Made by a program: the position numbers and the translations under genes
Notes under the pieces: model-generated
Told to the model about the DNA's origin: nothing
What the model saw: only the letters and a program-made list of their open reading frames with translations
Databases searched by the model: none
Shown here: positions 1-64,000 of the stretch, piece after piece
Numbering within the stretch: the stretch's first letter is position 1
Layout of the letters: the number at the start of each line of letters is the position of its first letter
Origin: Promethearchaeota archaeon
Lineage (GTDB): Archaea; Asgardarchaeota; Lokiarchaeia; Sigyniarchaeales; SOKP01
Length of the DNA: 64,000 nucleotides
Direction: 5' to 3'
Assembly (NCBI GenBank): GCA_008080735.1
Contig: SHMW01000006.1
Coordinates: 3,215 to 67,214, forward strand

Positions 1-25
1 GAACTTATTTCCAAATCCCTATATA

Positions 26-3000
26 ATGGAAAACAGTCTTAATGTTGATAATATAAATCCGGGTTCTGAAGTGTTGAAGAAAAATGCTTTTAATTCTACA
101 ACTTTAGCATTAGACTTTACTTCTGAAGATCCGGTAAATATGACGTATGAATTATTTGGATTAGATTTACCATCAGCCACCGAGATAAACAACTCTGCGG
201 TCGACGAGGATTACACTCCAAGCCTCATTAGTAATAGGTATCTTCAATTGCCACCCGACATCCCTACCTATTTGGATGAAAATACTAACCCTAACGTAAA
301 TAGACATTATAATAATCTTAGAGGTATTATTAATGATGAAGATACAGCTTTTGTCGTGGCAAATAAAATTCGAAATTATCTTCAAGCTAATTTCAGTTTC
401 GGTTATCAAGCAATGCAGAATACTCCTCCCGCCGATGGTGAGGATATTGTAGAGTGGTTCTGCTATCATGAAGAGGGAATCTGGACCCATTTTGCCGCTG
501 CGTTTTGCGTGTTTAGTCGGGCTTTTGGGGTCTCTTGTCGGTATGTGAATGGTTATAACTCTCGATTTGCGGATCAAGTCAATGATCCTCAATTTGGTGG
601 AGATGGTATTGCGATTAAATATAAGAATATATATAATTGGGCAGAAATCTATGTCCCGACTGATGTGTCGGGAGATGGAAGATGGGTCCAAATGGATATA
701 ATGTACGAGTCGTTTGGAGGCGGCGGTGTTGGTCCCATATTAAGTGATTATAATATATCAGTTTCTTCGAATGCGAATAATTTTATCGAGGGAAATACTG
801 CTCAAATAAACGCTACATTGACGACTAATCAAAATATTTCTGTAGCGAATAGGAATGTACAATTCTATGATTACACCATGGACCAATCAATTGGAAGTAA
901 TTATACCAATGAGAATGGTACCGCCACATATACATTTTCAATAGATGAAAATCAAACGGTAGGACCCCATTTAATATATGCCACTTACGCCGGGGCACTC
1001 AATTTTACATATTATATCGTTAATGGAGAAATACAAGTTAACATAAACTCTGTAAATCCCCCTCAAGTCAATATAAGTCAAGATCCGTTTACAACAATTT
1101 CGGGTAGTGTCACAGATCCGAAAAATGGAAAACCTGTAAAAAATGCCAATGTGAACTTGTTATTATTTCACAAAGGCACCAGTAATGTAGTATTTCCATC
1201 GTTCTCTCCTCAAATCATCACTACTAATGATAATGGGGCATTTAGTGAGATAGTTAACCTTGATTCTTCAATTCCTTACGGTGAATATGAAGTAAGAGCA
1301 GATTTTAACGGCAGTTGGGAAAACCCAGTATATCCTTCATTTCCTTTTACATATCCTTTTATTAATGATTCAAGTAATAGAGAAGACTTAAATATCACCA
1401 AAGAGCTTACATATTCATTACATTTCTATATAGATAATGTACCTGCTCAAGATAATTCCAATCCCATAATCTCCCGCTTTTCTACAATCGAGTTGAAAGC
1501 AATTGTTTATAATGGAACTGGTGGTTTAGCGGAAAATGAAATTGTTGGATTTTATGACGGTTTTGGAACATTGATTGGACAAAATTCGAGTGATGAAAAT
1601 GGAGTTGCAATTTATAATTATAATGTAGATGATAATGCTCCAGCGGGTCCAAACCAGATTGAGTCTCGAATTGGAAGCATCTCTAATAGTTCATATTATA
1701 TTCTTAACGATACGATAAATGTGAATCCAGTTAATTGTCCTTTTCCTAAAAGCGTCAGTAGAAGTTCACTAGATAATGAAGATTTTATTATTCAAGGTTA
1801 TTTAATGGATGATTATTCTAACCCCATACGAAACGCGATAATATATGTTAATTTATACGACCAAGGTGGCTATGATGTCACATCCCAATATCTTGAATAT
1901 ATTAGTGGTTCTTTTTTCACTAATAATAATGGAAACTTTTCTCTGCAGTTTGGAGTTGATAACATCACCCCACTGAATAATTATACTCTTAACGTAAGCT
2001 TTTATGGTGAATTTAGTAATCCATCTGTCAGTTATAGTTCTTTTCAAACCCAAGAATGTCCTTATGAATTAGAAGTCACTGATCCCTATCAAATTGAAAT
2101 CTATTTCGAAATTGACGGTATACCAACACAATCCTTTTATGACGATGAAAATCCCCCTATGAGATATAATCCCGGTGAAAGTATAACTTTTGGAGTTGAA
2201 ATATACCAAAGTGGCAGTTTAGTTGATAATGACACGGTATATTTCTATGATTATGATGAAAACACTTTAAATCCATTCCATACATATGAATTTAATGGTT
2301 CAGAGACGCCATTGGGGTATTATAATTTTTCGGTAAATACAGGTGACTGGAACGCGGGATTACACGAAATTAGAGTAACCTATGGTAATTTCGGTGTATA
2401 CAATTTCACGTATGTGCTTATTAATAAATCTGTCTCAATTAACGCAAATTTAGACTCTCCGAATGATTACACTATTCAGAGACAATCAGAAGGCTTTACC
2501 ATTTCTGGTTATGTCTCCGATGGAGATTACCTTGATCGTTTGAGAGGCTTACAAGTGGGATTATATCTATTTGATGCAAACAACCAAGATTATAGTGCTG
2601 ATATGAATTTTGCGTCTGGATATTCTCAAAATGTGAGTGTAGACCAAAATGGGGTATTTCAATTTATAATTGATACTGTGAATGAAATTCCGAACGGCGA
2701 GTATTATTTAAGAGTCGATTTCAATGGAACGATAACAGAATCTGCGATCTTTTTATCTGATTATCTTATTCATTCTACGTGTTCTCCAATAAATATAAAT
2801 ATTACAGCTGGAACGTCTATCATCCAACAAGATTATTATACCCTTACCGAGGATACTTATCCAAACTATTCAAACTATTGGGTCAGTAAAGATACACTTT
2901 TCGTAATTGGGGATTTAACATGGGATAATGGATCTGCTATTTCTGGAATGACTGTGAATGTAACTGTGAAATTAATCGATGGAACGGTTATAGATTTCAA

Positions 3001-3169
3001 TGATACAGTTACAACGAATGAATTTGGAGCGTTTAATGCTTCTATTTACATAGATCCTAATAATGATAAATGGCCTTTATTGAGAAGTGATTCGGAAATA
3101 TGGGTTTATTTTAATCCCGTTCAAAATGGATTAAATTATGCAGAATCAAGTACTAAATTATTTATATAA
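26..3169 (+). CDS. Surface transglutaminase-like domain protein with tandem beta-sandwich (CarboxypepD_reg/Ig-like) repeats; possibly 5'-truncated by the window edge
   Basis: 1047-aa ORF. Residues ~140-230 follow the transglutaminase-core pattern (G-x-C-x-x-FA ... R-[YF]-V-x-GY ... H-A-W-x-E-[IV]-Y ... W-x-x-x-D). Here they read GIW(153)THFAAAF ... CRYVNGY ... YN(204)WAEIYV ... WVQMD(224). At least five repeats of the type ISG.V.D..NG.P..NA.V.L...TT.DNG.F...P.GEY.V.A.F.G. About 35 N-x-S/T sequons by hand count. The frame stays open from nt 2 to the ATG at 26. Confidence 0.75.
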   Translation: MENSLNVDNINPGSEVLKKNAFNSTTLALDFTSEDPVNMTYELFGLDLPSATEINNSAVDEDYTPSLISNRYLQLPPDIPTYLDENTNPNVNRHYNNLRGIINDEDTAFVVANKIRNYLQANFSFGYQAMQNTPPADGEDIVEWFCYHEEGIWTHFAAAFCVFSRAFGVSCRYVNGYNSRFADQVNDPQFGGDGIAIKYKNIYNWAEIYVPTDVSGDGRWVQMDIMYESFGGGGVGPILSDYNISVSSNANNFIEGNTAQINATLTTNQNISVANRNVQFYDYTMDQSIGSNYTNENGTATYTFSIDENQTVGPHLIYATYAGALNFTYYIVNGEIQVNINSVNPPQVNISQDPFTTISGSVTDPKNGKPVKNANVNLLLFHKGTSNVVFPSFSPQIITTNDNGAFSEIVNLDSSIPYGEYEVRADFNGSWENPVYPSFPFTYPFINDSSNREDLNITKELTYSLHFYIDNVPAQDNSNPIISRFSTIELKAIVYNGTGGLAENEIVGFYDGFGTLIGQNSSDENGVAIYNYNVDDNAPAGPNQIESRIGSISNSSYYILNDTINVNPVNCPFPKSVSRSSLDNEDFIIQGYLMDDYSNPIRNAIIYVNLYDQGGYDVTSQYLEYISGSFFTNNNGNFSLQFGVDNITPLNNYTLNVSFYGEFSNPSVSYSSFQTQECPYELEVTDPYQIEIYFEIDGIPTQSFYDDENPPMRYNPGESITFGVEIYQSGSLVDNDTVYFYDYDENTLNPFHTYEFNGSETPLGYYNFSVNTGDWNAGLHEIRVTYGNFGVYNFTYVLINKSVSINANLDSPNDYTIQRQSEGFTISGYVSDGDYLDRLRGLQVGLYLFDANNQDYSADMNFASGYSQNVSVDQNGVFQFIIDTVNEIPNGEYYLRVDFNGTITESAIFLSDYLIHSTCSPININITAGTSIIQQDYYTLTEDTYPNYSNYWVSKDTLFVIGDLTWDNGSAISGMTVNVTVKLIDGTVIDFNDTVTTNEFGAFNASIYIDPNNDKWPLLRSDSEIWVYFNPVQNGLNYAESSTKLFI

Positions 3170-3224
3170 GGAACAAAATATAGCAAACATAGCTATAATC
3201 GAACTAAAATATATTCAACTATAA

Positions 3225-4817
3225 ATGATGTCTGAACGAGAAAATGTGGAAAAAAATGATTGGGGAATAATATTAATCATATTTCTTTTAGTTCTTTCTA
3301 GCTTCTTTTTATTTTTTGGAAATGTGATTTCTACTTATAAAATAAATAAAAATAATCCTTCATATGAAGATAATGTTAATTTATCTGGATCATTGGATTT
3401 TGTTGTTAATTTAACTAATTTTCAATTAAATAATACTAGACATTATCATAATTCAATACTAAAAATAGAAGGAAGAGTATATGAGCCCACCTCACCCAAT
3501 AACCCTGGATCTGGTGTAAATATAGCTATAGTTATCAATAGCATTATGGATGAGACCTATAGTAATATAACAGATACTAATGGAGAATTTGAGATATATT
3601 ATCAAATTCCAGAATTATTGAATGTTTATAGCGAACATAAAATTGAAGCCGATAGCATTGACAATCCAGATATTGAACCAAATAATTATTTTATGATAAA
3701 TGTTAGTGCAAATTCACATATTGATGTTTCATATATAGATTCTCCATACTTACCTGGAGAAGAATTTGATTTAACGGGATATTTAAAATATAATGATCAA
3801 AATGGAAATGGAATCTCAAATGCACCAATTACTTATTACTGGACTAATGGAACTTTTGATTGGTCATCTGATAGTTTTTCAACTGCTTCGACTGATGGTT
3901 CAATTTCGGAAAGTTTATTTTTACCTAGTAATCCACATTCAGCACAACTATTTTTAAATCTTAGCTATATGGGTGATTTCCCGAATATAAATTCCACAAA
4001 TATACTTATTGGTCCGTTTGATATATTTCATAATATATCTTGTACATGGAATATTATTAACGAAACTTCTGAAGGCCAAGATTATACTATACGAGGGCAA
4101 ATTTGGGCTAAGAATAATCCGAGTTTGAAAATCTATAATCGTCGTGCGAATTTCTATTATGAAGGGGAGGGATTAATTGGCGGAACAACCACAGATTCAA
4201 ATGGTAATTTTACCTTTTCCTATTCCATTCCTTCTGGCACGGGAAATAGAACCATATCAGTCCAATTAGTAAATACCGCAGGAGTTTTTTTATCCAATCA
4301 GACCCTCATATTCATTACTGTTAGCAACCCCGTGCTACCCAATCCTTTAATCATAACCCCTTTTCAATGGTTTTTCATTATTGGTATACCTATCATAATT
4401 GGGGTTATCGCCGCGTTGGGTATCTATGGATATTTATATTATAAAAAAGAAATTTCTGCATCCCGATTAGTGAACATCCCCCTCGAAGGGAAAATAAGGA
4501 ATCTTAAAATTCTGAAAGATTCTGGAAGAATTGAGGAGGCCCTATCGTATTTATTCAATGCGATTTATGTGGAGCTGGTGGCTGCGAAATTCGGGCGGAA
4601 AAGAAACGCAAATGAAACCATCCGGGATTTTGCCATTATTTCGGTTCAGGATTTTCGATTAGATCCAGCAAAAATTTATCCATTTATTCAAAAAATTGAA
4701 CAGATCATATATGCCCAACCATTTAAGATAACAGAAGAGGAATTTTATAAAACTATTGAATTGTTTTCTCCCGTATATTATCAATTGACGGGATATAATT
4801 TTGTATTAAATTTTTAA
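3225..4817 (+). CDS. Membrane-anchored beta-repeat surface protein with C-terminal cytoplasmic DUF4129-like domain
   Basis: 530 aa. N-terminal hydrophobic anchor (WGIILIIFLLVLSSFFLFF) and a sequon-rich ectodomain with repeat hallmarks (TDTNGEFEIYY, TTDSNGNFTFSYSIP). Second TM (FFIIGIPIIIGVIAALGIYGYLYY), then a ~125-aa tail with a DUF4129-like pattern (ETIRDFAI ... IYPFIQKIEQIIYA). Confidence 0.7.
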   Translation: MMSERENVEKNDWGIILIIFLLVLSSFFLFFGNVISTYKINKNNPSYEDNVNLSGSLDFVVNLTNFQLNNTRHYHNSILKIEGRVYEPTSPNNPGSGVNIAIVINSIMDETYSNITDTNGEFEIYYQIPELLNVYSEHKIEADSIDNPDIEPNNYFMINVSANSHIDVSYIDSPYLPGEEFDLTGYLKYNDQNGNGISNAPITYYWTNGTFDWSSDSFSTASTDGSISESLFLPSNPHSAQLFLNLSYMGDFPNINSTNILIGPFDIFHNISCTWNIINETSEGQDYTIRGQIWAKNNPSLKIYNRRANFYYEGEGLIGGTTTDSNGNFTFSYSIPSGTGNRTISVQLVNTAGVFLSNQTLIFITVSNPVLPNPLIITPFQWFFIIGIPIIIGVIAALGIYGYLYYKKEISASRLVNIPLEGKIRNLKILKDSGRIEEALSYLFNAIYVELVAAKFGRKRNANETIRDFAIISVQDFRLDPAKIYPFIQKIEQIIYAQPFKITEEEFYKTIELFSPVYYQLTGYNFVLNF

Positions 4818-4960
4818 AATAACATTATTATTATCATCAAAGAAATAAATCAAATATACTAAGCAAGAAAGAATATATCAAGAAAGAATATCATACAAAG
4901 AAATTTAAATCTAAAACAAATTATTAAATAAAAAAATTAAAAAAACTGTGAGATATAAAA

Positions 4961-5332
4961 ATGGGTCTTTTCAGTAAAGATAAGAAACCGCAATTTATTG
5001 ATGTCGAGCGTAAGAAAGAAAATCTCAAAATTTTGATGAAAACAGGTAGATCCAAGGAAGCAATTGCCTATATATATCTAATTTATAACGATCTTATCAA
5101 AAATAAATACGATAAACCCCGATTAGCCTATCAAACCATTCGGGAATATGCGATTACTTGTGTCAATGAGTTAGACCAGAAACCAGAAACTATTTATCCT
5201 TTCATTAAGAAGATCGAGGATATTATCTACGGAGGACTGGAGCCAACTAAGAAAGAATTTGAATTTACTATGAATATGTTTTCAAATCTATATAATGAAA
5301 TTACGGGAAAGAACTTCAATTTTTCGACATAA
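4961..5332 (+). CDS. Small soluble DUF4129-like protein (paralog of the tail of the preceding gene)
   Basis: 123 aa, colinear with the C-terminal tail of ORF 3225-4817: ENLKILMKTGRSKEAIAY vs RNLKILKDSGRIEEALSY; QTIREYAI vs ETIRDFAI; TIYPFIKKIEDIIYG vs KIYPFIQKIEQIIYA. Confidence 0.65.
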   Translation: MGLFSKDKKPQFIDVERKKENLKILMKTGRSKEAIAYIYLIYNDLIKNKYDKPRLAYQTIREYAITCVNELDQKPETIYPFIKKIEDIIYGGLEPTKKEFEFTMNMFSNLYNEITGKNFNFST

Positions 5333-5377
5333 ATACACTTTAAAAGATTAACCAACTAATTAGAAATTATAAATATA

Positions 5378-7123
5378 ATGGCAGGTATCGAGAGTTCTCA
5401 AAAAAAGAGCGTTAAGATTTCCAAAGGAATCTTATATGTATTCTTTACAGTGTATCTAATTATTATTGGAGTCTATTTATCTGGATTTATTGAGAATTAT
5501 CAAAACGAATATCCAGGAAATCTGCCAGTTTTTGCTAATTATATCCCTTTAGCTTGTTATTTGGGCTCGATAGTAATTGGAATAAGTTTTATTGTCTTTC
5601 TTCGAAATACTACGGCTCAAAAAACTCGTGAATTAAAATCAAAGGGCAAGTCTAAAGTATCTATTTATAAACAAGCTCTATTTGCCATAATCTTTATCTT
5701 CGCATTTATTCCTTTATTCTCCCCAATAATTGATCAAGGGGTAAATAATCATAATTTTTCGGTATATAATTCTGATTGGAACGGATGTTCTGATTTTAGA
5801 CAAACGATGATTGATGAAGGGTATGATGTGATGTCTATTCAATCCAGTCTAAGTGCCACGGATCGACTTGATAAGTCAATATGCCTTGTATTATTAGGAC
5901 CAAATCAATTCTACAATCCTATGTTTGAAATTCCCTTCTTTGTTGATTTTTTTAATGGTGAAAATGCACTTCTAATTTGCCACGATCACGGATCTACTAA
6001 GGAGTTATTATGGGAGATATTGATATCCAGTCTCTTTAGTCAAAATGCTACTGAAATGGTGCCCGTTACATTATTTGCTAATGGGATTTTAAGAGATAAT
6101 GCGTCTTATGTAACGAATCCCACCTTTCCAGTTATTACTCAATTTGAACCTCATCCAACTACTAATGGAATAAATGATGTTATTTTATCTAGCGCGACGA
6201 GTGCCGCGGGCGGTCCTCTTGTCGATTTATTTGGATGGAATGTGCTAGCTCGCGGATCTCCGTACAGTTTTGTAGACAAAGATGGGAGTGGAGACTTTAA
6301 TGCTACATTTGATTATTTAGATCTCTCCTTTATGGCAGGAGTGTTGCCTATATCCGAAGATAATTTAAAATTGCCTCTTGGAGGAGACGAATTTACCCCC
6401 ATTACTTTTATGACTAAGGATACGGGAAACGTCCGTGTGTTTGTATCATCCGATGCGAGTATGTGGAATAATGAATTAATCGATCTTCCCGGATATGATA
6501 ATGAGCAATTTGCGAAAAACGTAATAAGTTGGTTGACTCACCAAGATGAGGGAGACCCCAAAGAAGATTGGGTAATCGCCTTTGATGAAGCTCATATCCG
6601 TCCTGAATATTCAAGAGACTTGAGCTCGGCAGGGATTTATGGATTTATTATGCAATATATAATCCATCTAAGTACTAATCCCATCACTGCTTGGATATAT
6701 CCTTTATTAGCCATTTATACTCTCAGTAGATATTTACCCGGTCGAAGTGAGAAAAAACAAAAGAAAAAAATTGAAGAACAAGAAAAAAAGGAAGAAAAAA
6801 TACGTTTTAGAACATCATCATTTTTCGCAAAAAAAATCGATTGGTATCACCAAAAAAATCAATATAGGAAAGCATTGTTATTATTGAATCGGCGTTTAGA
6901 ACGTAAGTTACATGCTCAATTGGGAGACCAAAATATCACCACCAGAAATGTAGTGGATCTCGTACAGTCTAAAGATCCGAATATAAACAAAAGCAAATTA
7001 AAAAGAATTGCCCGATTCATCGATATAATTACAGATTTGAAAGCGGGCAAAGAAAAAATCAAAGAGGAATCTGAATTTGAACGATTATTCTTTGAAATGG
7101 AGTGGGTGGTCTCTAACCTGTAA
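5378..7123 (+). CDS. Membrane protein, DUF4350-like (MoxR-operon associated)
   Basis: 581 aa. Three N-terminal hydrophobic segments. The central domain (CLVLLGPNQF...FFNGENALLICHDHG) resembles DUF4350, which accompanies MoxR/DUF58/transglutaminase genes. Late TM plus K/E-rich tail (EKKQKKKIEEQEKKEEK). Confidence 0.55.
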   Translation: MAGIESSQKKSVKISKGILYVFFTVYLIIIGVYLSGFIENYQNEYPGNLPVFANYIPLACYLGSIVIGISFIVFLRNTTAQKTRELKSKGKSKVSIYKQALFAIIFIFAFIPLFSPIIDQGVNNHNFSVYNSDWNGCSDFRQTMIDEGYDVMSIQSSLSATDRLDKSICLVLLGPNQFYNPMFEIPFFVDFFNGENALLICHDHGSTKELLWEILISSLFSQNATEMVPVTLFANGILRDNASYVTNPTFPVITQFEPHPTTNGINDVILSSATSAAGGPLVDLFGWNVLARGSPYSFVDKDGSGDFNATFDYLDLSFMAGVLPISEDNLKLPLGGDEFTPITFMTKDTGNVRVFVSSDASMWNNELIDLPGYDNEQFAKNVISWLTHQDEGDPKEDWVIAFDEAHIRPEYSRDLSSAGIYGFIMQYIIHLSTNPITAWIYPLLAIYTLSRYLPGRSEKKQKKKIEEQEKKEEKIRFRTSSFFAKKIDWYHQKNQYRKALLLLNRRLERKLHAQLGDQNITTRNVVDLVQSKDPNINKSKLKRIARFIDIITDLKAGKEKIKEESEFERLFFEMEWVVSNL

Positions 7124-7221
7124 TTTTTTATATTTACAATTAATTTTTTAGAAAAATTTATAACAATAAACTATTATAATAAAAAAGAAAAAACAAAATA
7201 TTAGAAAATGGGTAGAAAATT

Positions 7222-8202
7222 ATGACTGTACCAAGTAAAGCCGAAAAATATGAACATGAAGAGCTGGACGTAACCCCTATTCGAGAAATTGCGCAAGAAG
7301 TCCTCAGTGAAGTTTCTCGCGTCATCGTTGGATATGGAGAAATTTTACAGCAATTATTTATTTCTCTATTAGTAAACGGACATGTGCTACTAGAAGGTGT
7401 GCCTGGCTTAGGTAAAACAGTTATGGCAAAAACTTTCGCAGAAACACTTGGAATTTCCTTTCGAAGAGTCCAATTTACCCCTGATCTCTTACCCGCAGAT
7501 ATTACGGGCACAAAAATCTTCTCTCAAGAAAAGGGGGAATTTGTCCTCCAAAGAGGACCGTTATTTGCAAATATAGTGCTTGCTGATGAAATAAATAGGA
7601 GTGCTCCAAAAACACAAGCCGCTCTTCTAGAAGCAATGGCTGAACGGCAAATAACTATTGAAGGCCAAACTCTGGCGCTTGAGAAACCTTTTATGGTTAT
7701 CGCTACAGAGAATCCAGTTGAAATGGAGGGTACGTATCCACTACCAGAGGCACAAGTTGATAGATTCCTCTTTAAGTTATGGCTTGATTATCCCGAACAA
7801 GATGAGGAAGTAGAGATTATGAGACGACAGCTATCAGGTGATCTTCCTTCAGTACAACAGATTACTAGCGGCCCAGAAATATTGGCTGCTCAAAATCTTG
7901 TAAATCAAGTATATATCGATGAGCGTATTCTTAAATACATTAGAGACTTGATTTTGAAAACGAGAAGTCATCCACAGGTACAAATGGGATGCGGACCAAG
8001 AGCTTCGTTGGTATTGATGAAATGCTCAAAAGCGCGTGCTGCAATTCTCGGAAGATCTTATGTGACTCCTGATGATGTGCGAGCATTAACAGTTCCCGCT
8101 CTGAATCACAGAATTTTGCTCAAGCCAGAAGCGGAATTAGAGGGATTGGATGTGAAAGCAGTAGTAAAAAATATCCTTGAAGAAATCCCGATTCCGATAT
8201 AA
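7222..8202 (+). CDS. MoxR-family AAA+ ATPase
   Basis: 326 aa. Walker A GVPGLGKT, RVQFTPDLLPADITG, Walker B NIVLADEINR, ATENPVEMEGTYPLPEAQVDRF: the classic AAA_3/MoxR pattern. Confidence 0.92.
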   Translation: MTVPSKAEKYEHEELDVTPIREIAQEVLSEVSRVIVGYGEILQQLFISLLVNGHVLLEGVPGLGKTVMAKTFAETLGISFRRVQFTPDLLPADITGTKIFSQEKGEFVLQRGPLFANIVLADEINRSAPKTQAALLEAMAERQITIEGQTLALEKPFMVIATENPVEMEGTYPLPEAQVDRFLFKLWLDYPEQDEEVEIMRRQLSGDLPSVQQITSGPEILAAQNLVNQVYIDERILKYIRDLILKTRSHPQVQMGCGPRASLVLMKCSKARAAILGRSYVTPDDVRALTVPALNHRILLKPEAELEGLDVKAVVKNILEEIPIPI

Positions 8203-8271
8203 TAAGAGTATTTTTCGTCTAAAATAATATAATAAGAGAAAAATAGGAAAGATGGAGGTAATGATTAAACA

Positions 8272-9600
8272 TTGCTAGGTGGAAAAGGAAGAAGCTTAGT
8301 CATTTTCAGCGTGTTCTTTTTAACTGCTGGTTTTGCATTTGTTAATTATTTCCTTGTATTTTTTGGGATAATTTTATTATTTAGTACGGTTGTCAGCCTT
8401 CCACTTTTCTATTATCAGATGAATATTGAGGAATTGAAGGTTTATCGGGAATTAGAAAAAGAAAAGGTGTTCAAGGATGATTTCGTGCATATTAAAGTGG
8501 TAGTAGAAAATCGCGGTAAAAATAGTTTCGACTTTCTTGAAATTCGTGATAGCTATAATCCGGAATTATTTCGGTTAATACTAGGTGAAAATTTCATTAG
8601 TACTCGGATTGGTCCTAAAGAAACAATAAAATTCTCATATATCTTAGAACCGAAAGTCAGGGGGACCTATCCTTTAGGACCATTGACAGTTACCGTTAAG
8701 GACAGACTAGGGTTCAATTCTGAAGAGCGGATTGTTCCCAATAGCGTCACCGAAATTTTAATATATCCGCCCTATGAAGATATCAAACGAATTGAAATTC
8801 TCGGGTCAAAACGCTCCCTTCAATTAAATTATGGAGTTCAACGCTCGAAACAAAAAGGATTAGGTTCAGAATTTTATGGTATGAGGAAATATGTATTCGG
8901 GGACCAATTTCGATTAATAGATTGGAAAGCCAGTGTCAGGACACAAAAACTTATTGTGAGAGAATTTGAATCAGAACGAGATATTACTGTGATGATTTTA
9001 GTCGATTCATCCAATTCTATGGCTGGTGGTGCGATAGATAATACCAAATTCGAATATGCAATACGTGCCTGTATGTTATTAACAAAAATTGCACTTACTC
9101 GTCGAGATAATGTGGGTGTATACACCTTCTCAGATAAGAAGAATCTTCGATTTTTAAAAGCTGGAAGTGGAGACGATTTTTTTTATCGTGTCTTGGATTT
9201 TGTTGCCCGGGTAAAACCTGAAGGAAAATGCCGGATTGTTGAAGCATTTGATTATTTCGTGCGTAGGTTCCAAAAAAGAAGCTTAGTGTTTGTAATTTCT
9301 GATTTAGAGTCTAACGTAAAAGAGATTCGAGAAGCATTGAAAAAATTAGTTCCTTTTGATCATACTGTAATTATAATCAATCCATTTTCTCCTTGGTTTG
9401 AAATTCATGAGGTGGATTTATCCAGTACGGATAAAGCGCTAGCTGAAGCGATAGCTGAGGAGATGATGGAACACATTTTAAAGATTAGGCAGCAAGCGAG
9501 AAATATGGGAATGAACGTAATAACGGTGGGTCCAGATGATATGATGAACCAAGTTATCGCAAATTATCTCGAAGCTAAGAAGAAGGGTAAAGCATACTAA
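8272..9600 (+). CDS. DUF58 / vWA-like protein (MoxR partner)
   Basis: 442 aa, TTG start per ORF track. Two N-terminal TMs. DUF58 signature FYGMRKYVFGDQFRLIDWKASVRTQKLIVREFE, followed by a MIDAS-like VMILVDSSNSM. Confidence 0.8.
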   Translation: MLGGKGRSLVIFSVFFLTAGFAFVNYFLVFFGIILLFSTVVSLPLFYYQMNIEELKVYRELEKEKVFKDDFVHIKVVVENRGKNSFDFLEIRDSYNPELFRLILGENFISTRIGPKETIKFSYILEPKVRGTYPLGPLTVTVKDRLGFNSEERIVPNSVTEILIYPPYEDIKRIEILGSKRSLQLNYGVQRSKQKGLGSEFYGMRKYVFGDQFRLIDWKASVRTQKLIVREFESERDITVMILVDSSNSMAGGAIDNTKFEYAIRACMLLTKIALTRRDNVGVYTFSDKKNLRFLKAGSGDDFFYRVLDFVARVKPEGKCRIVEAFDYFVRRFQKRSLVFVISDLESNVKEIREALKKLVPFDHTVIIINPFSPWFEIHEVDLSSTDKALAEAIAEEMMEHILKIRQQARNMGMNVITVGPDDMMNQVIANYLEAKKKGKAY

Positions 9601-9638
9601 AAAGAAAAAATTAATGAAAAAATAATTCAAATAAAAAG

Positions 9639-11132
9639 GTGAATATTATAGCTCGATATTATCTGATAGGTTTAAGGATACTGAATGCGTTACTTTTTAT
9701 TTGGATAATCACCCTTTTCTTATCTTTATTTGATTTTAGTGCGGTTTTAACCACGGCAGATAACGAGTTAGTGATAGTCGATGTGATCCTTTCGATAAAA
9801 AATGTCGTGAGCTACGCGTTGTTTTTCCTTCTTTATCTAATTGCCTATGGCATTGCGTTTATAATAGCGGGTCTATTTGCACCTTTACCGTTCTTTGATA
9901 TGAATTTTATGTTTAGTTTTATTCAACTCTTCTTTAAAAACTTTTTAAGTTTATGGTTTTCTTTCCCTGGAGGTACGACTCCAGAACTATTTGACATACC
10001 CCTTTTAATTCTGGAAGAATTTCTATTATTTACAGAGGATTTTTATCTGCTTATTTTTCAAATTTTATTCATTATCGCAATAATTTATTTAGTTAGAGGG
10101 ATCCTCTCAAGTGATCCAAAAAATAATATGAGGGCGATTGGATGCTTGGTGTTAATGATCGTAATCCCACTCATTATTTTTGGATTTAGGGATATGTTAG
10201 CATTGTTTGGATTGGTAGAACCTTTCAATTCCTTGGGTATAATAAATCTTAGTGAATTAACAAATCCTCTAAGCCCTTTGTTTGATGATATTCCCATCGA
10301 TAATTTCTTTGCCTTCCTTATAAGTCCTGTTGCGCTTTTTGCAATAACGAGTTATTTATACCTAGAATTTGCGTTCCAAATTAATTACATTGATACCGTA
10401 ACACGACCATCTCTGGAGAGAAGCGACCGTTTGGAAGCCCAATTGAACTTATTACGAAAAGAAGCTGTCCATATTACCGCAAATATAGACAAAATTAAAG
10501 AAGAAGCAAAAAAGAAAAAAGAAGAATTAGGCCTTCAAAAAGAGTCAGTGGGCAAATTTTTATCTCAAAAGGATAAGAAGTTTTCATATGTAAAAGAAAT
10601 GATTGAAAGAAAAAAACTGGAATCAGAAGAGAAAAAACTGGTTCAAGCAGCATCCAAAACGCGAAGGTTGGGAAGATATATTGATAGATTATTTAGAGAA
10701 GATATTGAAGCAGAAGATACTTTAACGGCCCGATCATCTACCCCCCGGACAAGAAACTTAGCAGTCTCGACAATAACAAATTCTGCATTTAGATTAGTTA
10801 TTCTCATTCTTATAAGTTTTGTAATTATTCATCCTGAATGGTTTTTTGTGAACGTTTTTCAATTACCTCCAGCAATCACAGAGTCTGTTGCGACAATGAG
10901 TCCCGAGATTATCATCATTCTTTTATTACCAATAATTCTGCTATTTCCCGTAATCGGAAAACTAATCTCTTATATCAAACATCGGTCACTCGTATTAAGA
11001 TTGAAACAAGAAGGTAAAATAAAAGAAATAATGGCATCGGTGGGGGACTATGTCAAAAAGGAACAAGAACCCCCAGCTGAAGAAATAGAAGAAGAAATTT
11101 CAATTGGAGAAGTTACCACAGAAGCAACATAA
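9639..11132 (+). CDS. Polytopic membrane protein with central coiled-coil (last gene of MoxR cluster)
   Basis: 497 aa, GTG start. Multiple hydrophobic helices at both ends, with a K/E-rich heptad-like middle (LRKEAVHITANIDKIKEEAKKKKEELGLQKE). No family recognised. Confidence 0.55.
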   Translation: MNIIARYYLIGLRILNALLFIWIITLFLSLFDFSAVLTTADNELVIVDVILSIKNVVSYALFFLLYLIAYGIAFIIAGLFAPLPFFDMNFMFSFIQLFFKNFLSLWFSFPGGTTPELFDIPLLILEEFLLFTEDFYLLIFQILFIIAIIYLVRGILSSDPKNNMRAIGCLVLMIVIPLIIFGFRDMLALFGLVEPFNSLGIINLSELTNPLSPLFDDIPIDNFFAFLISPVALFAITSYLYLEFAFQINYIDTVTRPSLERSDRLEAQLNLLRKEAVHITANIDKIKEEAKKKKEELGLQKESVGKFLSQKDKKFSYVKEMIERKKLESEEKKLVQAASKTRRLGRYIDRLFREDIEAEDTLTARSSTPRTRNLAVSTITNSAFRLVILILISFVIIHPEWFFVNVFQLPPAITESVATMSPEIIIILLLPIILLFPVIGKLISYIKHRSLVLRLKQEGKIKEIMASVGDYVKKEQEPPAEEIEEEISIGEVTTEAT

Positions 11133-11154
11133 ATCCTTTTTCCCATATAATATT

Positions 11155-12084
11155 TCACAAATCTATAACATATTTTGCTAAAGCTTTTTTTTTATCAAGA
11201 TCACTCATTATTGTATTGTAAGTATATACATTTATTCCCAACTCTTCGATCTTAGTTTGCAATTGCTTATCTTGTTCATCGATCACAAAATGACCTAAGA
11301 ACTCTTGATAATATTTGGCAACACCGTAACTAGACACTTCTAGTCCTTTCCATTTTAATAGTTTATCTGCTGGTCCTTTCACGGTTTTACCCGCGATAAT
11401 TGGACTGATAGCATATACTTTTTCCTTAACTTCGGTTAGTGCTTTTTTGATCCTCTCAACACCGAGTATTGTTCCAATGGAGACGATTGGATTAGAGGGG
11501 CAGATAATAATTTTATCAGCGTTTTTGATATATTGTAATACATTTTTAGCGGGTTTCGCTTTCTCAATATCCCTAAATTCCACATTCACTATCTCGGGTT
11601 CACATCTGTATTTGATATAATATTCTTCAAAATGAAGTTCACCAATTGGTGTTTCAATATAAGTCTGCACAGGCTCATTACACATAGGCATCACACTCGC
11701 TTCTACACCTAATTTGCTACATATTATATTTGTGATTTGTTCTTTAGTAAAACCTCGAGTTATTAAATCGCTTCTATAGATATGAGTTGCAAGGTCTTTA
11801 TCTCCCGCATTAAACCAATTTACATCGTAAAAATGAGTTAATCTGCTGAGACAATTGAAAGATTCATTTCTAAATCCCCATCCCTTTTTTCTATCAATAA
11901 GGTCTGCTAAAGTGTATGTAATAATATCCAGATCCGGGCAGATATGAAGTCCAAATAGGATTATATCATCTGCAGTATTCACAATTATTTTGAGGTTCTT
12001 TTGGTCGATGATATTTGCAAGACCGTCAATGAATTTAGCTGCCCCCACCCCTCCAGCTAATAATAAATATAAATTTTCAGTCAT
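11155..12084 (-). CDS. cofD: 2-phospho-L-lactate (LPPG:FO) transferase CofD
   Basis: 309 aa. LLAGGVGAAKFIDGL (CofD SGGTGGAK-type motif) and DDIILFGLHICPDLDIITYTLADLIDRKKGWGFRNESF (DD..hGL.vsPDlDt..Y.L......GWG pattern). Confidence 0.85.
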   Translation of the reverse strand: MTENLYLLLAGGVGAAKFIDGLANIIDQKNLKIIVNTADDIILFGLHICPDLDIITYTLADLIDRKKGWGFRNESFNCLSRLTHFYDVNWFNAGDKDLATHIYRSDLITRGFTKEQITNIICSKLGVEASVMPMCNEPVQTYIETPIGELHFEEYYIKYRCEPEIVNVEFRDIEKAKPAKNVLQYIKNADKIIICPSNPIVSIGTILGVERIKKALTEVKEKVYAISPIIAGKTVKGPADKLLKWKGLEVSSYGVAKYYQEFLGHFVIDEQDKQLQTKIEELGINVYTYNTIMSDLDKKKALAKYVIDL

Positions 12085-12090
12085 AAATAT

Positions 12091-13518
12091 TCACTCAATT
12101 TTGAAAATAATATCATCTAATTTTTTACGTTTGGGCGTTTTTGGCTCCTTCTTGGGATATCCAACTGTAATAAACGCTATAGGATCAAAATCTCTGGGAA
12201 GATTCAGTACCTCTCTCACTTCTTTTCTTGCGAATAGTGGGGCACAATACCAAGAACCCGCTAATCCTTTTGACTCTAAGGATAAAAGGAAATAGGTTGC
12301 GCAGGTACTTATGCTCTGTATTCCGAGTAGATACTCATTCCGAGATCTTTCCGCGTCAGAATATTCTTGAAGATCAGATTTATCTAAACATAACAATACC
12401 AATAAGGGCGCCTTTAAAAAACTTTCTCGTGTTTTATTAATATTCTTTTCTATGAATTGTTGTGATCTGTTGTCCCTTTGGAGATCTTCACGCATTTTAT
12501 CATTCATTTTATCAATCAGATTTTTTCTCACTTCTCCTCTTTTTAAAATAATATATCTCCAAAACTGACCATTGTGTGCACTTGGCGCCCATCTTGATAT
12601 TTTAATACACTTTTTTATAGTCTCGATATTAACTATTCTTTCTTGGAAAGGTAATTTATAGCTCCTTCTATTTTTTAATACTTCTTTAATTAAATCTTCT
12701 TTATTGGACCTAAACAAATCTTTTATAGGCTCTCGCAAAATAGAATTAATTGATACATTTTCCACAGTATTATAACTATAACCTTTAATTAACACTGCTG
12801 GAATACCTTCATCAGATTCCCCCATCAAAAGTTGCGCTGCTGATGCTAGATTGTCTATCTGACCTATGATAGTTGTTTTTAATTCTTTTTTAAATAAATC
12901 TGTGGCACCTCGTTTATCTAATAAGGGCGCGATTCCTGAAACACCAATCGCAACCCCTACTGACCCCACTCTAAAGGGTCGTCCAAATGAGTCTGATATA
13001 ATTACCGTTATATCTTTATTAGTCTTTTGTTTTATTGCTTTTCTGATTTTATCCGCCTCTTTATCGGGATCAGCGGGTAAAAGTGATATTACATTCCCCT
13101 CCCCCACATTTGATTTATCAATGCCCGCATTAGCACAAATAAATCCATGTTTGGTTTCTGTAATTAGTATATGTGAGGATTTGATTAATTTTTTAGATTC
13201 ATCTAAAATCGCTTGGATCAGTTCTGGTTCTTTGATGGGTAAATCTTCGCCTTCAGTTTTTTCTTTAATTTTTTGGTAAATTCGCAACGCGTCCTTACTT
13301 GGGTTTATCAAGTTTAAATCTCTTATATCTCCGAGACTTTTAGATATTATTATTTGTGCAATTACAATGATATCGCCATTATCCAACCTTAGTTCATTTC
13401 TCTCAATATTATCTAAAATTATGTTAGAGATGTCATCCCCCTCCTTTATTAAGGGGATATTCTCAATTCCTATAATCTCAATTTTCTTTGAATTATGCAT
13501 CTTGTTATTGAGTTTCAA
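12091..13518 (-). CDS. cofE: F420-0:gamma-glutamyl ligase CofE fused to a nitroreductase-family domain (FbiB-like architecture)
   Basis: 475 aa. N-terminal half has CofE motifs (PLIKEGDDIS, GDIIVIAQIIISKS, FICANAGIDKSNVG). C-terminal ~200 aa has the nitroreductase pattern (RRSYKLPF...IKISRWAPSAHNGQFWRYI...GYP). Confidence 0.8.
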   Translation of the reverse strand: MKLNNKMHNSKKIEIIGIENIPLIKEGDDISNIILDNIERNELRLDNGDIIVIAQIIISKSLGDIRDLNLINPSKDALRIYQKIKEKTEGEDLPIKEPELIQAILDESKKLIKSSHILITETKHGFICANAGIDKSNVGEGNVISLLPADPDKEADKIRKAIKQKTNKDITVIISDSFGRPFRVGSVGVAIGVSGIAPLLDKRGATDLFKKELKTTIIGQIDNLASAAQLLMGESDEGIPAVLIKGYSYNTVENVSINSILREPIKDLFRSNKEDLIKEVLKNRRSYKLPFQERIVNIETIKKCIKISRWAPSAHNGQFWRYIILKRGEVRKNLIDKMNDKMREDLQRDNRSQQFIEKNINKTRESFLKAPLLVLLCLDKSDLQEYSDAERSRNEYLLGIQSISTCATYFLLSLESKGLAGSWYCAPLFARKEVREVLNLPRDFDPIAFITVGYPKKEPKTPKRKKLDDIIFKIE

Positions 13519-13939
13519 AATTAGAATTAATTGGTTTACCTGTTCTATATAGTGTACTCATCATAGTTGCAACTTTTTTTTTTTTATCCTTTTTTTTAGT
13601 GTAAAGTGTAAAAAGATAGGTTCCAATTTTTCTGGTTTGATTGATTATTTCCCCATCCACATATAATATTTGCTCGGGATCGGGTGATGAATGATAGGTG
13701 ATATGACAATCTAATGCTACAGAAACATTATTTTTATTATTGCCTAAAACAGAGAATGCGGCATCAGCTAATCCATAGATTGCCCCTCCATGAGGTCGCC
13801 CGTAAAAATTGTTCAAATCCGATTTGAGTTTCATGTGCATTTTTACGGTATTTTCATTTAGCTCATCTAAGATTACACCTAGCTTTTGAGCGAAAAGGTC
13901 TTCTCTAAATTTTTCCTTTATAATCTCAATCTTTTTCAT
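13505..13939 (-). CDS. PaaI/hotdog-fold thioesterase
   Basis: 144 aa. GRPHGGAIYGLADAAFSVLG is the typical PaaI-family thioesterase motif. Overlaps the cofE start by 14 nt. Confidence 0.72.
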   Translation of the reverse strand: MKKIEIIKEKFREDLFAQKLGVILDELNENTVKMHMKLKSDLNNFYGRPHGGAIYGLADAAFSVLGNNKNNVSVALDCHITYHSSPDPEQILYVDGEIINQTRKIGTYLFTLYTKKKDKKKKVATMMSTLYRTGKPINSNFETQ

Positions 13940-13961
13940 TTTTTTCTTTATTAGGTAATTA

Positions 13962-15017
13962 TCACATTCTTAGATATTTTTTTATTTTGGCATCTTTCAT
14001 AATTGTCTTTATTTCATCTTTCTTTTCAACTGCGCAACAAGATGAAAAAAATTTTAGCTTAATTTGGGGGTAATTTTTATTTACCCATTGTAAAGTATGC
14101 CTTGAAGGCATTTCCAGCCTATTAATTCCCGCTTTGATAGCCATTTTTTCTAACGATTGACGTATTTTGCCCCTTGGTCGCATGCATCCTAACGATATTT
14201 CCTTATTAGGAAAAATAAATCGAGCCAGAGCGATAATTTTTGATATATCTATTATAGATGGTGTTTTAAATTCCATCTGTGAACTTTTGGGGGGAATAAG
14301 TGCTATGAAAACGATTAATGCGGGATCCAGACCACTTTCCTTAATTAATTTGATGCATTCTAACTCTTTCGATAATTCCCCATAATGTAATCCTATACAG
14401 ATATGAGGAACAATGTTCAAATTATATTTTTGGAGTAATCTAATTGATTTTTGATAATCATTTATGCTTTTATCTAAGTGATAAATATTTTGTATGATCT
14501 CTTGATCCACATTTATATCAAAAGAGACGATATCCACATTAGCAGCTGATAATTTTTTAGCTGTTACCTCATTTAACAATCCCGTGTGAGTGTTAATTAT
14601 CAGATTTGTTTCTTTTTTAATTTTTTTAATGGTATCCAGATATTTATATAGAGGGACTGATCCATCCGATAAACACCCTCCCGAAATTAACGCACCCACC
14701 CCTCCATTTTTAGCATGTGTGATTAAATAATGATAAAGATCACTGTTAGTCGTAAGAGGTTTCATACCCTTCAAATATTTCTCGTTACAGTGTTCACAAC
14801 TCAACTCACATCGATCTCCTGTAATACTTATGGCAGGAAAACGATCGTCAGGAACATATATTTTTAAAACCTCTCCCCGATTGTTCAATTTAATTTTATA
14901 AGATAATTCAAAAAACCGTTCTAATTTCTCGTCTGGTAATTTTATGAATTCAAAATAATCATCCCAAGTTGCTTGATTGTTTTCAAACCTTCTGAATAGA
15001 CTTTCTGTTTTATTCAT
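13962..15017 (-). CDS. Radical SAM protein, candidate LipS1/LipS2-type lipoyl synthase component
   Basis: 351 aa. CX3CX2C cluster motif (CELSCEHC). Overlaps the stop of the lplA-like gene by 8 nt. The operon context supports the call. Confidence 0.6.
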   Translation of the reverse strand: MNKTESLFRRFENNQATWDDYFEFIKLPDEKLERFFELSYKIKLNNRGEVLKIYVPDDRFPAISITGDRCELSCEHCNEKYLKGMKPLTTNSDLYHYLITHAKNGGVGALISGGCLSDGSVPLYKYLDTIKKIKKETNLIINTHTGLLNEVTAKKLSAANVDIVSFDINVDQEIIQNIYHLDKSINDYQKSIRLLQKYNLNIVPHICIGLHYGELSKELECIKLIKESGLDPALIVFIALIPPKSSQMEFKTPSIIDISKIIALARFIFPNKEISLGCMRPRGKIRQSLEKMAIKAGINRLEMPSRHTLQWVNKNYPQIKLKFFSSCCAVEKKDEIKTIMKDAKIKKYLRM

Positions 15018-15789
15018 ATTTACATAACCAACTCTCTTGAGAATATTTCTCTTTCATTAGTTTATGCGCCAATTTTAGTTCGAAGGCAGAATAGTCTCCT
15101 ATCTCCAACTTTATATTTAAAATTCTTTCGAAACCTCGTTGGATTGATTCAAGAAACTTATCTTCATCATAATTTTCAAGTTTTTCCCGGATTCCAATAC
15201 ATTTAGATTTTACAGATCGGACCATTCTACTCTTAGATACATTAGGGGGCGTTTTTAATACCGTATACATCAGATCGGGATCGATTGTAAGCAGAATTGT
15301 GCCATGTTGTAGTAAGTAGCCCTTTCTTCTAACTTGAGCATTTCCAGAAAACTTCTTCCCATCCATAAAAAGAGCTGGGCAATGAATTATACCTTTTTCT
15401 GACTCTAACCCGAAAATATTTAATCCTTCTACAATTCCTTGGGTAATGAGTTCAAACTGTTCCAAAACTTTACGCGCATCATGCTTTTCTAAAAATTTTA
15501 AGGAACATACAATTGAATAAGTAATTTCTCCTTTATTATCATGGAACACGGCACCCCCACCCGTAATTCGCCGCACATAATCAAAACCCCTTTTCTTACA
15601 AAATTCCACATTAATTTCATCAGCTAAACTTTGATTTCTCCCTATTGTTGCGGTTGAAGGCTCCCATTTATAAAATCGGAAGGTAAATGGTGATTTTTTT
15701 AGTATCACCGCTCTTAAAATAGCCTCATCGAGAGCCATATTCCGATAGCCATTATTTGTTTCTAACGGTACATATCTCCATATTTTCAT
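15010..15789 (-). CDS. lplA: Lipoate(octanoate)-protein ligase, catalytic domain only (LplA-N type)
   Basis: 259 aa. BPL/LplA/LipB pattern: NMALDEAIL, RRITGGGAVFHD, KFSGNAQVRRKGYLLQHGTILL. Confidence 0.8.
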   Translation of the reverse strand: MKIWRYVPLETNNGYRNMALDEAILRAVILKKSPFTFRFYKWEPSTATIGRNQSLADEINVEFCKKRGFDYVRRITGGGAVFHDNKGEITYSIVCSLKFLEKHDARKVLEQFELITQGIVEGLNIFGLESEKGIIHCPALFMDGKKFSGNAQVRRKGYLLQHGTILLTIDPDLMYTVLKTPPNVSKSRMVRSVKSKCIGIREKLENYDEDKFLESIQRGFERILNIKLEIGDYSAFELKLAHKLMKEKYSQESWLCKYE

Positions 15790-15797
15790 GTTTTCAA

Positions 15798-16805
15798 TTA
15801 AATTTTTGTAAAAGATTTGAGTTGATCATAGATTTGGTCTTTTTCTGATTTGGTGAGCTTGCGGGGATAATTATAGATTGGTCCCGAGGGCTTTGACGTA
15901 TAATAAGGACGATTACAATTAGGACAACCCGTAGTCATAAATGCTATGCTATCATCTACAATATTTAGCAAATCTGCTTTACTAATATTAAAACCAATAA
16001 TAGCTTCTTTATTATTGAAAGTTATATCTTTAAGTGATTTATTCTCGTTCACTAATAAATACCTTCCTAATTGAACTTTTCTGAAATTTAACAAATCTGG
16101 TGAGTTTAGATCTTCCAGATTAGTACCTTTAATTGGAGTAAATGCAAATAGGGCTGGTGTAATATGATGCTCCTTTAATTTAAAAATTAATTCCATTATT
16201 TCCTTCTGGGAATTCCCTAAACCTACAATGATGTGAGTAGAAACCGCTCCATCTCTAAATATTTTTGTTGCCTTTAATAATGCTTCATAATGAGTTTTCC
16301 AGCTATAAGGGCCATTCACCAGTTCTCCTTTAATCTTTTCAAACACCTGTTTACTGGCAGCATCTAAAGCAATTCCCACTCGTTCAACACCCAATAATCG
16401 TAATTCTCTAATGCGATCTGTGTTCATTGGAGGAATAGCGATCGAAATGGGTATGGAGGTTTCTTTTTTTAATTCGGAAATAATTTCACATAGATCTTTG
16501 AAATTTTCTGGATAATTTAGTGTCTGGATACAGATCCTTTTGAATCTTTTTGAGGGCATCATATATTTTATTTTTGTTAAAAATTTCGAAAAAGAATATA
16601 CTGGCCATGTAACACGCGATAAACGATCTATTGAAGACTCAGATTCACGCGCTTGTGGACAAAATCCACAATTCGCAGCACACTTCCCCTCCACATATGT
16701 CATTAAATAACATGTTGTTGGAGAATCTGCTATTTTGATATTTGATGTTAATCCGAGTTTGGCCGCGCTCCCTATTGAGACTCTGATCTTGTTAACATCC
16801 ATCAA
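15798..16805 (-). CDS. Radical SAM protein, candidate LipS1/LipS2-type lipoyl synthase component
   Basis: 335 aa. CX3CX2C motif (CAANCGFCPQ) and a C-terminal cysteine pair (TTGCPNCNRPYY). Lies 8 nt upstream of lplA. Confidence 0.6.
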   Translation of the reverse strand: MMDVNKIRVSIGSAAKLGLTSNIKIADSPTTCYLMTYVEGKCAANCGFCPQARESESSIDRLSRVTWPVYSFSKFLTKIKYMMPSKRFKRICIQTLNYPENFKDLCEIISELKKETSIPISIAIPPMNTDRIRELRLLGVERVGIALDAASKQVFEKIKGELVNGPYSWKTHYEALLKATKIFRDGAVSTHIIVGLGNSQKEIMELIFKLKEHHITPALFAFTPIKGTNLEDLNSPDLLNFRKVQLGRYLLVNENKSLKDITFNNKEAIIGFNISKADLLNIVDDSIAFMTTGCPNCNRPYYTSKPSGPIYNYPRKLTKSEKDQIYDQLKSFTKI

Positions 16806-16863
16806 AATAGTATAATTTCTCCATAAAGTTAAGTTTTTTTCATAAATTTCATAAGACTATTTA

Positions 16864-17949
16864 ATGAACATTATTTACCTCGTAAATTTTCACATATACA
16901 AAAATTTCGCCAACATCGAGAGTGTTGGAGGAATAGAGGTGGTTACTGAAAATGTTATTAATGGTCTAAAAGAAAATGGTCATAAGGTATGGGTTCCTCA
17001 AAGGGAAATAAAACCTAAATGGGCTAAAGATGGACAAGTAGATATTGTATGCGCCTCTAGTTTTGATCCTTTAACTTTTCTACAGCTTTTGAAATATAAA
17101 AAAAAATATATTAAAACTGCAGCTATTGTACAACATGCCCATACGACATATGAGGATCTAAAAGGGAATATCTTGCCAGATCGTTCTATCTTCAATCATC
17201 TCTCAAGAATTTGGATACGTATATTATATAGTCAGGCTCATCTTCTAATAACACCAACAGAATATTCTAAAAAACTTCTTGAAAATATTCAGAGTTCAAA
17301 AACTTATCCAATCTATGCTGTAACCAATGGTGTTAATGTTGAAAAATTTAAAAAATTAGAAAAATATCGAAAAAATTTTAGAAATTATCTAACTAAACAC
17401 TATCATATTCCATCCGATTCTAAAATTATCCTAAATGTTGGCTTACCGTGGAAAAGAAAAAGGGTTGACTTATTTGGAGATGTAGCAAAAAATCTCCCGG
17501 AATATTATTTTGTGTGGGTTGGACCTATAAATGATAATGCAGATATTACTAAAACTTCAGAGTTGGACAATGTAATATTTACAGGATTTTATGATGATAT
17601 CAGGGAACCTTATTATGGTTCAGATGTACTACTTATTACATCTGATGAAGAAAATCAAGGTATTCCGATTTTGGAATCAGCTATATGCGAATTACCATTA
17701 GTTATTAGAGATATTAAGGTTTTTGATTGGTTAGAACATAATAAAAGTGCATATAAAGCAAATAGCTCGAAAAAACTCGCCCAAGGAATCCAGAAAGTTT
17801 TATCAAATAAAGAATATAGGGAAAAAATCATAAAGAATGCCAAAAAAAAGGTTACAAAATATCATAGCTTTGAAAAGACGCTTCAAAAAATCATTGGTTT
17901 GTTTAAAATGGCTTTAAAAATTAAAGAAGTATGGGAAAGGAAAAGGTAA
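16864..17949 (+). CDS. Glycosyltransferase, GT4 (GT-B fold)
   Basis: 361 aa. C-terminal Glycos_transf_1 pattern (VGP...FTGFYDD...YYGSDVLLITSDEENQGIPILESAICELPLV). Confidence 0.75.
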   Translation: MNIIYLVNFHIYKNFANIESVGGIEVVTENVINGLKENGHKVWVPQREIKPKWAKDGQVDIVCASSFDPLTFLQLLKYKKKYIKTAAIVQHAHTTYEDLKGNILPDRSIFNHLSRIWIRILYSQAHLLITPTEYSKKLLENIQSSKTYPIYAVTNGVNVEKFKKLEKYRKNFRNYLTKHYHIPSDSKIILNVGLPWKRKRVDLFGDVAKNLPEYYFVWVGPINDNADITKTSELDNVIFTGFYDDIREPYYGSDVLLITSDEENQGIPILESAICELPLVIRDIKVFDWLEHNKSAYKANSSKKLAQGIQKVLSNKEYREKIIKNAKKKVTKYHSFEKTLQKIIGLFKMALKIKEVWERKR

Positions 17950-17980
17950 TATTGCTTAAATCTCTCCAAATATTTTATTA

Positions 17981-18466
17981 CTATAAGTTTGTTTTCAATT
18001 GAGCTAAAGTTCTTTCTAAAACTTCGATAACTTTTTGTTTATAGGATTGTTGTTCTGGATAATCATAACTAAAATTCCTCCAATATGATCTTTGATGACC
18101 AATTTTATATTTCACCCCTTTCATTGTGGTCAAATAAGAATTTGCATCCAGCTTCTCTGCGATTTGATCTGCGATTATATACCAATGATATTTTGTCCCC
18201 CTCTCCGCTCCACTATTATTGGGGGCTTCATTATATCTTTTTTTTATACAATTAAAAATGATTTTCCACTCATCGGGGGCCTTCTTAACTTCGTACCATC
18301 TTCCTTGGTCATATTTCCAGTAATGCTTCCCTCCCACTCGCATCCCTGTATATACTTTATTTCCATGGGTTTTTAGACTATTAAAGTCTTTTGATTTTAT
18401 TTTATTGTTATTTTTTATTTCATTCGCTGTTAAAAAATCTGCGATATCGTATTTCTCTGACGACAT
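17981..18466 (-). CDS. Hypothetical protein
   Basis: 161-aa ORF with protein-like composition (W/Y/K-rich). No family recognised. Confidence 0.45.
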   Translation of the reverse strand: MSSEKYDIADFLTANEIKNNNKIKSKDFNSLKTHGNKVYTGMRVGGKHYWKYDQGRWYEVKKAPDEWKIIFNCIKKRYNEAPNNSGAERGTKYHWYIIADQIAEKLDANSYLTTMKGVKYKIGHQRSYWRNFSYDYPEQQSYKQKVIEVLERTLAQLKTNL

Positions 18467-18789
18467 AATGAAGAATTATCAATTATTTATTAAAAAACCT
18501 AAGAGAGCACAAGTTTTTCAAAAAGTCATTTAGTAGAGAAATCTAATATATTTTTATGACATTCATAAAATGTTATATAGTAAAAAATTGATTAGAATCT
18601 TCAATAGATTCAATAGAAAGCAAAGATAATGAATATCCAACTATTCTTTGGTCTAAAATGATAAATAAAGATTAAAACCACATTCTTTTCGATTATACTT
18701 ATCAATTTTCGAAAAAAATTTATTCCATTTCGCATTTATACACTAAATATTTGTACATTGGCAAATCTACGATAATATTATTGAACTAG

Positions 18790-21576
18790 ATGAGAAACAT
18801 GAAATATGAACCTCAGAAAATAGAAGAGAAATGGCAGGAGCGATGGGAAAAAGAAAAAATTTTTGAAGTCGATATGGATCCAAAAAAAGATAAATATTAC
18901 GTCTTGGAAATGTATCCATATCCCTCATCAAAATTACATATGGGCCATTTAAGGAATTATTCTATTGGTGATTCATTTGCTCGGTTTAAGCGTATGCAAG
19001 GGCTTAATGTTCTCTATCCGATGGGATATGATTCATTTGGCCTTCCAGCCGAAAATGCGGCGATTGATCACGGGATTGATCCAAAAAAGTGGACGAATGA
19101 AAATATCAACGCAATTAAGAACCAACAGAATCGAATAGGTCTTTCTTACGATTGGAATAGAATGATATATAGCCATGACCCCGATTATTATAAGTGGGAT
19201 CAATGGTTCTTTTTGAAAATGTTAGAAAAAGATTTAGCTTATCGCCAAGATTCATATGTTAATTGGTGTGAAAAATGTGTGACCGTATTAGCAAATGAGC
19301 AAGTTCAAGGGGGAAAATGCTGGCGTTGTGGCTCCGAAGTGGAACAAAAGTTCTTGACTCAATGGTTTCTAAAAATAAGGGCATATGCTGAAGAATTGTT
19401 GGAGGGGCTGGAGGAAGTTGATTGGCCAGAAAAAGTTAAAGTGATGCAGAGAAACTGGATAGGGCGATCCGAAGGGACTATCATCAAATTCCCTATTATG
19501 GAGGAAAAACGTACAATTGACATATTCACGACAAGACCAGATACTTTATATGGAGTCACATTTATGGTATTCGCACCAGAACATCCTTGGGTTAGAAAAT
19601 GGGTCGAAGATACTCAATATGAAGATGAATTTGAAAATCTTTATCGAGAAACCATGAAACAAAATCAGTTCGAAAGAACCGATATTGATGTGGAAAAAAA
19701 GGGGATGTTTATTGGAAAATATGCGGTGAATCCTCTAACCGAAGAGCAAATACCTATTTATGTTGGTAATTTCGTAATATATGAATACGGCGCCGGAGCA
19801 GTTATGGCGGTTCCCGCGCATGATCAGAGAGATTTTGAATTTGCTAAAGAATATGGAATCCCCATTAAGGTGGTAATCCAACCTTTTGATTATGAATTGA
19901 ACGCTGAAAAAATGACGCGTGCGTATGAGAGTGATGGTGTATTAATAAATTCTGAAGAGTTTAACGGAATGGAAAATCGTACTGCCATTGGCGCAATCAC
20001 CGAAAAGTTAGACGAGATTAACATGGGATCCGCAACAATAAATTATAAATTAAGAGATTGGTTAATTTCCAGACAAAGATATTGGGGTTGCCCCATTCCA
20101 ATTGTATATTGTGAGAAATGTGGCACGGTTCCCGTCCCTATTGAAGATTTGCCAGTTAAATTGCCTGAGGATGTAAAATTCACGGGGAAAGGAAATCCAC
20201 TTAAAACAAGCGAAAGTTTTATCAATACCAAATGTCCCGAATGTGGGGGAAAAGCGACACGGGAAACAGATACGATGGATACGTTTGTTGACAGCTCGTG
20301 GTATTTTTTTAGATATTGCGACCCACATAATAAAAAGGAACCTTATGGTAAGAAGAGAGTAAATTATTGGGGAAATGTTGATCAATATATCGGAGGGATT
20401 GAACATGCGGTAATGCATTTACTATATGCTCGTTTTTGGACGAAAGTGGGAAGAGATTTACAACTCCATTCCCATAATGAGCCCTTTCAAGCTCTCCTAA
20501 CGCAGGGAATGATTAATAAGATTCATCCCTATTGTCCTGAATGTGATACCTTCGCGACTAAAGTTGAGAAAGATTCGACCAAATGTCCAAGATGCGAAAC
20601 CAAATGGATTCAAAAGAGTGTCAAAATGAGTAAAAGCCTCGGAAATACAGTAGATCCAAATAATATCATGGAAGAATATGGGGCAGATTCTGCTCGGTTT
20701 TTTATCTTATTTGGAGCAAGTCCGGAATCAAGTTTGGAATGGTCTGAAGAGGGTGTTGGCTTTGCTGCTCGATTTATGAACAATACCTTTAAACTCTTAT
20801 CTGAAGAACCAACGGACATAAGAAAAACTGAAAATATTAGGGACACACTTATCAATTATTATATGCATCATAGCATCAAAGATATCACTGAAAGTATGAA
20901 AAAGATTAATATTCGAGATGCTGTCAACAAAATCGTTCAATTTAGCTCAGAACTTACTGATTATAAAAAGGAAGGCGTCAATAAGGATATTTTTAATAAT
21001 TGTAGAAAAAACCTAGCATTAATTTTGCATCCTATTGCACCTCATATGACCGAAGAAGTCTGGGAACTACTTGGAGAGGATGGATATATTAGTTTAGCTC
21101 CATGGCCGAACTATGACGAAGATATTCTCACCGATGAAAACGATTTTAAATGGAATCTAATCAACAATACCATCGATGATATAAAAAATATTAAACAAGT
21201 ACTAAAGAAAGATTCAATTGAACAGATAGACATCATTATCGCAGAGCAATGGAAATTTGATTTCTATTCCGATCTAATGCAATTAATTGAGGACACCATA
21301 AATCAGGGAGAGATTATGAAGAAGCTCATGCTAAAATCCAAATTTAAACCACATGGCAAATTTGTTAGTGAAACCGTTAGTAAAGTGCTAAAGAATATTG
21401 GAAAATATGCTAATTTTATTCTTTCACCCTCAGATGAATTGAAATTTTTTAAAGATATAATCCCACTCATTGAAAAACAATTTAATGCCACTGTAAATGT
21501 TTTAACCGAAGATGAAACAAATCAAAAAAAGGCAGATCAAGCCCTTCCTGGAAGACCATCCATAATTATCAATTAA
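18790..21576 (+). CDS. leuS: Leucyl-tRNA synthetase, bacterial-type
   Basis: 928 aa. HMGHLRNY (HIGH), KMSKSLGN (KMSKS), and bacterial-type signatures YPMGYDSFGLPAENAAI, QRNWIGRSEG, CPECGGKATRETDTMDTF. An alternative ATG lies at 18799. Confidence 0.95.
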   Translation: MRNMKYEPQKIEEKWQERWEKEKIFEVDMDPKKDKYYVLEMYPYPSSKLHMGHLRNYSIGDSFARFKRMQGLNVLYPMGYDSFGLPAENAAIDHGIDPKKWTNENINAIKNQQNRIGLSYDWNRMIYSHDPDYYKWDQWFFLKMLEKDLAYRQDSYVNWCEKCVTVLANEQVQGGKCWRCGSEVEQKFLTQWFLKIRAYAEELLEGLEEVDWPEKVKVMQRNWIGRSEGTIIKFPIMEEKRTIDIFTTRPDTLYGVTFMVFAPEHPWVRKWVEDTQYEDEFENLYRETMKQNQFERTDIDVEKKGMFIGKYAVNPLTEEQIPIYVGNFVIYEYGAGAVMAVPAHDQRDFEFAKEYGIPIKVVIQPFDYELNAEKMTRAYESDGVLINSEEFNGMENRTAIGAITEKLDEINMGSATINYKLRDWLISRQRYWGCPIPIVYCEKCGTVPVPIEDLPVKLPEDVKFTGKGNPLKTSESFINTKCPECGGKATRETDTMDTFVDSSWYFFRYCDPHNKKEPYGKKRVNYWGNVDQYIGGIEHAVMHLLYARFWTKVGRDLQLHSHNEPFQALLTQGMINKIHPYCPECDTFATKVEKDSTKCPRCETKWIQKSVKMSKSLGNTVDPNNIMEEYGADSARFFILFGASPESSLEWSEEGVGFAARFMNNTFKLLSEEPTDIRKTENIRDTLINYYMHHSIKDITESMKKINIRDAVNKIVQFSSELTDYKKEGVNKDIFNNCRKNLALILHPIAPHMTEEVWELLGEDGYISLAPWPNYDEDILTDENDFKWNLINNTIDDIKNIKQVLKKDSIEQIDIIIAEQWKFDFYSDLMQLIEDTINQGEIMKKLMLKSKFKPHGKFVSETVSKVLKNIGKYANFILSPSDELKFFKDIIPLIEKQFNATVNVLTEDETNQKKADQALPGRPSIIIN

Positions 21577-21630
21577 ACCCCAAAAACAAACAATTATTAA
21601 TATATTTCAGACAAAATTTTCAGAATTAAA

Positions 21631-22230
21631 ATGCTTAGTATTAATCTAGTCAAAAACATTTATTTTTTTAATATAGGGGGCTATGGAAATGATGATAATT
21701 ATTTTCAATGGACCTCAAAATTCTACAATAAAAATCCTCATTTCCAGATAAAAATCACCCGTAATCCTCCCCATAAAAATATCTTTTATACTATTAATAA
21801 TCCCGATATCACCATCGTCTATTATGCTAAAGATGATACCGTTTTTACGATAGCTGGTCATCCTAATCTCCAGTCACAATTATTAGAGGCGATGCTCGAA
21901 TTTTTAGTGGACGAATTCTATGAGATGTATGATTCCTCCTTACTTACAACTTGTTATGGAGATACTTGCGATGTGTTTGATGGATTTTCAATGGTGGTTT
22001 TAGATTTACTCAATAATTTTGATGAAAAAAACCTCATTAAAATCACAAGGGTAAACTGTAAAGGTTGTGATAAAAAAACTCAAGAAGTCATTATAAAAAA
22101 ATCTCTCATCTCTAATTCAAATAGTTCCACTACTCCTTTAGTATTTATTCATTCGGGTCACGCTCTGTTGATTTATATTGACAAAGAATTTAAGGTCAGG
22201 GGAAGCCAACTGGTCGATGTCTCTTATTAA
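21631..22230 (+). CDS. Hypothetical protein (single CxxC, possible alpha/beta regulatory fold)
   Basis: 199-aa ORF directly after leuS. No family recognised. Segment TIVYYAKDDTVFTIAGHPNLQSQLLEAMLEFLVDEF has a beta-beta-alpha character. Confidence 0.45.
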   Translation: MLSINLVKNIYFFNIGGYGNDDNYFQWTSKFYNKNPHFQIKITRNPPHKNIFYTINNPDITIVYYAKDDTVFTIAGHPNLQSQLLEAMLEFLVDEFYEMYDSSLLTTCYGDTCDVFDGFSMVVLDLLNNFDEKNLIKITRVNCKGCDKKTQEVIIKKSLISNSNSSTTPLVFIHSGHALLIYIDKEFKVRGSQLVDVSY

Positions 22231-22359
22231 ACAAAGATATTACAAGGGTATTAATTTTTGAAGTTAATTTAAAATATCTGGATTTTCTTAAAGGATTTAA
22301 ACTGAAAAAAATTAGTCTTATTAAATCTACATTTTAAGTATCCTTTATACATAAAAGCT

Positions 22360-23241
22360 ATGACCATCTATGAACTTAGTATTATTTCCAGCACTGGATT
22401 TCCGTATTATAACAAAAAAATCAAGCCAGTACCGAAAGGGGTACAAGTTCATCTGCGCTTTTTTGATTTCTCGGAACAAGTCAAAAAAGATTTTGAAGAT
22501 GAGAGCTATTTAGAATTTGATCTCAAAGCTGGCCTGATATCTGCATTATTTGAATTCGCTCGTAATATTGACAAGAAAATCGAGGTGCTGGAATTCCGAC
22601 CAAAAGCTGAAGAGGAAATAAATCAGAGACCAGTACGGGAGCGTATCAAGTATAAAGGTGATGTGCTAATGACAGTCACGACTGAAAAATATTTACTTCA
22701 CGATCAGATCCGCAGAAAAATTGAACTTATTTACGAAAATTTTATAAGTCCAAAAATTCCTTTAGATTCCGCCTATGAGGTTCTACACAATGAGGAAAAC
22801 TCTCTTTTAGATATCCTTACAGATAAGAAAGCCAAAAACCATCTCTCTAGATGTGAAAAGACACTTAAAAAAATAGCAAAAAAATATATTGATGAGATGA
22901 ACAGATACGGTCTGAAAGGAATTGTATGTTGTGGTTTTGATTTGAGTCCCATTATTTGCTTTTCAGAGCATAATCAATATCATTTAGAGGATATAGACGA
23001 AATTCTTCGGGGTGTAGGCAATATTCCAGAAATTGAGGCATTAAATTGGAAATATCGACAATCGACTTATAATAACAAGCCGCTCTGGGTTTTTATCATT
23101 AATAGCGGTATCGGAGTAAGTGTTGAGGGCTTATATGAAAATTATTATTATCTGCTGTTAACTGAACCTGACGCGTATATGGGAGAGTTTCCTCGAAAAT
23201 TAGCAAATGAATTTAATAATATCTTAACTGAAGATATATAA
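22360..23241 (+). CDS. Hypothetical protein with longin/roadblock-like N- and C-terminal segments (tentative)
   Basis: 293 aa. The N-terminus MTIYELSIISSTGFPYYNK...LKAGLISALFEFARNI...DVLMTVTTEKYLL...IRRKIELIYENF has the beta-beta-alpha-beta-beta-alpha look of longin/roadblock modules. No motif-level proof. Confidence 0.45.
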   Translation: MTIYELSIISSTGFPYYNKKIKPVPKGVQVHLRFFDFSEQVKKDFEDESYLEFDLKAGLISALFEFARNIDKKIEVLEFRPKAEEEINQRPVRERIKYKGDVLMTVTTEKYLLHDQIRRKIELIYENFISPKIPLDSAYEVLHNEENSLLDILTDKKAKNHLSRCEKTLKKIAKKYIDEMNRYGLKGIVCCGFDLSPIICFSEHNQYHLEDIDEILRGVGNIPEIEALNWKYRQSTYNNKPLWVFIINSGIGVSVEGLYENYYYLLLTEPDAYMGEFPRKLANEFNNILTEDI

Positions 23242-23290
23242 AATGCGTTCTGAGACTTCATAAAAATGAAATAGAAAGAATTTAAAGAAT

Positions 23291-24055
23291 TTAGATTGTT
23301 TTTTCTACTGCTTTAATGATCTCGGCAAATGATTCTGCTTCAAGCGAGGCACCACCTACTAATCCTCCGTCGATGTCTGCTTTTTGAAACAATTCTAATG
23401 CATTATGCGGTTTCACCGACCCGCCATATTGGATTCTGACCGATTGTGCCACCTTCTCATCATATTTATCATTTAGCAGACTACGAATGAATTGGTGGAC
23501 TTCCGCCGCCTGTTCAGGGGTCGCAGTCTCTCCCGTACCGATTGCCCAAATTGGTTCATATGCTATTACTATTTTCATTATCTCTTTTTTATTCAAATCA
23601 GCGAATGTTCCATTAATCTGCTTCTCAATAATTATCTCGGTCTTGCCTGCTTTTCGTTCCTCCAGATGCTCTCCAATACAGACAATTGGTATTAATCCCA
23701 TCTCCAATGCCTTTTTTATTTTCTTGTTAATAAGCTCATCAGATTCTCCAAAAATGTTTCTGCGCTCACTATGGCCCAAAATAACATAATCTATTCCTAA
23801 CGCCTTTAAAAAGATCGGCGAAATTTCCCCTGTATATGCCCCTTTCTCTTCAAAATACATATTTTGGGCCCCTAGCTTAATGTTTGTCACCTTCACGACA
23901 CTCGCCTCTTGAAGGGCTGTAAATGGAGGAGCGATTACGATATCAACTTTCTTTACTTTTTTTACCAACGGAATTAATTCTTGGAGCATCTCCCTGGCGC
24001 TTTCAGGTGAACCGCGATTCATTTTCCAATTTCCGCCTATTATTGGTCTTCTCAT
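23291..24055 (-). CDS. tpiA: Triosephosphate isomerase, bacterial/eukaryotic-type
   Basis: 254 aa. IIGGNWKMN, ILGHSERR, AYEPIWAIGTG, IQYGGSV, GGLVGGASL. Confidence 0.93.
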   Translation of the reverse strand: MRRPIIGGNWKMNRGSPESAREMLQELIPLVKKVKKVDIVIAPPFTALQEASVVKVTNIKLGAQNMYFEEKGAYTGEISPIFLKALGIDYVILGHSERRNIFGESDELINKKIKKALEMGLIPIVCIGEHLEERKAGKTEIIIEKQINGTFADLNKKEIMKIVIAYEPIWAIGTGETATPEQAAEVHQFIRSLLNDKYDEKVAQSVRIQYGGSVKPHNALELFQKADIDGGLVGGASLEAESFAEIIKAVEKTI

Positions 24056-24184
24056 AATTTTTCAACACCTTATATTTCTTCTTATTTGTATAGAATATAT
24101 CGCCTTATTTCAAACTTTCATAAATAAATTTTCAAGTGCCAAAATCAATAGTCCTGTGGCATTCATTTCCAGAGATTTGACTTT

Positions 24185-25030
24185 TTAGAATTTTACCCCC
24201 GTTTTTTTCATATCTGATATGAGTTCTTGGGTTTTTTTATCTGCTAAATCTTCCAGAGGGTTTTCTTTGATGCGTAAAATCTGGAGATGTGGCAAGTTTT
24301 TTAATTTCGGTGGAAGCGTGACGAGCTTGTTATGGGTTAGGTTTAGAAAGGAAAGTGAAGGAAGCTTGCATAAAGAATCGGGTAATTCTTTAAGAATGTT
24401 ATGTGTGGCTGATAATTCTTCAAGGTTGGATAATTCTCCAATGCTTTCTGGTAAGCTTTCTAACATATTATCATTGAGATATAATTCCTTCAACCGTTTG
24501 AGCTTGCCAATAGAATCGGGAATATTTGCCAGCTTATTATGATTTACGCGCAGAACTTCCAATGATGTTAAATTTCCGACTGTTTCCGGCAACTTTTCTA
24601 ATTTATTATTATCCAAATTTAGGTATAGTAATTCTCGAATGCCACCGATACTTTTAGGTAGCGATAGGAGCATGTTATTTTCTAAATATACTTCCGTCAA
24701 ATAGGGAAGATCCCCAATTGCTTCGGGTAATTTGGTAAGCGAGTTTTTACTTAAAACCAGAATCTGTAAGGCTCTGAGTTTTGAAATTGAAGGATTCAGA
24801 ACTTCCAGGCTACAATTGTTCAATCCGAGTACAATAACCCGATTTTGAGAAATTCTAAAGGTCATATTGGGGTTATATTGCTTCCCTTTCTGAAATTGGA
24901 AGGTTTGGTTTGTGATTCGTTCCAAATCTCTTAAGATATCTACCTCTTCCTTATAGACTTCTGCTCCTCGGAAATTATCTATTGTTGAATCTTGTGAAGC
25001 TGGAATCTTAGGAAAACCTTTTTTTTCCAA
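24185..25030 (-). CDS. Leucine-rich repeat protein (23-residue 'typical' LRRs); N-terminus uncertain
   Basis: 281 aa with ~9 repeats of L..L..L.L..N.L..LP..IG.L. The start in the ORF track is a TTG, and the frame stays open 54 codons further upstream (see findings). Confidence 0.85.
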   Translation of the reverse strand: MEKKGFPKIPASQDSTIDNFRGAEVYKEEVDILRDLERITNQTFQFQKGKQYNPNMTFRISQNRVIVLGLNNCSLEVLNPSISKLRALQILVLSKNSLTKLPEAIGDLPYLTEVYLENNMLLSLPKSIGGIRELLYLNLDNNKLEKLPETVGNLTSLEVLRVNHNKLANIPDSIGKLKRLKELYLNDNMLESLPESIGELSNLEELSATHNILKELPDSLCKLPSLSFLNLTHNKLVTLPPKLKNLPHLQILRIKENPLEDLADKKTQELISDMKKTGVKF

Positions 25031-25100
25031 AATATGTTCCTTTTCCCACCGCTTATCCCTCTGTCGCGTTTCATATGCCGTAGTTTTAGTAGATTGAGTC

Positions 25101-25109
25101 TTTTTTTTT
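25101..25109 (-). repeat. A9 homopolymer (T9 on + strand) at the junction of two overlapping reading frames upstream of the LRR gene
   Basis: Read directly: tttttttttg at 25101-25110. Confidence 0.9.
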
Positions 25110-25334
25110 GGTCTGGGAGGAAGAGAGGATAATATAAGATTCCAACCTCTCGAGAATTTCGAGGATTTTATCCGTTTTCTTTTCGAGACTCTTTACTCTC
25201 ATTTCTAATTCTGAATTATTCGCATCCATCCTAATATCTCTCAAGAAAGAATTGTAATTTACTTATAATACACGAGAGACGCTTAAAAACTTTCTATCGA
25301 TAGCTTATAAAAAGGGAAAAAAGAATGGGTAGGA

Positions 25335-25841
25335 TTACTCTTCTTTTTCTGGTAATTTTTCGTCCAATTTCGCGGCCTTTAATATTGTTTGGACCTCCTC
25401 CACATTGGGAGGCATAATCTCGGGTAAGCCAAATTGTTCTCTTCTGCGTTCGATCGCAGATTGCATAGGGATTGCTTTACCTGTCTCAAAAATCGTTGAG
25501 GCTTGTGAGTAAAAATATTCTGGGCCTTCTCCTCTTGCGATGCTCTCGTTCTTCAAAAGAGTAAATATCTCCGTTAGCTCTACTTTCTGTGGACATATCT
25601 CATCGCACGTATCGCAGATCGTACATCCCCAAATATTAAAGGAATTTTCCTTACCAAAAATCTTTTCTTTTAGTCCTAATAATGAATCTAAAATGAGTCG
25701 TCTTGGATTATATCGTCCATTGGTAACTTGGGCGACTGGGCACGCGCCCGAACATGTAGCGCATTGATAACAATACGCCAAGGTGCTCCCAATATCTTCA
25801 CCCATCAGTTTATTTCTAAATTCAAAATCTATTGTAGCCAT
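25335..25841 (-). CDS. HdrC-like 4Fe-4S dicluster protein (heterodisulfide reductase subunit C family)
   Basis: 168 aa. Two ferredoxin-type motifs, CYQCATCSGACP and CTICDTCDEICP, with HdrC-like spacing. No hdrA/hdrB is adjacent. Confidence 0.7.
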   Translation of the reverse strand: MATIDFEFRNKLMGEDIGSTLAYCYQCATCSGACPVAQVTNGRYNPRRLILDSLLGLKEKIFGKENSFNIWGCTICDTCDEICPQKVELTEIFTLLKNESIARGEGPEYFYSQASTIFETGKAIPMQSAIERRREQFGLPEIMPPNVEEVQTILKAAKLDEKLPEKEE

Positions 25842-26210
25842 TTTTAATAAATTCTCGGGATGTAATTGTACTATGCAATATAAAATTCTTTTATTAATTA
25901 AATTATTTCTTTTCCAAATTAAGTCTAAGATACATTAAGAATCACGTTTGTAAATCTAATTCTTTCAATTTGTATCTTTTGGACCACTTATGAAAACGTA
26001 GTAATGAATTAAAACACACGACTTCTGGGGGATGAGCGTAAAATAATATCTTAATACAGAGAAATTTTCGGTTTTTTGCGATAAGAAAAGCCATCTCTAT
26101 TTTATAATTTGAAAATATAAAAATTAAATAAGACTAACGATTTGTAATAAATAATAATTTCACCACATAAATTCTATTTGAGAAAAAAACATGAGAAGTG
26201 ACTGAATAAA

Positions 26211-26564
26211 ATGAATATTGAGCAACTTAAAGAAGTAAATATTGATGTGACTGATGAGATGAAACAGGGGAAGGTAATCATTGACGTCTATACGGAATGG
26301 TGTGGCCCGTGTAAATTTATTGCGCCCGTTCTGCATAAACTACGTGATGAGGGATTAATTTCTCTTAAACAAGTAGATTTAGACCAGAATCGACCTTTAG
26401 GACAAATGTTTAATATCCACGCAATTCCCACGCTGTTATTTTTCAAAGATGGGAAGCTTTTAGACCACCAGATCAATATCAATGGTCAAACATTAGTATC
26501 TGAAGGGAAGATGGTAGGTGCAGCGGGGGAAGATATCCTGCGCCAGATTATTGACCAAATGTGA
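26211..26564 (+). CDS. trxA: Thioredoxin
   Basis: 117 aa. WCGPCK active site and an IPTLLFFKDGK cis-Pro loop region. Confidence 0.9.
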   Translation: MNIEQLKEVNIDVTDEMKQGKVIIDVYTEWCGPCKFIAPVLHKLRDEGLISLKQVDLDQNRPLGQMFNIHAIPTLLFFKDGKLLDHQININGQTLVSEGKMVGAAGEDILRQIIDQM

Positions 26565-26745
26565 ATTTTTTTCCTCTTATTTTTCTTTTACTTATTTATG
26601 TTTTCTGAGCTCTCCGATAGGACAGCTGTACTTTTTTATACTCCATAAAGATATCAATAATACTTGTAATTTGATTAAAAATTTTAAATATAGTAGATTT
26701 TTGCACTTATTATTATCATAATTTTCAAATCGGTAATAAATAATC

Positions 26746-27258
26746 ATGAATTACACTCGAAACGACTTATTACTCGCAGATGCAACAATGAATCAGTTGC
26801 GTAATGCAATTTATCATCTGGCCCGATTTATGAACAAAAACGGCGTTGATAATTTGAAGGAACGATTGCGTGAGATGGGGAAGAATATTTCCAAAACATA
26901 TTTGAAATACTGGAGCCCCACCGAAACCGTAAATTTAGACAACGTTCGGGAAGTAATCGCAACCATTTATAATAAAATATTGCAGAGCTCGGTTTCTGTT
27001 GAATTAAACGAAGCAGAGAACTTAGTTGTTGTCCATGATTCCAGTTGCCCGTTATGTAAATACCAATACGATGATATTCATATCGCGGGATGCGAGATCA
27101 TCTTAGGAATGATTTCAGAATATATCAATCTGATCAATGGAAATTCCCGGGACAAAACAATCCTTATTACGGAACCAGTCAGAGTTCAAGAATCAAGGGC
27201 GCTGGGAAATAATTCATGCGTCCAGATTTTTAAATATAGAGTAGGAGGAGATCTATAG
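26746..27258 (+). CDS. V4R (4-vinyl reductase / Bet3-TRAPP-related) domain protein
   Basis: 170 aa. The C-terminal half (SSCPLCKYQYDDIHIAGCEIILGMISEYINLI...ESRALGNNSCVQIF) follows the V4R cysteine/glycine pattern (C..C......C....G......E..C.a.G...C). Confidence 0.62.
   Translation: MNYTRNDLLLADATMNQLRNAIYHLARFMNKNGVDNLKERLREMGKNISKTYLKYWSPTETVNLDNVREVIATIYNKILQSSVSVELNEAENLVVVHDSSCPLCKYQYDDIHIAGCEIILGMISEYINLINGNSRDKTILITEPVRVQESRALGNNSCVQIFKYRVGGDL
27244..27250 (+). promoter_or_regulatory. Shine-Dalgarno-like GGAGGAG upstream of GTG start at 27258 (stop/start overlap TAGTG)
   Basis: gtaGGAGGAGatctaTAGTG read directly. The stop of 26746-27258 shares one nucleotide with the GTG of the next ORF. 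Confidence 0.5.
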
Positions 27259-28721
27259 TGGGAGCAGTTAAATGGTTGATGAAGAGAATCACAAAAGCGT
27301 TCGGGACCAACACAAGTTCCTTATTTTATTCTCTGCTCTACAGAGAAATGTTGAAAGAAGTGAATAATATTACAGATGACGAGGAATTATCTATTTTAGT
27401 TATGCGAGAAATCGGAAAAAAAGCCGCTACCGAATCTTGCGAACGTCACTCCACTATATTTAAATTTATGCCCGGAACACCCGAGAAAGTATTAAATTAT
27501 TTTGAGATTTTATGGGTGGTGGTATTTGGAAAGGAATTGGAAGATCTGGAATATGAAGAAATCCCCAAGGAAGGCTCAAATTACAACGATTATATCCTCA
27601 AGATCCAGAATTGTCCCATCTGCGCGAGTTATGGGACAGATTCCGAAGACTCGTTTGATGTCTCGAAACTTTCTCCAGAAAGCGAAGGTATGGCATGCGG
27701 ACTCTGCGGCATGTTGCAGAGTGTTGCAAACTTCATCTTACGTGTCAAACAAAACGATTATCGCATACAGATGATCGAACAAAAATGCATGGCGAAAGGT
27801 GATGAGTGCCTTCAATTGCTCTGTAAAGTCCATGATTATACGGAATGGCAAGAATATAAAGCGGATCAGAAAAAGGAGGAACTACTCTCAAAAGTCTTTA
27901 TGGAAGAGGATAAGGAAGAATTTATGCCGAAGGCCAAATTAGATATGGTTGATAAACTCCAAGATGCCCTTTCTTTGGATAAATTAGAAGAGATTCTTGA
28001 CGAGCCCTTAGAAGTCATCAAGCAACGGGTCTCCGATATCATTCGGGATAAGTTGGGGATGGAGCCTGAGCATTTTTTTGATTACTTCCGCAATTATGAG
28101 GATGATATGATCCGCATTATCGGATACTTATTTATTCATCTGCTCAATGAATTCGGCAACCTCATTGAAAAAATATTAGAAAATGATACCATGGCACGCG
28201 CGATCGGATATTTATTCAAACAATTGAAAGAGATGGTGTTATTATTCATCCCATTAGATGTGGTCAATGATTATCATAACCTCTTGATAAACTTTTTAGA
28301 AGGATTAGCCCCCGAAGAGATGGTCGAGAATGTAAAGCAATATTCAGGAAAGGATGATATCAACTTTCTTTTTGATGGGGCACGGATGGCTTTGGAAGAT
28401 CTTGGGATTGAATTTGCTGAATTGAAGGAAAATGTATGGGAAGAACTTAAAAAGGAACGGGAGGATGGGTTAATCTCTGCCGACCCTTCGATGATGGATA
28501 AAACCCAAGAAAAAGCACCGAAAATAATTCAGATCCTCCAAGAGTTGGTAATGCTCATTACTGAGATTCTTACATTACCAATACGTGTAAGTGTTTCTGA
28601 GGCTCATTATGGTGTAAAAACTGCGGTGAATTCTGTGGTTTCGGAGGAAGAAGGATTAGCTGGCTCCATTAGAAATAGGTTTGATAGGATCTTTGACGAA
28701 ATCCAAGCATTACGACAATAA
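27258..28721 (+). CDS. V4R-domain protein with long acidic alpha-helical C-terminal extension
   Basis: 487 aa. N-terminal ~195 aa have a V4R pattern (NCPICASYG...MACGLCGMLQSVANFIL...EQKCMAKGDECLQLLCKV). The remaining ~290 aa are E/D/K-rich with no recognised family. Confidence 0.6.
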   Translation: MGAVKWLMKRITKAFGTNTSSLFYSLLYREMLKEVNNITDDEELSILVMREIGKKAATESCERHSTIFKFMPGTPEKVLNYFEILWVVVFGKELEDLEYEEIPKEGSNYNDYILKIQNCPICASYGTDSEDSFDVSKLSPESEGMACGLCGMLQSVANFILRVKQNDYRIQMIEQKCMAKGDECLQLLCKVHDYTEWQEYKADQKKEELLSKVFMEEDKEEFMPKAKLDMVDKLQDALSLDKLEEILDEPLEVIKQRVSDIIRDKLGMEPEHFFDYFRNYEDDMIRIIGYLFIHLLNEFGNLIEKILENDTMARAIGYLFKQLKEMVLLFIPLDVVNDYHNLLINFLEGLAPEEMVENVKQYSGKDDINFLFDGARMALEDLGIEFAELKENVWEELKKEREDGLISADPSMMDKTQEKAPKIIQILQELVMLITEILTLPIRVSVSEAHYGVKTAVNSVVSEEEGLAGSIRNRFDRIFDEIQALRQ

Positions 28722-28840
28722 ATTTATCATCTAAAGTTATTTCTTATATTGTTTTTTCAATTCAATTTTTCAACAAAATTTCGAAAATTAAAAAAAAGGA
28801 TAAAAAATTTTGTATTTTACTTTATCTGCTTAATTTTTGC

Positions 28841-29548
28841 CTATGTCTTCAAACCCAAATACATCCATACCGCAAATGTACTCATTATAATCCTGACAAA
28901 CCCAATCGCAAGTGGGATTGTTAATATTGAATCTAATGCGCCGCATACTACGAATACTGTAAAACCTATAGAAAGATAAACAAATTTTTTCCGTAATTCT
29001 CCAGTTGCTTGTCTTGCTTTAAGGGCGAATCCGATACTCTCAAAAATTAGAACAGAAATCAAGAATATTGCGACGAACCAGAATGTCGGGAACGTGCGTA
29101 TAAATTCACCATTGATTAAATCTTCACCTGGTACACCATCTCCACCAAGAGGATAATTGAAAGATTGAGTGTTAAAGAAGATTATTAGAATATCAAATAT
29201 CACACCTAAAACGGCATAAATCCCAACAATTATTGCTTTTTTATCCGGAACAAGGAGTTCAGCCCCAAGATACATAGCCACGATCACCGCAGGCGCAACC
29301 CATATATAGCTAAGAATTCCATATAATATATCTGGGCTTAAATTTGTCTGAAAGAGCAATACCAAAAAAAATTCTGTGAAAGGCCCCAGCCAGAACAAAC
29401 CAATGAAAATCATCATTGCTCCCGCATAATATAACAATTTTGCGCCCATTTTTCTTGCGTTATAGAATGATAATCCACCGAAAATAACTGATGACAAAAT
29501 AATAATAGATGCGGTTATTCCGTCTAAAATTCCTATTTCACTTACCAT
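28841..29548 (-). CDS. Polytopic membrane protein (about 7 TM), unknown function
   Basis: 235 aa, almost entirely hydrophobic helices separated by short loops. Confidence 0.6.
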   Translation of the reverse strand: MVSEIGILDGITASIIILSSVIFGGLSFYNARKMGAKLLYYAGAMMIFIGLFWLGPFTEFFLVLLFQTNLSPDILYGILSYIWVAPAVIVAMYLGAELLVPDKKAIIVGIYAVLGVIFDILIIFFNTQSFNYPLGGDGVPGEDLINGEFIRTFPTFWFVAIFLISVLIFESIGFALKARQATGELRKKFVYLSIGFTVFVVCGALDSILTIPLAIGFVRIIMSTFAVWMYLGLKT

Positions 29549-29812
29549 TTTAATCTACTCTTTTATAATTTTTTTCTATTCCTAATTAAATAAATCAATA
29601 TTGCTAGTATTGTTTTACAAGATATTTAAATATATAATAGTTTGTATTTTGCTCATATATATATAACTTAGGGATCTAGCTTTTTAATTCCATTTTCTAC
29701 CGATATATCGATATTCCATTTTCATGTCAAGGCTTCATATATAAATACTTAATTAACATAACTAATGATCAAGTCGATGTATTTAATATTATTTAAATAG
29801 AAAATTATTATC

Positions 29813-32389
29813 ATGAATCGTACATCTCAAAGTGTTAAAAAAAATGTTGTTGAATTTTCTGCTGCACTCATTGCGACTATCGTACTAATTCTTCTTTTTA
29901 GCTTACCGCTGGTGTTATTTCCCTTAGGAGATCTTCTATTTCCCGGAAATGGATTATGGACGATGCCCGGAGAACCAAATAGCGAAATTCTTTATATTAA
30001 TGGAATGGATGAGGAGGTCACGGTTATTCGAGACGAATGGGGGATCCCTCATATCTATGCTAAAACAGACAATGATTTATTTTTTGCTCAAGGCTATCTC
30101 CATGCCCAAGATAGATTTTTCCAAATGGATTTGATTCGCAGACAAGTACGGGGACAATTATCAGAAGTACTTGGCGAAAGTGCTTTGGAGCAAGATAAAT
30201 TAAGTCTTGCGATGGGAATGGAATATTGGGCAAAAAAGACTGACAATGAACTCAGAACAAACTATACTGAATTTCTGGCTCCCTTTGAACGATATGTGGA
30301 TGGTATAAATTATTATTTGCAGACCAACCAAGATAAACTGCCCTTGGAATATCAATTACTAGGATTTGAACCAAAACCTTGGAGCAGCGTGGATACGTTA
30401 TGTCTTGTCCAAGAGATGGCTCGTCAATTGTCTTGGAATTACAATGACTTGTATCGTTCCTCTAATTATGAGGGATTAGGAAAAGAAAAATACCTTGAAC
30501 TGTTTAATCCATTCCTGCCATATCAAATCCCTATCTGTCCAAATTATTCCAGCTATGAAACCACTCCCAAGTATTCAGCAAGTAGTACTTCATCCATGCC
30601 ATCGATCAAATCATCCGTTGACGGATTTTTAAGAGAGATTGAAAACATAGCTTCAGAAAAAAAGTTAATTGAGGCGATTGAATTACAAGGCTCGAATAAT
30701 TGGGTTGTGAATGGTTCCAAAACGGCTACTGGGAGCCCTATCCTCTGTAATGATATGCATCTCGCATGGATATTACCGGGGGTATGGTACGAGCAACACC
30801 TTATTTCAGAGGAGACCGATCTCAATTCGTACGGATTTTCAATTCCGGGGATGCCACTCATTGCCGTAGGTCATAATCAATATCTCGCGTGGGGCTTCAC
30901 AAATACGGGTTATGATGTTATGGATTGGTATTACTACCATGAAGAGAATGATACACATTATGTGTACAAAGAAACCTTTAAACCCTTTACTACCAGAGAC
31001 TATACAATCAAAGTTAGCGGGGGAGATGATGTATCTTTCACCGTAAGAGAGACTGATAATGGTCCAGTATTAACTGACTTCATAAGTGGTGCAATCCCTA
31101 ACGATCTGAAAACATCAGACATCATTTTTTCTGCTAAATGGATGGGTAATGATATCTTCTTGAACCTTTTAGCCGGAGAAGGTTTTAATCGCGCTAAAAA
31201 TCGGGAAGAATTTAATGAGGCCTCAAAATACTGGGATACTTTAGCACAAAATATCGTCTATGCGGATATTGATGGAAATATTGCTATTCGACCTACGGGA
31301 AGAGTTCCAATCCGAAACGATACAAATATTCCGGTGGATCATTTAGGAAATGGAACGCTCCCATACAATGGATCAAATGGGGAAGGAAAGTGGGTTGGTG
31401 AAGTTCCCTTCGATCAATTACCTAATTCTCTTAATCCAGCTCAAGGGTATTTAGTATCAGCAAACCAAATCGTAGTTGGACCTGATTATAATTTTAGTAA
31501 ATATTTCCTACAAAACGAATATGCGAATGGATACAGAGCTCGTAGAATAAACGAGCTTCTCAATACCACAGATAATATAACTGTTGATAAAATGAAGGAA
31601 TTTCAATTAGATGTGAACTCTTCCGCTGCCAGAGCATTTATTCCCACATTATTAGATGTGATAGATTATAACTATAGCGGAAATATTCCCTCAGAACTTA
31701 CGGGCGCATATGATCTACTTGAATCTTGGGGGTATATAATGGATAAAGATGAGGCCGCACCAACGATATATCGTAAATGGCGTGATTTCTTTTATGATCT
31801 AACGTTTAACGATGATATCGATTTTTATAATTTAAGTCGTGGACCTCAGCTTGTCATGCTGGAGTATTTAATGAATAATGAGACTTCTCATTGGTTTAAT
31901 AATATCTCGAGTGGAACACCAGTACCAATGACACGAAATCATACGATGCTTCTTGCATTTAATCAAACGATTGATTGGTTAGAAACCATCTTCGGAACAG
32001 ATGATCCTAATCAATGGATTTGGGGGGCACTCCATCAATTACAATTTACCCATTTATCGGGATTAGATGCTTTTAATGTTGGACCGCTCCCAGGAGATGG
32101 AGAGGGATATACTGTTAATCCATCTGGAGCCAATATTGATGAGGATGGGGGTATAGCTCAAGGAGGCGCATCGGAACGCTTAATTGTCGACCTTAGCGAT
32201 TTAGGAAACTCGATCAGCGTTATTCCATCGGGGCAGTCGGGACATCCCTATCAAAAACATTATTCAGATCAACTCACCGAGCTTTTTCTCCAAGGAAAAT
32301 ATCATTCTCAATATTATGATTATACCATATCAGATTTTGAAATGATAGAATCTACATTGATATTTAGACCAGTAGGAGGTCGTTTTTAA
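29813..32389 (+). CDS. Penicillin/AHL acylase-family Ntn-hydrolase (peptidase S45)
   Basis: 858 aa. N-terminal signal anchor, WGIPHIYA, FAQGYLHAQDRFFQMD, and the beta-subunit nucleophile context QGSNNWVVNGSKTATGSPILCNDMHL. Confidence 0.9.
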   Translation: MNRTSQSVKKNVVEFSAALIATIVLILLFSLPLVLFPLGDLLFPGNGLWTMPGEPNSEILYINGMDEEVTVIRDEWGIPHIYAKTDNDLFFAQGYLHAQDRFFQMDLIRRQVRGQLSEVLGESALEQDKLSLAMGMEYWAKKTDNELRTNYTEFLAPFERYVDGINYYLQTNQDKLPLEYQLLGFEPKPWSSVDTLCLVQEMARQLSWNYNDLYRSSNYEGLGKEKYLELFNPFLPYQIPICPNYSSYETTPKYSASSTSSMPSIKSSVDGFLREIENIASEKKLIEAIELQGSNNWVVNGSKTATGSPILCNDMHLAWILPGVWYEQHLISEETDLNSYGFSIPGMPLIAVGHNQYLAWGFTNTGYDVMDWYYYHEENDTHYVYKETFKPFTTRDYTIKVSGGDDVSFTVRETDNGPVLTDFISGAIPNDLKTSDIIFSAKWMGNDIFLNLLAGEGFNRAKNREEFNEASKYWDTLAQNIVYADIDGNIAIRPTGRVPIRNDTNIPVDHLGNGTLPYNGSNGEGKWVGEVPFDQLPNSLNPAQGYLVSANQIVVGPDYNFSKYFLQNEYANGYRARRINELLNTTDNITVDKMKEFQLDVNSSAARAFIPTLLDVIDYNYSGNIPSELTGAYDLLESWGYIMDKDEAAPTIYRKWRDFFYDLTFNDDIDFYNLSRGPQLVMLEYLMNNETSHWFNNISSGTPVPMTRNHTMLLAFNQTIDWLETIFGTDDPNQWIWGALHQLQFTHLSGLDAFNVGPLPGDGEGYTVNPSGANIDEDGGIAQGGASERLIVDLSDLGNSISVIPSGQSGHPYQKHYSDQLTELFLQGKYHSQYYDYTISDFEMIESTLIFRPVGGRF

Positions 32390-32390
32390 A

Positions 32391-32822
32391 ATGGAAAATG
32401 AAAAATTTACTCTGCTTATTGGAACTATGATAAGTCTCTGCCTTGCTTCTATTTTATCACTAATTCCCGTGTGGCAACTGATTTTCATAGCAGGAATTGC
32501 GGGAGGGATTATCAATAAAAAACCCAAATTTGGTGCGCTTAGCGGAGCATTAGGGGTCGGATTATTTTGGATACTCTATATGATTGATGGAGTTTTCATT
32601 AAAGAATTATATGGCCTTTTTGATCTTATCGGAGAACTCATAATAGGCTCTTCGGGAATTGGATGGCTTCTCTTGCTAATCATCATCATAATGGGATTTT
32701 TATTTGGGTTGCTGGGAGGTGTGCTTGGAAGTAGCGGTACGAATTTAGTTCTCTATTTCTATACAACTCACAAAAGTTCTGGAAGAAAAGTAGAAAATTC
32801 AATAAAATCATCCAAATCTTAA
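32391..32822 (+). CDS. Small membrane protein (4 TM), co-transcribed with the acylase
   Basis: 143 aa, glycine-rich TM helices. The ATG lies 1 nt after the acylase stop codon (32387-32389). Confidence 0.55.
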   Translation: MENEKFTLLIGTMISLCLASILSLIPVWQLIFIAGIAGGIINKKPKFGALSGALGVGLFWILYMIDGVFIKELYGLFDLIGELIIGSSGIGWLLLLIIIIMGFLFGLLGGVLGSSGTNLVLYFYTTHKSSGRKVENSIKSSKS

Positions 32823-32970
32823 CCCTTTTTTCTTTTTTTACTAAATACTTATAAATTCTAACTGTTTTAGCCCATCTTTTTAATTTTAATAAAAATCAAC
32901 CTTATCTTCATATAGAATTTATCTTATCTAAATTGAGCAAAACATTCTTTTTCTTCTGATTCACAATAAA

Positions 32971-35070
32971 ATGCATATTTCTCCCGAGATTATTACCAAA
33001 AAATATGAAGACGGTGAACTAAATCGAAAATCTACCGTAAATGCGCTAATCTCATTGATAGAACATAATCCAGATAATGAAACGAGAAAAGAATGCATAA
33101 AAACAATCAGGACGCGAAAGTTTTGTGATAAAAATATCTTCATTCTATTGGAAAACTTGTTAGTTTCCGATTCTAATCTTGAAATTCGCCAAGAAGCGGC
33201 TAAAGCGATTTCTACATGCTTTAATAATATCTCTACAGAACCTATGAAATGGATTATTGAAAATGAAACCTCCTATGAAATTTTACTCACCGCACTCAAG
33301 CTTTTAAAAGAAGTCGAACAAACCAACATAAAATCCTTTTTAATTGAAAAAATAAATGATTTTGATAAATCCTATTTTCAATCTGGAGAATTACAATCAG
33401 ATTTTAACCATTACAGAGTAAATGTTCTAATTGATATTTATCTAAATTATATTACCATCCATCATCTCAAAAGGAAATTCAAAAAACTAGAATATTCCAC
33501 TAAGAATGGATATATTATTAAATTAGATTTTTCAAAGATCGATAATCGGATTGTAGGATGGAGATACAAGAATATATTGCGAAATCCATCTGAATTAAAG
33601 GGAATTCAATTACTTAAGAAATTGGAAAAATTAAAACCATTTTCTATTCAATGGACTATCCAAAATACCGTTACTTTCGATTGTCAAATAAATCTTTTAA
33701 ACACCATCACAAAGTTAGACAATTCTTTTGCAAGAGAGTTTTTCCTACAAGAAATCAAATCGATTAAGAAAAAGAAATTTCAACAATCATTTAAACAAAT
33801 GAAGGAAAAGAGGATACCACTCTCAGAGCAGTCCCTACAATTCTTATCAAATATCCTCATAGCTTATATTTCTCTACAATTTTTAGAGCAAAAAACCTCC
33901 AATCTTCATTATACACTTGAAAAGGGACAAATAATCGAAATGGATTTATCGGGTAATACACTAATTAAAATTCCCGATTTAATTGGGAATTTTTTAACTC
34001 TTAAAGTATTAGACCTAAGCTCTTGTAAAATTTATTCGCTTCCCGAAACCATATTCAATCTCAAAAATCTGGAAGTATTGAATCTAGAAAAGAACCGATT
34101 ACAAATACTTGCTGCAGATATTAATAAATTGACCGCATTAAGATATTTAAATGTATCACGAAATTGTTTAGAAATGGTCCCGAAATCTCTCTCTCATTTG
34201 AAATTCTTACGGGAGCTTGATCTACAGCGAAATGATCTTACACGGCTCCCCGATGAAATTGGTTATCTGAAAAATCTAGAATCTCTCGACCTTAGTGGCA
34301 ATCATCTAAATGAGATCCCCACAACAATTACAAAATTGAGTTCTTTGAAAGTATTAAATCTATATTTAAACAATCTCACGAAATTGCCTGAAAGCTGGGA
34401 CGTATTAACTTCTTTAAATTATTTAAACTTAGATAATAATCAATTAACTCATATCCCAAACTCTATCTGTCTCTTAAAAAACTTAAAAAAACTTAAAGTG
34501 GCAGATAATAAACTGGCCTCTTTACCTGAAGAAATAGGATGTCTTAAGCATTTATGCGAGCTTGATTTGCGATGGAATAGATTGGAAGAAATACCTGAGT
34601 CAATAGGAACACTTTCTTCACTTCAAAAACTTTATTTAACACATAACCGATTAAAAAATTTACCATACTCAATTTCAAATCTTCTCTCTTTACGTTATTT
34701 AGACCTCACCTGGAATAATTTAAAATATATTCCCAAAAATATAGGAAAGCTTAATAATCTAGAAATTTTCATTTTGTCTCATAATAATCTTTTAAACCTT
34801 CCCGAGTCGATTGGTAAGTTACAATCATTGAAATATCTGAATTTATGGGGGAATAAATTACAAAAGCTCCCCTTCTCAATAGGTGGACTGAAAAATTTAG
34901 AAGATCTAAAGTTAAACGGAAATAATTTAGATTCTTTACCTGACTCATTTAAGAACTTAAATTCTCTTAAGAACTTGGCTCTTAATAATAATCGATTAAG
35001 AAAACTTCCTGAAGTTGTTAATGAACTAAATGCTTTAAAAGACCTATCCTATAGATGGAATGAGATCTGA
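32971..35070 (+). CDS. HEAT-repeat + leucine-rich-repeat protein (~16 LRRs)
   Basis: 699 aa. The N-terminus has PBS-lyase/HEAT-like repeats (NPDNETRKECIKTI, SDSNLEIRQEAAKAI). From ~residue 322 there are ~16 tandem 23-aa repeats (L..L..L.L..N.L..[LI]P..I..L). No ROC/COR or kinase domain. Confidence 0.85.
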   Translation: MHISPEIITKKYEDGELNRKSTVNALISLIEHNPDNETRKECIKTIRTRKFCDKNIFILLENLLVSDSNLEIRQEAAKAISTCFNNISTEPMKWIIENETSYEILLTALKLLKEVEQTNIKSFLIEKINDFDKSYFQSGELQSDFNHYRVNVLIDIYLNYITIHHLKRKFKKLEYSTKNGYIIKLDFSKIDNRIVGWRYKNILRNPSELKGIQLLKKLEKLKPFSIQWTIQNTVTFDCQINLLNTITKLDNSFAREFFLQEIKSIKKKKFQQSFKQMKEKRIPLSEQSLQFLSNILIAYISLQFLEQKTSNLHYTLEKGQIIEMDLSGNTLIKIPDLIGNFLTLKVLDLSSCKIYSLPETIFNLKNLEVLNLEKNRLQILAADINKLTALRYLNVSRNCLEMVPKSLSHLKFLRELDLQRNDLTRLPDEIGYLKNLESLDLSGNHLNEIPTTITKLSSLKVLNLYLNNLTKLPESWDVLTSLNYLNLDNNQLTHIPNSICLLKNLKKLKVADNKLASLPEEIGCLKHLCELDLRWNRLEEIPESIGTLSSLQKLYLTHNRLKNLPYSISNLLSLRYLDLTWNNLKYIPKNIGKLNNLEIFILSHNNLLNLPESIGKLQSLKYLNLWGNKLQKLPFSIGGLKNLEDLKLNGNNLDSLPDSFKNLNSLKNLALNNNRLRKLPEVVNELNALKDLSYRWNEI
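33941..35067 (+). repeat. Tandem 69-bp-period coding repeats (LRR units)
   Basis: Periodicity is visible in translation. Units are diverged at the DNA level. Confidence 0.7.
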
Positions 35071-35118
35071 GCTGAATTAAATATAGCTATAATACTATGT
35101 ACTCAGAAGGGATTGAAA

Positions 35119-37290
35119 TTATTTTAATTTATTCTTCTTATATATTTCATAAAACCAGTCTACAATATGTTGAAAGAAGAAACGCTCCCTTAATACATCA
35201 TAATGCGATTTTTCCCTGAGACTAGTGAGCTTGGCAATATCTTCTGAATTAATTTTGCCTTCCTTAATCAAATTCATTCTCGCTTTAAATTGGTCGACCA
35301 TATTTATTGGTCTCAGAATCACAGAAATCGCCTCTGAGATAGAATCCATTATTGTTTCAAAATTTTTATTTTTCATATAATTTTGATGGTGTGTTCTCAG
35401 CAAGAATGATTTAATTTGATTAATGAGGATATCTTTCTTATCAAAATTGATAAATTCCTTCTTTTTAATCAATTTATCCAGGTATTCGACTACTTCATTG
35501 ATAACCGCTCTTTCGAGGTTTAGATTTCTCATTTGTCTGCGCAACTTATTCAAAAACTGCCGTTTAAGAAACTGTTTATATTTTATGATGATTGCTTCAT
35601 TTTCCCGAATATCAGAACATATTTCCACTACTTCCCCTTTTGGTGTGGCATAAGTGAATCCATGGCCTTGAGGCCCCAAACCTCCAAGCAAAACCATTGA
35701 AAGGCTATGAAATCCATAGGTGTCTGTTGAGATTATTTCTTTTCTGTTATTTACAATATTTTTTGGAGATACTAAATGTTTTTTGATTTCTCTCTCTTCT
35801 CGTTCTTGTAGTGTACCATAATAATTAATTTTATATCGATAGACCATATTAAATTCTAAGAATCCATCTTCGGTGAGTCCTCCTCTTTCGGGGTTATAGT
35901 AATGTTTTTTGAATTCCTTAATGAAATGGAGGCTTGAACCCAAATTTTTAACACTCAATCCATATATAGAGTATGTGTTGAAGAAAGAATTCTTAATATA
36001 ATAAATCAACTGATCAATATCACTATAGAATGAATAGGCATTAGGATAATTTACAAAATACTCATATAGTTCCCGTGGAAGTTCTCTTGATACGAAATAG
36101 ATTAAATAATTATTCACATTTCCAAAAAGATCCTCTAAATTCGCGATAAAAAGTTTATCCTTTTTGATTCGATTAATCTTGACCATATCATATTCGTTTA
36201 ATTCCCTAATTAGTAAGCCAAATGTGTTGCAAAATCGTACTATGTCAATAATTTTTCCCAAACTCGAAGTTTGGTATCCCACGCTCACATCTTGAATACA
36301 ATCAATAATAAGTTTTGAAATAATCTCAAAACGATCTGGAATTTTTCTGGCGTCTATAAATATATCGAGTTTATCGGAATTTTTTACAAGTTGAGCGAAT
36401 TTTTCAAAATGACTTGCCTCCAAATCTAATGCTAATCCCTTGTAAAAACTCTCTTCAATTTTTTCTTTATTTTCCACTTTTGAGAGTAATTTAGAGAATT
36501 TTAGATTTCCTCCTTCATTAGATATAAGATGGTCAATTGCATATTTAATTTTTTTATATTCTCCCGATTGAAGAGAATCATTAATCGCATTAATTACTAT
36601 CTCTTGGATGTTATTCCGCTTAAGTTGATCATGTTGAATATCATTTTTTTCCAGAAAATTATAGAAATATATAAGATATTGTAAGTTCCCACTTTTTAGA
36701 AAATAGTCAAAAGAGTCTCGAAGCAATTGAACGATGAAACTAAATATTTTTTGATTTTCATCTTTTTTGTTAAATAATTCTCTTTGTGTTTTTGTATTTT
36801 TTTGGATCCAATCTCGTACATACATAAGAAAAATGGGAAGATTTTCGGTGTTATGATATATCTGTACATTTCTTTGGCATTGGCGACAAAAATAAATCAT
36901 TCTATTTTCATTAAATGCATAAGAACTCTGGGATATAGAAGAGCTGTTGCATTCCGAGCACCTCTTCTCAAAAAGAAGTCTTATAATTACATTTTGTAAA
37001 AATCTCTCCATTATTATTGAATTAAGAAAATCATATTCCAATAATCCATTTTCTTTCAGAGATATTAGATGGGTTCCATATTCCTTGAAAATCTTTTTAT
37101 AATAGAGGTTTTTTTTATGTTTTCCGTCGCTTTTAAATTGCTGCTTAATATTATAGATTTTCTCTGATAGTTCTATCTCTTTCGAAGCGATTTGTTTTCT
37201 TATTTTCTTTAAATCTATCTCGCCTTCTTTAATTACGTCAATGATAGTGATTTTTAGCTTATCAAAAAACTGCTCTGAGAAGATATGCAT
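35119..37290 (-). CDS. Large uncharacterised protein (helical, one CxxC...CxxC zinc-ribbon), upstream partner of the Roadblock gene
   Basis: 723-aa ORF. Zinc-ribbon-like CSECNSS...FCRQCQ at ~residue 110-140. No P-loop or other catalytic motif recognised. Confidence 0.6.
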   Translation of the reverse strand: MHIFSEQFFDKLKITIIDVIKEGEIDLKKIRKQIASKEIELSEKIYNIKQQFKSDGKHKKNLYYKKIFKEYGTHLISLKENGLLEYDFLNSIIMERFLQNVIIRLLFEKRCSECNSSSISQSSYAFNENRMIYFCRQCQRNVQIYHNTENLPIFLMYVRDWIQKNTKTQRELFNKKDENQKIFSFIVQLLRDSFDYFLKSGNLQYLIYFYNFLEKNDIQHDQLKRNNIQEIVINAINDSLQSGEYKKIKYAIDHLISNEGGNLKFSKLLSKVENKEKIEESFYKGLALDLEASHFEKFAQLVKNSDKLDIFIDARKIPDRFEIISKLIIDCIQDVSVGYQTSSLGKIIDIVRFCNTFGLLIRELNEYDMVKINRIKKDKLFIANLEDLFGNVNNYLIYFVSRELPRELYEYFVNYPNAYSFYSDIDQLIYYIKNSFFNTYSIYGLSVKNLGSSLHFIKEFKKHYYNPERGGLTEDGFLEFNMVYRYKINYYGTLQEREEREIKKHLVSPKNIVNNRKEIISTDTYGFHSLSMVLLGGLGPQGHGFTYATPKGEVVEICSDIRENEAIIIKYKQFLKRQFLNKLRRQMRNLNLERAVINEVVEYLDKLIKKKEFINFDKKDILINQIKSFLLRTHHQNYMKNKNFETIMDSISEAISVILRPINMVDQFKARMNLIKEGKINSEDIAKLTSLREKSHYDVLRERFFFQHIVDWFYEIYKKNKLK

Positions 37291-37362
37291 AGATCCAATT
37301 AATTTAAAACAAAATAAGGTAATAAAATTATGGTTGAGATATTATAAGTTGTGATCTAATTT

Positions 37363-37734
37363 TTAATCTAATAATCCGGCTATTTTCTGACTGACACTTT
37401 GAATGTTTAGAAAAACCATACCTAAACTCGCATCATTCGACGCCAGGACACAGAGTATTGCGTTTTCACCTGCGCGAGACAATATGATTAATCCATCAAG
37501 ACCTTCGATGAGAATTCTCTTCAAATCACCGCGCGCAAGCTCCTGAACTGCCCTTTCAGATACGCTAAGAATTGCAGCTGACATCGCGCTCACGATTCCA
37601 TCATTAACCTCACCCGACAGAGCAGAACAAATTGGTAAACCTTGAACAGACACGATAGCACTTCCTTGGATATCGGAATTAACTGCTTCTAGGTTGCGTA
37701 GTATGTCAGTTAGCTCAGCTATATTCTCGCTCAT
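37363..37734 (-). CDS. Roadblock/LC7 (MglB-like) domain protein
   Basis: 123 aa. LRNLEAVNSDIQGSAIVSVQGLPICSA...AAILSVSERAVQEL..GDLKRILIEGLDGLIILSRAGENAILCVLA matches the Robl/LC7 alpha-beta-beta-alpha-beta-beta-beta pattern. Confidence 0.8.
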   Translation of the reverse strand: MSENIAELTDILRNLEAVNSDIQGSAIVSVQGLPICSALSGEVNDGIVSAMSAAILSVSERAVQELARGDLKRILIEGLDGLIILSRAGENAILCVLASNDASLGMVFLNIQSVSQKIAGLLD

Positions 37735-37950
37735 TCTCTTTCTTCTTTTTTATTGTTAGAAGGTATAGATGAATAATAAAAATAAATTATATCAATATGG
37801 TATATTAATATTGATTTTATTATTTAATTTTTTCAAGCTTATACGTTATTATTAAAAATAAATGTATATTAATTTTTTGATCTCTATTATTCTTTTTGAT
37901 GAGAAAGAGATTTAAAAAATATTATTATCCATTCTTCATTATTTTTAGAC

Positions 37951-38904
37951 ATGTCTGCTAAGAAAAATGAATCAGAGAAATCAGAAAAGGATGAAGAAGA
38001 TGAGCAGTTGAAATTGGATTCACTCAAAAAAGCTGGCAAAATTGCACAAGAAGTAAAAGAGTTTATAAAACCACAAATCAAAGTGGGTACGAAAGGATTA
38101 GAGATCGTAACTTCAGCAGAAAAAAAAATATCCGAATTGGGAGGTGCGTGTGCATTTCCCGTTAACTTATCCATAAATAATATCGCAGCTCATTATACCT
38201 CGCCACTTCGAGATGATGGTTTGACTATAGAAGAAAATGATCTCGTAAAAATAGATCTGGGTGTTCATATTGAAGGATATATTGTTGACACAGCATTTTC
38301 CGTAAATTTTAATCAGGAGAAGTTTTTACAAAATATTATTACCGCGACAGACACAGCAGTAGAAGCAGCAAAAATGATGGCAAAACCAGGTGTAAATACA
38401 AAAGATATTGGGAAGAAAATTGAAGATATCGTAAAAGGATTTAACTATAATCCAATCAAAGAACTCGGTGGGCATCAAATAGAGCGGTGGAGAGTCCATG
38501 GTACCAAGGCCCTTCCAGAATTAGGAACCCAAGGTGGAGACGAAATGGAAATAGGAGATGTATTCGCTGTTGAAATATTCGCTTCGACGGGGAGTGGGTC
38601 AGTCCATAGTACCAATAATTGTCATATTTATGCACTCAACCCATATACTGGGCGGGTTCCCTTGAGAAGAAAGAGTTCGAAGCAAATATTAGGTTTTGTA
38701 AATAGGAATTATAAAACATTGCCTTTTGCAGAAAGATGGTTAGGGGAGGAATTTCAAATAGGTGTCGCCTTTGGACTCCAAGAGCTTATACAGCAAGGAA
38801 AATTAAGAGAACACAATGTACTCTCAGAAGAAAAAGATGCCTATGTTGCTCAATCAGAGGAAACAATTTTGATCACAGAGGATGGCTATCAACAATTAAC
38901 ATAA
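37951..38904 (+). CDS. map: Methionine aminopeptidase, type 2 (archaeal/eukaryotic)
   Basis: 317 aa. FPVNLSINNIAAHYTSP, DLGVHIEGYIVDTAFS, GGHQIERWRVHG, FAVEIFAST, QSEETILIT (metal ligands D, D, H, E, E in the MetAP2 arrangement). Confidence 0.9.
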   Translation: MSAKKNESEKSEKDEEDEQLKLDSLKKAGKIAQEVKEFIKPQIKVGTKGLEIVTSAEKKISELGGACAFPVNLSINNIAAHYTSPLRDDGLTIEENDLVKIDLGVHIEGYIVDTAFSVNFNQEKFLQNIITATDTAVEAAKMMAKPGVNTKDIGKKIEDIVKGFNYNPIKELGGHQIERWRVHGTKALPELGTQGGDEMEIGDVFAVEIFASTGSGSVHSTNNCHIYALNPYTGRVPLRRKSSKQILGFVNRNYKTLPFAERWLGEEFQIGVAFGLQELIQQGKLREHNVLSEEKDAYVAQSEETILITEDGYQQLT

Positions 38905-38955
38905 ATACTCAACTTTATTCTAAAAAATATATCAAAACTTAATTCGCCAATAAAG

Positions 38956-40065
38956 ATGCGAAAATTAAATATCTGCCTTATCTCCTTTAAAATACCACCT
39001 GATTCTATGGATGGAACTGCTAAATTTTTTAGAGGTATTTATGAGTATTTGAAAAAACAAGGACATAATATTACCTTACTCACTGGAAAATGGAATTATA
39101 AATTACAAGATCCAGATATAAAACAAATCGATATTATACCAAGACGATTTTTTTGGATCTTTCCATTCTATATTGGTGTGATAAAATATCTAAGATCTCA
39201 CAAATTCGATATTATTCATGGAAATAATCCAAAAGGGGCACTTCCTATCATACTAGCAAATAAAAAACAATTTGGATCCACAATCCATGATCTAGGATTT
39301 TTTACTCGAATCCCATTTGAGAAGATTTTAATTAGATTTATTGCAAAAACATCAAGATTTATAACTACATGTTCAACTCAAATTAAGAAAGATTTGGTGA
39401 AAGAATTCCCAGATCTAAGCCCAAATAAGATCTTTAATCTTTATTCAGCAATAGAAGAGAAATTTATGCCCTTTCCCAAAAAAGCGAGAAAACTTAAAGA
39501 AAAGATGGGACTGGAAGGTCCTACCATATTATATATTGGTCGTGTTTCCTATTACAAAGGCGTAGATGATATTATTAGAGCTTACTATCTCGCCAAGAAA
39601 AAGATTCCGGAATTGAATCTGATTATCGGAGGTCTTCCAGATTTCAGGACTCAAAATCAATATGAATCATGGAAACAAAAATATAAGGATATATCATTCG
39701 TAGGTTATATCCCAGATGATCAAATTCCAATCTACTATAGTTTAGGAGAAATCTTCATAACATATTCATATGCATTTGAAGGATTTGGATTAACCCCGAT
39801 AGAAGCAATCGCATGCGGAACTCCCGTGATATGTTCATCGATTCCTGTATTCAAGGAAGTACTGCAAGATAATGCTATTTTTGTGAAACCCAGAAGCCCC
39901 AAATCACTTGCAGACGCCATAGTAGATTTAATAACCAATGATAAGAAAAGAGAAAACTTAATTGAAAAAGCTCGGCGCTTCATCCAACGCTATACTTGGC
40001 AAGAAGTTGGAGAAAAATTAGAAAAAGTCTATCAATTATTTCTAAAAATGAAAGAATCGGATTAA
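38956..40065 (+). CDS. Glycosyltransferase, GT4 (GT-B fold)
   Basis: 369 aa. ILYIGRVSYYKGVDD...LIIGG...FEGFGLTPIEAIACGTPVICS is the Glycos_transf_1 pattern. Confidence 0.8.
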   Translation: MRKLNICLISFKIPPDSMDGTAKFFRGIYEYLKKQGHNITLLTGKWNYKLQDPDIKQIDIIPRRFFWIFPFYIGVIKYLRSHKFDIIHGNNPKGALPIILANKKQFGSTIHDLGFFTRIPFEKILIRFIAKTSRFITTCSTQIKKDLVKEFPDLSPNKIFNLYSAIEEKFMPFPKKARKLKEKMGLEGPTILYIGRVSYYKGVDDIIRAYYLAKKKIPELNLIIGGLPDFRTQNQYESWKQKYKDISFVGYIPDDQIPIYYSLGEIFITYSYAFEGFGLTPIEAIACGTPVICSSIPVFKEVLQDNAIFVKPRSPKSLADAIVDLITNDKKRENLIEKARRFIQRYTWQEVGEKLEKVYQLFLKMKESD

Positions 40066-40097
40066 AGTGAGTTTCTACTTTAAAAAAGCGATTTTTT

Positions 40098-41228
40098 TTA
40101 ATGCAACCATCTTGTTTGCCCGAGAGTGATTAACCGATATCTCAATACTCTGTCATAATCATTCCAAAAACAGCTATAACATTCTGGGATATTTTCGCGT
40201 GAATCGATGAGCAACGATCTAAATTCTCTGTATTTTTTTCCGTTCCAGATTTCATGAAATGAATTTTTATAAATGTTTCCCATAACATATTTTTCGCTAG
40301 TCAGATAACAGCATGGTAAAACCTTTCCAGTTGCGGTGATATATGTGGAGATCCATGGAGTGAGACATGGGGTTTCGTTTTTTAAAGTTTTCCTATTTAA
40401 TAACTCTATTAATTTTTCACGCCAATTGATAAAAAATACTTCTTTCTGTGTTTCCCTTATAGAATCAATATCTTTACTTATTTTAGCGATTGCTTTTTTT
40501 AGTTTTTTATCTGTTGGAACAATTCCTGAATCCACTCCAAAATCAAAGACGGGCTCTAACCTAAATGAATCAAGTAATTTCCATTTTTTAAGATAATTAA
40601 ACATTGGTTCATATTCTTCGAGATTTTTAGATTGAAGACAGCAAAGAATTCGAATAATCGTCTTTTTTCTGTTAATTTTTGCAAGTAACTTCTCAAAATT
40701 TTCAAGGCAACGATGAAATGTTGAACTCATGGTTATTTCTTCAAACGACAGGGGATTTGTGCCGTGTAAAGAAAAAGTTAATATAGTAGGGGGACTTTCG
40801 ACCAATTTTTTGATATTAATATCATTCATTAACGACATGTTGGTCGGCATGGAGGTAGTTATTTTCTTGCGATTACATAATTCCAAGAATTTATAGATTT
40901 CCGTGTTCAATAATGGCTCTCCCAGTCCATTTAAAGTAAGATATAAAGGGTTTATATTCTCTACCAACCTTTTAAATGTTTTGTAGGAAATTATATTATT
41001 TAAAGTCCTAATCTTTTGGAGATTATGTCTGTCACACATAATACAATCGAAATTGCATCTGTCTGTAATTTCAATTTGAAGCCTGATGGGCCCGTCTTTT
41101 GAAGCGAGAGGCGCTCCTAATATTGAATAAAATAGAGCACTGAATGCTTTTTTAATTTTAAATAAGGAGGTGAACTGGTTATTTCCAAAAATTAGCAATA
41201 AATCCTGAAGCCGTCGTTTTAGTTCCAT
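40098..41228 (-). CDS. Radical SAM protein with SPASM-type C-terminal cysteine cluster
   Basis: 376 aa. ITDRCNFDCIMCDR (CX3CX2C). C-terminal CLTPW...GKVLPCCYL...CYSCFWN resembles a SPASM/twitch auxiliary cluster domain. Confidence 0.78.
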   Translation of the reverse strand: MELKRRLQDLLLIFGNNQFTSLFKIKKAFSALFYSILGAPLASKDGPIRLQIEITDRCNFDCIMCDRHNLQKIRTLNNIISYKTFKRLVENINPLYLTLNGLGEPLLNTEIYKFLELCNRKKITTSMPTNMSLMNDINIKKLVESPPTILTFSLHGTNPLSFEEITMSSTFHRCLENFEKLLAKINRKKTIIRILCCLQSKNLEEYEPMFNYLKKWKLLDSFRLEPVFDFGVDSGIVPTDKKLKKAIAKISKDIDSIRETQKEVFFINWREKLIELLNRKTLKNETPCLTPWISTYITATGKVLPCCYLTSEKYVMGNIYKNSFHEIWNGKKYREFRSLLIDSRENIPECYSCFWNDYDRVLRYRLITLGQTRWLH

Positions 41229-41328
41229 ATGTCTTTTCTTCCTTATTAAACCGTGGTCTTATAAATATTAAGTCTTAATCTTCTCAGAAGCGTAATAAAA
41301 ATATAAAGATTAAGTTTTAAAATCTTCT

Positions 41329-41538
41329 TTAAGCAGGAGAGAATAGCCAAGTAAAAACACCGAGATGGGCTAATATAACCACTGCTATAAGGGCTACGGC
41401 AGAGATCGCAGTTGCTATAGGACTAATTTTAATACCTATAGAAGAGTCTTCAAAAAATCTCATTAACCCCGCTCCACCCATAGGCATAGGTGCTGATCCC
41501 GATCTTCTTTTCTTTCTCCTTGATTGGCGTTTTGACAT
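41329..41538 (-). CDS. Sec61-beta / archaeal Sec-beta translocon subunit (tail-anchored)
   Basis: 69 aa. Basic N-terminus (RQSRRKKRRSGS), GGAGLMRFFEDSSIGIKISP (cf. eukaryotic Sec61-beta GGMWRFYTEDSPGLKVGP), and a single C-terminal TM. Confidence 0.75.
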   Translation of the reverse strand: MSKRQSRRKKRRSGSAPMPMGGAGLMRFFEDSSIGIKISPIATAISAVALIAVVILAHLGVFTWLFSPA

Positions 41539-41692
41539 CGATTATTTAAAGGTTTTTAATTGTATAAAAAATATAATCATCTAAAACTAAAAAACTATTT
41601 CTCTCCAATAAAGATGATTCACTTTACCTTAAAAAAGATATTTTAGGCAAAATGTCTTTTATTTTACTAAAACAAAGCTTCTTTATACTTCA

Positions 41693-41989
41693 ATGAAAAT
41701 TAAAGAATTCCAAGATCTCATGCGGGAGCTATATTATCACCAAGATTCTAAGAGAGGTCTTAATAAAACTTTTTATTGGCTAATAGAAGAAGTAGGGGAA
41801 CTTTCCAGCGCTCTGAAAGCGAAAGATTTAGATAAGAAGAATATTGGAGAAGAAATAGCAGATATTGTAGCATGGATATGTTCACTAGCAAATTTATTGG
41901 ATGTAGATATTCAATCCGCTATACTTCAGAAGTATCCAAAAAAATGCCCTAAATGTATGAAAAATCCTTGCGAATGTGGAACAGAGTAA
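41693..41989 (+). CDS. MazG-like nucleotide pyrophosphohydrolase (small all-alpha NTP-PPase)
   Basis: 98 aa. LIEEVGELSSAL ... EEIADIVAWICSLANLLDVD is the EExxE...ExxD MazG pattern. C-terminal CPKC..C.C knuckle. Confidence 0.72.
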   Translation: MKIKEFQDLMRELYYHQDSKRGLNKTFYWLIEEVGELSSALKAKDLDKKNIGEEIADIVAWICSLANLLDVDIQSAILQKYPKKCPKCMKNPCECGTE

Positions 41990-42094
41990 TAAAAAATCGA
42001 CTGATTATATCAGATTTTTAAAGAAAATAAACCTTAATAAATTTCTAAAATTGATAATATTAATTTAAGTAGTTAATGAAGAAAGGAAAAATTA

Positions 42095-43939
42095 GTGCCA
42101 ATGCCGAATAAAAAGAAGTTCTATGTGCTACTATCCATTTTTATCACAACTTTTATTCTAAGCTCTGTGATTCCAAGATTTTTGAATAAATCTTCTCCAT
42201 TTTCCGTTTATAATGAACCACTACACTTATCTGGCAATTTAGAGGGGGCATCAGATATTACTATCGCCAATATCAATCGAACGATTAGTATAAACGGATA
42301 TGGTTTAGTCAATATTGAGGATAATCTTACAATTAGAAATGATTTTGAAAACCCCGTATCATCGATTTTTATGGGGATTCCTACAAATATCTTAGAAGAT
42401 TTAATATACTATAAAGCAAAGGGAAGTGGGGGTAATACATTGTTAGCTGAGGATACTGGGTTATTAATGGACACAGATAAAAATATGATAGAGATCTATT
42501 TCGATTCTCCTCTACTGCCCGGACAGAGAAAAACGATAATTTTTTCACAATCCTATAAGGATTTACTTAAATATGAACCATCGGGGTCTCAACAGAAAAT
42601 CTCTTATAGTGGACTTATTTATCCTTCTATACCGTATAAGGGACAAGGAAGCATAATTGCTGTTATAGAATTACCTATTGGTGCTGGGAGTATTGAAGAT
42701 GATTGGGGAACTACACAAGCTAATCATATCACTTTTTCCATAGAAGATTTGCCACAAACATATATAGAACCCTTTTTAGAAAATTTGGGTGATAATAGAA
42801 CCATAGATGTTTCAATGGCACATTCTTCAATCACAAACTTAGAAATTCAAGAATCCACAAGACAAATAACAATTTCGCCGTGGGGAACCATAAGAGTGGA
42901 GGAAGATATACGTATTAAAAATCTTGGTTCTATCTCGGTTCAGAGATTTAATCTTAGGATTCCTGATCCAGCAATTAATGTAGAAACAAAAGATAATTTA
43001 GGAAATATTGAAGGAACCACGGTAACTGAGTTACCAAACAACCCAAAATCGAAACAGGTTAATTTAGATCTCTCAAATAATCGAGTAACAATGCAACCAA
43101 ATTCAAGTTTCCAATTCACATTACGTTACCAGTTAAATTTAGGAATTTATCTAAATTTTGACTGGTTTAGACAATCTGTCCAATTAGATGTGATAATGAC
43201 GAATTTTGATTATTTAGTAAAAAATCAGCTAACCCAGATAAGAATTGAAGGCTCTCTAAATATAGATCAAATCTCTGATCTTCCAGATATATACGATGAG
43301 ACTATTAATTCGCAAATTCTCATCTTTGAGTCAGATTATGTGAGTAATCTCGAAGAACGAGAAATTCTGCTCACCTATACAATTGATATCTTTGAAATGT
43401 TGATGCGACCGATAATTCTTCTTTTAGTAATTGCAGGTGTTTGCTCAGCTCTTATTGTCATAATTAAGAAGAGAAAGGAATTAGGGATATTACCTAAGAT
43501 AGAGAAAGAACAACTACCATTAAGGGAAATTAGAGAATTCTGTTCTCTTTATGAGCAGAAGAACGCACTAACATTAGAAATTCGGCAAGCAGAAGAAGAA
43601 TTAAAAAGACGTAAACTTACAAAGAAACAATATCGTAATCTTGTTGATAAAAATGAATCACGAATAAAACAGATTGACGAGGAGATCAAGCCATTTAAGA
43701 AGGAATTAATGGAAGCAAGTCAAACTTTTGAAAATATCGTACAAAAGCTTGATGTCTTAGAAGCTGAACGTCAAACTGTTGAAGATGGGTTGAAATTACT
43801 TGATTCGAGATATCGTAAAGGTAAATTGCCTTCTCGATCTGCTTATGTAAAACTAACAAATGATTTTCTCAAAAGGAGAAAAAAGATCGATAGAACGATA
43901 AGTCGCTTCATTCAGCAATTACGTTCATATTTACTTTAA
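42095..43939 (+). CDS. Ribophorin I (OST1)-like type I membrane protein
   Basis: 614 aa (GTG start, ATG at 42101). Signal-anchor, then a ~400-aa beta-rich ectodomain opening with NINRTISINGYGLVNIEDNLTIRNDFENPVSSIF (ribophorin I-like opening). One TM (RPIILLLVIAGVCSALIVII) and a ~155-aa K/E/R coiled-coil tail. Confidence 0.6.
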   Translation: MPMPNKKKFYVLLSIFITTFILSSVIPRFLNKSSPFSVYNEPLHLSGNLEGASDITIANINRTISINGYGLVNIEDNLTIRNDFENPVSSIFMGIPTNILEDLIYYKAKGSGGNTLLAEDTGLLMDTDKNMIEIYFDSPLLPGQRKTIIFSQSYKDLLKYEPSGSQQKISYSGLIYPSIPYKGQGSIIAVIELPIGAGSIEDDWGTTQANHITFSIEDLPQTYIEPFLENLGDNRTIDVSMAHSSITNLEIQESTRQITISPWGTIRVEEDIRIKNLGSISVQRFNLRIPDPAINVETKDNLGNIEGTTVTELPNNPKSKQVNLDLSNNRVTMQPNSSFQFTLRYQLNLGIYLNFDWFRQSVQLDVIMTNFDYLVKNQLTQIRIEGSLNIDQISDLPDIYDETINSQILIFESDYVSNLEEREILLTYTIDIFEMLMRPIILLLVIAGVCSALIVIIKKRKELGILPKIEKEQLPLREIREFCSLYEQKNALTLEIRQAEEELKRRKLTKKQYRNLVDKNESRIKQIDEEIKPFKKELMEASQTFENIVQKLDVLEAERQTVEDGLKLLDSRYRKGKLPSRSAYVKLTNDFLKRRKKIDRTISRFIQQLRSYLL

Positions 43940-43960
43940 TACTAATTGGTGGTTTTGATA

Positions 43961-44590
43961 ATGAAATTGTGGTTATTTGATATCTTGGCTTGTCCGATAT
44001 GTAAGCATTTTCCACTAAAACTTTTTATCTTTTCCTATCAAACAGAAGAAGAGATATTTAGGTCTTATCTTAGTAATTATCAAAAAAGTGATAGTGTGAG
44101 TTTAAAGTCACAAGACACAATACAGATCGACTATGATAATGAACATCAAATTCTCATAAAAGATAATATCGTGATTGAGCCAAAACCACTTGTAGACTAT
44201 ATGGATGCTCTACTCTCTAGTATTAAAGAATTAAATCATATTGAAGATCGCAGCCCTTATGAGACAAGTAAAAAATGCTTAAATCTTGCAAAAGAATCCA
44301 TATATAATGATTTGAAGAACCTTTCGCAAAATCTTAATCTGGACGGGTTTCAGGAGCGATTGGCTGAGCTTGAATTTCTAAATAAATTGAAAGTTGATGC
44401 GGAAATCGATTCTGGACTTCTTTTATGTGAATCGTGTAAACGGTGGTATCCAATTATTGAAACAATTCCTCGCATGCTTCCCGATGAATATCGAGATAAA
44501 GAATCCGAGCTCCAATTCTTAGAAAGCAAAAAAAATTTATTAGATGAAAAATTTTTCACATTAGATTTAAAACCATTTGCTCTCAAATGA
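43961..44590 (+). CDS. Trm112-like zinc-knuckle protein with ~125-aa central insertion
   Basis: The N-terminus MKLWLFDILACPICKHFPLKL and C-terminus DSGLLLCESCKRWYPIIETIPRMLPDE together form the Trm112/UPF0434 pattern and are separated by a helical insert. The ORF track starts at TTG 43946; ATG 43961 is more plausible. Confidence 0.65.
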   Translation: MKLWLFDILACPICKHFPLKLFIFSYQTEEEIFRSYLSNYQKSDSVSLKSQDTIQIDYDNEHQILIKDNIVIEPKPLVDYMDALLSSIKELNHIEDRSPYETSKKCLNLAKESIYNDLKNLSQNLNLDGFQERLAELEFLNKLKVDAEIDSGLLLCESCKRWYPIIETIPRMLPDEYRDKESELQFLESKKNLLDEKFFTLDLKPFALK

Positions 44591-44643
44591 TTTTTTAAAT
44601 TGTATTGAATTATAATATCATACAACAGCGTCTATAAAACCAT

Positions 44644-44745
44644 AGCCCGGTGGTGTAGAACGATATATGAAATTATATCGTGCACAACGGCCAAGCATCC
44701 GGGGCTTTGAACCCTGTGACCACAGTTCGAATCTGTGCCGGGCTA
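44644..44745 (+). tRNA. tRNA-Gln (anticodon UUG) with ~29-nt intron in the D-loop; CCA not encoded
   Basis: Hand-folded. Acceptor AGCCCGG/CCGGGCT + discriminator A. D-stem GTGT/GCAT. Anticodon arm CGGGG-CTTTGAA-CCCTG (TTG at 44707-44709). T-arm CACAG-TTCGAAT-CTGTG. The exon sequence matches the typical archaeal tRNA-Gln AGCCCGGTGGTGTAG..GGCCAAGCAT. Confidence 0.85.
44659..44687 (+). other. tRNA intron at a non-canonical (D-loop) position (boundaries +/-1-2 nt)
   Basis: 38 nt lie between the D-stem strands instead of ~9. The insert contains a perfect 7-bp hairpin, CGATATA-tgaaat-TATATCG. Confidence 0.7.
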
Positions 44746-44989
44746 TAATTTCATTTTAAAAAGCTTACTAATTATCTTTAGATTAAACAGTGATTTTAGC
44801 AATTTTAAAGGAAAAAGTTGCAATATGATCGGATTATCTTTTTTTGAAGAAATATACAATCTTTTCCAAATTTTAATTTTTTGAAAATATCTTCAACAAC
44901 TCGCTTAATATAGTTCCCCTACGTACTATTCATGCTAAATTTTAATATGAGAAATAACTATTAAACTCAAAAGCACATATTATTATAAA

Positions 44990-46084
44990 ATGAGTCTTTC
45001 GGGAAGGAATATCTGGATTGATATTGAGCAACCAAAAGCAGCAATCATGTTTAATTCTCTTATAGAACAATTCCAAGAAGATGGTGTTAATTTACTAATT
45101 ACTGCAAGAGATTACGATTCTACTTTTCAAATATTAGACGATCATGATGTTGACTATATCAAGGTGGGGAAACATGGTGGAGCGAGCTTAGAAGAGAAAT
45201 TAAAGACTCATATAAAAAGATTAGAAGAGCTTTTTACTTATGTTGCTGAGTTTAATCCAGACTATCTAGTCAACTTTATTTCTGTGGAAGCTATTAGAAT
45301 TGCTTATGGACTTCAAATTCCTTCAATCGGGTTTAATGATGAGCCGAGAAATGAGCCCGTGTGTAAATTGATTTTTCCGTTTATAGACAAACTAATTACC
45401 CCCAAATGTATTCCCAAGGAATCCTATATAGAATTATATGCGGATCCTAAGAAAATTATTCGATACAATGGAATCGATGAAATTGGATGGTTATCAAATT
45501 TCAAACCTGATCCATCAGTTTTAGAACACTATGATTTACAAATGGGAAACTACGTGATTATGCGAAGTGAACCCTCTGCGGCATGCTATTTTATAAACAA
45601 ATTAAAGCCCGATGAGACGATGCTTAGTGAAATCTTTCCCCAAATATATAAAGAATTTCCCAACCATAAATATTTTCTACTGGCACGAAACCGAAATCAA
45701 GAAGAATTTTTACGGAAAACTCTAAAGAAATATGAAGATAATCCCAATTTAATAATCACTCGTTATTTACCCAATCTAGATGATTATTGTTTTTATAGTG
45801 GATTGGTTATTAGCGGGGGTGGAACTATTGTAAGGGAATCGAGTCTCTTGAGCGTGCCGAGTATAGAATTTTTCCCCGGTCCAACGGCACCGCAAGAAAT
45901 GTTTTTAAAGAACAATGGATTTCCCTTGGAACATATAGAAGAATTAAATAGAATCATAGACAGATCAATCCATGTACTTAATCAAGGATTCGATAATGAC
46001 AGAATTAAGCATTTTAAAAAAAAAATTCAACAATTTGAAAATCCCGTGAAGATTTGCTATAATTATGTGCGGATTCATATATAG
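44990..46084 (+). CDS. DUF354-like GT-B fold protein (putative glycosyltransferase)
   Basis: 364 aa. NIWIDIEQPKAAIMFNSLIEQFQEDGVNLLITARDYD resembles the DUF354 N-terminus. C-terminal GLVISGGGTIVRESSLLSVPSIEF resembles the GT-B nucleotide-sugar binding region. Confidence 0.55.
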   Translation: MSLSGRNIWIDIEQPKAAIMFNSLIEQFQEDGVNLLITARDYDSTFQILDDHDVDYIKVGKHGGASLEEKLKTHIKRLEELFTYVAEFNPDYLVNFISVEAIRIAYGLQIPSIGFNDEPRNEPVCKLIFPFIDKLITPKCIPKESYIELYADPKKIIRYNGIDEIGWLSNFKPDPSVLEHYDLQMGNYVIMRSEPSAACYFINKLKPDETMLSEIFPQIYKEFPNHKYFLLARNRNQEEFLRKTLKKYEDNPNLIITRYLPNLDDYCFYSGLVISGGGTIVRESSLLSVPSIEFFPGPTAPQEMFLKNNGFPLEHIEELNRIIDRSIHVLNQGFDNDRIKHFKKKIQQFENPVKICYNYVRIHI

Positions 46085-46128
46085 AAACTATACAAAAATT
46101 AAATAAAAATTACTTAATACTCTTATAA

Positions 46129-47475
46129 ATGATATATCCAACTAATATACGATGGGATTTTTATAGCATCTTGTATCTAAGTATCGCAGGGATTATCGGC
46201 TTTGTTATAACATATTTGATTATGCCCTACATTATCAAATATATGAAGAAAAAAGGTTATGTTGGAACAGATATCCACAAAAATACCCGTCCAGAAGTTG
46301 CCGAATCTGGTGGATTAGGAATGATGATCGGATTTATCTTCCCCTCCATTTTTCTGGCAATCATTTTTACCGATTATAGAAATATCATCTTAATTGTGTT
46401 ATTTACTGTCATTATTGCAGGGATTATTGGTTTTATTGATGATAGAGTCAGATTGAGGACCCGCTATAAATTACTTTTAACCTTAACGATTGGATCTGCC
46501 GTGTTTTTGGCTAATTATCTTGGGCTCATCGCTATTCAGAATCCTGTACTGCCGATTCTGAGTCGTTTACGGCTTAATATGATTTATCCTATCTTGATCC
46601 CTTTGGTAGTAATTGTGTTTGCGAATACCGTAAATATGTTAGAGGGATACAACGGAGAGGGTTCTGGAACGTGTATTATTGCCATTGGATTTTTATTAGT
46701 ATGCAGTTTTATCTGGAATACTATGGAAGGATTAATGTTCTCTATAATTTCTCTTTCCGTAATTATCCCTTTTTATCTCTTTAATAGATATCCTGCTAAA
46801 GTATTTCCCGGAGATGTTGGTACCTTATCGATGGGTGTTATGATAGCAAGCATCGCCCTCTTTGGTGGGCTACTCGCTGCAGCTTTCTGTACGCTATTAA
46901 CGCATATATTTAATAGCTTTTACTATATCTCCTCTGTGAGAGGGTTTTTTGAGAGTAAAGAAATTCATGAATTAAGAGATGATATTGTTTTACTTAAAGA
47001 TGATAGGATTAAAGCATCTGAACAAAAAAGTGCTTTAATAACAGTGCCTCGGATGATATTAGCAAAAGGGCCCTTGTCAGAATCACAATTAGTGAAAAAA
47101 ATTTACTTGATTTCCATTATTAGCGGATTTTTAGGTATATTGACCACACTATTAATGTGTTTGACTTTGGAGAAAATTAACATTTTTTGGGTTTTTATTT
47201 TTTCGCTGCCAAGTCTGGTGATTATTATATTGCTGATGTACTTTTTTCCGAGAATTAGAGATATTGCTATTCAAATGCTTATCCTATATTTTATTGGAAT
47301 TATTATATTGTATTTAATTGATATTATAATTATCCCAATTCAAATTACTATTGATCTGTATTTTATTAAAATACCTCTCAATATTGTAGTATCTCTTATT
47401 GCGGTCTTACCTGGACTTGGTGTGTGGTATATTTTAACAATAATTTATTTAAATAATCAACTAGAGTTAGAATAA
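46129..47475 (+). CDS. UDP-GlcNAc:dolichyl-phosphate GlcNAc-1-phosphate transferase family (AglH/ALG7/MraY-WecA superfamily)
   Basis: 448 aa, polytopic. GFIDDR, FANTVNMLEGYNGEGSG and FPGDVGTLSMG motifs of glycosyltransferase family 4 (polyprenyl-P HexNAc-1-P transferases). Extra ~120-aa hydrophobic C-terminal extension. Confidence 0.8.
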   Translation: MIYPTNIRWDFYSILYLSIAGIIGFVITYLIMPYIIKYMKKKGYVGTDIHKNTRPEVAESGGLGMMIGFIFPSIFLAIIFTDYRNIILIVLFTVIIAGIIGFIDDRVRLRTRYKLLLTLTIGSAVFLANYLGLIAIQNPVLPILSRLRLNMIYPILIPLVVIVFANTVNMLEGYNGEGSGTCIIAIGFLLVCSFIWNTMEGLMFSIISLSVIIPFYLFNRYPAKVFPGDVGTLSMGVMIASIALFGGLLAAAFCTLLTHIFNSFYYISSVRGFFESKEIHELRDDIVLLKDDRIKASEQKSALITVPRMILAKGPLSESQLVKKIYLISIISGFLGILTTLLMCLTLEKINIFWVFIFSLPSLVIIILLMYFFPRIRDIAIQMLILYFIGIIILYLIDIIIIPIQITIDLYFIKIPLNIVVSLIAVLPGLGVWYILTIIYLNNQLELE

Positions 47476-47748
47476 TCAATAATTCAAGAATAGAGGATTT
47501 TATATTCAAATATATAGAAATCTATTAATTAGAAATCATAGGAGATTTAACTGAACAAAAATTATCGACTGGTTCTCTCTATTATAGTATTATTTAGCTC
47601 CATAACAGCCTTTTTCTTAATTAATTGGCTTTTTTCAATTGATATATTTGGTCTTTTTACAAATTGGAGATTCATTATCACATTAATTCTATATTTAGTT
47701 TGTTTAGAGGAGATTTATATTTGGGTAAAAAATGGTAAACGAAGCGAA

Positions 47749-50034
47749 ATGTCTGATATCATCGCACTTTTGTTTTTTTTCTTCTTTATCTATTTTATCA
47801 CTGAAGACTTTCTCACATCTCTTATGGGATCGTTTAGTATTTATCTTTGGATAGGAGTGGCAGAATTAAAAGACTATCCCGTGATAAATAAGATTTTGGT
47901 AATTTCTTTAGTCACATATAACGTTATTTTTATCTCTGGATTAATTTCAGCATATCTCAACGATCCTTTCCTATTGAATACTTCGTTTGCATTTTCATTT
48001 TGGATTATTCTAATATTGGGATTCATTCTTTTTGGCAGAAAGTATATCGTAGTCTGGAGATTTATGAGCCCTCAATATTTAACTCTTTTTCTCTATCTTC
48101 TAGGGTGGATTGGAGTTGTTTTTATAAATCAATATACTCCGATCGATTTTTACAGATACATTTATCTAGTGCTAATTATTGTAAACATTATAATCTATTT
48201 CTCTTCTGGATTTTTATTGGATAAACTCCTTGGAATTAAGAGAATTAGAGACGTGACAGTTGAAAAACTTGTGGAAGAAGTCAAAAGCGATTTAAATATT
48301 AAAGGTAGAGTAAAAGTTGGATTTGGACAATATCCAATATTAAACGCTATGGCATATGGTTCCTTTTTCGATAAGAGAATAGCAATTATAGCAGAAGGCC
48401 TTGATAATCTCCCAGAGGATGAAATTAGGGGAATTGTCGCGCATGAATTAGCCCATACTAAGGGAAACCATACCTTTATCTTAGCTTTAATCACAATTAT
48501 GGATCTCATTATTCGATGGATTTTTGGATTTCCCGCCACCTATTATGATTATACTTTTGGATCTCCTCAAATACCCTTTATCCTTTTCTTGGTAATCAAT
48601 TTTGGTATTTATATAATACTATATTTTTTCGTGAGGATTTTGGAAGGATATGCAGATAAGAGGGCTAAAACAGGAGGCTATGGACAAGAACTTGTGAAAG
48701 CATTATATAATCTAGAAAGTTTTTATGCATCTGGAAGAGAAATTGGATTAAATACCATGCTATTATGCGATGAAAAGATCTCAAGAGAAAACAAAATGCT
48801 GGATTATGTTAGTACGGCACAATATATTAATCAATCAATGATTAAACCGTCAAAAATTTCCCTTTTAGGAAATTTTCTGAACTCTCATCCACCAACCTAC
48901 CATAGAATATTGGCGATTTTAAGCGAAGATATTAATCCCTACAAAGAAACATTATTACCTTTATTGTATCTAAGAAAAAAAAATCAGAAAAAATTTGCTC
49001 AAAAATATTATCAAGCAAGAATAAATTTTCAGACTATTGCAAATCAAAAGTTTAAAGAGTTCTTCCGTATTGAAGATATCTCAAAATTCTTACACGATTT
49101 AGAACTCGATGAAAAATATAAATATGACTTTCAAAAGAGCTTCTTATTTAAAAACATAATTAATGGTGATTATAAATATGGAAATTTGATATCCTTAAAG
49201 ATTAAAGATGATATTTCTGATAATTTCTGTTTTAAGATTTTTAATTACAAATCTAAAAAGATTGAGTTTTTACCACCTTCCCATTTTACAAAAACGCAAG
49301 TAAATATAGGTGAACATTATATTTTCTCAAAAAAAAACGTGCTGAAACTTGAAAATATTCAATTTGATAAGGACTCTAAAAGTGGATTTTATATTTTTAC
49401 CGATAAGAACAATAATCTTATCAAAAAACCCATTAAAAAAACTAAAATTCCTTTTTCCATCGAAAAGATTCAAAATTTTCTTAATAAAGATGTATTTCTC
49501 AAGAGAAAAGGTTTATTAGGATTAGCTGAATGCACGGCTCTTCATAAAAAAGAAAATTTAAAGGAATCGAAAATAGAATTAAAAAATTCAATGGGTGAAA
49601 ATGGTGAAAATGGTGAAGCCATGGTTTTAACCCGTAAATTAAAAGATTTGATAATTAAACCGAAAAATATTCAATTTGAAATTATAAAAAATGAGAGCAA
49701 TTTAGAAAACTCAAAAAAACTTTTAGAATGGATGAGAAACAAACAGATACGAGCATATTTTTATTTGAAAAAACCAGTAAATAATATAGAAATAGGGTAT
49801 GTCGAAAAAGTTAATTATAATCAGACTTCAGAAGAGGACCTTAGAAACAAGCATTTATCAATAGAAATTAGTACAATTTTCAATGAATTAAAAATATTAC
49901 AACAAGATAAAATTGAATTTGTAAGCTTTAGCTACAAAACGGGGATTATCCAATTAAAATCTGAAACAAGTTTCTTTTCCAAAATTGGGTATTATCTTTT
50001 TAAAAAGATAAAGCCTCAAGAGATTTTGATTTAG
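47749..50034 (+). CDS. M48-family zinc metalloprotease (HtpX/Ste24 family) with large C-terminal extension
   Basis: 761 aa. Multi-TM N-terminus, NAMAYGSFFDKRIAII...IRGIVAHELAHTKGNH (HEXXH). ~370-aa K/N-rich C-terminal region of unknown family. The in-frame open extension 47551-47748 lacks a canonical start. Confidence 0.8.
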   Translation: MSDIIALLFFFFFIYFITEDFLTSLMGSFSIYLWIGVAELKDYPVINKILVISLVTYNVIFISGLISAYLNDPFLLNTSFAFSFWIILILGFILFGRKYIVVWRFMSPQYLTLFLYLLGWIGVVFINQYTPIDFYRYIYLVLIIVNIIIYFSSGFLLDKLLGIKRIRDVTVEKLVEEVKSDLNIKGRVKVGFGQYPILNAMAYGSFFDKRIAIIAEGLDNLPEDEIRGIVAHELAHTKGNHTFILALITIMDLIIRWIFGFPATYYDYTFGSPQIPFILFLVINFGIYIILYFFVRILEGYADKRAKTGGYGQELVKALYNLESFYASGREIGLNTMLLCDEKISRENKMLDYVSTAQYINQSMIKPSKISLLGNFLNSHPPTYHRILAILSEDINPYKETLLPLLYLRKKNQKKFAQKYYQARINFQTIANQKFKEFFRIEDISKFLHDLELDEKYKYDFQKSFLFKNIINGDYKYGNLISLKIKDDISDNFCFKIFNYKSKKIEFLPPSHFTKTQVNIGEHYIFSKKNVLKLENIQFDKDSKSGFYIFTDKNNNLIKKPIKKTKIPFSIEKIQNFLNKDVFLKRKGLLGLAECTALHKKENLKESKIELKNSMGENGENGEAMVLTRKLKDLIIKPKNIQFEIIKNESNLENSKKLLEWMRNKQIRAYFYLKKPVNNIEIGYVEKVNYNQTSEEDLRNKHLSIEISTIFNELKILQQDKIEFVSFSYKTGIIQLKSETSFFSKIGYYLFKKIKPQEILI

Positions 50035-50073
50035 CAATAAAGTTTAATTTTAATAATTTTTTTTAAAATCTAT

Positions 50074-51027
50074 ATGTTTAATCAGATACGAAATATTATA
50101 CATTTAATCAGAGTAAGGCAATATTATAAAAACGTTTTAATTTTCGTTGGGTTGTTTTTTAGTGTAAATCTATTTACGTTTAGCTATTGGTATTTATTAA
50201 TTATTGGATTTATTTTACTATGTCTTACATCTTCCATCAATTATATTGTAAATGATATATTGGATATTGAAAGTGATAAAAAACATCCAGAAAAGCTAAA
50301 AAAAAAACCTCTTGCTTCAGGTGAGTTATCTATTTCTTTTGCAATTGGTTTATTAGTTTTAATAATTCTCACAATTGTAATTTGCTTAATCTTTATCGTT
50401 CCAAATATTACTTTTGCTATTTTGCTATTATTAATTATTATCACGGGGCAACTCTATAACCACGTGTTCAAGAATTTTGCATTTATCGATATTTTAACCT
50501 TATCAACGGGATATTTATGGAGAGCATTAGCGGGATGCGTTTTAATAAATCAATATATTTCCGCGTGGTTATTTCTTTCTATATTTGAAGTTGCATTATT
50601 TTTGGTGATTGCTAAAAGGAAAGGAGATTTAATGATCTTAGGTAATAAGGAAGATGCAATTAAACATAAGAAAGTGTATAATCAATATTCAATAAAACTG
50701 CTCGATCAATTTCATGTTATCACGGCTGGCTCTATTTTTATGACCTATAGTCTGTATTTAATCTTCAAATTTGACTTATTCTCCCCTGACCAATTCAATC
50801 CCAATGAATACCTTACCATCCTCACAATACCCATTTTATTATTTGTATTAATGCGATATATGTATTTAACATCAGCAGAGCCAGAGATCGCCAGAAATAC
50901 AGAAAAGGCGATCACAGATACACAAATATTAATCGCGGGACTCATTTTAGGTGCCGTATTATTTTATTCGTTTTACTTCAGTCAAATTATTGACATTATT
51001 AACCTTATCTTAAATTTTAATCTATAA
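50074..51027 (+). CDS. UbiA-family prenyl-phosphate transferase, decaprenyl-phosphate phosphoribosyltransferase-like
   Basis: 317 aa, ~8 TM. NYIVNDILDIESDKKHPEKLKKKPLASGELS matches the N..vND..D.e.D..HP.K..RP.A.G motif of the DPPR-synthase subgroup of UbiA enzymes. Confidence 0.75.
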   Translation: MFNQIRNIIHLIRVRQYYKNVLIFVGLFFSVNLFTFSYWYLLIIGFILLCLTSSINYIVNDILDIESDKKHPEKLKKKPLASGELSISFAIGLLVLIILTIVICLIFIVPNITFAILLLLIIITGQLYNHVFKNFAFIDILTLSTGYLWRALAGCVLINQYISAWLFLSIFEVALFLVIAKRKGDLMILGNKEDAIKHKKVYNQYSIKLLDQFHVITAGSIFMTYSLYLIFKFDLFSPDQFNPNEYLTILTIPILLFVLMRYMYLTSAEPEIARNTEKAITDTQILIAGLILGAVLFYSFYFSQIIDIINLILNFNL

Positions 51028-51061
51028 AAAAATAAACCCATTTATAAAAGAGCCGAATATC

Positions 51062-51748
51062 GTGAACAACCTTCGATTAGATCTCCATGTTCACACCGTT
51101 TATTCTGGAGATTCTCTAATTAAACTCCCAGATCTAATAAAGTATGTAAAAAAGAAACAATTAGATGGTATAGCGATTTGTGACCATAATACAATTAAAG
51201 CTTACAAGAAGCTAAAAGATAAGGCTAAGAAGCATGAATTCATTTTAATACCCGGAATGGAGATTGAAACTCACATTGGTGAGGTGATCGGACTTTTCCT
51301 CGAAGATGAAGTCAGCTGTGAAAATAACAATTTCTTCCACATTGTAAATCAAATAAGAGATTATGGGGGTTTAGTAATTATTCCCCACCCGTTTGATTTT
51401 ATAAGACGGAATCATCTTAAAACAGACCTAATTAATGATAAAATTATCAAAAAATATATTGATGGAGTAGAGATTATGAATTCAAGGATCATGTTTCATA
51501 AATGCATCAAAAAGGCAATAGAGTTTAAAACTAAATATAATCTGTTCGAAACCGCGGGATCCGACGCACATCATTATAAGGAAATTGGCAATGGATACAC
51601 TCTTATCCAAACTCCTCAAGGTAATTCTCTTGAAGAGATTAAACAAGCTCTTCTTTCCAAACTATCAATAAGCATGGGTTCCAGATCCTCACCGTTTTAT
51701 CATTTAATCACGATAATCAATAAAATAAAAATGCGAGAATACCTTTAA
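51062..51748 (+). CDS. PHP-domain phosphoesterase
   Basis: 228 aa (GTG start). DLHVHTVYSGDS, AICDHNT, PGMEIET, IIPHPFD, AGSDAHH are the PHP metal-binding motifs. Confidence 0.8.
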   Translation: MNNLRLDLHVHTVYSGDSLIKLPDLIKYVKKKQLDGIAICDHNTIKAYKKLKDKAKKHEFILIPGMEIETHIGEVIGLFLEDEVSCENNNFFHIVNQIRDYGGLVIIPHPFDFIRRNHLKTDLINDKIIKKYIDGVEIMNSRIMFHKCIKKAIEFKTKYNLFETAGSDAHHYKEIGNGYTLIQTPQGNSLEEIKQALLSKLSISMGSRSSPFYHLITIINKIKMREYL

Positions 51749-51754
51749 CCAAAT

Positions 51755-52939
51755 ATGAGCTCGTCTAAAAATCCTAAAGTTTATGCCATAAAAACAACTC
51801 CGGAAACGGTGCTAGAAGATTATGCATGTCTCATGGATATGACAAATTATCAACAGAATTACCCACTAGATCAGAAAACAATCATTAAATTGAATTTAAG
51901 TTGGTCCAAATTTTTTCCTGCGTGCAGTAGCCCACCATGGCAAGTCGAGGGGGTAATAAAAAAGATGATAGAAGATGGCTATCACCCAGAAAAGATATTC
52001 ACAGCAGAGAATAGAACGGTGGTCACAAACATAGCAAAAGGCCTCAAGGGAAATAAATGGGGTCCAATAATTGATAAATACGGCGTCTGGTTTGTTCCAT
52101 TAACTCGAGTACCTTTTGTTCCCTATGAATCGCTTCGATCAAAATTTCTCAAATTTAAGGATAAAGAATTACATGTGCTCGATTCAGAAATATTTCCTGA
52201 AGGCTTTAAAATCCCTGAATTCTATGTGGGAAAACCAATCATTCATTTACCCACCATGAAAACACACGGTCACACAGGAGCAAAGGGCGGATCGTTAAAA
52301 CACACAGAAGAGGAAGAATTAAAGAATGGAGGAATCACATGCTGTATGAAGAATGCCTTTGGAGGCCTTTTAACTAAGAGAAGACATTTTAGCCATCAAT
52401 TTATGTCCGAAGTCCTTGTAGATTTATTAATTATCCAAAAACAGATCCATCCCGAAATGATGGGTATTGTAGATGGGACAGTATGCGGAGATGGTGCGGG
52501 GCCACGTACCATGATTCCCCGAATTAAAAATTATCTTATTGCGGGTTACGATCAAGTCGCTGTAGACACGGTTGTGGCTAAAATGCTCGGCTTTGAACCT
52601 ATGAAATTACCCGCCATTAAATTAGCGCATGATGAGGGGCTTGGGTGCGGTGATCTTGATCAGATAGAGATAATTGGTGAAGATGTTTCAGATGTAAATT
52701 GGAATTTTACAGTAAAACGTAGTATGGTTATTTGGGGAGATCAAATGGTTCGCAAGGGATCTCTAAGGTTCTTAGAGCCGCTGCTACACAATAAGTTGTT
52801 TATGACATTACCCATTCTCGGAAGTCTGATATACCATGATCTGCTTTGGTATCCAACTATTGGAAAGAAACGAATCAAACAATTTAAGCAAAAAAAATGG
52901 GGGAAACTCTTCCAGGATTATCCCGTTGATTCTAAATAA
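51755..52939 (+). CDS. DUF362-domain protein
   Basis: 394 aa. IIKLNLSW, LPTMKTHGHTG, CMKNAFGGL, IVDGTVCGDGAGP, AGYDQVAVDTVVAKMLG follow the DUF362 pattern as I recall it. Confidence 0.55.
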   Translation: MSSSKNPKVYAIKTTPETVLEDYACLMDMTNYQQNYPLDQKTIIKLNLSWSKFFPACSSPPWQVEGVIKKMIEDGYHPEKIFTAENRTVVTNIAKGLKGNKWGPIIDKYGVWFVPLTRVPFVPYESLRSKFLKFKDKELHVLDSEIFPEGFKIPEFYVGKPIIHLPTMKTHGHTGAKGGSLKHTEEEELKNGGITCCMKNAFGGLLTKRRHFSHQFMSEVLVDLLIIQKQIHPEMMGIVDGTVCGDGAGPRTMIPRIKNYLIAGYDQVAVDTVVAKMLGFEPMKLPAIKLAHDEGLGCGDLDQIEIIGEDVSDVNWNFTVKRSMVIWGDQMVRKGSLRFLEPLLHNKLFMTLPILGSLIYHDLLWYPTIGKKRIKQFKQKKWGKLFQDYPVDSK

Positions 52940-52959
52940 AAAAAAAGAAATGGTAATAT

Positions 52960-54360
52960 TTAGATAACTTCTAAGGTTTCTTCGGGTATTTTTTTGCATT
53001 TTTCTTCCAAATCGATGCCCTTTTTAGCTAACCAATTTTTCCTTACGAAATAATAGATTATAGCAACTAGGTATAAAATGGCCACAATTACGACTATATA
53101 CCATTTAACTCCGATAATCGCTAAAATTGATAGCGAACTATAAGCAACGTTAAAAATCACCAATATCACGAGATAAGGTCTCTTGATTTTGAATTTTGAC
53201 TTTTCTAATAATTCCGGATACTTTTTTCCGAGAAGATATGGAATAAAGGCTAGAATTAGGGATGGGACAGAAATAGTGAGAGCATTTAAATATTGAAGAT
53301 CCTCATAACCAGGTTGAAATACCAGCAAGATAAGGGCGCTCAAACAGAAAAATGAAACAGACCAATGTGGCGTTCCAAACTTTTTATTCACATCCGAAAG
53401 AACGGAAGGAAGCATCCTATCTCTCGCTGCAGAAAAAAGATCTCGTGAATAAGCTAGAATAACCGCGTGGATTGTTGATGCGATGGCTATTAAAATTAGG
53501 ATGTTTAGAAAGATTAAAAAGCCCCCCTGTATCCCTATTTGGGTAAAGACATTAATAATTGTTTTATTATCACCGGTACTCAATTCTGTATAATTAAAAA
53601 CGCCTGTAAAGACGAGGGATACCAAGATATAAAGAATTAACACCATTATAAGACTAATGAATATACCCAAAGGGATATTCCGTTTCGGATTTTTTACTTC
53701 TCCTCCTATTTCAATAATCGCTGTAAAACCCGCATAACTAAAACTCAATATGACCGCACCAAGAAAAATACCAACAAAACCCGTCGGAAAAAGACCTTGA
53801 TCACCAATCCCTGCAAGATTCTCAAATGAAACGTTAGGTAATCCGAATATTATAAACAACACCAATATAAGAAAATCTCCAAAAATGGCCAGAACTATTT
53901 GTACCCATCCTGCAATTTTAACTCCGAGTATATTTATCGCATAGAATATTAGAAGGATGATAATTGCCGCGATATATGTGATCCCGGGAAAAAAATCTTC
54001 CAAATAGATTCCAAATCCCATGGATATAAACGCTAATGATCCGATGATATGAATCATTAAGGAGGTCAGAACCAGAAATCCGATGAATGGACTTAATAGA
54101 CGGGAGGTATATACCCATGCTCCTCCGCTTACGGGAAAGGCAGAAACAATGTAATAAATGATTATTGCGCTCACCACGTTTGGAATCCCAGCTATTATAA
54201 AAGCTAACCACAATGCGGGTCCCGTTTCTGCGGCAGCTGTTCCCGTCTGTAGCAAAATACCCGCCCCAACAATATATCCGAATAGAAAAAAGACTACTGA
54301 ACTTAATCCTAGTTCTCTCCGTAATTTTCCTTGTTCTTTTTCTTCGCGTTTTTCTACCAT
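52960..54360 (-). CDS. APC-superfamily amino acid/polyamine permease
   Basis: 466 aa, ~12 TM. N-terminal LRRELGLSSVVFFLFGYIVGAGIL is typical of APC transporters. Confidence 0.85.
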   Translation of the reverse strand: MVEKREEKEQGKLRRELGLSSVVFFLFGYIVGAGILLQTGTAAAETGPALWLAFIIAGIPNVVSAIIIYYIVSAFPVSGGAWVYTSRLLSPFIGFLVLTSLMIHIIGSLAFISMGFGIYLEDFFPGITYIAAIIILLIFYAINILGVKIAGWVQIVLAIFGDFLILVLFIIFGLPNVSFENLAGIGDQGLFPTGFVGIFLGAVILSFSYAGFTAIIEIGGEVKNPKRNIPLGIFISLIMVLILYILVSLVFTGVFNYTELSTGDNKTIINVFTQIGIQGGFLIFLNILILIAIASTIHAVILAYSRDLFSAARDRMLPSVLSDVNKKFGTPHWSVSFFCLSALILLVFQPGYEDLQYLNALTISVPSLILAFIPYLLGKKYPELLEKSKFKIKRPYLVILVIFNVAYSSLSILAIIGVKWYIVVIVAILYLVAIIYYFVRKNWLAKKGIDLEEKCKKIPEETLEVI

Positions 54361-54548
54361 AATACTTCAGTTATTAAGAAATTGTATTATTTCATCTTTC
54401 TTTTTATGGTATAAAACCTTTTCTAATTATCCTTTATTATTCTATAAATTCATCTCCCACTTTGAAAAAGGTTTCTTTCAACAGTTGAGAAGAAATCTTT
54501 ATAGCAATTTTAAAAAAAGCTATAGGTTAAATAGCCAATAACTCTTTT

Positions 54549-55418
54549 TCATTCGGGATATTGTTTAAGTACTATCTCTTGGTTGATTATATCAAATGCT
54601 TTATCAATAGTGATTTTACAATCTAATAAGTCGATAATTAATTTTTTTAAGAGATCTATGTTCCGATTTAGAAAAGAAATTTCATTCAATTCTTGTACCA
54701 ATTGTTTTTTAAGTGTTTTATCTGACTTTTTCAATTCAAAGAATTTTTGATAGGTGTCTTTATCAACTTTTACTCCCTTCCTAAGGGCTAATATTAATGC
54801 TGATGCCTCGTGTTTAGACAAACTCTTAAAATTTTTATGCAATTTAAATTTTGAAGATTTTATTTCATTAATCAAATAGATTCTAATATTTTCTTTTTTG
54901 TGAAATATTTGATAAATATTTGTGATGAATTCAAGGATAAAGGGATATGAAACACCTCTACCGATTTTAAATATTAATTTAATTTCATTCATGCTCTCTT
55001 CTTCAATATTAGTAATACATTTTCTAATATCTATGAGCATATCTTGTTTAGTAAAGAATGTTTTGGAATAAAAATACATCCCATCTAAGAAGACAATCAT
55101 TCCAATTGTTTCACCAGGGTCTATTGAAAAAAGAAGTTTTGAGTATTCTTTAAATCCACATTGATAAATTTTAAGAAAATCAAAAAGATATTTTTCAAAA
55201 TTTTCTCCCTCTTTATAGGGAACGAAATTGACCTTTTTTTCGTTGTAATTATTAATATTAAAAACTTCCTTTAAGGTTGTAAGAACAACAGAATTAATAT
55301 TGGGAATTCTCTGTCCTATGTTTAAAACTGTGAAAGGAATTCTCAATCTTTTCAATTCCTTATTTAATTTAAAGAAAAATTTCGAGTTATTTGTTAATAT
55401 AAATACCTTTTTTCTCAA
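54549..55418 (-). CDS. Hypothetical protein, possible RNase H-fold (RuvC/YqgF-like) nuclease
   Basis: 289 aa. LLFSIDPGETIGMIVFLDG (cf. RuvC/YqgF iGIDPG.t.G) and KHEASALILAL (cf. the C-terminal acidic D/E-A-x-A-x-A motif), plus a coiled-coil tail. Weak, motif-level only. Confidence 0.4.
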   Translation of the reverse strand: MRKKVFILTNNSKFFFKLNKELKRLRIPFTVLNIGQRIPNINSVVLTTLKEVFNINNYNEKKVNFVPYKEGENFEKYLFDFLKIYQCGFKEYSKLLFSIDPGETIGMIVFLDGMYFYSKTFFTKQDMLIDIRKCITNIEEESMNEIKLIFKIGRGVSYPFILEFITNIYQIFHKKENIRIYLINEIKSSKFKLHKNFKSLSKHEASALILALRKGVKVDKDTYQKFFELKKSDKTLKKQLVQELNEISFLNRNIDLLKKLIIDLLDCKITIDKAFDIINQEIVLKQYPE

Positions 55419-55584
55419 ATTATGTAAAGGAATGTAATAAAAATTAAAAATTTTTGAGAAAAAATGTTAATCTCTGAATAAGGTTTCCAAAAATCAATAA
55501 AACATGAAATCTGAAATATACTAAAGATTTTTAATTTTTAAAAATAAGTTTTTTATCATAATCTTAAAATTAAATTTAATAATC

Positions 55585-56313
55585 TTGATAAAGATGGTTT
55601 TTTCCTCACATAATAGACTTTACGAGATATTTCGGAAATATCAACCGAAAAACGGGTTATATTCAATATATGGTAATTTCGGTGTAGGAAAAACAACTCT
55701 TGCTTTACAACTTTCTCTTTTTTCTGTTTTAAAAGAAAATGACGTAATTTATTTTTATACAAAACCAAATTTTCCCTATAACAAACTATTTAAGACCACT
55801 CAAACACATGAGATTCTAGATATAAACTTTCTGACTTCCCATCTTAACCTACTGCTTATAAATACCTTTTCTCAACTTTATACATCGATATTAAATTTAG
55901 AATTCATATTTCTAAATAAAAATGAGGGGGATATAATTCCGAAGATGTTAGTTATTGATTCTTTAACGGATTTGTATCGCTTAGAACTTAACAGTAAAGA
56001 TGTGGAAAGAAATGTGCGTCTTAATTACCAATTAAATCAAATCTTAGCTACATTAGTTTATCTAAAGCAGAATTATACTCTCGATATATTAATTATTAAT
56101 GAATCCAGCAAAAAAACAGCAATAGGAGAAATTAAGGAAGTTCAAGCAGGTGGAAGTGTAATGGAATACTGGGTCACAAGGTCTATGAAAATCGAACGGA
56201 CTAACGTGATAAATAAAAGAAAATTAATAATTAAAAAAATTAATGATAAGACACCGATAGAAATCTTTTCAACTTTAACTAATAATGGATTTCAATTAGA
56301 ACCACACACTTGA
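55585..56313 (+). CDS. RecA-superfamily ATPase, RadB/KaiC-like divergent paralog
   Basis: 242 aa (TTG start, ATG at 55594). Walker A YGNFGVGKTTLALQL, Walker B-like MLVIDSLTDLYRLE. No N-terminal HhH domain. Confidence 0.62.
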   Translation: MIKMVFSSHNRLYEIFRKYQPKNGLYSIYGNFGVGKTTLALQLSLFSVLKENDVIYFYTKPNFPYNKLFKTTQTHEILDINFLTSHLNLLLINTFSQLYTSILNLEFIFLNKNEGDIIPKMLVIDSLTDLYRLELNSKDVERNVRLNYQLNQILATLVYLKQNYTLDILIINESSKKTAIGEIKEVQAGGSVMEYWVTRSMKIERTNVINKRKLIIKKINDKTPIEIFSTLTNNGFQLEPHT

Positions 56314-56608
56314 TAATCTCTCTCTTCATTATCTCTAATTTTAATTTAGAAGAGTTAATCATTCTTGTATTAAATGGTTTATTCATTAAAACATCAGCAA
56401 CTTCATCAAGAAACATTCTCGTTATGATTTTGCAGTCCTTATTCAAATCTAGAATCGGTTTTGTAATGAGAATAGACTGTGTGGTGTCATTTAAGGTATT
56501 AATAACCAAATCAACTTTTTCAATTGGTATCTTTCTTAAATTGATGAATTCTTTAGGATCTCTGATATTAACTTGATGATCCTCTTCAATCATCAAATCT
56601 TCAACCAA
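56279..56608 (-). CDS. Hypothetical small protein (faint CheY-receiver-like C-terminal pattern)
   Basis: 109-aa ORF with charged, protein-like composition, unlike the hydrophobic antisense ORF 56310-56576. VADVLMNKPFNTRMI recalls the receiver GADDYL.KPF region. Tail overlaps the radB-like gene by 35 nt. Confidence 0.35.
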   Translation of the reverse strand: MVEDLMIEEDHQVNIRDPKEFINLRKIPIEKVDLVINTLNDTTQSILITKPILDLNKDCKIITRMFLDEVADVLMNKPFNTRMINSSKLKLEIMKREIIKCVVLIEIHY

Positions 56609-56757
56609 TTCCTCATTTTTCTCAATTAAAAAATATTTCGTATCTAAAATTTTTGATTAGAAAATCCGTAATTTTGTAGGCCTTATTTTTTTCCTTACTA
56701 AAATATTTTGAGTTAAGATGAATTAATACTATTATATCACGGAGAGATGTATGATTT

Positions 56758-57771
56758 ATGAAAAAGTCAGTTGTAAACAAGAAAAATCAAGAGGGTCTCA
56801 AATTATCAAAATATTTACAAAAAAACGTCCCAAAATATTTTCCCCGAAGGGGGGAATTGGTGGAATTAATCGAAACCATCGCAGAAGCCACCATCCCTAT
56901 ACGTGGTTTATTAGAACGCGGAATTACTTCACGAGAAATAAATTACAGGATGCATATAACTGAGAGTCAAGAAATCGCAGAAAATATATATGAAGAGGAA
57001 CAAATTCATGAGGATGTTTTAACACATTCTATTATTATGAAAGCAATTCAGGAGGCAGATGTTGAATATGCATACATCGCAAGTGAAGAGGCTGAACCAG
57101 TATTAGGCAATGGAAAATTCGGTATAACAATTGATCCTGTTGACGGATCATCTAATGTCGCTGTTAATAGAACCGTTGGAACTATTGTTGGGATTTATGA
57201 TGAGCAAGAAGGAATAATTTGTGCGTTTTATGTATTATATGGGATATTTACTAACTTAATATTATCAATTAATGGAAAAGTCGCTGAATTTATCTTAGAT
57301 ACAACTCCTTATTCAATGACATTTTATCATTTTATATTTTTGGAAGAAATTGAAATGCCTAACCCAAAGGAGGGAGGTATCCGCTGTTTAGGAGGCGACC
57401 CGAAAGATTGGCCGGAAAAATGTCAAAAATACAAACAGAACTTAATTCGAAAGAATTTTAAAGATAGATATTCTGGGTCTTTTGTTGGAGACTTCCACGC
57501 CGTGATTAAATACGGTGGGATTTATGCTTATTTTCCCTCCCCCAAACCAAAACTGCGTCTTTATTATGAATGGCTTCCTCTAGCATTTATTTGTAAATCT
57601 CTTGGAGGAGAATTTTTGATTATTGGGGTTGAACAAGATCTTGACAAAGTCGAAAAAATTGAAAATGTCTCAACTTTAACTAAAGAAAATGTTGAAAAGA
57701 TCCACTCAAGTATATGTGGTGGACTTATTGGAAGCAAATATGCTGTATTGCTTTACAATCAAATAGAATAG
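56758..57771 (+). CDS. fbp: Fructose-1,6-bisphosphatase, class I
   Basis: 337 aa. ASEEAE, ITIDPVDGSSNVAVNRTVGTIVGIY, YGGIYAYFPSPKPKLRLYYEWLPLAFICKSLGGE are class I FBPase signatures (DPLDGSSN, GGI..YP, KLRLLYE..P.AF..E.AGG). Confidence 0.85.
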   Translation: MKKSVVNKKNQEGLKLSKYLQKNVPKYFPRRGELVELIETIAEATIPIRGLLERGITSREINYRMHITESQEIAENIYEEEQIHEDVLTHSIIMKAIQEADVEYAYIASEEAEPVLGNGKFGITIDPVDGSSNVAVNRTVGTIVGIYDEQEGIICAFYVLYGIFTNLILSINGKVAEFILDTTPYSMTFYHFIFLEEIEMPNPKEGGIRCLGGDPKDWPEKCQKYKQNLIRKNFKDRYSGSFVGDFHAVIKYGGIYAYFPSPKPKLRLYYEWLPLAFICKSLGGEFLIIGVEQDLDKVEKIENVSTLTKENVEKIHSSICGGLIGSKYAVLLYNQIE

Positions 57772-57787
57772 ATATGGTTTTTTAGAG

Positions 57788-59044
57788 ATGAACTCAGAAA
57801 ATTCCATCCTTGATACCGATAAACTTAGCATTTTAGAAGAAGGTCAAGCTAAATTCTATCTCTTTAATAAGGATTTGAGTTCTATTCCCACAAAATCTAT
57901 GGAAGTGTTTTATAATAAGGGGATGGAAATAAATCGAGATATAACATGTTTAGCGGTTGAGACCTACAGTGATTATTATAATAAAAAAAAATTAATTGTT
58001 ATTGATTCCATGGCGGGCTCTGGAATTGGATCGATTAGAATACTGAAAGAATGCAAAAATATTGAGAAAATATATATAAACGATATTAATCCCACGGCAA
58101 AGCAATTGATTATTAAAAATCTCAGATTAAATGGTATGGAAAATAATCGTATCAAAATAAAAGTATCACGAAAAGATGCAAATTACCTTTTAAGTGAAAT
58201 AACCAATAAATATTTAACAAACAACCTTACCGTAGCAAAAAAACCAAATATTATTTCTATTGATCCATTTGGAACCCCAAATCTCTATATTGATACCGCA
58301 TTTAAGGCTATTCAAAAAAAAGGAGGGTTTTTATGCATAACTGCGACCGATACAGCAGTTCTATTTGGGGTCAAACCAAAAGCATGTCTTAGAAAATATA
58401 TGGCAAAACCACTTCATAATGAATTTTGTAAGGAAATAGGTGCTCGAATTTTACTGTATTTTCTCTCACGAATAGCAAATATAAATGGATTAGGAATTAC
58501 TCCGTTGTTGACATTTTATCATCGTCACTTTATCAGGATATTCTTAATAACATTCCCAGAAAAAAAGAAAGTGGCAAATCAAATAGCTTTTTATAAATTT
58601 CTTATTTATTGTAAAAAATGTGGACATAGATTTATCGTACAGAACTCTCCCCTGCAGGATAAATTGAAGTGTAGTCTCTGTGGAGAAAAAACTCATTTGG
58701 ATTATGCTGGCCCTTTATGGACGGGAAAGATTCATGATGAGAATTTTATTAACAAACTAAAAGAATACAATGCAATGAGTGCTCTGAATAATAGAAAGAA
58801 ATTAGCACGCATATTAGAATATTGCGCCCAAGAATTGACCACGCCCATCTCATATTATAATATTCATGAAATCTGTAAAGTGATTAATTCTAATACTATA
58901 CCAAAAATGGAAACCATCATAGAAACGATAAGGAAAGAAGGATACAGGGCTTCTCGAACACATTTTGATTTCACATCAATTAAAACAGACATGGATATTG
59001 ATTCTTTAAAAATTATACTTTTACGACTTGAAAAGGAGGTGTAG
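57788..59044 (+). CDS. trm1: tRNA (guanine26-N2)-dimethyltransferase Trm1
   Basis: 418 aa. VFYNKGMEINRDIT, DSMAGSGIGSIR, ISIDPFGTP, and a C-terminal Zn-ribbon CKKCGH...CSLCG. Confidence 0.9.
   Translation: MNSENSILDTDKLSILEEGQAKFYLFNKDLSSIPTKSMEVFYNKGMEINRDITCLAVETYSDYYNKKKLIVIDSMAGSGIGSIRILKECKNIEKIYINDINPTAKQLIIKNLRLNGMENNRIKIKVSRKDANYLLSEITNKYLTNNLTVAKKPNIISIDPFGTPNLYIDTAFKAIQKKGGFLCITATDTAVLFGVKPKACLRKYMAKPLHNEFCKEIGARILLYFLSRIANINGLGITPLLTFYHRHFIRIFLITFPEKKKVANQIAFYKFLIYCKKCGHRFIVQNSPLQDKLKCSLCGEKTHLDYAGPLWTGKIHDENFINKLKEYNAMSALNNRKKLARILEYCAQELTTPISYYNIHEICKVINSNTIPKMETIIETIRKEGYRASRTHFDFTSIKTDMDIDSLKIILLRLEKEV
59035..59041 (+). promoter_or_regulatory. Shine-Dalgarno GGAGGTG 6 nt upstream of the rlmE ATG (inside the trm1 3' end)
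   Basis: aaaaGGAGGTGtaggttATG read directly. Complementary to the conserved archaeal 16S 3' end (CCUCC). Confidence 0.55.
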
Positions 59045-59047
59045 GTT

Positions 59048-59686
59048 ATGACTTCTGATGAGTCCCATCGACATAAGCGTGATGAACACTATAAAAAAGC
59101 TAAAAAAGAAGGTTATAGAGCTCGTTCGGCATACAAACTCATAGATATTCAGAATAAATTTAATATTTTTAAGCGCGCATTCTATATCTTAGACATCGGA
59201 TCTGCTCCTGGCTCATGGATTCAAGTTGCAAAAAAATATGCTGAAGAAAATACCGAAAAGTATAATGACAGATATTATCATCGAGATGAATTTAAGATCC
59301 TTGGTGTGGATATTAATAGAGTGTCGCCGATTGAGAATGTGGAAACAGTCAAAATGGATGCGACCAAGCCCGAGTTTAAGAAAAAAATTGCATCATATTT
59401 TGACGATAAATTAGACCTTATATTATCAGATGCGTCAATTAATAAATCGGGCAATAAATTCAGTGACCATATCAAACAAATACGCTTATGCTATGATATT
59501 CTTACTCTGGCAAAAGATTTCTTAAAAAATAAAGGAAATTTAGTGATAAAATGCTTCCAAGGGACCGATTTTAAAGAATTATATGATCATTTCAAAAAAG
59601 AGTTTCGGGTTGGAAAAGCCTATAAACCGCAAGCATCTAAAAAGAAAAGTAATGAGATTTATCTTATTGGATTGAATAAGAATTAG
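59048..59686 (+). CDS. rlmE: rRNA (uridine-2'-O)-methyltransferase RlmE/FtsJ family
   Basis: 212 aa. YRARSAYKLIDIQNKFNIF, ILDIGSAPGSWIQV, LILSDAS, and the KxDxK-type catalytic context. Confidence 0.9.
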   Translation: MTSDESHRHKRDEHYKKAKKEGYRARSAYKLIDIQNKFNIFKRAFYILDIGSAPGSWIQVAKKYAEENTEKYNDRYYHRDEFKILGVDINRVSPIENVETVKMDATKPEFKKKIASYFDDKLDLILSDASINKSGNKFSDHIKQIRLCYDILTLAKDFLKNKGNLVIKCFQGTDFKELYDHFKKEFRVGKAYKPQASKKKSNEIYLIGLNKN

Positions 59687-59688
59687 AT

Positions 59689-60315
59689 TTATTGTTCTTC
59701 ATATAATTCTTCTTGATATTCTTCAAAATCGACCGTATATTCTTCTCCTTCTAAAGAAATCTTAATCCAATCACTTAGCCAAGGACAATAATGAGGATTA
59801 TAAACATCTGGATTATCATCTGCGCATTGCTCGGTAAACGGACAAATAAAGCAAGGTTGTCTGTTAAATATATCCCATATCCAATCGGGTCTACTTTTAT
59901 CAACTTTTTTTTCTTGTACTTTAATACCTTCTCTCTCTTCATCTATTTCTTTTATTGCGAAGATATGTTTACTCCAGCTTGCATCCACTAACTCTCTTCT
60001 CACCTTAATCCTCGATTGTAATGCTAAAATATCTACAATCTCATCGAGCTTGTTTCGTTCTATATCAAATCTGCTCACTAAGTCATTAAAAAAAATCTCC
60101 TCTTCCTTATCTATCACATCCAGGACTTGTTTTTCTTGTTTTGTTAAGTTGCGAGTGAGCTCTTTTCTCCGTTCTTCAATCCTTTCCATCCGCCTTTCCG
60201 ACGTACTTTTTTCCTCTTCTTGACTCTCCATCCGCTCCTTAACTTTACATTTATGTCTACTTAGATATACAAACCACTTACCACAATATGGACATTGTTC
60301 CTTCTTTTTACCCAT
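59689..60315 (-). CDS. TFE-beta / RPC34-like protein (winged helix + C-terminal 4-Cys domain) with N-terminal C2HC knuckle
   Basis: 208 aa. CPYCGKWFVYLSRHKC knuckle and an E/R/K coiled-coil. WH-like LTKQEKQVLDVIDKEEEIFFNDLVSRFDIERNKLDEIVDILALQSRI. C-terminal CFICPFTEQCADDNPDVYNPHYCPWLSDW (C-x2-C-x5-C-x12-C...W) resembles the Rpc34/TFE-beta FeS domain. Confidence 0.55.
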   Translation of the reverse strand: MGKKKEQCPYCGKWFVYLSRHKCKVKERMESQEEEKSTSERRMERIEERRKELTRNLTKQEKQVLDVIDKEEEIFFNDLVSRFDIERNKLDEIVDILALQSRIKVRRELVDASWSKHIFAIKEIDEEREGIKVQEKKVDKSRPDWIWDIFNRQPCFICPFTEQCADDNPDVYNPHYCPWLSDWIKISLEGEEYTVDFEEYQEELYEEQ

Positions 60316-60570
60316 CTGAGAATCTCCTTGATATACTTCTTTCAGCTATCATTTTGAAAGGGATATAAATAGAAGATCATTTCCATCTTATCTTTCGGAC
60401 GGTATATTGTTGTTTTCAAAATGATATCTCAAATTTTAATAATAGAACATCTTATTATATATAATTTTAACTTAACGATCGATCAAAAATTAATTTTGTG
60501 TTTTAAAATCTGAGTTGATAATTTAATACAATTTTAAATAATATAGTGAAACTAGTATATTGAGAAAAGG

Positions 60571-61386
60571 ATGGATCTACCAAGAGTATTAGGTATCGAT
60601 AGAAAGCAGATCATAGACCTTAAGAAAAAAAAAGAGAAATATCATAACCGGCAAACTGAAACCAGGATTTCAATTGGTGCAAATAATTTTGATCTCATCT
60701 TAGGAGGGGGTTTGTGTTCTGGGAATGTTTATCTCGTATTTGGTGATCCACGGACAGGAAAAACTCAACTTTGCCACCAAATCTGCCTTCAAGGTTACAA
60801 ATTCTTTTCTGATAAATTCAAACCTTTAGATCAACGCGTCATTTTATATTTTGATACAGAGAATACCTTCCGTCCCGAACGGATAAATCAATTAGCGGAA
60901 TATGCGAAAATTGCTTCTGATCCGCTTTTAAAATGTATAGTTGTGTCAAATTTACTGAGTAATGCTGCTTTGCTAAAATCTTTTGAGAATATTGAAGATT
61001 TGCTGAGAAAGGAACCCATTAGAATATTTCTCATCGATAGTATTAATAATCATTATCGCTCTGAAAAAAGTTCTCACGAATCTACCTTTAATAAGGCTAA
61101 AAATGAATTAATTTCTATATTAGAAGCCATATGCCATATAACTCATAAATATGACTTGATCACTTTGCTCACCGCTCAAGTATCGCCGAATTTTATGGAA
61201 TCTGCCATTATAAAAGAATTGCCCGTTGGCTTGCCTTATCTCAACCATTATTTCTCCGAAGAAATTTATCTTCAACATAAAGAAGGAAAAAAATGTTATG
61301 CACATATAGTAAACTCGCACAAACTCCCAGAGCGTAAACTGCTTTATAAAATTACCAAACAAGGGATTAGAGATTTTAAAATATAA
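60571..61386 (+). CDS. RadA/Rad51-family paralog (core ATPase domain only)
   Basis: 271 aa. FDLILGGGLCSGNVYLVFGDPRTGKTQLCHQI (Walker A), ILYFDTENTFRPERINQLA (Rad51/RadA-typical), IFLIDSINNHYRSE (Walker B). Confidence 0.75.
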   Translation: MDLPRVLGIDRKQIIDLKKKKEKYHNRQTETRISIGANNFDLILGGGLCSGNVYLVFGDPRTGKTQLCHQICLQGYKFFSDKFKPLDQRVILYFDTENTFRPERINQLAEYAKIASDPLLKCIVVSNLLSNAALLKSFENIEDLLRKEPIRIFLIDSINNHYRSEKSSHESTFNKAKNELISILEAICHITHKYDLITLLTAQVSPNFMESAIIKELPVGLPYLNHYFSEEIYLQHKEGKKCYAHIVNSHKLPERKLLYKITKQGIRDFKI

Positions 61387-61390
61387 CGCC

Positions 61391-62296
61391 TTAGTGTGTT
61401 AACTTCTTCATAAACTCTTTAAAAGCGATATATTCACCATGCTTCGTCTCCGCACCCAAGGTGGAATCTACAAAATAAATTTCATTATTAATCTTGTCAA
61501 AAAGAGCATCTAATAATTTTGTTGCATATTGAAGTTTTTTTCGCTTCACCAAACTTGCCTCTTGGTTCTCTGTATAATTCTGTTTTGAATATTTCCCTAT
61601 TTTTCCATTAAAATCCATCCCTATTAGGTAGAGCTTTTGAGTCGGTAAGAGAACCTCTCTGAGGAAATAGAAAATTCTGTCTCCATCCGTGAAGCCTCCT
61701 GGATTTAAGATGGGACCTTTTGGCTTAACTTGGGTGGTACCGATCACATTATCTTTCTGAATAATATCTCCCTGGAACTCATTCAATTTGTTGAGATTAT
61801 CCCCGTGTCCGTGGACGATTACAAAGTCTGCATAATGGAACTCTTTAGACGTAATTCCGTCTAGGTCAGTAAAAACTCCCAACACGGGAATATGATTTTC
61901 TCTTAATAACACCGCTGCCCCATCTGCAGCTAAATGCACTTGCTTCCTAATATACGAATTTCCAATATTATTTCGCATTTTCTCCACAGTACGCTCTAAG
62001 CTTGGTCCACAACCATAAATCAGAATATTGGAAGAACTCTGGATACGTGTGCTAAATTCCTGTAGAGTATCTGTGATATGTAAATCTCTTTTGCGTTTTT
62101 TGAAAAAATTAAGAAGTAAGTCCCGCGCTTCTCTATCCAAATTTATATCAAACCCAAAATCAGCAATGATCCTTTCATACCACGGCTTAAATTCATAATA
62201 TTTATTGATATCAATTATATCCATACTTTTCGCTCTCTGAATGAGGTTAACATCTATCAATCGATTTTGTATTCTTCTCTCTTTTAAAAAAATCAC
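61391..62296 (-). CDS. MptE-like (DUF115) 6-hydroxymethyl-7,8-dihydropterin pyrophosphokinase family
   Basis: 301 aa. LIYGCGPSL, VFTDLDG and VHGHGDN motifs, as in archaeal MptE/DUF115 proteins. Confidence 0.68.
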   Translation of the reverse strand: MIFLKERRIQNRLIDVNLIQRAKSMDIIDINKYYEFKPWYERIIADFGFDINLDREARDLLLNFFKKRKRDLHITDTLQEFSTRIQSSSNILIYGCGPSLERTVEKMRNNIGNSYIRKQVHLAADGAAVLLRENHIPVLGVFTDLDGITSKEFHYADFVIVHGHGDNLNKLNEFQGDIIQKDNVIGTTQVKPKGPILNPGGFTDGDRIFYFLREVLLPTQKLYLIGMDFNGKIGKYSKQNYTENQEASLVKRKKLQYATKLLDALFDKINNEIYFVDSTLGAETKHGEYIAFKEFMKKLTH

Positions 62297-62399
62297 CCAT
62301 CGTGAATTAACCTTTACATTTATATGATTCTCTTACTAATATAATAGATATACAAAATCGTACAATTCCTTTAAAATTATATCTAAATGGTGAATATAG

Positions 62400-62873
62400 A
62401 TGGTTAAATGGCCGAAAGCTTGTATTGGATGTACGGAGTCTGATTCATCGAAATTAAAACATTTCTCATATACTCGTAGGAAAAATCTAATGCAAAATTC
62501 CCAAGATATCGCAGCTAAAAGACAACCTTATTTCTACGTCGACACCTCTGCATATCTATGTAATAAATGTTTGCAAAAAACAAGAAATCGATTTTTACTC
62601 ACATTAATTCTTTCTCTGGCTGGATTCCTTGGAGGCGGATATCTCACATTCGATTTTGATCTTCCCACTGCTGTAAATATAATCGGGTTCTTTGTAATGA
62701 TAATATCAATACCGATTCTGATACTCACTATCGTACTACGACGTCATTTTCCAAATTTCTATTGGAAATTTAAGGTGAAAAATCGAGAAGTACCCATATT
62801 TCAGTTTCAAAATCAAGAATTTGCTCAAATCTTTAAACAAGCAAACCCAAATGAACAAATTAAAGGAGTATAA
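62400..62873 (+). CDS. Hypothetical zinc-ribbon membrane protein
   Basis: 157 aa. CIGC...CNKC pairs followed by two TM helices (LLTLILSLAGFLGGGYL, IIGFFVMIISIPILILTIVL). Confidence 0.45.
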   Translation: MVKWPKACIGCTESDSSKLKHFSYTRRKNLMQNSQDIAAKRQPYFYVDTSAYLCNKCLQKTRNRFLLTLILSLAGFLGGGYLTFDFDLPTAVNIIGFFVMIISIPILILTIVLRRHFPNFYWKFKVKNREVPIFQFQNQEFAQIFKQANPNEQIKGV

Positions 62874-62906
62874 ACTCTATCAAAACCTCCACATATCAGT
62901 CTCTTC

Positions 62907-62916
62907 TTTTTTTTTT
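62907..62916 (+). terminator. Oligo-T tract (T10) downstream of ORF 62400-62873, candidate archaeal terminator
   Basis: ctcttcTTTTTTTTTTgaat read directly. Archaeal RNAP terminates at oligo-T. Confidence 0.35.
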
Positions 62917-63140
62917 GAATGATTATTCGCACCTATGGAGAAACGCTGTACCGTTCGGTTTATCATTTCGAATCAGAAACAGAAGAATAACGATTATCGA
63001 CACACCGATGAAGCAAATAAGGAGTGATTAATTTGGTTTTTATAAATTTTTTCCACAATTTTTATATTTTTTCTAAAATTACTCTGCATTGTCATAAAAT
63101 TGAATTCAATTTTTCAATAACACAAAAAGAGTTGTATTAA

Positions 63141-63560
63141 ATGTCAGAAGTAAAAGACGGACTTTTTTACACCAAGACGCACCAATGGTTTGATCCAAGC
63201 TCAGGAGCAGTTGGCTTAACTGCTTACGCTGCCGAGCAATTAGGTGAGATCTCTTTCGTAGATGTCGATCCTATTGAAGGTTCAGATGTTTCACAACTAG
63301 AAATGGATGGCGATGAACCAGCAAGCGATCCATTAGATGCGACAGTTGAATCCAGCAAAGCTGTTGGAGATATTTATAGTCCGGTTTCTGGAACTGTTTC
63401 CGAAACTAATGGAGATTTATTAGATTATCCTGAAAGAGTAAATGAAGATCCATATGGAGAAGGTTGGCTTTTTAAGGTAGACCCTTCCAATTGGGATGCT
63501 GAAAAGGGTAATTTATTAGACGCTGGAGCCTACAAGGATTATATCGCTGGATTAGAGTAA
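63141..63560 (+). CDS. gcvH: Glycine cleavage system H protein (lipoyl carrier)
   Basis: 139 aa. YTKTHQW, and VESSKAVGDIYSPVSGTV with the lipoyl-lysine in the canonical E-S-x-K-A context. EDPYGEGWLFKV. Confidence 0.9.
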   Translation: MSEVKDGLFYTKTHQWFDPSSGAVGLTAYAAEQLGEISFVDVDPIEGSDVSQLEMDGDEPASDPLDATVESSKAVGDIYSPVSGTVSETNGDLLDYPERVNEDPYGEGWLFKVDPSNWDAEKGNLLDAGAYKDYIAGLE

Positions 63561-63590
63561 ATTTGTTTAGATTTATTAAATATACCTTTC

Positions 63591-63599
63591 TTTTTTTTT
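63591..63599 (+). terminator. Oligo-T tract (T9) 30 nt after the gcvH stop
   Basis: cctttcTTTTTTTTTa read directly. Confidence 0.35.
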
Positions 63600-63614
63600 A
63601 TATTAACCTCTCTC

Positions 63615-64000
63615 ATGAATGAAACCACTAAATTTACATTAGGTCTGATAGTCAATCCCATCTCTGGTATGGGTGGGAGCGTAGGACTGAAAGGAACGGA
63701 TGGAAGGGATACGCTAACCAAGGCGATCTCCCTTGGTGCCGAGCCGAATGCGCTGAATAGAACAAAGGAAGTATTAACCGAGTTAAGATCAGTTAAATCC
63801 AAGCTGAAATTTGTTACTTGCCCAAAATTTATGGGCGAAAACGCAATCAAAGAATTCGGATTCAATTATGAGATTCTCGAGGATCCAATATTTAATGAAT
63901 ATGAAAGCATCTATGATACCACCGCAGAGCATACCAAAATAATGGCAGACAACTTAAAACAACGTTCCGATATTGATCTGCTCCTATTTGTTGGAGGGGA
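63615..64000 (+). CDS. ATP-NAD kinase-like family protein (COG3199-like), 3'-truncated by window end
   Basis: Not in the ORF track because there is no stop. My own translation: MNETTKFTLGLIVNPISGMGGSVGLKGTDGRDTLTKAISLGAEP...DIDLLLFVGG. The N-terminal IVNP.SGmGG..GLKGTDG pattern is typical of this family. Confidence 0.68.
   Translation, partial: MNETTKFTLGLIVNPISGMGGSVGLKGTDGRDTLTKAISLGAEPNALNRTKEVLTELRSVKSKLKFVTCPKFMGENAIKEFGFNYEILEDPIFNEYESIYDTTAEHTKIMADNLKQRSDIDLLLFVGG

Follow-up and report, generated by a model that had tools for sequence, protein, structure and literature searches.

Ribophorin I (OST1) is the large non-catalytic subunit of oligosaccharyltransferase (OST), and the locus described here raises the question of whether a lokiarchaeial open reading frame close to a Sec61-beta gene is a genuine member of that family and, if so, what such a protein would do in an archaeal cell. 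The window, i.e. the whole stretch of DNA that was analysed, is 64,000 nucleotides long. A preliminary description, made from the sequence alone, had proposed a ribophorin I-like membrane protein next to a eukaryote-like Sec61-beta, and both ORFs were found at the coordinates that it gave, with the following features.

42095 to 43939, forward strand: OST1/ribophorin I orthologue (Pfam, AlphaFold/Foldseek and family profile)
42095 to 42190, forward strand: N-terminal signal sequence or signal anchor (aa 1-32)
42227 to 43384, forward strand: extracellular (lumenal-equivalent) beta-rich region (aa ~45-430)
43388 to 43480, forward strand: single transmembrane (TM) helix (aa 432-462), with KKRK directly after
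43520 to 43933, forward strand: cytosolic four-helix bundle (aa 476-613; match to 8WHN)
41329 to 41538, reverse strand: Sec61-beta, 69 aa, beta subunit of the SecY/Sec61 channel (Pfam, PDB and profile)

The ORF at 42095-43939 runs for 614 aa from a GTG start (the JGI start, ATG at 42101, gives 612 aa) and is a genuine archaeal ribophorin I/OST1, an orthologue of the Lokiarchaeia type. Its product scores 55.6 bits (E=6.3e-15) against Pfam Ribophorin_I (PF04597), over a gathering score of 25, with aa 56-285 aligned to profile positions 2-235 of 437; the opening NINRTISINGYG..., quoted in the preliminary description as following that of ribophorin I, is the start of this match (aa 56 at profile position 2). 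The same description had named a profile search and a fold comparison as checks, and both come out in favour of the assignment. With the AlphaFold model (pLDDT 83.8) as the query, the best eight Foldseek matches in the PDB are without exception chains of human RPN1 or yeast Ost1 (E 2e-32 to 3e-21), among them human RPN1 8b6l_O (2.1e-32, with 609 aligned columns that take in the tail) and yeast Ost1 6ezn_A (3.7e-23). The ectodomain superposes on the lumenal domains of yeast Ost1 and of human RPN1 with target-normalised TM-scores of 0.66-0.71 and an rmsd of about 5 A. A single-sequence phmmer comparison with RPN1 gave no significant match (E=0.83), and a profile of the OST1 family reaches human RPN1 at 4.3e-9.

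Comparison with human RPN1 (6S7O chain E, 8B6L chain O) and yeast Ost1 (6EZN chain A, 6C26 chain 1) reveals a shared lumenal fold and a single TM, the Foldseek target-normalised TM-scores being 0.56-0.71 at an identity of only 14-18%. The cytosolic helical bundle is common to human RPN1 and the window protein, as seen in the 609-column alignment with 8b6l_O, whereas for the modelled yeast Ost1 chains, of 432-438 residues, the alignment is confined to the ectodomain and TM. Many surface proteins have beta-sandwich ectodomains, and from rank 10 onwards the fold search gives weak matches to integrin and M1 peptidase domains. It might thus be argued that the protein is a cell-surface protein, e.g. 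an envelope anchor or adhesin, with only an ancient ribophorin I ancestry and no translocon or OST role, its adjacency to Sec61-beta being an inherited gene order devoid of functional meaning; we regard this as highly improbable, given that the match to human RPN1 extends to the full-length architecture, cytosolic bundle included.

The topology of the protein is predicted to be type I. Two hydropathy peaks are present, the first (aa 10-28) preceded by a KKK n-region and modelled by AlphaFold as a helix (6-30) of low pLDDT, and the second (aa ~436-457) followed by KKRK; the latter peak, together with the AlphaFold helix at 432-462, bears out the single TM that had been placed at ~430-452. Between them lies an acidic ectodomain of ~400 aa (beta-rich part ~390) with 5 N-x-S/T sequons, which is beta-rich in the model (pLDDT 81-95). 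The distribution of charge, with KKRK after the TM and a tail that is basic where the sequon-bearing ectodomain is acidic, places the tail in the cytoplasm by prediction, as the preliminary description required, and the proposed ribophorin I layout of ectodomain, one TM and cytosolic tail is reproduced in the full-length fold alignment with human RPN1. In the cultured Asgard archaeon MK-D1, the OST1 signal peptide directs ER targeting, cleavage and glycosylation when tested in HeLa cells (PMC11417166). Because MK-D1 is without internal membranes (PMC11417166), the window protein is expected in the cytoplasmic membrane.

The part of the protein beyond the membrane, some 156-159 aa with a net charge of +13 to +14, had been described as a coiled-coil tail of ~155 residues. 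Its length and cytoplasmic side stand, but the coiled coil does not: AlphaFold predicts four helices (476-504, 510-541, 543-574 and 581-613) that form a compact bundle, and the match to 8WHN likewise excludes an extended coiled coil. Pfam and NCBIfam matches of the tail to coiled-coil families (YwqH-like, DUF3450, SMC) are weak and all under the cut-offs. 8WHN is the crystal structure of the OST1 cytosolic domain of MK-D1 (Carilo et al. 2024; PMC11417166), to which the tail aligns with E=1.3e-32 by sequence and 2.4e-45 with a profile (8whn_A), and by fold with a target-normalised TM-score of 0.86, an rmsd of 2.2 A and 42% identity. The helices at aa 476-613, the match to 8WHN and the full-length alignment with 8b6l_O all identify an RPN1-type four-helix bundle. 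The tail is also the best conserved part of the OST1 family, with invariant columns dense from P475 to Y612, and is kept at 148-169 aa in about 25 divergent OST1 groups, down to about 20% identity. The MK-D1 C-terminal domain is a four-helix bundle of human topology that pulls down human ribosomes (PMC11417166). By analogy with this homologue the window OST1 tail may bind ribosomes as well, the demonstration being for the MK-D1 domain solely and with human ribosomes solely (PMC11417166); such binding by a homologous tail also argues against a mere surface protein.

The OST1 of MK-D1 (Candidatus Prometheoarchaeum syntrophicum; WP_147663064.1 / QEE16185.1) is of the same length class as the window protein (607 versus 612-614 aa) and has the same layout of signal sequence, beta-rich ectodomain, one TM and basic four-helix bundle. 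The two are only about 26-31% identical overall and fall in different groups of the family, MK-D1 in group 12 and the window protein in group 9. Group-12 proteins mostly lack a precomputed Pfam Ribophorin_I match, whereas the window OST1 passes clearly; conversely, the MK-D1 domain has been studied experimentally, whereas the window protein is known from its sequence and predicted structure.

The 69-aa neighbour is a eukaryote-like Sec61-beta, as had been proposed. It is tail-anchored, with a lone hydropathy peak from aa 44 of 69; its N-terminus (SKRQSRRKKRRSG) is basic, and the GGAGLMRFFEDSSIG motif precedes the TM. Tail anchor, motif before the TM and basic cytosolic N-terminus are likewise found in archaeal Sec-beta and eukaryotic Sec61-beta. 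Pfam Sec61_beta (PF03911) is matched with 42.9 bits against a cut-off of 27 (E=5e-11); since this and the OST1 match both lie above curated cut-offs at such E-values, neither is attributable to chance. The NCBIfam model for archaeal Sec61beta (NF002318) gives 47.1 bits, under its cut-off of 55, so that the protein is not assigned to that equivalog; this score fits the better eukaryotic match and is no argument against membership of the wider Sec61-beta family. A PDB search with the single sequence matched solely eukaryotic Sec61-beta/Sbh1 chains, and a profile scored mammalian Sec61-beta at 28 bits (1.7e-5) versus 13.5 bits (0.53) for M. jannaschii Sec-beta. Its length of 69 aa is intermediate (M. 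jannaschii 53, yeast Sbh1 82, mammals 96, as chain lengths) and its score closer to the mammalian protein, and 'eukaryote-like' is thus true of its sequence and untrue of its size. The start codons of the two genes, on opposite strands, are 556 bp apart, in agreement with the ~560 bp noted before.

The two genes lie within a larger block, the other members and near neighbours of which are as follows.

37951 to 38904, forward strand: type II methionine aminopeptidase, 317 aa (283.1 bits to NCBIfam TIGR00501, cut-off 222.65; 63 of 80 loci)
38956 to 40065, forward strand: GT4-family glycosyltransferase, 369 aa (Pfam Glycos_transf_1, 124.4 bits; 66 of 80 loci)
40098 to 41228, reverse strand: radical SAM/SPASM protein, 376 aa (Pfam SPASM, Radical_SAM)
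41693 to 41989, forward strand: MazG-like NTP pyrophosphohydrolase, 98 aa (Pfam MazG, 41.7 bits against a cut-off of 22)
43961 to 44590, forward strand: long Trm112-like protein, 209 aa (Pfam Trm112p, PF03966, 41.8 bits against a cut-off of 22)
44644 to 44745, forward strand: tRNA-Gln(UUG), with a 29-nt intron in the D-loop (44659-44687)
44990 to 46084, forward strand: DUF354 protein, 364 aa (Pfam DUF354, 144.6 bits)
46129 to 47475, forward strand: AglH/Alg7-like polyprenyl-phosphate GlcNAc-1-P transferase (GT family 4; Pfam Glycos_transf_4, PF00953, 106.2 bits)
47749 to 51027, forward strand: HtpX-like M48 membrane metalloprotease (761 aa) and UbiA-family protein (317 aa) (Pfam Peptidase_M48, UbiA)

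A block of about 12 genes is syntenic within group 9, its conserved edges being the methionine aminopeptidase on one side and, downstream, the M48 protease (58/80 loci) and the UbiA-family protein (56/80). The latter is polyprenyl-phosphate phosphoribosyltransferase-like; the NCBIfam matches of the two downstream proteins, to HtpX and decaprenyl-phosphate phosphoribosyltransferase, are both under the cut-offs. The radical SAM/SPASM gene, seen on the window's own contig, in the 92% relative of that contig and at only two of the 80 genome loci, is a lineage-specific insertion outside the conserved block. The MazG-like gene, which the preliminary description overlooked, separates Sec61-beta from OST1 in the window lineage; it is present at 71 of the 80 loci, mostly on the far side of Sec61-beta.

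Lying 3' of OST1 at all 80 loci, with a median gap of 24 bp, is the Trm112-like gene, and the two are probably co-transcribed. In its product the zinc ribbon is split into two halves by a eukaryote-style helical insertion some 110 aa long, and the archaeal Trm112 6zxw_H aligns in two halves (aa 6-36 and 149-183, in 214-aa numbering). The best 18 fold matches of its AlphaFold model (pLDDT 93) are eukaryotic Trm112 proteins over ~180-190 columns, with weak E-values from 2.5e-3. The tRNA-Gln gene, kept 3' of the Trm112-like gene at 73 of 80 loci, was spotted by eye, ARAGORN and Rfam having found no RNA gene in the raw window sequence; with the intron taken out, ARAGORN gives a perfect 73-nt cloverleaf.

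Two of the genes that follow may concern glycan synthesis. The DUF354 protein (69/80 loci) has a weak Pfam match to Glyco_tran_28_C (E=0.043) and, in sequence and profile searches of the PDB, at best a weak match to UDP-GlcNAc 2-epimerase (E=0.0076); judged by its sequence it is probably a GT-B-type sugar-nucleotide enzyme. As to a possible identity with Agl24 or Alg13/14, the Agl24 paper contains no mention of DUF354, and the literature matches for DUF354 were unrelated. The best PDB matches of the AglH/Alg7-like protein are human DPAGT1 (5.4e-12) and then MraY (5.5e-8), which places it, by sequence similarity, closer to the dolichyl-phosphate GlcNAc-1-P transferases than to MraY.

Sec61-beta adjoins OST1 at 78 of the 80 related loci of group 9, and the trio of Sec61-beta, OST1 and long Trm112 is present in 78 of these 80 genomes as well as in the distant MK-D1-type group, where Sec61-beta adjoins OST1 at both loci examined. 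Because the wider block is syntenic, common descent could by itself account for the adjacency in the group to which the window belongs, as the surface-protein explanation would have it. In group 12, however, the trio is intact though all flanking genes have been replaced and OST1 is about 30% identical, and within group 9 it survives local inversions. None of the glycosylation genes on the flanks of the window trio (AglH, DUF354, GT4) occurs around the group-12 trio; an AglH/Alg7-like gene lies near OST1 at 71 of the 80 loci and also in groups 7 and 18. Elsewhere the linkage is looser: Trm112 is kept in group 7 with no Sec61-beta found beside OST1, neither gene was found beside OST1 in groups 1, 2 and 18, and in groups 7 and 18 the gap of ~500 bp on the upstream side of OST1 yielded no Sec61-beta ORF of at least 30 aa. 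One of the contigs of these distant groups measures only 3.1 kb. The group-13 contig, being too short, is uninformative. An alignment-based homologue search for OST1 returned MK-D1-type proteins only. The 80 loci are labelled Hod-, Thor-, Odin- and Hermodarchaeota by their submitters, labels on which we did not rely; whatever the label, the neighbouring proteins share 50-80% identity.

The window holds no gene for the catalytic partner. No ORF scanned matches STT3/AglB (PF02516), including ORFs of 723, 497 and 487 aa that belong to no Pfam family, in agreement with the preliminary description; the five ORFs omitted from the scan, of 123-335 aa, are too short for STT3, and a hidden STT3/AglB in the window is thereby ruled out. 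Ost3/6 and SecY/SecE genes are likewise absent from the window, so that Sec61-beta is the only complex partner that is linked. To our knowledge, no OST complex has ever been purified from an Asgard archaeon. The preliminary description had considered the partner unknown, which is right as regards the window but not as regards its relatives, which encode STT3/AglB, Ost3/6, Ost4/5 and TRAP elsewhere (PMC11417166, PMC10307638). MK-D1 encodes Sec61 alpha/beta/gamma, OST1, OST3/6, STT3 and TRAP alpha/beta/gamma (PMC11417166), and Ost3/6, Ost4 and Ost5 are encoded by Asgard genomes (PMC10307638); the eukaryotic subcomplex partners Ost2, Wbp1 and Swp1 are reported in Heimdallarchaeia only (PMC10307638). 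The STT3 gene of relatives lies elsewhere in the genome (PMC11417166, PMC11284389), the glycosylation genes of MK-D1 being dispersed and unclustered near aglB (PMC11284389).

In our assessment the window OST1 is likely a ribosome-docking OST subunit beside the SecY/Sec61 channel, holding AglB/STT3 for N-glycosylation. Guided by the signal sequence, the beta-rich ectodomain would reach the outer side of the cytoplasmic membrane, with one helix as the anchor, while the basic bundle of about 140 residues would stay cytoplasmic and bind the translating ribosome at the channel. OST1 would hold AglB/STT3, encoded elsewhere in the genome, beside the channel exit, such that nascent chains could be N-glycosylated while emerging, and the divergent 69-aa gene would supply Sec61-beta, the tail-anchored subunit of the same channel. 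Of this, the analysis demonstrates the family membership, the fold, the predicted topology, the agreement of the tail with a solved structure and the conserved linkage of the genes; that OST1 assembles with AglB and SecYE-beta, and that it binds ribosomes, we infer.

A true OST1 homologue might instead serve mainly the translocon, as a ribosome receptor or docking factor beside SecYE-beta, with N-glycosylation proceeding independently of it. The gene that keeps company with OST1 is indeed Sec61-beta and not aglB, at 78 of 80 loci and in the MK-D1-type group, its most conserved region is the ribosome-binding tail, the sole activity shown by experiment is ribosome binding (PMC11417166) and the MK-D1 glycosylation genes are dispersed away from aglB (PMC11284389). 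We nevertheless think this rather unlikely, because a pure ribosome receptor would not need the ~390-aa ectodomain, which keeps the eukaryotic OST-subunit fold, because an Alg7-like enzyme, of the kind that begins lipid-linked glycan synthesis, recurs beside OST1 even where the Sec61-beta linkage is absent, and because Ost3/6, Ost4 and Ost5 are also encoded by Asgard genomes (PMC10307638).

The OST1 family in Asgard archaea is already known, with the tail structure and ribosome binding published in 2024 (PMC11417166); Asgard Ost1 had appeared in the literature before 2023 (PMC10307638, its reference 3, which PMC8993221 names as Zaremba-Niedzwiedzka et al. 2017). The window OST1 is a well-preserved example, and the protein itself brings nothing new. 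What the comparison adds is the conserved trio, the frequent nearby Alg7-like gene and the intron-split tRNA-Gln within the cluster; the linkage of Sec61-beta, OST1 and long Trm112 appears not to have been described, no published account of it having been found. Ribophorin I/OST1 with a ribosome-binding tail is one of several proteins by which Asgard archaea are linked to how the eukaryotic ER translocon arose, and that OST1 travels with Sec61-beta and long Trm112, often with the Alg7-like gene and not with aglB, is independent evidence for a translocon tie in Asgard cells. Quite speculatively, and with a still smaller chance of being correct than the receptor explanation, the trio may be a functional module in Lokiarchaeia-type Asgard archaea, in which a bidirectional promoter would serve Sec61-beta and OST1, OST1 would form an operon with the Trm112-like gene and act in the first place as the translocon's ribosome-docking arm, and the long Trm112 would serve these two as their own cytosolic partner, its target being either the tail of OST1 or translation machinery at the membrane. 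The trio and the Alg7-like gene make up a concrete gene set that can be tested in cultured strains. Should the module reading be true, the coupling of ribosome, translocon and OST would predate eukaryotes as a co-regulated unit.

Both open reading frames (ORFs) on which the preliminary description rested, a ribophorin I-like one (hereafter OST1) and a Sec61-beta, are present in the window, which has a GC content of ~32%. Their starts lie 556 bp apart on opposite strands, in agreement with the ~560 bp estimated previously. The genes at the locus are as follows.

Genes at the OST1 locus (window coordinates)
40098-41228 (-), radical SAM/SPASM gene, between the GT4 glycosyltransferase gene and Sec61-beta
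41329-41538 (-), Sec61-beta, 69 aa
41693-41989 (+), MazG-like gene, 98 aa, between Sec61-beta and OST1; absent from the preliminary description
42095-43939 (+), OST1, 614 aa from a GTG start
43961-44590 (+), Trm112-like gene (a long Trm112), 209 aa, beginning 21 bp past the OST1 stop
44644-44745 (+), tRNA-Gln(UUG) gene, split by a 29-nt D-loop intron (44659-44687)

The JGI gene call for OST1 begins at an ATG at 42101, two codons downstream of the GTG, giving 612 aa. Membership of the ribophorin I family is established by the Pfam Ribophorin_I match (55.6 bits, gathering score 25; E=6.3e-15), which starts at NINRTISINGYG, the segment cited earlier as a ribophorin I-like opening; a profile of the OST1 family also matches human RPN1 (E=4.3e-9). 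The fold is likewise established. The AlphaFold model, built on 35 homologues (mean pLDDT 83.8), predicts an ectodomain rich in beta structure, a single helix over aa 432-462 and four more within 476-613, and its best eight PDB matches are all ribophorin I/Ost1 chains, led by human 8b6l_O (E=2.1e-32, 609 columns aligned, including the tail), then 6s7o_E, 8pn9_E and 6s7t_E, then yeast 8agb_E, 7oci_A, 6ezn_A and 6c26_1, the weakest with E=2.9e-21. The ninth is 8WHN, the crystal structure of the OST1 cytosolic domain of the cultured Lokiarchaeon Candidatus Prometheoarchaeum syntrophicum MK-D1 (target-normalised TM-score 0.86, rmsd 2.2 Å), below which the PDB search returned unrelated beta-sandwich proteins (integrins, M1 peptidases) at E ~1e-7 or weaker.

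Hydropathy and charge analyses reveal a KKK n-region ahead of a hydrophobic stretch (aa 10-28), an ectodomain of acidic character (52 D+E versus 27 K+R) with five N-x-S/T sequons, and a second hydrophobic peak at aa ~436-457, directly after which comes KKRK. The predicted topology is that proposed previously, i.e. a single transmembrane (TM) segment after the signal region and a long tail, here of ~159 residues with a net charge of +14. The tail had also been described as a coiled coil; because the model helices and the 8WHN match together define a four-helix bundle, it is instead a compact bundle, a structure established by homology, with aa 471-614 matching 8whn_A at E=1.3e-32 by sequence alone.

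A word-indexed search gave 163 OST1 relatives, the best 92% identical to the window protein; the 120 listed are all of 553-644 aa and all from Promethearchaeota MAGs, the named ones being termed 'hypothetical protein'. When 1.84 billion cluster representatives were searched exhaustively with a profile, 570 reached E<=1e-3 and 159 reached E<=1e-30, and the 96 full-length representatives clustered into about 25 groups. Among proteins whose second TM was detected by a simple hydropathy scan, the layout is constant across groups, down to ~20% identity to the window protein: a signal sequence and an ectodomain precede a single TM and a basic tail of 148-169 aa. The window protein falls in group 9 and MK-D1 OST1 (QEE16185.1, 607 aa) in group 12, the two being ~26-31% identical overall. 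The latter (P0398 among our related proteins) is annotated 'hypothetical protein', and a precomputed Pfam Ribophorin_I match is absent in 11 of the 15 proteins retrieved alongside it. Ost1 has been stated to be absent from P. syntrophicum MK-D1 (PMC11284389), whereas OST1 was used, and its tail crystallised, in PMC11417166; these conflicting reports may stem from the lack of a precomputed Pfam match in most MK-D1-type proteins.

The Sec61-beta protein has a basic N-terminus and a single hydrophobic segment at its C-terminal end; it scores 42.9 bits against Pfam Sec61_beta (cut-off 27) and 47.1 bits against the NCBIfam archaeal Sec61beta model, under the cut-off of 55. In a single-sequence search of the PDB only eukaryotic Sec61-beta/Sbh1 chains matched (mammal E=4.3e-4), and a profile of 28 orthologues scored mammalian Sec61-beta at 28 bits and M. 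jannaschii Sec-beta at 13.5 bits (E=0.53). The earlier term 'eukaryote-like' is fair for the sequence; the length is intermediate, its 69 aa falling between the 53 aa of M. jannaschii and the 82-96 aa of the yeast and mammalian proteins.

Taking one genome per GTDB species, we surveyed 80 OST1 loci, all of the window's group (nearest 67% identical), and counted neighbours by tblastn with the window's neighbouring proteins.

Neighbours of OST1 (loci of 80)
Trm112-like, immediately downstream of OST1: 80
Sec61-beta, immediately upstream of OST1: 78
MazG: 71
AglH-like GT family 4: 71
DUF354: 69
GT4 glycosyltransferase: 66
M24 peptidase: 63
M48 peptidase: 58
UbiA-family protein: 56
Radical SAM/SPASM: 2

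Linkage of OST1 to Sec61-beta is clear; in the two loci without it, the contig ends 5 and 281 bases from the OST1 start. The two genes are divergent in 74 of 77 loci (median gap 154 bp), and adjacency survives local rearrangement, with MazG and DUF354 switching sides and Sec61-beta inverted in three loci. The median gap of 24 bp between OST1 and the Trm112-like gene suggests that these form an operon.

Around OST1 in the window's group is a conserved block of ~12 genes (window 37951-51027), the window order being type II methionine aminopeptidase, GT4 glycosyltransferase, Sec61-beta, MazG, OST1, Trm112-like, tRNA-Gln, DUF354, Alg7/DPAGT1-like GlcNAc-1-P transferase, HtpX-like M48 protease and UbiA-family protein. 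Most relatives have DUF354 and MazG upstream of Sec61-beta, whereas the window has MazG between Sec61-beta and OST1, and DUF354 downstream. In the window's lineage the radical SAM/SPASM gene occupies the usual DUF354 site, DUF354 having relocated downstream of the Trm112-like gene; the radical SAM/SPASM gene is carried by only two of the 80 genome loci (L001 and L064), the window's contig and its 92% relative. That closest relative (L081; JGI 3300037504, a 10.8-kb contig) has an adjacent Trm112-like protein only 71% identical, so neighbouring genes have diverged unevenly. A 27.9-kb contig labelled 'Candidatus Nanopelagicaceae bacterium' (L074; DATKTW010000090.1) carries a complete Asgard OST1 block in the gene order of another related locus, L072, and is most likely mis-binned or mislabelled. 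Hod-, Thor-, Odin- and Hermodarchaeota labels fit poorly with the 50-80% identity of neighbouring proteins across loci.

Beyond the window's group, Sec61-beta(-)/OST1(+)/Trm112-like(+) is intact in both MK-D1-type (group 12) loci examined, with all flanking genes different. In the one or two group 7 loci examined, OST1 adjoins the Trm112-like gene, an AglH-like gene lies upstream in divergent orientation, and Sec61-beta was not found beside OST1; in the one or two of group 18, an AglH-like gene lies upstream and a ferredoxin gene downstream. Neither Sec61-beta nor Trm112-like adjoins OST1 in the one or two loci each of groups 1 (a 3.1-kb contig) and 2. On these gene orders, OST1 is linked to Sec61-beta in groups 9 and 12, and to Trm112-like in these two and in group 7; the Alg7-like neighbour was seen in groups 9, 7 and 18.

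The GT family 4 protein, an Alg7-like enzyme whose gene is linked to OST1, is nearer human DPAGT1/Alg7 (5.4e-12) than MraY (5.5e-8). The M24 peptidase is identified as a type II methionine aminopeptidase (283 bits, cut-off 222.65); the HtpX-like match of the M48 protein and the resemblance of the UbiA-family protein to decaprenyl-phosphate phosphoribosyltransferases are under cut-off, and the DUF354 protein has weak GT-B-type similarities, nothing stronger. The zinc-ribbon halves of the Trm112-like protein align to short archaeal Trm112 and flank a ~110-aa helical insert. The top 18 fold matches of its AlphaFold model (pLDDT 93) are all eukaryotic Trm112/TRMT112, over ~180-190 columns with modest E values (best 2.5e-3), and archaeal Trm112 aligned over ~30 columns only. 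Our literature search found no paper treating Trm112 together with Asgard. The tRNA-Gln gene, visible as a 50% GC island inside a 21-31% GC gap, was missed unspliced by ARAGORN and by Rfam (gathering thresholds); with the intron removed in silico, ARAGORN gives a perfect 73-nt cloverleaf. It lies downstream of the Trm112-like gene in 73 of the 80 loci, and its intron site, located by eye from flanking sequences, varies among relatives (D-loop, anticodon loop, variable/T-arm, T-loop), some having two introns and some none.

Elsewhere, the window carries at 26-11132 (+) a surface/MoxR-type run that encodes a 1047-aa transglutaminase-like protein containing Ig-like domains, an AAA_3 ATPase of the MoxR type and a DUF58/vWA protein, whose N-terminal BatD-like part has a weak Pfam TRAP_beta match (17.7 bits, under the threshold of 22.4). 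Cofactor F420 genes at 11155-15017 (-) encode CofD (2-phospho-L-lactate transferase) and F420-0:gamma-glutamyl ligase fused to a nitroreductase domain, with a radical SAM protein nearby. Leucine-rich-repeat proteins lie at 24185-25030 (-) and 32971-35070 (+), the larger also with a HEAT-repeat match, and an 858-aa penicillin-amidase-family protein at 29813-32389. In the 35119-37734 (-) region, a 723-aa ORF, for which no Pfam/NCBIfam family was found, immediately follows, on the same strand, the gene of a 123-aa Roadblock/LC7-domain protein (Pfam 56.1 bits).

In line with the preliminary description, a scan of window ORFs reveals no STT3/AglB, which agrees with the dispersed glycosylation genes of MK-D1 (PMC11284389). 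The best-supported explanation, which is the published one, is that OST1 is a ribosome-docking partner of AglB. It would be a large accessory subunit of a putative AglB-containing oligosaccharyltransferase in the cytoplasmic membrane; docking of the translating ribosome beside SecYE-beta by the basic four-helix bundle would couple translocation to N-glycosylation. The main rival is that OST1, albeit homologous, serves mainly as the translocon's ribosome receptor and does not depend on AglB, as its linkage to Sec61-beta and not to aglB might imply, but conservation of the ectodomain and recurrence of the Alg7-like neighbour argue against this. A purely surface protein is unlikely.

The preliminary reading of OST1 is supported and is that of published work. 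Ost1/ribophorin I and Ost3 homologues in Asgard archaea were reported before 2023, as cited by Eme et al. 2023 (PMC10307638), who add Asgard Ost2, Ost4, Ost5, Swp1, Wbp1 and TRAP subunits; PMC8993221 names the earlier Ost1 report as Zaremba-Niedzwiedzka et al. 2017. For MK-D1, Carilo et al. 2024 (PMC11417166) list Sec61 alpha/beta/gamma, OST1, OST3/6, STT3 and TRAP alpha/beta/gamma, and report that the OST1 signal peptide is functional in HeLa cells, that the cytosolic domain (8WHN) is a four-helix bundle of human topology and that this domain pulls down human ribosomes. Our literature search, of incomplete journal coverage, found no description of OST1/Sec61-beta/Trm112 gene linkage, which is absence of evidence only. 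The part for which we found no literature precedent is the genomic context of OST1, the theme of which, taking the genes of the block together, is nascent-chain processing, translocation, lipid-linked glycan synthesis and membrane-protein quality control.
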